Shown here one piece after another: positions 1 through 32,000 of a DNA stretch of 32,000 nt. The position numbers were made by a program, and so were the translations under genes. The DNA comes from Nostoc punctiforme PCC 73102 (GTDB lineage: Bacteria > Cyanobacteriota > Cyanobacteriia > Cyanobacteriales > Nostocaceae). The stretch covers positions 3,990,001-4,022,000 of the forward strand of contig NC_010628.1 in the NCBI RefSeq assembly GCF_000020025.1. The letters run 5' to 3'. The stretch's first letter is position 1, and each line of letters starts with the position of its first letter. A model generated the notes under the pieces. That model saw only the letters and a program-made list of their open reading frames with translations, searched no databases and was not told the DNA's origin.

Positions 1-2502
1 ATAGACAACAGAGGCTAATCCTGTAGCGCCTCCCATCCCCATCTGTTTGATTAAAGCCTGTTCGAGTTCGGGATCTCGTTCCTGAAGACCTTTGCGTAAA
101 GACTGTAAAGTTCCTAATGCTAAATCGCCAAATTCAGCTTTGTTTGTAACTGATGCTAATGCTGCTAAAAATAAAGATACGCCGCAATAACCATTATAAA
201 GATTATGGGCTATTGGTCGCAGTTGAAAATACTGCCCCTGAAAATCGTATGTCATCCCCAGCCAAGCAACAGTATTATTACTCCCATAAATAGCTCGCTG
301 CTTAATTTCTTGGGCGATTTCTATTACCCGATCCAAAATAGCTTCTTCACTCAAATGAATTATTTCGTCGAGGTTTGGAGTAGTGTTTGGTAAATTTGAT
401 AGGTCTAATTTCTCAAAAGTCTGACTTGAGTAAAACGAACTCAGAATAATACTAACTTGCTCGGCTAAATTAACATCATTTAGTTCTTTCAAGCGAGTAA
501 TTACATCATTGTAACTAGAAGTTTCAACAAATTTATCAATGGTTGTGTCTGAGTTGATAATAATTGCATTACTATCTGAATAAGCACTAATATAAGGAAT
601 ATCAAGCTGTTCTAGAGCTTGTTTTTCTGGTGCTAGCATTGGCCAAGAAGAATGTTTATCCTTTAAAGAAGTAAAACCTACAGCCAAAACATCTAACTCA
701 ATACTGCGGTCTGCTCCATCTCGAAGATATTTAGGATGCAAGGAATTCTGTAAAAGCGTCGAATAAAGTTGAGTGCTGCGAAGCACAAGACGGACTTTTT
801 GACCAGTAAATGCCGCTATGGGACTATCAGGTGCTAAGAGCGCTTTTTGATGTTGGATGAAAAACTGGTACATTTGTTTAAAGCCAGCAATTAATTCTTC
901 TACATGCTTGCTTAAGGATGTATCCAGATTTTCTCCAAAGGGTTGATTATTGTTTTCTGATAGTAGATTGCATTCTTCTTCGCCTCTGGTCATACTATCT
1001 GTATTAATATCTACCCATTTTTGCATTCTGGCAACGATTTGTTTATCGTTAAAATCTCCCAGTCCACAAAAATCAAGATTTACTAAATCATTAGTTTGTT
1101 TATAGTTAAATACCCTCACTCCTGGTAAAAGAGCAGTAGCGATAACTGAATCAAAAAGTTTTTCATTTGCTATTAATATAGCTTCAGGACTGTCTTCTCT
1201 CATCCAAAGACCGTGATGGAAGAGTGTTTCTAAATCTACTAAAACTGGTTGTTCTCCACAAGCAATTAAGTTTTCACAATGACAGTCTGTTCCTTTCAAT
1301 GTGTAGACTATAGCCAAGATCATCCCAGCCCGTTGATAATAATCTTTGACTACCTGTTGGTTTTCACATGGTAATGGGTTCACGAATTCTATCCAACCGT
1401 GACTAGAACAGTTGATAATCTTGAGGGTTTTGAGAGGTAGAGCAATCCCTCGTTGATTTATCCAAGAAATAAATTCAAAATAAGCCTGTTCTAAACCAAG
1501 GTTTTTCGGCTTGTAAACTAGTTTTAAGTTTGAGGTAAACTTGATAATGATTACCGAGCGTCCGCAATTGTGTGGATCGGAAAACGATGACTTGATATCA
1601 ACGACTTGTCCTAGTTCTCGATCGCTTTGAAAGGTTTGCTGAATTTCATCCCAGTCTGAAGCTAATCTGAGAATAAAATCTGCGGTAGCTTCAATCCAAA
1701 AGTCTGTAGCGATCGCTGCTAATCGAGCTAGTACGCTGTATTCTTGAAAGAATGCCAGCAAACCGTCGCTCAGTAAGCCTTTAACAAACTCTACATACTG
1801 CTTTCTAGAAGAATTACCTTGCAGTTGTCCGATTAAACGGACTAACTGAGAGCTTTTGTAAGCACGAGAAATTGAGAATTCTAAATCCAAGGACTCGACA
1901 AACAATTCTGTTAGTTGTTTTAACAAACTTCGTCCTATTTGGATGCTAGCAGCCTGTGATAAAAGTTGGTAGCTAGAGCCTACCCGCTCGATTAATTTCT
2001 GTTTTGCTACCTCAACAAATGGTAAACAAATCTCTTCAAAAGGTAATGGTTCTTCAGGATCTAAATATTGGTATTGTTGCTGCTTGTCTTGAGAAAAAAC
2101 GTCCTCAGCTATGGAGCCAGCAATTTCCATTGCTTTTTGCAAAGTGTCTGTCCAACTAGGTAAATATTGTGTATCTGCTAAAGCAACACTACCTAATGCA
2201 AAGCGAACTGAATCTATCTCTAGATTATCCCAACTTAAGCGCTTGATAAAGCTTTCTTGGTCGCCTTTAGCAACTATCTGACACCATCTTTCCAATCGGG
2301 AACCAATGACATAATGCTCTTTGTCTAATTTATTAGGAATAAAAGTTTTGCCGAGGCGCTCTGAAATTGTACTAGCTTTCTCGACAATTTTAATCAAATT
2401 ATATTCAGATATTTTACAGGGTAATCGGTCTAGTTTTACTAGCAATGTTGAAGTGCGATCGCTAGATATATTTAATTCTGGCGTTGCTATTTCATTGAGC
2501 AT
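1..2502 (-). CDS. lanM: Class II lanthipeptide synthetase (LanM-type). About 834 N-terminal codons are in the window; the C-terminal cyclase domain runs off the left edge.
   Basis: A minus-strand frame is open from ATG 2502..2500 to position 1. Alternative in-frame ATGs lie at 2544 and 2568, and the upstream stop is at 2590-2592. It is absent from the ORF track, presumably because it is truncated. My translation begins MLNEIATPELN... It contains the LanM dehydratase active-site block 'GTDCHCENLIACGEQPVLVDLETLFHH' and the onset of a LanC-like domain, 'WLGMTYDF...NLYNGYCGVSLFLAALA'. Confidence 0.85.
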   Translation of the reverse strand, partial: MLNEIATPELNISSDRTSTLLVKLDRLPCKISEYNLIKIVEKASTISERLGKTFIPNKLDKEHYVIGSRLERWCQIVAKGDQESFIKRLSWDNLEIDSVRFALGSVALADTQYLPSWTDTLQKAMEIAGSIAEDVFSQDKQQQYQYLDPEEPLPFEEICLPFVEVAKQKLIERVGSSYQLLSQAASIQIGRSLLKQLTELFVESLDLEFSISRAYKSSQLVRLIGQLQGNSSRKQYVEFVKGLLSDGLLAFFQEYSVLARLAAIATDFWIEATADFILRLASDWDEIQQTFQSDRELGQVVDIKSSFSDPHNCGRSVIIIKFTSNLKLVYKPKNLGLEQAYFEFISWINQRGIALPLKTLKIINCSSHGWIEFVNPLPCENQQVVKDYYQRAGMILAIVYTLKGTDCHCENLIACGEQPVLVDLETLFHHGLWMREDSPEAILIANEKLFDSVIATALLPGVRVFNYKQTNDLVNLDFCGLGDFNDKQIVARMQKWVDINTDSMTRGEEECNLLSENNNQPFGENLDTSLSKHVEELIAGFKQMYQFFIQHQKALLAPDSPIAAFTGQKVRLVLRSTQLYSTLLQNSLHPKYLRDGADRSIELDVLAVGFTSLKDKHSSWPMLAPEKQALEQLDIPYISAYSDSNAIIINSDTTIDKFVETSSYNDVITRLKELNDVNLAEQVSIILSSFYSSQTFEKLDLSNLPNTTPNLDEIIHLSEEAILDRVIEIAQEIKQRAIYGSNNTVAWLGMTYDFQGQYFQLRPIAHNLYNGYCGVSLFLAALASVTNKAEFGDLALGTLQSLRKGLQERDPELEQALIKQMGMGGATGLASVVY

Positions 2503-2799
2503 ATTTATATGACCGAATAAGGAAAAAGTTAAAAGGTGAGCCATTGCGGTGGACGGGTTCCCCGGCATAAAGCATAAGGCGTTAGCGACCTAGAAGCGTC
2601 ATCCGAAAGGCAAAAGAAAGAAAAAGAAAAATGGTTTGAATGCGAACAGCTTTGCCGCAGTCTAGCCCCTACATTTATGTATGAAACGAAGTCAAAATAT
2701 CTGTTTCAAGACACGATATGCTTTGAAACAATACGTCCTTATCAATCAAATCCCCTAAATTTATTTATGGGGATTATCTTTTTAGTTTTTACTTCTTAA

Positions 2800-3927
2800 T
2801 TACTCGTACTTATAGACTACTTTGCCAAATCTATCTTTTGCGTTATAGGTTCGCTCGAAGAAACCTTCTATATCTTTGCCAGTAAAAACAGAGTCAATTA
2901 CTACATTTAAATGGCCTAAAGCATAGTCTTGAATAGCATTTTTGAGGTCTTCGGTTAAACCAAGACAATTACCAATAATTTGAAGATTTTTGGTCATAAC
3001 CGATCCCATAATGTGGTTAGTATTTAATGAAAATGGAGTAAAGCTTTGATTAATTAATTCAAAGTATTGATCGTATAGTCCACAGGTTATGTACTTCGCT
3101 CCGATCTTCATTAGTTCAACGGACTGTCCTAAATAGAGATCGAAAAAGGGATCGAATACACAATCAAATCCGCCTGTTTCTGCAACGATGTTTTGAATTG
3201 ACTGATTTTCTAGTAAACTGTTAGGTTTTGACTCGACTAGAATCACCTTTTTGACTCCCATCGCTCTGAGTTCTTCCTCAAAAAGCCTTGAGGTACTTGT
3301 GGCATAAATATTCACGTCGTACTTTTTCAAGGCATTAATTACAAACAAGGAAGTATTAGATTTAGCTGCGGTAACTAAAATATTAGAGCCTTTTGTTGGA
3401 TTAAACTTGCGAACGATGCTGTAGCTTGTTTGCCCTCCAATACTAAAAGCAGCAGCAATTTCATCTGACATTTCTAGAGGTATTTTTATTAACTTGGCTT
3501 GATGAAATACCTGATATTCTTTTGAGGCGTGGTTGCTAGGTATGCCAGGAAATGCCTCTAGTGCGTCTGATTCTGGATAGGCATTATTAGCAATAACTCT
3601 ATCGCCAACTTTTAATTCTGTTACTTCCGAACCAGTAGCAATAACTTCGCCAACAAAATCTGAACCAACGACATAAAACGTATTTTCAGGTGCTTGTTTA
3701 GTGATTCTAAAAATAATACTCTTGTCGCGGTAATTACAGGAAAAAGCTTTTTTCTTAACTAAGACTTTAAATCGATTGCTTACGGCATTTCGATCAAAAT
3801 AAATATTTTCGGTACGAAGCAAGCCACAACGAACAAGAATACCATTCATATCTATGGTTTTTACGGAATCTTGTCCAAGGATTAAATTTTCAACTTCGTT
3901 ACTGCAAATTGCAATATTTCTCATCAT
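2800..3927 (-). CDS. lanJ: MDR-superfamily NAD(P)H oxidoreductase; candidate LanJA-type dehydroalanine/dehydrobutyrine reductase
   Basis: 375-aa ORF. It has an ADH_N-like block 'GSDFVGEVIATGSEVTELKVGDRVIANN' and a Rossmann-like segment 'GSNILVTAAKSNTSLFVINALKKYDVNIYATS'. It lies between the precursor array and lanM on the same strand. The reductase role is inferred from that context. Confidence 0.6.
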   Translation of the reverse strand: MMRNIAICSNEVENLILGQDSVKTIDMNGILVRCGLLRTENIYFDRNAVSNRFKVLVKKKAFSCNYRDKSIIFRITKQAPENTFYVVGSDFVGEVIATGSEVTELKVGDRVIANNAYPESDALEAFPGIPSNHASKEYQVFHQAKLIKIPLEMSDEIAAAFSIGGQTSYSIVRKFNPTKGSNILVTAAKSNTSLFVINALKKYDVNIYATSTSRLFEEELRAMGVKKVILVESKPNSLLENQSIQNIVAETGGFDCVFDPFFDLYLGQSVELMKIGAKYITCGLYDQYFELINQSFTPFSLNTNHIMGSVMTKNLQIIGNCLGLTEDLKNAIQDYALGHLNVVIDSVFTGKDIEGFFERTYNAKDRFGKVVYKYE

Positions 3928-4044
3928 AATTTATCATTAGAATCTATTTCAAAATTAGCCAATTATAGTTTCTAGAATGGCAATTCAATAATTCTGGAAG
4001 AAACTCTCCCCCAACCCTACCAAGGGCTAGGGGGTTAGAGTTTT

Positions 4045-4413
4045 CTATCTTCTAATTTGGTGACTCGCTAAATAACTAACACTTACTAGAAGCCCGCTCA
4101 AAGCTGAACTGATGAGTTTGGGATTACCTATTACAGCAGATATACCACCTCCAGCGATTGCCTGTAGTTGTTCTTCAGACAACTCTTGCATTATTGCTGT
4201 CGGACTTAAAGGGAGTACGAAGTATAAAGAAGTAGGATTTTCTTGCAGTACTTGCACAGTTACATCAGCAGGAAATTCCACTCCAAATTCCCGCTCAATT
4301 ACAGCTTTGGAATTGGTTAATAATTCTTGCTTGTAAGATTCATCTTTCCAAGCTTTGGCGATGATGCGGGCTTCGATGTCTTGGCGTGTTTGTGCTTGTT
4401 CTTGTTCGCTCAT
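4045..4413 (-). CDS. NHLP-leader RiPP precursor. Core: GISAVIGNPKLISSALSGLLVSVSYLASHQIRR
   Basis: The nitrile-hydratase-like leader 'MSEQEQAQTRQDIEARIIAKAWKDESYKQELLTNSKAVIEREFGVEFPADV...ELSEEQLQAIAGG' ends in a double-glycine motif. I moved the start from 4449 to ATG 4413 because an AGGAGA Shine-Dalgarno lies 8 nt upstream, as in the paralogs. The core has 7 Ser and no Cys. Confidence 0.85.
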   Translation of the reverse strand: MSEQEQAQTRQDIEARIIAKAWKDESYKQELLTNSKAVIEREFGVEFPADVTVQVLQENPTSLYFVLPLSPTAIMQELSEEQLQAIAGGGISAVIGNPKLISSALSGLLVSVSYLASHQIRR

Positions 4414-4470
4414 GTTCTGAATCTCCTGAGAATTAAAGTTTATGAACACAAATCCGATCGGATTGCCATA

Positions 4471-4875
4471 TTAGAGATGTACGCTTGAAGCGCCTATAGA
4501 GGCTCCAGTGACTAAGGCTGTTACTGAGACAGCAGCTCTCGTGATTATATTTGTGTTTTGTTTAACGGTATTTTTGACAATCGCTACGGTCACGGCCGAA
4601 TAATTTACACCAGCAGCGAGCGCTAGTAATTCCTCTTCAGATAATTCTTGGGCGATTGCTACCGGACTAATTGGTAGTACAAAATGCAAAGAGGTAGGAT
4701 TCTCTTCAAGGACTTGCACGTTAACATCAGCAGGAAATTCCACTCCAAATTCCCGCTCAATTACAGCTTTGGGATTGGTTAATAACTCTTGTTTGTATGC
4801 TTCATCTTTCCAAGCTTTGGCGATGATGCGGGCTTCGATATCTTGGCGTGTTTGCGCTTGTTCTTGTTGAGTCAT
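4471..4875 (-). CDS. NHLP-leader RiPP precursor. Core: VNYSAVTVAIVKNTVKQNTNIITRAAVSVTALVTGASIGASSVHL
   Basis: The NHLP leader is nearly identical to its neighbours. The cleavage motif is the variant 'LALAAG'. The core has 11 Ser/Thr and no Cys, and it shares the C-terminal 'GASIGASSVHL' with the 5391..5786 product. Confidence 0.85.
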   Translation of the reverse strand: MTQQEQAQTRQDIEARIIAKAWKDEAYKQELLTNPKAVIEREFGVEFPADVNVQVLEENPTSLHFVLPISPVAIAQELSEEELLALAAGVNYSAVTVAIVKNTVKQNTNIITRAAVSVTALVTGASIGASSVHL

Positions 4876-4938
4876 GTTCTAAATATCCTGAGAATTAAAG
4901 TTTATGGACAAAAATCTCATCAAATATCGGCTTAGATA

Positions 4939-4960
4939 TCGCTTGTTCTTGTTCACTCAT
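4939..4960 (-). pseudogene. Orphan 5' fragment of an NHLP precursor gene (MSEQEQA...)
   Basis: 'tcgcttgttcttgttcactcat' matches the first 22 nt of the intact genes ('gcgcttgttcttgttcgctcat') at 20/22. It lacks the upstream AGGAG, and the frame diverges immediately into a short unrelated tail. Confidence 0.35.
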
Positions 4961-4976
4961 ATAAACTTTGAGACAA

Positions 4977-5333
4977 CTATTTTGTGAGTCTCTTTAATGT
5001 GTCAACAAGAGTGATTGCTAATCCGACTGATAATGCTCCTTTCGCAAGTTCTACTCGCCAGTCTTTACCCCCTGCGATCGCTTCGAGTTGCTCTTCAGAT
5101 AATTCTTGGGCGATCGCTACTGGACTAATTGGTAGTACAAAATGCAAAGAGGTAGGATTCTCTTCAAGGACTTGCACGTTAACATCAGCAGGAAATTCCA
5201 CTCCAAATTCCCGCTCAATTACAGCTTTGGGATTGGTTACTAACTCTTGCTTGTACGCTTCATCTTTCCAAGCTTTGGCGATGATGCGGGCTTCGATGTC
5301 TTGGCGCGTTTGCGCTTGTTCTTGTTCGCTCAT
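4977..5333 (-). CDS. NHLP-leader RiPP precursor. Core: KDWRVELAKGALSVGLAITLVDTLKRLTK
   Basis: NHLP leader ending 'ELSEEQLEAIAGG'. The core is Cys-free and amphipathic with a cationic C-terminus. Confidence 0.85.
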   Translation of the reverse strand: MSEQEQAQTRQDIEARIIAKAWKDEAYKQELVTNPKAVIEREFGVEFPADVNVQVLEENPTSLHFVLPISPVAIAQELSEEQLEAIAGGKDWRVELAKGALSVGLAITLVDTLKRLTK

Positions 5334-5390
5334 GTTCTAAATCTCCTGATAATTAAAGTTTATGAATACAAATCCGATCGGATTGCTATA

Positions 5391-5786
5391 TTAGAGATGT
5401 ACGCTTGAAGCGCCTATAGAGGCTCCACTGATTAAGGCTGTTGCTGAGACAGCTGCTCTGGTTGTTTTGTAGTTTTTAACAAGGTTTGCTGATATTTTTG
5501 TTAGCTCTTTTATTTGACCACCAGCAGCGATCGCTAGTAATTCCTCTTCAGATAACTCCTGCGCGATTGTTACTGGACTAATTGGTAGTACAAAATGCAA
5601 AGAGGTAGGATTCTCTTCAAGGACTTGCACGTTAACATCAGCAGGAAATTCCACTCCAAATTCCCGTTCAATTACAGCTTTGGGATTGGTTAATAATTCT
5701 TGTTTGTATACTTCATCTTTCCAGGCTTTGGCGATGATGCGGGCTTCGATGTCTTGGCGAGTTTGCGCTTGTTCTTGTTCGCTCAT
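5391..5786 (-). CDS. NHLP-leader RiPP precursor. Core: QIKELTKISANLVKNYKTTRAAVSATALISGASIGASSVHL
   Basis: NHLP leader ending 'ELSEEELLAIAAGG'. The Cys-free core is paralogous to the 4471..4875 core. Confidence 0.85.
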   Translation of the reverse strand: MSEQEQAQTRQDIEARIIAKAWKDEVYKQELLTNPKAVIEREFGVEFPADVNVQVLEENPTSLHFVLPISPVTIAQELSEEELLAIAAGGQIKELTKISANLVKNYKTTRAAVSATALISGASIGASSVHL

Positions 5787-5889
5787 TTATCTTTCTCCTT
5801 TGTGAATTTTGTAGTTAGTGATACTTGACTTTCAAAGTTAAGATAACTCTGAGGTTTTTAGGATTGAAACCACTTAAAGCTGTCAGCCT

Positions 5890-6246
5890 TTATCTAAGTG
5901 TTTTCACAAGTGAGTGTCGTATGGGCAAAATGGGATTTATTTTTGCGGATGCGTTTGCAGATGCGAGAGTTGTCATATAACCACCAGCGATCGCTTCTAG
6001 TTGCTCTTCAGATAATTCTTGAGCGATCGCTACTGGACTAATTGGCAGTACAAAATACAAAGAAGTGGAATTCTCTTCTAGGACTTGTACGCTAACTTCA
6101 GCAGGGAATTCCACTCCAAATTCCCGCTCGATTATAGCTTTGGGATTGGTAAGCAATTCTTGTTTATACCCTTCATCTTTCCAGGCTTTGGCAACAATCC
6201 GGGCTTCGATGTTTTTGCGAGTTTGCGCTTGTTCTTGTTCGCTCAT
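5890..6246 (-). CDS. NHLP-leader RiPP precursor. Core: YMTTLASANASAKINPILPIRHSLVKTLR
   Basis: NHLP leader (MSEQEQAQTRKNIEARIVAKAWKDEGYKQELL...) ending 'EAIAGG'. Cys-free core. Confidence 0.85.
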   Translation of the reverse strand: MSEQEQAQTRKNIEARIVAKAWKDEGYKQELLTNPKAIIEREFGVEFPAEVSVQVLEENSTSLYFVLPISPVAIAQELSEEQLEAIAGGYMTTLASANASAKINPILPIRHSLVKTLR

Positions 6247-6265
6247 TTTCCTACAATATTTAAAC

Positions 6266-6619
6266 TTACTTTTTAGTTAATTTTTTCGTAGCTTTTACGA
6301 TATCCCCTGTAAAAGGTGTTACTCCTACAGCAATCGTAATTAGCCCACCTATAAAGCCTCCAGCAACCGACTCAAGTTCTTCTTCAGATAACTCTCGTCC
6401 TTCTATTTGCGGCAGAATTGGGAGGACGAAGTACAAAGAAGTGGAATTTTCTTCGTATACAGACACATTCAATTCAGCAGGTAATTCTACTCCAAATTCT
6501 TGCTCAATGATGGGTTTGGGATTGGTTAAAAGCTCTTGCTTAAAAGCTTCATTTTTCCAAGCTTTGGCGATAATTCGGGATTCGATGTCTTTACGAGTTT
6601 GCGCTTGTTGTTCGCTCAT
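6266..6619 (-). CDS. NHLP-leader RiPP precursor, the most diverged leader. Core: FIGGLITIAVGVTPFTGDIVKATKKLTKK
   Basis: Leader 'MSEQQAQTRKDIESRIIAKAWKNEAFKQELL...ELSEEELESVAGG'. Cys-free core. It is the first gene of the minus-strand array. Confidence 0.85.
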   Translation of the reverse strand: MSEQQAQTRKDIESRIIAKAWKNEAFKQELLTNPKPIIEQEFGVELPAELNVSVYEENSTSLYFVLPILPQIEGRELSEEELESVAGGFIGGLITIAVGVTPFTGDIVKATKKLTKK

Positions 6620-7007
6620 ATTACCTTACCTTGAATTACGGTTTATTGGTATTGTCTCTGTGTCAAATACCTGAGAGATAAACTGGTTTTTTTCTCACCC
6701 CTGTAGTTAATCATGGGTTGAATTCAATTTCAATTAACAATTTTTAGTTAAAACTCATCTTTTTTCGTTTCATTTTTTTTAGGACAGAAAGAAAAAACTA
6801 CCTATAGAGGTCAAATGCAAATAACTAGCCATAGCATAGTTGTATTTTGCCCTTAGCGATCGTTAGCATTGATAAAATCCACATATAGAATCTAAAAAAA
6901 AGTTACTCTGAAATTAAAAAAGTGTAATTTGTTGACAACGGCGCTCTGAAAAGTGGTAACTTACAGAAAAGTTTTAATTTAATAATGAAACAAAGTATAT
7001 ATGCAAG

Positions 7008-8459
7008 ATGCAGTCTAAATTCATCAACTTAAATCGCTTACTTCAATTCTTAAATCCTTTGGCGTGGTCGATTACCGTAAAGCTCTCAATAGCCTTTCTA
7101 TCAATAGCGATTTTACCTATGAGCTTTGTTGGTTATTACAATCTCAAAATGAGTACAGAAAGTATTGAAAATAGTGAATACTACAAGTTGCAACTGATTG
7201 CCACGAGTAAAGCCAATCGCCTCGATCAGTTGATTATCGATAATCAAAACACTATCAAAAATATAGCTACAGACTCTAGAGTGGGAAATTTTGTTAAGGC
7301 TGCACCTCTAAATCGGGAAAATTCCCGTTCGGAAGCGCAAAAAGTATTACAGAGAGTTGCTAACACTCACCCTAATTACGATCTTGTTTACCTTATAGAT
7401 AAAAACGGTATATGTATAGCTGCTACAGAACTTTCTTTAATTGGACGGAACTACGCTTTTCGAGAGTATTTTCAACGAGCGATCGCCGGGGATGCTTTTG
7501 TTTCTAGTATCTTAATTGGTGTGACAACCAAACGAGAGGGTGTATTCTTTACTTATCCCGTATATTCTGAAAGTGGCGAAGTTTTGGGAGTAGCAGCAAT
7601 AAAAATTACGGCAGCAGATATTTGGGCTGTGATCAACTCGGTAAATGAATCTAATATTACTTCTTTTCTGGTTGACGAACAAGGAATTATCATTAGTCAC
7701 TCTAATCGAGAGTATCTCTACAATAGCCTAATACCTTTACTGCAAGACAGCCAGAAAAAGATTGCCGCCGAAAAGCGTTATGGTCGCGATGTGATTAAAA
7801 GCTTAAATATTCCAGAGTTGAAAGTGATGCTCAATCCTGAAACATCGGGGCATACTAGCTATTACTCACCGATAGAAAAGAATTACCAGATAGTTGGTTA
7901 TGCTCCTCTACAAACTCAATCGTGGGTCGTGGGGGTTAGCAAACCCAGAGTGATATTCATGGCTCCGATAAATCTTCTCTTCGAGCAAAATATCACCTTT
8001 GTTTTGGGAGCAGGAGCGATCGCAACAATTGTTGCGCTCACATTATCTCGAACTATTAGTAAACCTATTAATATTTTAATAGCTGCATCTCGAAGTTTAG
8101 AGCAAGGAGATTTTATTCACCATGAATCTAATTTATACAGAAATTTGCTCAAGACTTCTCGCACTCAAGATGATATGGGTCAATTGGTACGGGTATTTAT
8201 GAAAATGGCAGAAGAAGTGAGAGTGCGAGAGCAAAAAATGGAACTTCAGATGCAAGAACTACGCATTGAAATTGATGAAACTAAAAAAGCTAATCAGGTA
8301 GCTGAAATTACCGGAACACAATATTTTCAAGAACTCCAATACAAGGCAAAAAAACTGAGAAATAGAGCAGAAGTTAGAGATAAAACTCCAATAGATTATT
8401 TACATAATTTGCAAAAGAAAGTGCAAGCTCAAAAAGCTCGGTTACAAGTCGGTCGATAA
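7008..8459 (+). CDS. Membrane sensor with a periplasmic Cache-like domain, a HAMP-like linker and a C-terminal coiled coil. No recognisable enzymatic output domain.
   Basis: 483 aa. N-terminal TM helix 'ITVKLSIAFLSIAILPMSFVGYY'. Cache-like blocks 'GRNYAFREYFQRAIAGDAFVSSILIG...GVFFTYPVYSESGEVLGVAAIKI'. Second TM plus HAMP 'FVLGAGAIATIVALTLSRTISKPINILIAASRSLEQGDF'. The tail is charged and heptad-like. Confidence 0.7.
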   Translation: MQSKFINLNRLLQFLNPLAWSITVKLSIAFLSIAILPMSFVGYYNLKMSTESIENSEYYKLQLIATSKANRLDQLIIDNQNTIKNIATDSRVGNFVKAAPLNRENSRSEAQKVLQRVANTHPNYDLVYLIDKNGICIAATELSLIGRNYAFREYFQRAIAGDAFVSSILIGVTTKREGVFFTYPVYSESGEVLGVAAIKITAADIWAVINSVNESNITSFLVDEQGIIISHSNREYLYNSLIPLLQDSQKKIAAEKRYGRDVIKSLNIPELKVMLNPETSGHTSYYSPIEKNYQIVGYAPLQTQSWVVGVSKPRVIFMAPINLLFEQNITFVLGAGAIATIVALTLSRTISKPINILIAASRSLEQGDFIHHESNLYRNLLKTSRTQDDMGQLVRVFMKMAEEVRVREQKMELQMQELRIEIDETKKANQVAEITGTQYFQELQYKAKKLRNRAEVRDKTPIDYLHNLQKKVQAQKARLQVGR

Positions 8460-8477
8460 AATTGGATAGTTGCAGAT

Positions 8478-11078
8478 ATGTCATTTGATGAACTGATTTC
8501 GCGCCAAGACTTACTAGCAGGACTCCCTGCTAAACGTACCAATACTTTGCTCTTTCTGATTGAAAGGCAAACAGCACGACTAGCAGCCCGATCGCGAGTT
8601 GAGTTTTCTCTTACCGACTCAGCCGAGCGCGATCGCGAGTTGGCCTTTCTAGAGGCTTTTACTCTAGGAAAAGCCCCTGCGCTCCGCCCGACAATTCAGC
8701 AATTAGAACGTTTTGCTCCCCAATGGTCGGTACTTGTACCAGATAATCCCACACTGAAAGCGTCTTTAATCAACACTTTATGTCAAAAATACAGTTTCAC
8801 TAAGCAATTAGTTCCCAATATCCGAGCGGCTTTAAACTGCGAGCAATTAGGAGTCGAGCAAGCTTATCAACGCCTCTACCAAAAACCGATCGCAGTGGCT
8901 TTCGCCTCCCAAGTGCCCCTCAAAGAGAGATTGTCTTGGATAGCAGCAGCGAGTATCCAAAAGGTAGAATCCTTACCACCTTTCTGGATCGCTTCTTTAG
9001 TCACAATTGCCTTGGGACTTCCTCAAGCCTTCCTCGCTCTACCCATTGCTGTCGCTGAGTTAGGGCCTCTTGCAAGTGTGGCATTTCTGATTGTTTTGGG
9101 AATGATTAACATCTTGACAATGGTTTGTATGGCAGAATCCATCGCTCGTAGTGAAGACTTTGTTTCTGGCAAAACCTTCATTAAACAATTAGCAACAAAC
9201 TACTTGGGTAAAGCTGGTTCTCTAATTCTTTCGGTTGCTGTCGGGATTCGCGTCTTTTTAATCGCCCTAGCCTGTTACATCGGGTTATCAGCGACAATGG
9301 CAAGTTTTACTTCTCTACCAGCTTCCTTGTGGGCGGGTTTACTTTTTTTATTTGGACTATACATACTGTCGCGTAAGTCCCTAAATTTGACCATTGGGGT
9401 AACAATTTTGTTAGCAGGATTAAATGTTAGCTTGCTCTTATTTTTAACAGTACTTTCTTTTGGGCATTGGCAGCTAGCTAATGTATTGTACGTTAACTGG
9501 GCTTTTTTCGATGGGAGTGCTTTCAATCTCCAGGTATTCCATCAAGTCTTTGGTGTTACCTTAATGCTTTACTTCGGCCATGTATATGTGGGCGAATGTG
9601 CAAAAGTAGTACTACCAAAAGACCCAAGCGCCACCTCCTTAATTTGGGGAAGTATCACCGGTACAGCTTTTTTGACTTTCCTATTTTGCCTTTGGGTGCT
9701 GGCAGTCAATGGAGCGATCGCACCACAGATACTAGCAACCCAAACAGGAACAGTTTTAGAACCACTGGCGCAGCAAAATGGCCCAATAGTGAAAATCGTC
9801 GGTGCAATACTCGTCACTTTTTTGTTGGGAATGGCATGGTTTAGGAGTTCTAGTCTTCTAGTCAACTTGGCGCGAGAATGGCTTCCTAGCCAACCGCAAA
9901 CGATTTTGACATTACCTAGCCAGCAGGGTAAACTAATTTTGCGAACTCGCGATCGCTACAATCTCTGCTCAATTGGTCTAACTTATCTAGGACTCGCACA
10001 CGGACAGCCTACCTTCGATCTCGATATTCAATTGAAAGGTAATATCCATCAATTAGAGATTAAAGTTGCTAAAAGTTGGGATATTAAAGAATTAATCTTT
10101 AAACTTTCCGACCTAAATCTATATGATGTAGACCTGAAGATAGAAATACAATCGGTTAGTGAAGATCGTGTATGCTTGAAAGTCATCTCTGCAATGGCGA
10201 TCGCCTACGAGGGAGCTTTAGAGAGAACGCGCGATGAAGATAAAACCACTCACAAGCAGAAATTCCAAAAAGCGATCGCGCAACAGGCTTGGGTATATCT
10301 ATTAGAACAACGTCAATTCTTACTTTCTATTACTCCTCTATTCCTGGTATTTTTGTTAACCGAAGGACTGTTCTTCTCTGGACAGCAATCCTTTACCAGC
10401 GTTCTCGGCTTCGCTGGAGTACTGGGTAACTCTCTTGTTGGTGGGATTTTTCCAGTTCTCCTACTGGCTTCTAGCCGACAAAAGGGTGAAATTTTACCAG
10501 GTATTGTTTTAAAGCTGCTCAACTCTCCCTGGTTACTTGGCAGCATCTATAGTTTCTCTTTGTTTATCCTTCTACTCCACGGCTTATTCATCTGGCAAAA
10601 TCCCCTAGCCCGGATCGCTGTCTTGGGCGTTACTATCCTCTCCTTAGCAGCTACCTTCGTGATGTGGCAGACTGGAGCCTTCATGTCCCGCACGGTAATA
10701 GAGTTACAAGAAAACAAGCAACAAGGAGGACAAACTTTCTTCAAAATAACCGCCGGTGGCCGACCAAAAACAGCACAAGTCAAACTAGGATATGCAGACG
10801 GCGAAGAAACCCATCAAGCGGCTTCTGTAGAAATTCCCTCTCTCTCGTCTCTGCGTTATGCCATTTTTCAATTACCAACTAAAGAATCAGAAGAACTCAG
10901 GGTGTGGGCGCACAGCAATAACCCTAACGGTGACTCTGAAAGCTTGCCCGCATTCTTAGAAATAAATCGAGAAAACCGTAAGATGCAGTTTGATTTAAAA
11001 CTGTTCGGCGGCAAGGTTTTATTGCCTCTGATTAACGGTAAATACTGCTTAAAACTTGAATTCCCAACAGCCGGATGA
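8478..11078 (+). CDS. Large polytopic membrane protein. The core resembles an amino-acid permease (APC / aromatic amino-acid transporter type), with soluble N-terminal, central and C-terminal domains.
   Basis: 866 aa. A soluble ~165-aa N-terminus is followed by many hydrophobic helices, e.g. 'LPPFWIASLVTIALGLPQAFLALPIAVAELGPLASVAFLIVLGMINILTMVCMAESIA'. A soluble insert spans roughly aa 480-610, then more helices, then a beta-rich tail. The start lies 18 nt after the upstream stop. Confidence 0.6.
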   Translation: MSFDELISRQDLLAGLPAKRTNTLLFLIERQTARLAARSRVEFSLTDSAERDRELAFLEAFTLGKAPALRPTIQQLERFAPQWSVLVPDNPTLKASLINTLCQKYSFTKQLVPNIRAALNCEQLGVEQAYQRLYQKPIAVAFASQVPLKERLSWIAAASIQKVESLPPFWIASLVTIALGLPQAFLALPIAVAELGPLASVAFLIVLGMINILTMVCMAESIARSEDFVSGKTFIKQLATNYLGKAGSLILSVAVGIRVFLIALACYIGLSATMASFTSLPASLWAGLLFLFGLYILSRKSLNLTIGVTILLAGLNVSLLLFLTVLSFGHWQLANVLYVNWAFFDGSAFNLQVFHQVFGVTLMLYFGHVYVGECAKVVLPKDPSATSLIWGSITGTAFLTFLFCLWVLAVNGAIAPQILATQTGTVLEPLAQQNGPIVKIVGAILVTFLLGMAWFRSSSLLVNLAREWLPSQPQTILTLPSQQGKLILRTRDRYNLCSIGLTYLGLAHGQPTFDLDIQLKGNIHQLEIKVAKSWDIKELIFKLSDLNLYDVDLKIEIQSVSEDRVCLKVISAMAIAYEGALERTRDEDKTTHKQKFQKAIAQQAWVYLLEQRQFLLSITPLFLVFLLTEGLFFSGQQSFTSVLGFAGVLGNSLVGGIFPVLLLASSRQKGEILPGIVLKLLNSPWLLGSIYSFSLFILLLHGLFIWQNPLARIAVLGVTILSLAATFVMWQTGAFMSRTVIELQENKQQGGQTFFKITAGGRPKTAQVKLGYADGEETHQAASVEIPSLSSLRYAIFQLPTKESEELRVWAHSNNPNGDSESLPAFLEINRENRKMQFDLKLFGGKVLLPLINGKYCLKLEFPTAG

Positions 11079-11080
11079 TG

Positions 11081-11145
11081 CAGGGGGCAAGGGGCAGAGG
11101 AGCAGGGAGCAGGGGGAGCAGGGGGGACAAGAAAGACAAGGGGGA
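11081..11145. repeat. G-run-rich tract with ~7-nt periodicity (GCAGGGR-like units)
   Basis: 'cagggggcaaggggcagaggagcagggagcagggggagcaggggggacaagaaagacaaggggg', directly after the stop codon at 11078. It contains at least 5 runs of GGG or longer. Confidence 0.5.
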
Positions 11146-11165
11146 ATTATTTAACTAGTTTCTTC

Positions 11166-11221
11166 CCCAATGCCCAATTCCCAATGCCCAATGCCCAATT
11201 CCCAATTCCCAATTCCCAATT
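11166..11221. repeat. Eight tandem CCCAATK heptamers (STRR-like cyanobacterial short tandem repeat)
   Basis: Reads cccaatg cccaatt cccaatg cccaatg cccaatt cccaatt cccaatt cccaatt. The array abuts the TAGGAG ribosome-binding site of the next gene. Confidence 0.9.
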
Positions 11222-11233
11222 TAGGAGTATTTT

Positions 11234-12025
11234 ATGAGTCAAATTATTTCTGTTCATTCATTCCGTGGCGGTACTGGCAAATCTAATATGACTGCCAACC
11301 TAGCTACGACTCTAGCATTACAAGGAAAAAGAATAGCTATCATTGATACCGACATTCAATCACCAGGAATTCACGTTATTTTTGGTCTGAACGAGCAGAA
11401 GATGAATAATTGTTTAAATGATTATCTGTGGGGTAAGTGTGCAATTGAAGATGCTGCCTACGATGTCACTCATCTTTTAAAGGGAGAAGGAGGCAGTGGT
11501 AAACTTTACCTGATTCCTTCTAGTATTAATCCCGGTCAAATTACCCGAATTCTACGTGAAGGATATGACGTAGCCAGACTCAACGATGGTTTTTACGAAA
11601 TCATTAATGCTTTAGATTTGGATTATTTATTAATTGATACCCATCCCGGACTCAATGAAGAAACTTTACTTTCTATTGCAATTTCGGATATTCTTGTTGT
11701 GATTTTACGTCCAGATCAACAAGACTTCCAAGGAACTGCTGTGACACTGGAAGTTGCCCGCAAATTAGAAGTACCTAAGATGATGCTGGTAGTTAATAAA
11801 GTATTATCTACATTCGATTTTAATGCTTTGCAACAAGAGGTAGAGTCTACCTATAAAACCCCAGTTGCTGGTATTGTTCCCCTATCAGAAGATATCATTC
11901 GCCTTGCCAGTAGTAATATTTTCTGTTTGCTCTATACAAGCCATCCCTTCAGTCAGGTAGTGCAAAAAATTACTGCACAAATTATTAGGGAACAAGCCAA
12001 GGTAGCGGTTAGAGGAGCTTTTTAA
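11234..12025 (+). CDS. MinD/ParA-family P-loop ATPase
   Basis: 263 aa. Deviant Walker A '[16 protein letters not shown]', 'IAIIDTD', and Walker B-like 'YLLIDTHPG'. GGAG lies 8 nt upstream of the ATG. Confidence 0.75.
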
Positions 12026-13185
12026 TGGAACGGCAAAAATTTCGGGCTGCCATACTTGCCGCTTATGGTGCTACTGAATCGGAAATCGAAGAACTGCTAG
12101 TTTACAATCAAAATGTTTTTGAACATGATAACTGGCAACCATCTCTAAAATTTCCCCTCGAACCAGAATTGCATATTGAGACTTGGGAAAATTACGCTGT
12201 CAACGCTAGAGAAATAGGTGTTTTTGAAACCCTCAAGCAGGTATTTGTTCAATTTTCGTTTCCTATTCAAGAAGGAATTAGTCAAACTGAAGCCTACCGT
12301 GCTGCTACTTTGAAAGGAGTTAATCTTGATGGCATCTCTGAGGCGACTGATTTAGTTCTTGAACATCCAGACAAGCTAGATTTAAAAATTTATCAAAGTT
12401 TAGCTGGGGCGATTCCGGTTATACTTCCTGGTAATCGAGAGGATTTTGTTTCTTTAGTGCGATCGCTAACCAAACGTAATGAACCCCAATTCATTCCAGA
12501 TTCTATGGGGGCTTGTATGGTTGCTGGTTACAATAATTGGGATCGAATTCGCCGCTATCGCCAACAATGGGAAAGAGAAAATCCAGCAAATTGCTCTGAA
12601 ACAGCTTGGACAACAGAGTTTAAACGGCTGATTCCCGATAAAAATCGCTATCAAGACCGATTTATTATTCTCAGCGATGGATTTTATAGTAACGTTTCCC
12701 CTAGTGATATTGGACTTCCAGAATCAGAATGGCGGCGTTTATCTCTGACAATTCGCTTGGAACACGAATGCACTCACTACCTTACCCGCCGCCTATTTAA
12801 CTCAATGCAAAATAATCTCCTCGACGAGCTAATCGCTGACTATCGAGGGATTGTTGCTGCGACTGGAGGCTATCGAGCCGATTGGTTCTTACGTTTTATG
12901 GGTTTAGAATCATTAGACAATTATCGAGAAAGCGGTAGATTGCAAAACTATCGGGGTGAACCGCCGCTTTCAGATGGAGCTTTTAGGATTTTACAAGCTT
13001 TAGTGACAGATGCAGCTTTGAATTTAGAGCGTTTCGATGCTGAATATATTAATAAATTAAGCGTTGGTAATGAGCGGAATTTGTTAGCGATCGCCTTGAC
13101 TTATTCAACATTAGAAGAATTAGCTTCCCAAGAAAATACTTCCTATCTTGTGACGATTTTAGAGCAACTAGAGACTGAGAGTTAA
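12025..13185 (+). CDS. Conserved-looking hypothetical protein with an HExxH motif (possible metallopeptidase)
   Basis: 386 aa. 'RLEHECTHYLTRR' contains H-E-C-T-H. The start overlaps the ATPase stop (TAATG at 12023-12027), which implies translational coupling. Confidence 0.5.
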   Translation: MERQKFRAAILAAYGATESEIEELLVYNQNVFEHDNWQPSLKFPLEPELHIETWENYAVNAREIGVFETLKQVFVQFSFPIQEGISQTEAYRAATLKGVNLDGISEATDLVLEHPDKLDLKIYQSLAGAIPVILPGNREDFVSLVRSLTKRNEPQFIPDSMGACMVAGYNNWDRIRRYRQQWERENPANCSETAWTTEFKRLIPDKNRYQDRFIILSDGFYSNVSPSDIGLPESEWRRLSLTIRLEHECTHYLTRRLFNSMQNNLLDELIADYRGIVAATGGYRADWFLRFMGLESLDNYRESGRLQNYRGEPPLSDGAFRILQALVTDAALNLERFDAEYINKLSVGNERNLLAIALTYSTLEELASQENTSYLVTILEQLETES

Positions 13186-13272
13186 GAATGAGGAGTTAGG
13201 AGAGTTAGGAACTATGATTTTCCCTCAATTTCCAATTCCCAATTTTCCAAAAAAATAATTGCAGGTAAAGCA

Positions 13273-14364
13273 ATGAGAGAAGTTTTACTCCAAGAACTGA
13301 GCAATAGCGATATAGATTGGATGCTCACCACGAGTCATAAACGTGAGATAGCAGATGGAACTGTTCTTGCCCAGGCAGGAAAAACTGGTGATACTTTCCA
13401 TATTCTTTTAGAAGGAACTTTGATAGCTACTGTTTCTCAAACTCGTCATAATCCTTTAGCTCGTGCTTTTGCAACTATAGAGGGAGACGGAATAGCCGGT
13501 TTAGAAGTTGCAAGATTTTCTAGTGGTGAAGTAGTCGGAGAAAATTCATTAATTGGCGTTCCTTCGACTACTAATATTCAAGCTTTAGAAAAATCGTTGT
13601 TGATGTCTATTCCTCTGGATCAATTAGCAGCTAAGTTGAAGCAGGATGCCGGATTTTCGGCTCGATTTTATCGTGCGATCGCAATTTTATATTCTGACAG
13701 ATTACAAAATCTAATTTCACGCCTTGGCCGTAGTAAGCTCGTTCAAATGCAGCCAATTAGAGATGTACTTTTTATTTTTGGAAAATTGCATGATAGCGAC
13801 CTCGATTGGTTTACTGCTAATGGTAAACTTAAGAGAATTGCTCCTCAAGAGATCCTCCTACGCCAGGGAGGGCCAGTAGATGCGTTATATGTCCTCCTGC
13901 AAGGACAAATGGCCGTTTCCATTTCTAGCAACCAAGATAATCCTTTGACTCGCATCTTTGCAACCTTGGAAGGAAACAAAGCCTCAGAACAAGAGATTGC
14001 CAAATTATACAAAGGCGAAATCATGGGAGAAGCGACTTTTATTGATGGACGCTTACCTTATGCAGATATTAAGGCGGTAGAAGATTCTTTAGTACTAGCG
14101 ATCGCTCGTTCGGAATTGCTAGCTAAATTACAGCAAGATGTCGGTTTTGCGGCTCGATTTTATCGCGCGATCGCAACTCTACTTTCAGATAGATTCCAAG
14201 GACTTCTGAACCGAATGGGCTATAGAAGACACACTTATAGTCCAGGACAGACATTGAGCGAAAAAGTTAAATATGAGGATGAACTAGATTCTGATATTTT
14301 AGAGCAGATGTCATTGGCTGCGGTCAGATTTGATTGGATGTTAGAAAATTTAAAAGCAATTTAG
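13273..14364 (+). CDS. Protein with two tandem cyclic-nucleotide-binding-like domains
   Basis: 363 aa with an internal duplication. The first half reads 'FHILLEGTL...GEVVGENSLIG...RFYRAIAILYSDRLQNLISRLG'. The second reads 'LYVLLQGQM...GEIMGEATFIDG...RFYRAIATLLSDRFQGLLNRMG'. No Crp-type HTH tail is present. Confidence 0.75.
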   Translation: MREVLLQELSNSDIDWMLTTSHKREIADGTVLAQAGKTGDTFHILLEGTLIATVSQTRHNPLARAFATIEGDGIAGLEVARFSSGEVVGENSLIGVPSTTNIQALEKSLLMSIPLDQLAAKLKQDAGFSARFYRAIAILYSDRLQNLISRLGRSKLVQMQPIRDVLFIFGKLHDSDLDWFTANGKLKRIAPQEILLRQGGPVDALYVLLQGQMAVSISSNQDNPLTRIFATLEGNKASEQEIAKLYKGEIMGEATFIDGRLPYADIKAVEDSLVLAIARSELLAKLQQDVGFAARFYRAIATLLSDRFQGLLNRMGYRRHTYSPGQTLSEKVKYEDELDSDILEQMSLAAVRFDWMLENLKAI

Positions 14365-14419
14365 ATAGCATCAATATTTCTGTTCGCATTATTTCCGCAA
14401 ACTTTGATGAGGTAAAGTT

Positions 14420-14884
14420 ATGACTTTTTTCGCAAATGCGGGTTACAAAATTTTAAAAGCCTGTGTTAATCAAAGTGAAGGGATGCATCCACGGATATTT
14501 TGTCGGCGATGGTTTGGCTTAGAAGACGTTCAAGAAGATGGCAGACTTCGCTTCACAGAAACACAAGTTTTAGCCATAGAATCAGAACATGGCTATCGAG
14601 AGAAATGTGTCAATTTAATTGCCAAGATATTAAAGATTAAACCTAATACAGTTCAACGATGGGGCAAAGGGGTAGAGTTTAACAACCTACCTTCAGATAA
14701 GCGACATCAATATGAAACCTATCTTCGTTACGTCGATATGCTGAGAGTGTTAAGTGCAAATTTGGCTAAACACGATGAAAGCTTAGTCATCAAGCTGTTG
14801 AATAGCTCAACAAAATCAGTAAAAGAAATCAATTCAGAATCTTTCAATTTCCAAGTTTCAGACAAATCGGAAATACTCGTTTAA
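14420..14884 (+). CDS. Small hypothetical protein with a possible helix-turn-helix
   Basis: 154 aa. 'KCVNLIAKILKIKPNTVQRWGKG' resembles an XRE-type HTH (…TVxRWxxG). Nothing else is recognisable. Confidence 0.4.
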   Translation: MTFFANAGYKILKACVNQSEGMHPRIFCRRWFGLEDVQEDGRLRFTETQVLAIESEHGYREKCVNLIAKILKIKPNTVQRWGKGVEFNNLPSDKRHQYETYLRYVDMLRVLSANLAKHDESLVIKLLNSSTKSVKEINSESFNFQVSDKSEILV

Positions 14885-14930
14885 ACAATAAAATCAACAC
14901 TCTTATGGTAAAAAAAAACTCACACCCATA

Positions 14931-14987
14931 GTAGTCTGTCAAATTTAAATTGATAGGTAAGTTCGTAGTAAGGACTTTAGTCCTTAC
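14931..14987. repeat. Dispersed hairpin repeat, copy A
   Basis: 'gtagtctgtcaaatttaaattgataggtaagttcgtagtaaggactttagtccttac'. It is about 80% identical to the reverse complement of 27333-27390 and contains the hairpin gtaaggact/agtccttac. Confidence 0.5.
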
Positions 14988-15096
14988 ATTTCAGGTTCAT
15001 TAGTCGTTTATGGGGGAAATCCCCGCGCTAACTCACTAAAAACCCTTACAGCTAGCTTGACAAAGTAGTATAAACCCAAAAAAACAAAGGTCATTA

Positions 15097-16560
15097 ATGA
15101 AAGTTCATTTAATTGGTCATGCTTCTCTTTTTGTTGAAACCCTGGATTGCAATATTCTTATGGATCCACTTTTATGGAACCCTGGAATCAGCGAAGGAAT
15201 GCAGGATATTTGTCCCAAACGTCAAGTCCTCCACGACCAAATTCCTGAATTCGATATCCTGGTTATTTCTCACCAGCACATAGATCACTTCAATATTCGT
15301 TCTTTAGCTAATCTCCCCAAGCATGTAGATGTGTTGATTCCTAAAGACCAATTCCTAGAAACTTGTCTACGCAAATTAGGCTACCGTCACATTTACCCCC
15401 TCAAGGATTTCAATGAAGTCCGAATTGGTTCAACTCGTCTAGTTGCGACTCGTTCAGAGAATCGTGTTCCTGAATATGGGATGATTTTTGCCGATTCTGA
15501 TGGAGTATTCTGGAATCAAGTTGATTCAATTGTTAATGCTCAAACAATTAATGAAGTCAAATCGCGCTATCCTCAAATTAATTTTTTGTTAGCTCCTTGG
15601 CAACCATTATTACAAATTCAATATCAATATAATGAATGTGTTATTTTCCCCTACGCTAGTTATAGTCATCTGCTCAAAATTATCGGTTTAACCGCACCAA
15701 AAGCTATTGCTCCAGGTGCTAATGGGTTCAAACAGATTAATGGTTCATCTTGGCTAAATCAGATCGTCTTTCCTGTGACGCGAGAGCAATTCTGTCATGA
15801 TGTGCAACAGGCATATCCGACGATTCAAGATCGGATATTTAGCTTCGATCCGGGCGATGTTATCACCTTGAACAATGGTGAAGTTAGCCATTCACCACAA
15901 AAATCAACCTTTGTGAAAAAGCTAGCCGATGATAGCGATAGCTTGTACTTCTCACCCGTCAATACAGACAGCAAACTCATTGACGACAATCCAGAGGGCT
16001 ATGACATTGAACAGATGAAAAGCGTGATTGAGGAAGAAATATGCATTCACCTGACCAAATTCTTCAATGACAAGAAAGATTCTTTGTTTATGGAGTATGG
16101 CTACTGGAAAGCCATTTATCAGCTAGAAGTCATCTTCCCGACTCATTCTGAAGCTTGGTATTTTGATTTCAGCGAACATTCCATCCAATGCCGACGAGGG
16201 AAGAATCCTTTAGCCAACGTCTTTACTTTAATCGCTGCTTCCAGCTTCTATGGACTGTTAAAAGGTATTAAAGGGTGGGATTACGCGAATTTTGGTGGTT
16301 ACTATCGTTGTTTTAATAAAGTTTATCAAGCTACTCTCTACGGCATTATCAGGCCATTCGACGATTCCAACCAGGGAATTCCAGATCCTCTGAGCCTTAA
16401 ATTTCCCTACAAGGAAGTCTATGAGCGGGTTCGCTTTTATGAAATTGAAAAATGGGGTCAAGTAAATGACGAGCAAACCATCGACAAAAATAGTCAAAAT
16501 CCGATGGTTATCATTGGCAATACTCTGATTAAACCCCAGCATAAAGTTCAGTGCATTTAA
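15097..16560 (+). CDS. MBL-fold metallo-hydrolase with a ~250-aa C-terminal domain of unknown function (paralog 1)
   Basis: 487 aa. 'MKVHLIGHASLFVETLDCNILMDP' and the H-x-H-x-D-H motif 'ISHQHIDHF'. AAAGG lies upstream of the ATG. Confidence 0.75.
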   Translation: MKVHLIGHASLFVETLDCNILMDPLLWNPGISEGMQDICPKRQVLHDQIPEFDILVISHQHIDHFNIRSLANLPKHVDVLIPKDQFLETCLRKLGYRHIYPLKDFNEVRIGSTRLVATRSENRVPEYGMIFADSDGVFWNQVDSIVNAQTINEVKSRYPQINFLLAPWQPLLQIQYQYNECVIFPYASYSHLLKIIGLTAPKAIAPGANGFKQINGSSWLNQIVFPVTREQFCHDVQQAYPTIQDRIFSFDPGDVITLNNGEVSHSPQKSTFVKKLADDSDSLYFSPVNTDSKLIDDNPEGYDIEQMKSVIEEEICIHLTKFFNDKKDSLFMEYGYWKAIYQLEVIFPTHSEAWYFDFSEHSIQCRRGKNPLANVFTLIAASSFYGLLKGIKGWDYANFGGYYRCFNKVYQATLYGIIRPFDDSNQGIPDPLSLKFPYKEVYERVRFYEIEKWGQVNDEQTIDKNSQNPMVIIGNTLIKPQHKVQCI

Positions 16561-16916
16561 AATACAGGCAGTTTTTAAACCAATACGCTTGGGTTAAGCA
16601 TCTCTTTCTTCTCTCTGCGTTCTCTGCGCCTTGGCGGTTCGTTAAAAAATTGACTTTGGTAACTGAGTTTTAACCTTAACTGAACCGTATTGCTTTTTGA
16701 GTGATCGCTAATCCCATTCCTAACAAGTAAAAGTTCGTACATTAATTAGAGGATTTTTGCCAAATCCCAAGTTGTATCAAACTTACTCCCTTCTAAGGTG
16801 GCAGTAAACTACTCAAATTTCCCCTTTTTAAGGAAGATTTAGGCAGATATAAAACTATTTGATACATCCCTAGCAAATTTTAAAACATTCTCTTAAATAA
16901 AAGCAAGAGGTAACTA

Positions 16917-18374
16917 ATGCAAATTCACTTACTCGGTCATGCTTCTCTATTTGTTGAAACCCAGGATTGCAAAATTCTCATGGATCCAATTCTCTGGGAT
17001 TCTCATTGCGAAGGAATAGAAGATATTTACCCCAAACGTCAAATCCTTCACGACCAGATTCCTGAATTCGATATCCTGGTTATTTCTCACCAGCATACAG
17101 ATCATTTTGATATTCGCTCTTTAGCTAGTCTACCCAAATATGTAGATGTTTTGATTCCTAAGGATAAATTCCTAGAAACTTGTCTACGCAAATTAGGCTA
17201 CCGTCACATTTACCTCCTCAAGGATTTCAATGAAGTCCGAATTGGATCGACTCGTTTAGTTGCGACTCGTTCAGAGAATCGTGTTCCTGAATATGGGATG
17301 ATTTTTGCCGATTCTGATGGGGTGTTCTGGAATCAAGTTGATTCGGCTGTTAATACTCAAACGATTAGCGAAGTAAAGTCTCGTTATGCCCATATAGACT
17401 TTCTTTTAGCTGGCTGGCAACCTATGCTAGAAACTCAATATCAACACAATCAAAATACCTGTTTCCCCTACGCCAATTATAGCCATCTGCTCAAACTTAT
17501 CGGTTTAATTGCACCAAAAACTATTGCTCCAGGTGCCAATGGATTCAAATTCATCAACGGCTCTTCTTGGCTAAATCAGATCGTCTTTCCTGTGACGCGA
17601 GAGCAATTCTGTCATGATGTGCAACAGGCATATCCGACGATTCAAGATCGGATATTTAGCTTCGATCCGGGCGATGTTATCACCTTGAACAATGGTGAAG
17701 TTAGCCATTCACCACAAAAATCAACCTTTGTGAAAAAGCTAGCCGATGATAGCGATAGCTTGTACTTCTCACCCGTCAATACAGACAGCAAACTCATTGA
17801 CGACAATCCAGAGGATTATGACATTGAACAGATGAAAAGTGTGATTGAGGAAGAAATATGCGTTCACCTGACCAAATTCTTCAATGACAAGAAAGATTCT
17901 TTATTGATGGACTATCACTACTGGAAAGCCATTTATCAGCTAGAAGTCGTTTTTCCCGACTGCTCTGAGGTTTGGTATTTCGATTTCAGCGAACATTCGA
18001 TCCAATGCCAAAAGGGGAAAAATTCCTTGGCCAACGTCTTTAGCTCTATCGCTGCTTCCAGCTTCTATGGACTATTGAAAGGTATGAAGGGGTGGGATTG
18101 GGCCAACATGGGTGGCTACTATCGTTGTTTTCATAAAGTCTATCAAGCTACCCCTTATGGGATTATCAAGCCACTCGACGGTTCCAACGAGATAGTTCCA
18201 GACCCCCTGAGCCTGAAATTTCCCTACAAGGAAGTCTATGAGCAAATTCGCTTTTATGAAATTGAAAAATGGGGCCAAGTAAATGATGAGCAAACCACCG
18301 ACAAAATTAGTCAAAATCCGATGGTTCTTATTGGTAATACTCTAATTAAACCTCAGCATAAAGAAATAGAATAA
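16917..18374 (+). CDS. MBL-fold metallo-hydrolase (paralog 2)
   Basis: 485 aa. 'MQIHLLGHASLFVETQDCKILMDP' and 'ISHQHTDHF'. It is collinear with paralog 1 along its whole length. Confidence 0.75.
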   Translation: MQIHLLGHASLFVETQDCKILMDPILWDSHCEGIEDIYPKRQILHDQIPEFDILVISHQHTDHFDIRSLASLPKYVDVLIPKDKFLETCLRKLGYRHIYLLKDFNEVRIGSTRLVATRSENRVPEYGMIFADSDGVFWNQVDSAVNTQTISEVKSRYAHIDFLLAGWQPMLETQYQHNQNTCFPYANYSHLLKLIGLIAPKTIAPGANGFKFINGSSWLNQIVFPVTREQFCHDVQQAYPTIQDRIFSFDPGDVITLNNGEVSHSPQKSTFVKKLADDSDSLYFSPVNTDSKLIDDNPEDYDIEQMKSVIEEEICVHLTKFFNDKKDSLLMDYHYWKAIYQLEVVFPDCSEVWYFDFSEHSIQCQKGKNSLANVFSSIAASSFYGLLKGMKGWDWANMGGYYRCFHKVYQATPYGIIKPLDGSNEIVPDPLSLKFPYKEVYEQIRFYEIEKWGQVNDEQTTDKISQNPMVLIGNTLIKPQHKEIE

Positions 18375-18428
18375 AATGCAAATCAAGACAAAAATATTCA
18401 AACAATAGAAGTTAAAGAAACGCTAGAG

Positions 18429-19646
18429 GGGTGCATCCCAGTTTTTATTATTCCAAAACAAATAAATAACAGGGAAGGATTGTTACAGAAAACGGAAGTC
18501 AGGAAGTAAGGGGATATCAGGAAGGGATAATAAAGTCATCAAGACTAGGTGTATCAATGACTCCTGAAGAAGAACAACAGATAAAAGAATATTCTCGTGC
18601 AATAGCAAAGATACTGTACAAAAGTACTACGGGTGAGCAACTCACAAGTTTGGCAAAAATAGAAGAAGTAGTACGCTCTCAAATGCGGAAGCATGTAATG
18701 CCAGAAGTAGGGTTTTTTTATCGAAAATGCCACAGGAGAAAGCAGAGGATACAAACGAAAAATAAAAAGTATTATTGGAGAACTGCCAATTACAAACTCT
18801 CAAGCACAAAAGCTAGAAATTAGACCCCATAATCAATTGAGTCCATATTTAGAAGCTTGTTGCTTACGAATCAGCGCGTCGGTATCGTATCAACGTGCGG
18901 CAGAAGATATTGAATATTTAACTGGTGTAGAAGTATCAAAAAGTGTGCAGCAACGATTAGTGCATCGTCAAAATTTTGAATTACCGCAAGTAGAATCAAC
19001 TGTGGAAGAATTGAGTGTGGATGGAGGAAATATACGCATTCGTACAATCAAGGGACAAGTCTGTGATTGGAAGGGTTATAAAGCTACCTGCTTACATGAA
19101 AAACAAGCTATTGCTGCCTCATTTCAAGAAAATAGTCTTGTAATTGATTGGGTCAAAAGCCAATCAATTGCTCCTATCTTGACCTGTCTTGGCGATGGCC
19201 ATGACGGTATTTGGAATATTGTCCGCGATTTTGCTCCCGAACACCAGCGTCGGGAAGTACTTGATTGGTTTCATCTGATGGAAAACCTACACAAGATTGG
19301 CGGTTCTAATCAACGGCTCAATCAGGCTAAAATCCTTCTCTGGCAAGGAAAAGTTGATGATGCTATCGCTGTCTTTGCTGACTGTCAGCTAAAACAAGCT
19401 TTTAATTTCTGTACTTATCTTGAGAAACATCGACACCGGATTGTCAATTACCAATATTATCAAGCAGAACAAATCTGTTCCATTGGTTCTGGTGCTATTG
19501 AGTCTACTGTCAAACAGATTGACCGTCGAACCAAAATTTCTGGCGCACAATGGAAATCTGATAACGTTCCTCAAGTCTTAGCTCAACGCCAGAGCTTATC
19601 TCAATGGATTAATCTTTGCTCACTAAATAAAAACTGGGATGCTCCC
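18429..19646 (+). mobile_element. Insertion sequence, 1218 bp, ISKra4-like (family assigned from memory)
   Basis: Terminal inverted repeats: 'gggtgcatcccagtttttatt' (18429-18449) against 'aataaaaactgggatgctccc' (19626-19646), 20/21 complementary. Flanked by a perfect 9-bp direct repeat ACGCTAGAG at 18420-18428 and 19647-19655. Confidence 0.8.
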
Positions 19647-19667
19647 ACGCTAGAGTTTGTCAAATGA
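18557..19667 (+). pseudogene. Transposase split by a +1 frameshift in a T7 run
   Basis: ORF 18557..18823 and ORF 18837..19667 join into a single 369-aa frame if one T is removed from tttttttt-run 18713-18719. The junction then reads ...VGFF|IENATGESRGYKRKIKSIIGELPITNSQAQKLEIRPHNQLSPYLEACCLRIS... A DDE-like region 'CLGDGHDGIWN ... DWFHLMENLHK' is present. Confidence 0.7.
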
Positions 19668-19918
19668 ACAAAGCATAAGCAGAGAAAATGCTCAGGATTT
19701 ACTAAACAGAATATATGCGTCAGTCGCCAGAAAACAGACATGAATTTTGAACGAAAAAGCGGATGGCGCAGCGTAAAGCCTACGGCATAGCTACGCTTAG
19801 AGCGAGTCCGTGAGCGTCTTGTATTCTGACTCCTGTTAGCGGATAGCTAAGGTTTAGCCCATTCTGACTTCTGAATTCTTTTTCAATAATGGTAATTAAT
19901 TACTAAAATTTTACAGCA

Positions 19919-20542
19919 ATGCAAATAATTCAGACTCCATATTACTCTTTGAGAGCGAAAAGCTTCAATCCTGACTACCTTAAGCTACTACAAATGGAAA
20001 TACTTTCTTCTCCGTACTTAGCAGAGAGTCAATTAAGCAATGATTTTGCAGGCACTAAAGGCTTTTCAATTGTTTTTCAAGGCTCCGAAGTTAATCAAGT
20101 CAAAGAACACTTTCCTTTCCTACAATCTTATTTAGATACTGTTTTATTACCTACATGTAATGCTTTTTATCTCAACCCTCTAATCATACAAAGAGGAGGA
20201 GGTATAAAGCCGCACGTCGATTCTAGTATTTCTGGATATTGTAAACCTAATACTATCCCAAAATTTGTTAGCGTTCTCTATATTCGAGTGCCATCTGATA
20301 TGAAAGGAGGAGAATTAGTTCTGCTCAAAGAAGGAGTCACAGTAGGCGAAATCCAACCTCAAGCGAATACACTGCTGTATTTTCAAGGCTACATGAAACA
20401 TTCAGTTAATAAAGTAGAAGCTTCCCAGGATAGAATTAGTCTGGTTTGTGAGCAATATATTTTAGACGAAACTCTACTTCAGAAAATACCAAAGTTTAAA
20501 ATAGAATCTGGAGCCTATAGGGAAATTTCACCGTTGGAGTAA
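19919..20542 (+). CDS. 2-oxoglutarate/Fe(II)-dependent oxygenase (prolyl-4-hydroxylase-like fold)
   Basis: 207 aa. Facial triad 'KPHVDSS' (H-x-D) plus 'YMKHSV', with a 2OG-binding Arg in 'DRISLV'. Confidence 0.7.
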   Translation: MQIIQTPYYSLRAKSFNPDYLKLLQMEILSSPYLAESQLSNDFAGTKGFSIVFQGSEVNQVKEHFPFLQSYLDTVLLPTCNAFYLNPLIIQRGGGIKPHVDSSISGYCKPNTIPKFVSVLYIRVPSDMKGGELVLLKEGVTVGEIQPQANTLLYFQGYMKHSVNKVEASQDRISLVCEQYILDETLLQKIPKFKIESGAYREISPLE

Positions 20543-20613
20543 AAAGCAAATATGGTTCTTCCGATGAATTATTATAAGTAATTTATCGGAAATAATATTA
20601 CTATGTTTAATCT

Positions 20614-20650
20614 AAAATAGAGATGTTCGAGCGAACATCTCTATTTTTTT
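20614..20650 (+). terminator. Rho-independent terminator after the oxygenase gene
   Basis: 'atagagatgttcg ag cgaacatctctat' forms a ~12-bp perfect stem followed by T7. Confidence 0.65.
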
Positions 20651-20690
20651 AAGTAAAAATCTATCAAATCTGTTTAAATTCAAAAAAAAT

Positions 20691-20757
20691 ACTGTAAAAC
20701 ATACACAAAACTATAGGACAAACCAGATTTAATTCCTATTATATAAATAACAGGTTC
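20691..20757 (+). promoter_or_regulatory. Conserved upstream boxes of Nif11 cassette 1
   Basis: Box 1 is 'ctgtaaaacatacacaaaa'. Box 2 is 'cctattatataaa', with TATAAA at 20752-20757. Both boxes recur upstream of the other two precursor genes. Confidence 0.3.
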
Positions 20758-20814
20758 TTGAGAAAAAACCCGTCTAATAATTACCAGTCAATCCAAGTAT
20801 CTAGGAGTAAAATC

Positions 20815-21102
20815 ATGTCGAAAGAAGCAGTCATCAAACTAATCGAAGTCGCTGAAAGCAACCCAACTTTGCTTAAGCAACTCCATAACGCTCAAGGGCC
20901 AGAAACAGTATTGGCAATTGGTGCAGAAAGAGGTTTTCAATTTAGCGAAGCAGAACTAATAGCAGTGATGCAAGAAAAGCAACTTTCTTTTGCCTCTCAA
21001 GAATTGTCCGAAGAACAGTTAGAAGCTATAGTAGGCGGTAAGGGAAAGAAAACTACTAATAACGATTACAGCAAGAATATTCAGTATGGAATTCAGCCAT
21101 AA
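20815..21102 (+). CDS. Nif11-leader RiPP precursor. Core: KGKKTTNNDYSKNIQYGIQP
   Basis: Leader 'MSKEAVIKLIEVAESNPTLLKQLHNAQGPETVLAIGAERGFQFSEAELIAVMQEK...ELSEEQLEAIVGG'. I moved the start to ATG 20815 because 'ctaggagtaaaatcATG' is identical in all three cassettes. Confidence 0.85.
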   Translation: MSKEAVIKLIEVAESNPTLLKQLHNAQGPETVLAIGAERGFQFSEAELIAVMQEKQLSFASQELSEEQLEAIVGGKGKKTTNNDYSKNIQYGIQP

Positions 21103-21224
21103 CGTAATTATCTTTTAAGATAATTTCATCCATAACTACACTTTATCAAGAAAAGAGATGTTTAAATTAATGTCTCTTTTTTATTTTATATTCTCGGATT
21201 AAACTTATATAAACTAAAAAAACG

Positions 21225-21280
21225 CTGTAAATCATACACAAAAAACTATCATTAACTCATGAAAAATCCTATTGTATAAA
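21225..21280 (+). promoter_or_regulatory. Conserved upstream boxes of Nif11 cassette 2
   Basis: Box 1 is 'ctgtaaatcatacacaaaa'. Box 2 is 'cctattgtataaa', with TATAAA at 21275-21280. Confidence 0.3.
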
Positions 21281-21327
21281 CATCAGTTTTTCCAAGAAAA
21301 CAATTTCATCATTCTAGGAGTAAAATC

Positions 21328-21615
21328 ATGTCAAAAGAATCAGTCATCAAACTAATCGAAGCCGCTGAAAGCAACCCAACTTTGCTTAAGCAACTCCATA
21401 ACGCTCAAGGGCCAGAGACAGTGTTGGCAATCGGTGCAGAAAGAGGTTTTCAATTTAGTGAAGCAGAACTAGTAGCTGTTATGCAAGAAAAGCAACTTTC
21501 TTTTGCCTCTCAAGAGTTGTCTCAAGAACAGTTAGAAGCTGTAGTTGGTGGTAAAGGAAAGAAGACTACTAATAACGATTACAGCAAGAATATTCAGTAT
21601 GGACTTCAACCATAA
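21328..21615 (+). CDS. Nif11-leader RiPP precursor. Core: KGKKTTNNDYSKNIQYGLQP
   Basis: 95 aa. It is a near-duplicate of cassette 1, and the cores differ only by I to L. Confidence 0.85.
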   Translation: MSKESVIKLIEAAESNPTLLKQLHNAQGPETVLAIGAERGFQFSEAELVAVMQEKQLSFASQELSQEQLEAVVGGKGKKTTNNDYSKNIQYGLQP

Positions 21616-21663
21616 CGTAATTATCTTTTAAGATAACTACATCCATAACTACACTTGATAAAT

Positions 21664-21697
21664 AAAAGAGATGTTTAAGTTAGCATCTCTTTTTTTA
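21664..21697 (+). terminator. Rho-independent terminator after Nif11 gene 2
   Basis: 'aaaagagatg tttaagttag catctctttt' forms a 10-bp stem followed by a T-run. A weaker version lies at about 21151-21187, after gene 1. Confidence 0.55.
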
Positions 21698-21745
21698 TAT
21701 CAAATTTCAGGATAAAAACAAAATTTTTGGAGATTAAAAATAACA

Positions 21746-21801
21746 CTGTAACTCATACACAAAAAGGTGTTATTTACTTATTAAAATTACTATTGTATAA
21801 A
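21746..21801 (+). promoter_or_regulatory. Conserved upstream boxes of Nif11 cassette 3
   Basis: Box 1 is 'ctgtaactcatacacaaaa'. Box 2 is 'ctattgtataaa', with TATAAA at 21796-21801. Confidence 0.3.
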
Positions 21802-21849
21802 CATGAATTCTTCCAGGAAAAACAATTCCATAATTCTAGGAGTAAAATC

Positions 21850-22143
21850 ATGTCAAGAGAATCAGTCATCAAACTAATTGAATCTGCCGAAAATGACCAA
21901 AACTTGCTTAAGCAACTCTATAGCGCTCAAGGGCCAGAAAGTATCTTAGCTATTGCATCTACAAGAGGCTATAAATTTAGCGAAGAAGAACTATTGTCTG
22001 TCATGCAGGAGAGACAGCTTTCTTTTAGCACTGATGTGTTGTCTGGTGAAGAACTAGAGGCTATAGCTGGTGGTAAAGGTGATGTTAAAGCTACATATAA
22101 TGATGCTAGCAAGACTTTGTATTTTCCACAAAAGAAAAAGTAG
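21850..22143 (+). CDS. Nif11-leader RiPP precursor. Core: KGDVKATYNDASKTLYFPQKKK
   Basis: Leader 'MSRESVIKLIESAENDQNLLKQLYSAQGPESILAIASTRGYKFSEEELLSVMQER...LSGEELEAIAGG'. I moved the start to ATG 21850, behind the conserved RBS. Confidence 0.8.
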   Translation: MSRESVIKLIESAENDQNLLKQLYSAQGPESILAIASTRGYKFSEEELLSVMQERQLSFSTDVLSGEELEAIAGGKGDVKATYNDASKTLYFPQKKK

Positions 22144-22286
22144 ATTTAAACCATAAGGTTTGTGTTTTAGACGAGAGTTTCAATGGAGCGGCGACTTTTG
22201 TAAATTTAAGACCGAATTTTTGTCGCTCCAGCAACTAAAAATGTAATTTTTAGCTCAAACTCTACAATATAGGATAGGAAATCAGT

Positions 22287-23174
22287 GTGTATACCATAGC
22301 CCGTCTTCACAATTTTGGCTGTGCATTTCTTTATAGTCCCCTGACTTATCCTCTTTATCGTTCTTGGTTGCGAACTCTAACCATAAAGGGAAATATAATA
22401 GCCATTGGTGCATCTGTTGCGGACAAGCCTGTTGGTTTAGCTTTAGCTGAGATATTAAGAGATGGTTCGGCAAAGTTGCTTTCTATTTTTGTGGATCCAA
22501 ACTCTCGATGCTTGGGAATTGGCACAGCTTTAGTGCATAGCTTAGAAGAGGAGCTAATTTTAAGAAATTGCACGAGTATTGAAATAGTTTATATAGCTGG
22601 TAAATCGACTAGTCTAGCATTAGAATGTCTGCTTAAAAAGTGTAATTGGCCATCTGCAAAACCTCGGATGCTAATTTGTAAGACAACGACAAATGATATG
22701 ACTAATGCACCTTGGATGAAGTTATCCAGAATGCCTGCTGCTTATGAAATTTTCCCTTGGATGGAAATTACTTTCCAAGAGCGCGTCGCCCTGAAAAAGC
22801 AACAAGAAGAAAAGCGGTGGATGGCATCTGATGCAATTCCTTTTGATTACGAACAGGATTTAGAACCTATCAATAGTATAGGATTGCGCTACAAAGGAGA
22901 GGTTGTTGGTTGGCTTATTACTCATCGTACTGCTCCTGACACTATCCGTTATACGTGTAGCTATGTCCGACCTGATATTCAAAAAATGGGTCGAATTATT
23001 CCTTTATATATCAGAGCGACTCAACTTCAGATGGAAGCTGGAATTAGTAGAGGAACTTGGACTGTTTCTCTTATGCATACCTCTATGATTGCTTTTGTGA
23101 AAAAGCACATGGGGCCATACTTGATATCTCTTGAACAGTCTATGGAATCATCTAAATTATTAAGTCATTTATAA
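22287..23174 (+). CDS. GNAT-superfamily acyltransferase, apparently with two GNAT-like halves
   Basis: 295 aa with a GTG start. Acyl-CoA motif A (R-x-x-G-x-G) occurs in 'LLSIFVDPNSRCLGIGTALVHSLEEEL'. A second GNAT-like half lies around 'GEVVGWLITHRTAPDTIRYTCSYVRPDIQKMGRIIPLY'. Confidence 0.65.
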   Translation: MYTIARLHNFGCAFLYSPLTYPLYRSWLRTLTIKGNIIAIGASVADKPVGLALAEILRDGSAKLLSIFVDPNSRCLGIGTALVHSLEEELILRNCTSIEIVYIAGKSTSLALECLLKKCNWPSAKPRMLICKTTTNDMTNAPWMKLSRMPAAYEIFPWMEITFQERVALKKQQEEKRWMASDAIPFDYEQDLEPINSIGLRYKGEVVGWLITHRTAPDTIRYTCSYVRPDIQKMGRIIPLYIRATQLQMEAGISRGTWTVSLMHTSMIAFVKKHMGPYLISLEQSMESSKLLSHL

Positions 23175-23271
23175 AGTAAAAGTTGATGGATAACTCCAAT
23201 TAATTGGTTGTGATCGCTAGTTTCATAAAGATGTTCACCAACTATTTCGAGGAAGACTGAAAAGGTTTTAA

Positions 23272-26200
23272 ATGGATACTAAATATCGTTGGTCAAACAC
23301 ACAAAATAATACCAAAATCGTCAATTCCATCAATGCTAAATTTGATGAATTTGGTAGTAAACAAATACCACAACGTCTACATTACTTTTTTGAAAATCGA
23401 TGTGATATCGACGCTAATGCTCTTGCTATTGTCTGTGAAACAGAAAGCCTTAGCTATGCTGAACTTGATGCACGAGCTAACCAATTAGCCAACTACTTCG
23501 TGCATAAAGGTATCAGCCAAGGTGACAGAGTTGGTATTCTACTCGAACGCTCAGTTAACACCTATATAACTCTGCTGGCTATACTCAAGAGTGGTGCTGC
23601 TTTTGTACCTTTAGATTCGTCTTTTCCTCAAGATAGAATCGCCTTCATTGCTGAAAATGCATCCCTGAATTTGCTCGTTAGTAGCACAAAATTAAGTGAG
23701 CTAACTGTGGGAGTTTCCTGTCTGGTTTTGATGCTGGACACTGTAGCAACAGATGTTGCAGCCCAGGCAAAGACGCGGATTGAACTTTCAGATTTAGAAG
23801 ATGAACTTTGTTACATTATCTACACTTCTGGTTCGACTGGTCGCCCCAAGGGTGTTGCTGTTAACCATTCAAATATATGCAGCTTTATCACTATATGTAC
23901 GCCGATTTATGGTGTTAAGAGTTGGGATCGAGTTTATCAAGGCATAATTATCGCCTTTGATTTCTCTTTCGAAGAGATTTGGCCGACCTTGGCTGTTGGA
24001 GCAACGATTATTGTCGGGCCAACAGATCATCGAAAAATAGGTTTAGACCTTGCTGATTTTCTGATTGAGCAGAAAGTGACAATGCTTTACTGTGTCCCTA
24101 CGCTACTGGCTACAGTAGATAAGGATATACCTGCAATACATACCTTGATAGTTGGTGGTGAAGCCTGTTCCCAGGATTTAGTCAAGCGTTGGAGTCATTC
24201 TGGTCGGCGGATGCTCAATACTTATGGGCCAACAGAGACGACGATTACTGCTCTCTGGACTGAGCTAGTACCAGACAAAGCGGTGACTATTGGTAAACCA
24301 TTACCGGATTACAGCGTTTATATTTTAGATGAGCATCTGCAAGAAGTACCACTAGGTGAGATTGGGGAAATCTGCATAGGTGGAATTGGTGTCACCCAAG
24401 GTTATGTTAATCTTCCAGAACAAACTGCTTCTAAGTTTGTTACAAATCCCTTTGAGCAAAGTCATAAGGGAGAAAAAATATATCGTAGTGGCGATCTCGG
24501 TCGGGTAACACCGGACGGCGAAATAGAATTTCTGGGCCGGATCGATCATCAAGTAAAGATACGCGGTTATCGGCTTGAACTTACAGAAATTGAGGCGATT
24601 TTACTAGAGAATCAGGAAATTGAGAATGCTATTGTTTCACTTGTATCTATTAATGATGCAGTCAAAGAATTAGCAGCTTATATTACATTACATATTCCTG
24701 TTACTGACCCCGAAGCTCTGAAATATAGCCTGTATACATCATTAAGTAGCCGTTTGCCTAGTTACATGGTGCCAGCATTCATTGATATTTTGGATGCCAT
24801 TCCCACGCTACCAAATGGAAAAGCAGATCGTTCTAAGCTACCTACACCAATTACTACACGGCTCAAGCAAAATTCTGGTAATTATGTACCGCCAGCTACA
24901 GAACTTGAGCAAGAACTAGCTAATACTTGGGGTCATATTTTCGGGAACAACAATATCTCAGTTGAGGAAGACTTCTTTGAGGATCTTGGTGGTCATTCGT
25001 TATTTGCGGCTCGAACCATCTCTAATTTAAGACTCAACCCAATATTGCAGTCCCTTTCTATTGCTGATTTGTACTCCCATACAACTATCCGGGCTTTAGC
25101 GAACCACATCAAGGGTATTCAGCAACAGCAAAGTAAGCCAATTTCTCAGATATATACCAAGTCACATCGGACACTGCGACATCATAGCAACCTACGGGTG
25201 TGGTTCTACGGAGGTATACAGACATTATTGCTCTATCTGCTGTTTGCTATTCTTGGAGTTCCATTGATATTGGTGTTAGCAAATACTCATAGCTGGTCAT
25301 CACCACTCCAGATTTGTACTAGAGCTATTCTGGTTTCAGCTAGTTGGTTATTGATTACCTTAATGCTGCCAATAATAGCGAAATGGCTGCTTATCGGTCG
25401 GTTCCGCCCTGGTCGTTATCCATTGTGGGGTTGGTATTATTGCCGTTGGTGGTTGGTAAGAAAGATTATAGAACTAGCACCACTCAATTATTTGGCAGGT
25501 TCGCCCTTAATGCCTTTTTATATGCGGTTGCTGGGCGCACGCATTGGTAAAGGATGTCACATTGGGACTAAAGACTTACATCTACCTGATTTGATTGCGA
25601 TCGCAGACGAAGTGAGCATCGGCTACAGTGTTCAAATACAACCTTTTATTATTGAGGATGGTTGGCTGTATCAATCACCTATCCAAATTGGTGCTAATAC
25701 CTTTATCGATACTAACTCAGTAGTCATGCTTGGTAGTAGTGTTGGTCAGGGAGTGCAGCTAGCTGAACAGTCTTTGGTGGCGGAAGATCAAACAATTCCA
25801 GATTATCAGACTTGGGCGGGGTCGCCTTCTGCACGCACCAGTGATGTCGATCCGATTGTTACCGAAATTAGCGATCGCAAAACACCTTCTCTCAAGTGGT
25901 CGCCAGTATTGTGGCTAGGTTTTGTGGCTGGACTTGTTCTGCTTGAGACTTTGCCGTTGATGATTTTTACTCCAGGCTTAGTATTTGAGTACTTTGTATC
26001 CCAAGGGGAACTGCTCAAAGAACTTGTATATACACCGATTGCAGGTCTGTTGTATACACTTACCGCCTGTACGTTAGTCGCCCTTGGTAAGTGGTTAGTT
26101 ATGCCAACTACCCGCCCCGGAATTTTTCCTGAGCAATCTGGTTTTGGTTTGCGTAAGTGGCTGGCTGACAAGCTAATATTTACCAGTTTAGCAGTGACTA

Positions 26201-32000: not shown

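What the first reader, a model, noticed from the sequence alone, without database searches (positions are those of the whole stretch)
1..6619. LanM synthetase plus MDR reductase with six NHLP precursors that contain no cysteine: dehydration and reduction to linear D-amino-acid peptides instead of lanthionines
All six cores lack Cys, so thioether rings cannot form. They are rich in Ser/Thr: 7 Ser in the 4045 core and 11 Ser/Thr in the 4471 core. The only tailoring genes on the operon strand are a LanM dehydratase/cyclase and an MDR-type NAD(P)H oxidoreductase. Established lanthipeptide chemistry applies here: LanJA-class reductases (LtnJ, and NpnJ of Nostoc punctiforme) reduce Dha to D-Ala and Dhb to D-Abu. 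The predicted products are therefore linear, hydrophobic or amphipathic peptides with multiple D-residues and cationic tails. This closely resembles the published npn locus and may be the same locus or an ortholog. As far as I recall, the native products and their function remain uncharacterised. Whether the LanM cyclase domain retains its Zn ligands cannot be seen, because it lies off the window.
Basis: partly seen in the sequence, partly recalled or inferred. Interest (0 to 1): 0.7.

Follow-up and report, generated by a model that had tools for sequence, protein, structure and literature searches.

The report
Known Nostoc npn D-alanine peptide locus
This is the already published npn gene cluster of Nostoc punctiforme PCC 73102, in which a lanthipeptide-type dehydratase and a reductase turn serines of six cysteine-free precursor peptides into D-alanines; the natural products have still never been detected, and neighbouring conserved genes suggest the pathway may have more steps than described.

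Summary
The minus strand of 1-6619 holds six tandem NHLP-leader precursor genes with no cysteine at all, a 375-aa MDR reductase, and the first 848 residues of a LanM.

This is not an orthologue. The proteins are 100% identical to Nostoc punctiforme PCC 73102 entries (ACC81659.1, ACC81662.1, ACC81664.1; 8,234,322-bp chromosome). [quoted passage not shown]

One correction: NpnJA and LtnJ are reported to reduce only Dha to D-Ala, not Dhb to D-Abu. Thr-derived Dhb should persist.

Additions:
- **Cyclase domain.** Full-length NpnM keeps a three-Cys zinc site (C996, C1041, C1042) but has Gln in place of the catalytic His (Q947). All 12 cyanobacterial LanMs found next to an NpnJ homologue have a damaged cyclase tetrad.
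- **Processing and export.** The leader peptidase/exporter (TIGR03796), HlyD (TIGR03794) and a transport-associated protein (TIGR03896) lie in the same window.
- **Possible extra tailoring.** Two MBL-fold proteins and a 2OG-Fe oxygenase on the other strand recur beside LanJA/LanM in distant cyanobacteria.

Verdict: already known. Interest is low to moderate.

The parts
1..2544 (-). npnM, class II lanthipeptide synthetase. The window holds residues 1-848 of 1126: the whole dehydratase domain and the first ~95 residues of the LanC-like domain. The start is the ATG at 2544, or the ATG at 2502 as in orthologues.
   Evidence: Pfam DUF4135 E 4.8e-128. The full-length 100%-identical protein P0126 matches TIGR03897 at E 7.9e-293. 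The window translation equals the P0126 N-terminus.
2800..3927 (-). npnJ (NpnJA), MDR-family NADPH-dependent dehydroalanine reductase, 375 aa.
   Evidence: ADH_N and ADH_zinc_N domains. 100% identical to ACC81659.1/WP_012409638.1 of N. punctiforme. 32% identical to LtnJ of pMRC01, E 2e-53. Family-specific invariant motifs SCN(Y/F)RDK, AKS.TSLF, DPFFD, TCGL and IIGNC (A2).
4008..4033 (-). Terminator-like hairpin (11 pairs, 7 G-C) between the last precursor gene and npnJ. It is probably an attenuator that sets a high ratio of precursor to enzyme.
   Evidence: It is a consensus match only; the number of such sites in the region is no higher than in shuffled sequence.
4045..4413 (-). NHLP precursor, core ISAVIGNPKLISSALSGLLVSVSYLASHQIRR (7 Ser, 0 Thr, 0 Cys).
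4471..4875 (-). NHLP precursor whose leader ends AAG; core of 45 aa (5 Ser, 6 Thr, 0 Cys).
4977..5333 (-). NHLP precursor (ACC81662.1), core KDWRVELAKGALSVGLAITLVDTLKRLTK (1 Ser, 3 Thr, 0 Cys).
   Evidence: The core is conserved in Nostoc sp. KVJ3.
5391..5786 (-). NHLP precursor, core of 41 aa (6 Ser, 4 Thr, 0 Cys). Its C-terminal half is shared with the 4471 core.
5890..6246 (-). NHLP precursor (ACC81664.1), core YMTTLASANASAKINPILPIRHSLVKTLR (3 Ser, 3 Thr, 0 Cys).
6266..6619 (-). NHLP precursor, first in the array, core FIGGLITIAVGVTPFTGDIVKATKKLTKK (0 Ser, 5 Thr, 0 Cys).
   Evidence: The core is conserved in Nostoc sp. KVJ3.
7008..11078 (+). Divergent gene pair: a dCache/HAMP sensor-like protein (483 aa, no kinase domain found) and an 866-aa polytopic membrane protein. 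Role unknown. Both are linked to npn-type loci in Nostoc; in Aetokthonos the sensor-like protein and a partial match to the membrane protein at the locus edge are also present.
   Evidence: A homologous 869-aa protein heads the conserved gene row in L020.
11234..14364 (+). ParA/MinD-like ATPase, DUF7005 protein, and the 'bacteriocin-type transport-associated' cyclic-nucleotide-binding protein (TIGR03896). This is the accessory part of the NHLP/Nif11 export system.
   Evidence: TIGR03896 E 3.4e-101, 338.8 bits against a cut-off of 161. The same trio lies next to LanJA/LanM in L016 and L020; two of the three (ParA, DUF7005) also in L007.
15097..18374 (+). Two tandem MBL-fold paralogues (487 and 485 aa, 85% identical). 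They are candidate extra tailoring enzymes.
   Evidence: Homologues lie directly downstream of LanJA in L016, L017, L019 and L020. The model has pLDDT 89; the best fold matches are FrsH and CmlA, both described as hydroxylases.
19919..20542 (+). 2OG-Fe(II) oxygenase (207 aa), a candidate extra tailoring enzyme.
   Evidence: Pfam 2OG-FeII_Oxy_3. Homologues of 48-54% identity occur in L016, L017, L019 and L020 beside LanJA/LanM.
29645..31105 (+). NHLP bacteriocin system secretion protein (HlyD family).
   Evidence: TIGR03794 E 2.5e-124, 415 bits against a cut-off of 156.
31092..32000 (+). N-terminus (C39 peptidase domain and first transmembrane helices) of the NHLP-family export ABC transporter. 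It runs off the right end. It is the predicted double-glycine leader peptidase and exporter for the NpnA peptides.
   Evidence: TIGR03796 E 2.3e-135 over profile positions 1-274 of 710. Start codon GTG 31092 or TTG 31143.

Best explanation
The region is the npn cluster of Nostoc punctiforme PCC 73102.

**Proposed pathway.**
1. The six NpnA precursors are transcribed as a tandem array. A hairpin after the last precursor probably limits read-through into npnJ and npnM.
2. NpnM binds the conserved NHLP leader. Its N-terminal kinase/lyase domain phosphorylates Ser/Thr in the core and eliminates phosphate, giving Dha and Dhb.
3. No thioether can form, because the cores have no Cys and the cyclase-like domain of NpnM lacks the catalytic acid (Gln947 in place of His).
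4. NpnJA uses NADPH to reduce Dha stereoselectively to D-Ala. Dhb from Thr is left unreduced.
5. The C39-peptidase ABC exporter, with its HlyD partner and accessory proteins (all encoded in the same window), cuts after the Gly-Gly motif and secretes linear, cationic, hydrophobic peptides that carry D-Ala and Dhb.

**Basis of each step.**
- Shown by others: dehydration of cognate NpnA precursors (NpnA3, NpnA6) with unlinked dehydroamino acids, attributed to NpnM, and in vitro Dha reduction by NpnJA.
- Shown here: identity of the locus, absence of Cys, membership of the LanJA family, the state of the cyclase active site, and the presence of the export genes.
- Inferred: the order of steps in vivo, cleavage by this particular exporter, the attenuator role of the hairpin, and the function of the final products.
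For: - **Identity.** The reductase is 100% identical to ACC81659.1 and two precursors to ACC81662.1 and ACC81664.1, all from N. punctiforme PCC 73102 on an 8,234,322-bp contig.
- **Published description.** The npn cluster is described as Cys-free Ser/Thr-rich prepeptides, a dehydratase and the NADPH-dependent Dha reductase NpnJA, with linear D-amino-acid peptides hypothesised (PMC5808125; PMC12328550). NpnA3 and NpnA6 are named as Cys-free (bioRxiv 10.64898/2026.08.14.744816).
- **Dha-only specificity.**
- **LanJA relationship.** LtnJ E 2e-53. There is a clear gap to the other hits listed, mostly generic alcohol dehydrogenases.
- **Cyclase state.** Q947/C996/C1041/C1042. The equivalent His is the enolate-protonating acid, and mutating it is deleterious in NisC, SpaC, LctM, ProcM and LanCL1/2 (PMC9934072).
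- **Comparative pattern.** All 12 cyanobacterial LanMs beside an NpnJ homologue have at least one of the four residues replaced. By contrast, 78 of 113 full-length homologues, nearly all at 48% identity or less, are intact HCCC.
- **Cys-free cores elsewhere.** 31 further NHLP cores beside NpnJ homologues have no Cys. Cores are conserved between Nostoc species.
- **Export genes.**
Against: - The primary paper (PMC4599312) is not in the library, so the match between ACC81659.1 and 'NpnJA' rests on organism, architecture and secondary sources.
- The native peptides have never been detected in N. punctiforme, so the end product is unproven.
- The cyclase-like domain is not decaying freely. Against its four closest Nostoc orthologues it is 84-86% identical, against 74-76% for the dehydratase domain, and it keeps the three-Cys zinc site. 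That suggests a retained role which the simple model does not explain.
- Conserved MBL-fold and 2OG-Fe genes nearby may add modifications.
- NpnM did not dehydrate a foreign GLP core in E. coli. This shows core dependence, although it does not argue against action on its own substrates.
Confidence: 0.8

Rival explanations
1. The two-enzyme pathway is incomplete. The tandem MBL-fold proteins (15097-18374) and the 2OG-Fe(II) oxygenase (19919-20542) also tailor the NpnA peptides, for example by hydroxylation. The natural products would then differ from the NpnM + NpnJA products made in E. coli.
For: - Homologues of the MBL protein lie immediately downstream of LanJA in four distant cyanobacterial loci (L016, L017, L019, L020). 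A 2OG-Fe homologue is present in all four.
- L020 has the same gene families on one strand, in this order: 869-aa membrane protein, ParA, DUF7005, cNMP-binding protein, a distant second-type MBL-fold protein, 2OG-Fe, two unknowns, LanJA, the MBL homologue, an IS element, LanM.
- The confident model (pLDDT 89) best matches FrsH and CmlA, both described as hydroxylases (E 3e-10 to 4e-9).
- The HxHxDH motif is invariant.
- It would explain why predicted masses have never been found in the native host.
Against: - In the window these genes are 11-16 kb from npnJ, on the other strand, and separated from it by an IS fragment. They sit next to three Nif11 precursors and may serve those instead.
- They are absent from the +/-10 kb flanks of the Aetokthonos locus (L003) and from L018, L006 and L008.
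- The MBL family also shares contigs with LanMs that have intact cyclases, so it is not specific to LanJA.
- The fold match covers only about 290 of 485 residues at 15-18% identity.
Confidence: 0.3
2. The dehydro residues are the point of the system. Unreduced Dha/Dhb react between molecules, with thiols or amines of other peptides or cell components, to give covalent oligomers or conjugates. This has been proposed for cyanobacterial lanthipeptides by Brussow et al. (2026).
For: - The preprint names NpnA3 and NpnA6 as candidates and shows oligomerisation for nostolanthin.
- NpnJA does not reduce Dhb, so Thr-rich cores would keep electrophiles (five Thr in the 6266 core).
- The products escape conventional detection.
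Against: - A dedicated, strictly co-conserved Dha reductase argues that removing the reactive Dha is selected for.
- Dhb is a poor Michael acceptor without an enzyme.
- No oligomer of an Npn peptide has been reported.
Confidence: 0.12
3. The cyclase-like domain of NpnM still catalyses something. Possibilities are thioether formation on Cys-containing substrates encoded elsewhere, or addition of another nucleophile such as Lys to Dha, using its intact three-Cys zinc site.
For: - The three-Cys site is kept, and the domain is more conserved than the dehydratase domain among the QCCC Nostoc orthologues (84-86% against 74-76%).
- Gln at the acid position is itself conserved in at least 9 sequences.
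- The cores have Lys-rich tails.
- A Nif11-type ORF with one Cys follows the NpnM orthologue in Nostoc sp. P6602.
Against: - Loss of the His is deleterious in every LanC-type enzyme tested.
- More distant members of the same LanJA-linked group lose the zinc ligands altogether: QACW, SAMW, HTAW, ECCG.
- The small Nif11 ORF has no Cys in Nostoc sp. KVJ3.
- The conservation could simply reflect a structural or substrate-binding role.
Confidence: 0.08
4. The 375-aa protein is a housekeeping quinone oxidoreductase that merely sits beside the LanM gene.
For: NCBI names it 'quinone oxidoreductase family protein'. Pfam and NCBIfam give only generic MDR matches below the family cut-offs.
Against: - It is much closer to LtnJ and the staphylococcin C55 and pediocin A plasmid LanJA homologues (E 1e-43 to 3e-63) than to the other hits listed, mostly generic alcohol dehydrogenases (E 6e-17 or worse).
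- A LanM gene lies close to its homologue in 15 of the 16 other loci examined; L008 gave no LanM match.
- It shares family-specific motifs with LtnJ.
- Published enzymology exists for NpnJA.
Confidence: 0.01

Closest known systems
[quoted passage not shown]
   Same: It is the same DNA: 100% identical proteins, the same organism, Cys-free NHLP precursors, a LanM and an MDR reductase.
   Different: Nothing differs in the core. The sources I could read do not mention the Gln-for-His state of the NpnM cyclase domain, the export genes 25 kb away, or the conserved MBL-fold and 2OG-Fe neighbours. I could not read the primary paper.
Lacticin 3147 system (LtnA1/A2, LtnM1/M2, LtnT, LtnJ) on pMRC01
   Same: A LanM dehydratase is followed by a LanJA-type MDR reductase that converts Ser via Dha to D-Ala. 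NpnJ is 32% identical to LtnJ.
   Different: Lacticin 3147 peptides contain Cys and lanthionine rings. LtnM1/M2 keep the full His/Cys/Cys/His cyclase site. Its leaders are short double-glycine leaders, not NHLP, and the transporter lies inside the operon.
Prochlorosin / ProcM-type ('CCG') cyanobacterial LanM systems; 'cyanotins' (Walker et al. 2020)
   Same: One LanM serves many precursors that share a long conserved leader and have hypervariable cores. NpnM shares the three-Cys 'LCCG' zinc motif. I recall this motif as typical of ProcM; I did not verify that here. Walker et al. noted that some cores in the cyanotin family lack Cys.
   Different: The 78 homologues with an intact tetrad keep the catalytic His (GFSHG). 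NpnM and its LanJA-linked relatives do not, and they have a reductase partner.
Bicereucin / carnolysin (LanJB flavin reductases)
   Same: Ser/Thr is dehydrated and then reduced to D-residues. From memory, one bicereucin peptide is nearly free of rings.
   Different: LanJB enzymes are FMN-dependent, unrelated in fold, and reduce both Dha and Dhb. NpnJA is an MDR enzyme and specific for Dha.
Pseudanabaena galeata CCNP1313 plasmid LanM-like locus (PMC11356792)
   Same: The precursor is Cys-free, the LanM lacks zinc ligands, and an NHLP-type exporter lies nearby. The locus also holds an NpnJ homologue (48.5% identity), an MBL-fold gene and 2OG-Fe genes.
   Different: It has a Nif11 rather than an NHLP leader, the zinc ligands are fully lost (SAMW), and the core ends in the motif PIKW. 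The paper did not notice the reductase.

Membership tests
Published npn locus of N. punctiforme PCC 73102 | The sequence comes from N. punctiforme PCC 73102. | tested here: met
   The reductase and two precursors are 100% identical to ACC81659.1, ACC81662.1 and ACC81664.1, on a contig of 8,234,322 bp.
Published npn locus of N. punctiforme PCC 73102 | Several Cys-free, Ser/Thr-containing precursors (at least NpnA3 and NpnA6), with a LanM and an NADPH-dependent dehydrogenase. | tested here: met
   Six Cys-free precursors, a LanM and an MDR protein.
Published npn locus of N. punctiforme PCC 73102 | Accession or locus tag given in the primary paper equals this gene. | not testable with these tools
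   PMC4599312 is not held. No secondary source read gives an accession.
Class II lanthipeptide synthetase (LanM) | N-terminal DUF4135 kinase/lyase dehydratase domain. | tested here: met
   PF13575 E 4.8e-128. TIGR03897 E 7.9e-293 on the full-length protein P0126.
Class II lanthipeptide synthetase (LanM) | C-terminal LanC-like domain with three zinc ligands (Cys-Cys-His or Cys-Cys-Cys). | tested here: met
   C996, C1041 and C1042 align with the ligands of LicM2, LanCL1 and the LtnMs. These residues lie off the window and were read from P0126.
Class II lanthipeptide synthetase (LanM) | Conserved active-site His that protonates the enolate during cyclisation. | tested here: not met
   Gln947 is in the GFSQG motif where LicM2, LanCL1, the LtnMs and 78 cyanobacterial LanMs have His.
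LanJA (zinc/NADPH-type MDR dehydroalanine reductase) | MDR fold with GroES-like and Rossmann domains. | tested here: met
   PF08240 E 1.4e-11; PF00107 E 1.3e-6, below its gathering score. The PDB matches are all MDR enzymes.
LanJA (zinc/NADPH-type MDR dehydroalanine reductase) | Specific sequence relationship to LtnJ rather than to generic alcohol dehydrogenases or quinone reductases. | tested here: met
   LtnJ 32% identity over 346 aa, E 2e-53. A tblastn search of plasmids shows a gap between LanJA homologues (E 1e-40 or better) and the other hits listed (E 6e-17 or worse).
LanJA (zinc/NADPH-type MDR dehydroalanine reductase) | Encoded next to a lanthipeptide dehydratase and its precursors. 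| tested here: met
   Seen in the window and in 15 of the 16 other loci with NpnJ homologues; L008 gave no LanM match.
LanJA (zinc/NADPH-type MDR dehydroalanine reductase) | Catalyses NADPH-dependent reduction of Dha to D-Ala. | not testable with these tools
   Reported for NpnJA in vitro and in E. coli by others.
NHLP-leader RiPP precursors (TIGR03793) with their export system | Nitrile-hydratase-like leader domain. | tested here: met
   TIGR03793 at 113.6 bits against a cut-off of 50.9. Pfam NHase_alpha for all six.
NHLP-leader RiPP precursors (TIGR03793) with their export system | Gly-Gly type cleavage motif at the end of the leader. | tested here: met
   AGG or AAGG in five precursors, AAG in the 4471 precursor.
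NHLP-leader RiPP precursors (TIGR03793) with their export system | Cognate C39-peptidase ABC exporter and HlyD-family partner. | tested here: met
   TIGR03796 E 2.3e-135 (partial gene). TIGR03794 E 2.5e-124 and TIGR03896 E 3.4e-101. That they act on NpnA is inferred.
Lanthipeptides (product class) | Core peptide contains Cys that forms (methyl)lanthionine. | tested here: not met
   There is no Cys in any of the six precursors. The products cannot be lanthipeptides in the strict sense.

The most novel reading that the evidence does not exclude
The published NpnM + NpnJA pathway may be only part of a larger, conserved cyanobacterial system. That system pairs a cyclase-dead LanM and a Dha reductase with MBL-fold enzymes (best fold matches FrsH and CmlA, both described as hydroxylases), a 2OG-Fe(II) oxygenase, and a dedicated accessory and export set (866-aa membrane protein, ParA-like ATPase, DUF7005, cNMP-binding protein, HlyD, C39-ABC). 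The true natural products would then be oxidised D-Ala/Dhb peptides. Their masses would differ from those searched for so far, which would explain why they have never been detected in the native host.
Probability: 0.3. Interest if true: 0.6.

Novelty: already known. Interest (0 to 1): 0.3.

Why it matters
The finding as stated rediscovers a characterised locus. NpnJA is already in use as a tool to install D-alanine in recombinant peptides. What is still open is the biology: the native Npn peptides and their function have never been seen.

- The cyclase domain carries a clade-wide signature of lost catalysis. This is comparative-sequence support for the idea that these LanMs work as dedicated dehydratases.
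- Thr-derived Dhb should survive, so the products are not simply 'all-D' reduced peptides.
- A conserved set of unstudied neighbours (MBL-fold, 2OG-Fe, DUF7005 and others) gives concrete candidates for missing steps, which can be tested by co-expression.

Standard lanthipeptide mining discards Cys-free precursors, so this family is systematically under-sampled.

Tried and rejected
- **Primary paper.** I tried to read the NpnJ paper (PMC4599312), the bicereucin paper (PMC4851115) and a guessed PMC id for a lanthipeptide review (PMC5408752). None is held, so the published details come from secondary sources.
- **DNA upstream of the window.** The one genome-contig scan returned ten related loci but not N. 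punctiforme itself. The look-up of encoding contigs for the reductase gave only 1.2-1.5 kb read-assembly contigs. I took the missing part of LanM from the 100%-identical protein P0126 instead.
- **Regex motif scan.** A regex scan of cyclase motifs was replaced by MAFFT column reads, because the regex missed variants.
- **RNA and promoters.** An Rfam search of the whole window found nothing. The promoter scan found fewer sites than in shuffled sequence and is not used.
- **Other N. punctiforme clusters.** I considered whether the locus is the nostolysamide (npu) or nostolanthin (nlt) cluster. Both are rejected: npu has accessions WP_012412979-81, and nlt cores carry the motif (S/T)HxHxSCCxDCP with Cys.
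- **Nif11 peptides at 20758-22143.** I considered whether they belong to the '...IKW' family seen beside LanJA elsewhere. They do not; the cores are unrelated.
- **Housekeeping quinone reductase.** Considered and rejected.

Full report
**What is in the sequence.**
The minus strand of 1-6619 carries six tandem precursor genes: 6266-6619, 5890-6246, 5391-5786, 4977-5333, 4471-4875 and 4045-4413. They are followed by a 375-aa gene (2800-3927) and a large ORF that starts at 2544 and runs off the left end. All six small proteins match the nitrile-hydratase alpha family. One tested against NCBIfam scores 113.6 bits on TIGR03793 'NHLP leader peptide family RiPP precursor', against a cut-off of 50.9. 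The leaders are about 89 aa, nearly identical, and end in AGG, AAGG or AAG. The cores are 29-45 aa and hypervariable. At the DNA level the array is six 300-nt direct repeats spaced about 460 nt apart. None of the six proteins contains a single cysteine.

But two cores are poor in Ser (0 Ser/5 Thr and 1 Ser/3 Thr). The 375-aa protein has the two MDR domains. The truncated ORF is a LanM, with DUF4135 at E 4.8e-128 plus the start of a LanC-like domain. A terminator-like hairpin (4008-4033, 11 pairs) lies between the last precursor gene and the reductase gene.

**Where it comes from.**
The reductase is 100% identical over its full length to ACC81659.1/WP_012409638.1. Two precursors are identical to ACC81662.1 and ACC81664.1. 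All are from Nostoc punctiforme PCC 73102, on a contig of 8,234,322 bp. The window is therefore the N. punctiforme chromosome, and the region is the published npn locus itself, not an orthologue.

I could not open the primary paper. Secondary sources describe the locus as follows:
- It is a cluster in N. punctiforme with Ser/Thr-rich prepeptides that have no Cys, and a dehydratase.
- The authors hypothesised linear peptides containing D-amino acids.
- They demonstrated in vitro that NpnJA is an NADPH-dependent dehydroalanine reductase (PMC5808125; PMC12328550).

A 2026 preprint names NpnA3 and NpnA6 as Cys-free. It states that the cluster is transcribed but that its products have escaped detection in the native host.

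**The reductase groups with LanJA enzymes.**
A tblastn search against plasmids finds three sets of LanJA homologues:
- LtnJ on pMRC01: 32% identity, E 1e-43, located directly after ltnM2.
- Homologues on S. aureus plasmids, which I take to be the staphylococcin C55 type: E 2e-44.
- The Pediococcus pentosaceus plasmid homologue: E 3e-63. I link this to the pediocin A cluster through.

The remaining hits listed, most of them annotated as NAD(P)-dependent alcohol dehydrogenases, reach only E 6e-17 or worse. A direct BLASTP of NpnJ against LtnJ gives E 2e-53 over 346 residues. An alignment shows family-specific invariant motifs: SCN(Y/F)RDK, AKS.TSLF, DPFFD, TCGL and IIGNC.

**Correction to the chemistry.**
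Three independent sources state that NpnJA and LtnJ reduce Dha only. Reduction of Dhb to D-Abu is a property of the flavin LanJB enzymes and of the exceptional RodJA. The expected products therefore carry D-Ala at former Ser positions and keep Dhb at former Thr positions. The first precursor in the array has no Ser and would receive no D-residue.

A search with the LanM fragment returned a 100%-identical full-length protein, P0126, of 1126 aa. The window encodes its residues 1-848. I aligned it to LicM2 (PDB 6st5) and LanCL1, and in MAFFT alignments with 112 full-length homologues and the LtnMs. The alignments show:
- the first zinc ligand is kept (C996, in the motif NWCHG);
- the usual Cys-His pair is Cys-Cys (C1041-C1042, in the motif LCCG), as in the 78 intact cyanobacterial homologues. 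I recall this three-Cys site as ProcM-like, but did not verify that here;
- the conserved His is Gln (Q947, GFSQG where others have GFSHG).

That His is the acid that protonates the enolate. Replacing it damages NisC, SpaC, LctM, ProcM and LanCL1/2 (PMC9934072).

The pattern holds across the clade. Of 113 full-length homologues, 78 have the intact HCCC tetrad, and nearly all of those are 48% identical to NpnM or less. The closer relatives almost all carry substitutions such as QCCC, ECCC, NCCC, KCCC, HCAC, ECCG and DCYC. Every one of the 12 cyanobacterial LanMs that I found next to an NpnJ homologue has at least one of the four residues replaced:

| Tetrad | Loci |
|---|---|
| QCCC | window, L001, L002, L021 |
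| ECCC | L005 |
| HCAC | L003 |
| ECCG | L004 |
| SAMW | L016 |
| QACW | L017, L018, L019 |
| HTAW | L020 |

The LanMs next to LanJA in a Chloroflexota MAG (L006) and in Lactococcus (LtnM1/M2) are intact HCCH.

In intact LanMs the cyclase domain is more conserved than the dehydratase domain (identity ratio 1.03-1.24). In the degenerate group the ratio is 0.93-1.02. There is one caveat. Against its four nearest Nostoc orthologues, the cyclase-like domain of NpnM is 84-86% identical, against 74-76% for the dehydratase domain. The domain is therefore still under constraint, perhaps for folding or substrate binding.

The loss of zinc ligands together with a Cys-free precursor had been noted for the Pseudanabaena plasmid LanM (PMC11356792). 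That paper did not mention the adjacent reductase.

**Relatives.**
NpnJ homologues of 49-75% identity lie near a LanM in Nostoc, Aetokthonos, Stigonema, Pleurocapsa, Halotia, Leptothermofonsia, Pseudanabaena and other genomes. The 31 NHLP precursors in six of these loci all have Cys-free cores. Taken with the window, that is about 1,050 core residues without Cys, roughly 3e-5 by chance at a 1% background frequency (my own arithmetic). Several cores are conserved between N. punctiforme and Nostoc sp. KVJ3, for example FIGGLITIAVGVTPFTGDIVKATKKLTKK against TIGGLLSLAIGVTPYTGDIVKATKKLTKK. This indicates functional peptides. A second sub-family uses Nif11 leaders and Cys-free cores that end in (K/P)IKW.

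**The locus is larger than 1-6619.**
On the plus strand the window also encodes the following:

| Coordinates | Product |
|---|---|
| 7008-8459 | dCache/HAMP protein |
| 8478-11078 | 866-aa membrane protein |
| 11234-12025 | ParA/MinD-like ATPase |
| 12025-13185 | DUF7005 protein |
| 13273-14364 | 'bacteriocin-type transport-associated' cNMP-binding protein (TIGR03896, E 3.4e-101) |
| 15097-18374 | two MBL-fold paralogues, 85% identical to each other |
| 18837-19667 | ISKra4 transposase fragment |
| 19919-20542 | 2OG-Fe(II) oxygenase |
| 29645-31105 | NHLP secretion protein (TIGR03794, E 2.5e-124) |
| 31092-32000 | N-terminus of the NHLP peptidase/ABC exporter (TIGR03796, E 2.3e-135), which runs off the right end |

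The last three supply the double-glycine leader peptidase and the export route that the precursors need.

The same families recur beside LanJA and LanM elsewhere. In L020 they form one co-directional row: 869-aa membrane protein, ParA, DUF7005, cNMP-binding protein, a distant second-type MBL-fold protein, 2OG-Fe, two unknowns, LanJA, the MBL homologue, an IS element, LanM. In Halotia (L017), L019 and the Pseudanabaena plasmid (L016), LanJA is followed directly by a homologue of the window's MBL proteins (43-49% identity), and a 2OG-Fe homologue is present.

A model of the MBL protein is confident (pLDDT 89, pTM 0.88). Its best matches in the PDB are FrsH and CmlA, both described as hydroxylases (E 3e-10 to 4e-9). 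These are followed by NAPE-PLD and other MBL-fold hydrolases. Only about 290 of 485 residues align, at 15-18% identity, so this is a hint and not an assignment.

The link has limits. The MBL family also shares contigs with intact-cyclase LanMs. It is absent from the flanks of L003 and L018. In the window it sits next to three Nif11 precursors and may serve those instead. No paper in the library mentions 'MBL fold' together with lanthipeptides.

**Verdict.**
It needs one chemical correction (Dha only) and one omission fixed (the export genes and candidate tailoring genes elsewhere in the window). The finding is already known.

What remains of interest is the clade-wide inactivation signature of the cyclase domain. 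There is also a moderately supported possibility, which I put at about 0.3, that the natural pathway includes oxidative steps not yet studied.

Noticed in passing
window 20758-27282 (+): This looks like a second, apparently undescribed RiPP-like gene set. Three Nif11-leader precursors (20815-21102, 21328-21615, 21850-22143) have short, Lys-rich, Cys-free cores: KGKKTTNNDYSKNIQYG(I/L)QP and KGDVKATYNDASKTLYFPQKKK. They are followed by a 295-aa GNAT (22287-23174) and a 1336-aa Pls/PosA-type single-module NRPS (A-PCP plus TIGR02353 terminal domain, 23272-27282). Their leaders end in ELSEEQLEAIVGG, almost the same as the NpnA leaders (ELSEEQLEAIAGG). The set is distinct from the published npu (nostolysamide) cluster.
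   Followed up: partly
window 15097-16560 and 16917-18374 (+): Two tandem MBL-fold paralogues are 85% identical, with an invariant HxHxDH motif. The structure model (pLDDT 89) best matches FrsH and CmlA, both described as hydroxylases. Homologues sit directly downstream of LanJA in four distant cyanobacterial loci. JGI labels some family members 'UDP-MurNAc hydroxylase'.
   Followed up: partly
window 18837-19667 (+): A truncated ISKra4-family transposase (276 aa, matching profile positions 115-416 of 422) lies between the MBL genes and the 2OG-Fe oxygenase gene. It suggests the island has been rearranged. L020 also has a transposase, between the MBL gene and LanM.
   Followed up: no
window 7008-11078 (+): A dCache/HAMP protein with no recognisable output domain is paired with an 866-aa polytopic membrane protein that matches no Pfam or NCBIfam family. 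The pair is kept next to npn-type loci in three other Nostoc genomes (89-94% identity). In Aetokthonos the sensor-like protein (41% identity) and a partial 147-aa match (53%) to the membrane protein at the locus edge are present. A homologous 869-aa protein heads the conserved row in L020.
   Followed up: partly
window 28300-29640: A stretch of about 1.3 kb with low G+C (31%) and no ORF of 90 aa or more lies between the 256-aa unknown gene and the HlyD gene.
   Followed up: no
L002 14887-15201 and L021 14639-14926: A small Nif11-like ORF whose core ends in ...FD(S/R)FDVYLT lies immediately downstream of the NpnM orthologues in two Nostoc genomes. The P6602 copy has one Cys and the KVJ3 copy has none. 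The equivalent position in N. punctiforme lies beyond the left end of the window.
   Followed up: no
L016 3421-3759; L017 12816-13560; L018 7450-8348; L019 13685-14425: A family of Nif11 precursors lies beside LanJA and zinc-ligand-less LanMs (QACW or SAMW). Their cores are Cys-free, rich in Gly, Ala, Ser and Thr, and end in a conserved (K/P)IKW motif. One extra L019 precursor (13052-13363) breaks the pattern, with one Cys and a PSKW ending.
   Followed up: partly
L006 6644-11134 (Chloroflexota MAG): Here an NpnJ homologue (55% identity) follows a LanM that keeps the full His/Cys/Cys/His site. LanJA is therefore not always paired with a dead cyclase outside cyanobacteria. No precursor was identified in that locus with my simple motif scan.
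   Followed up: partly
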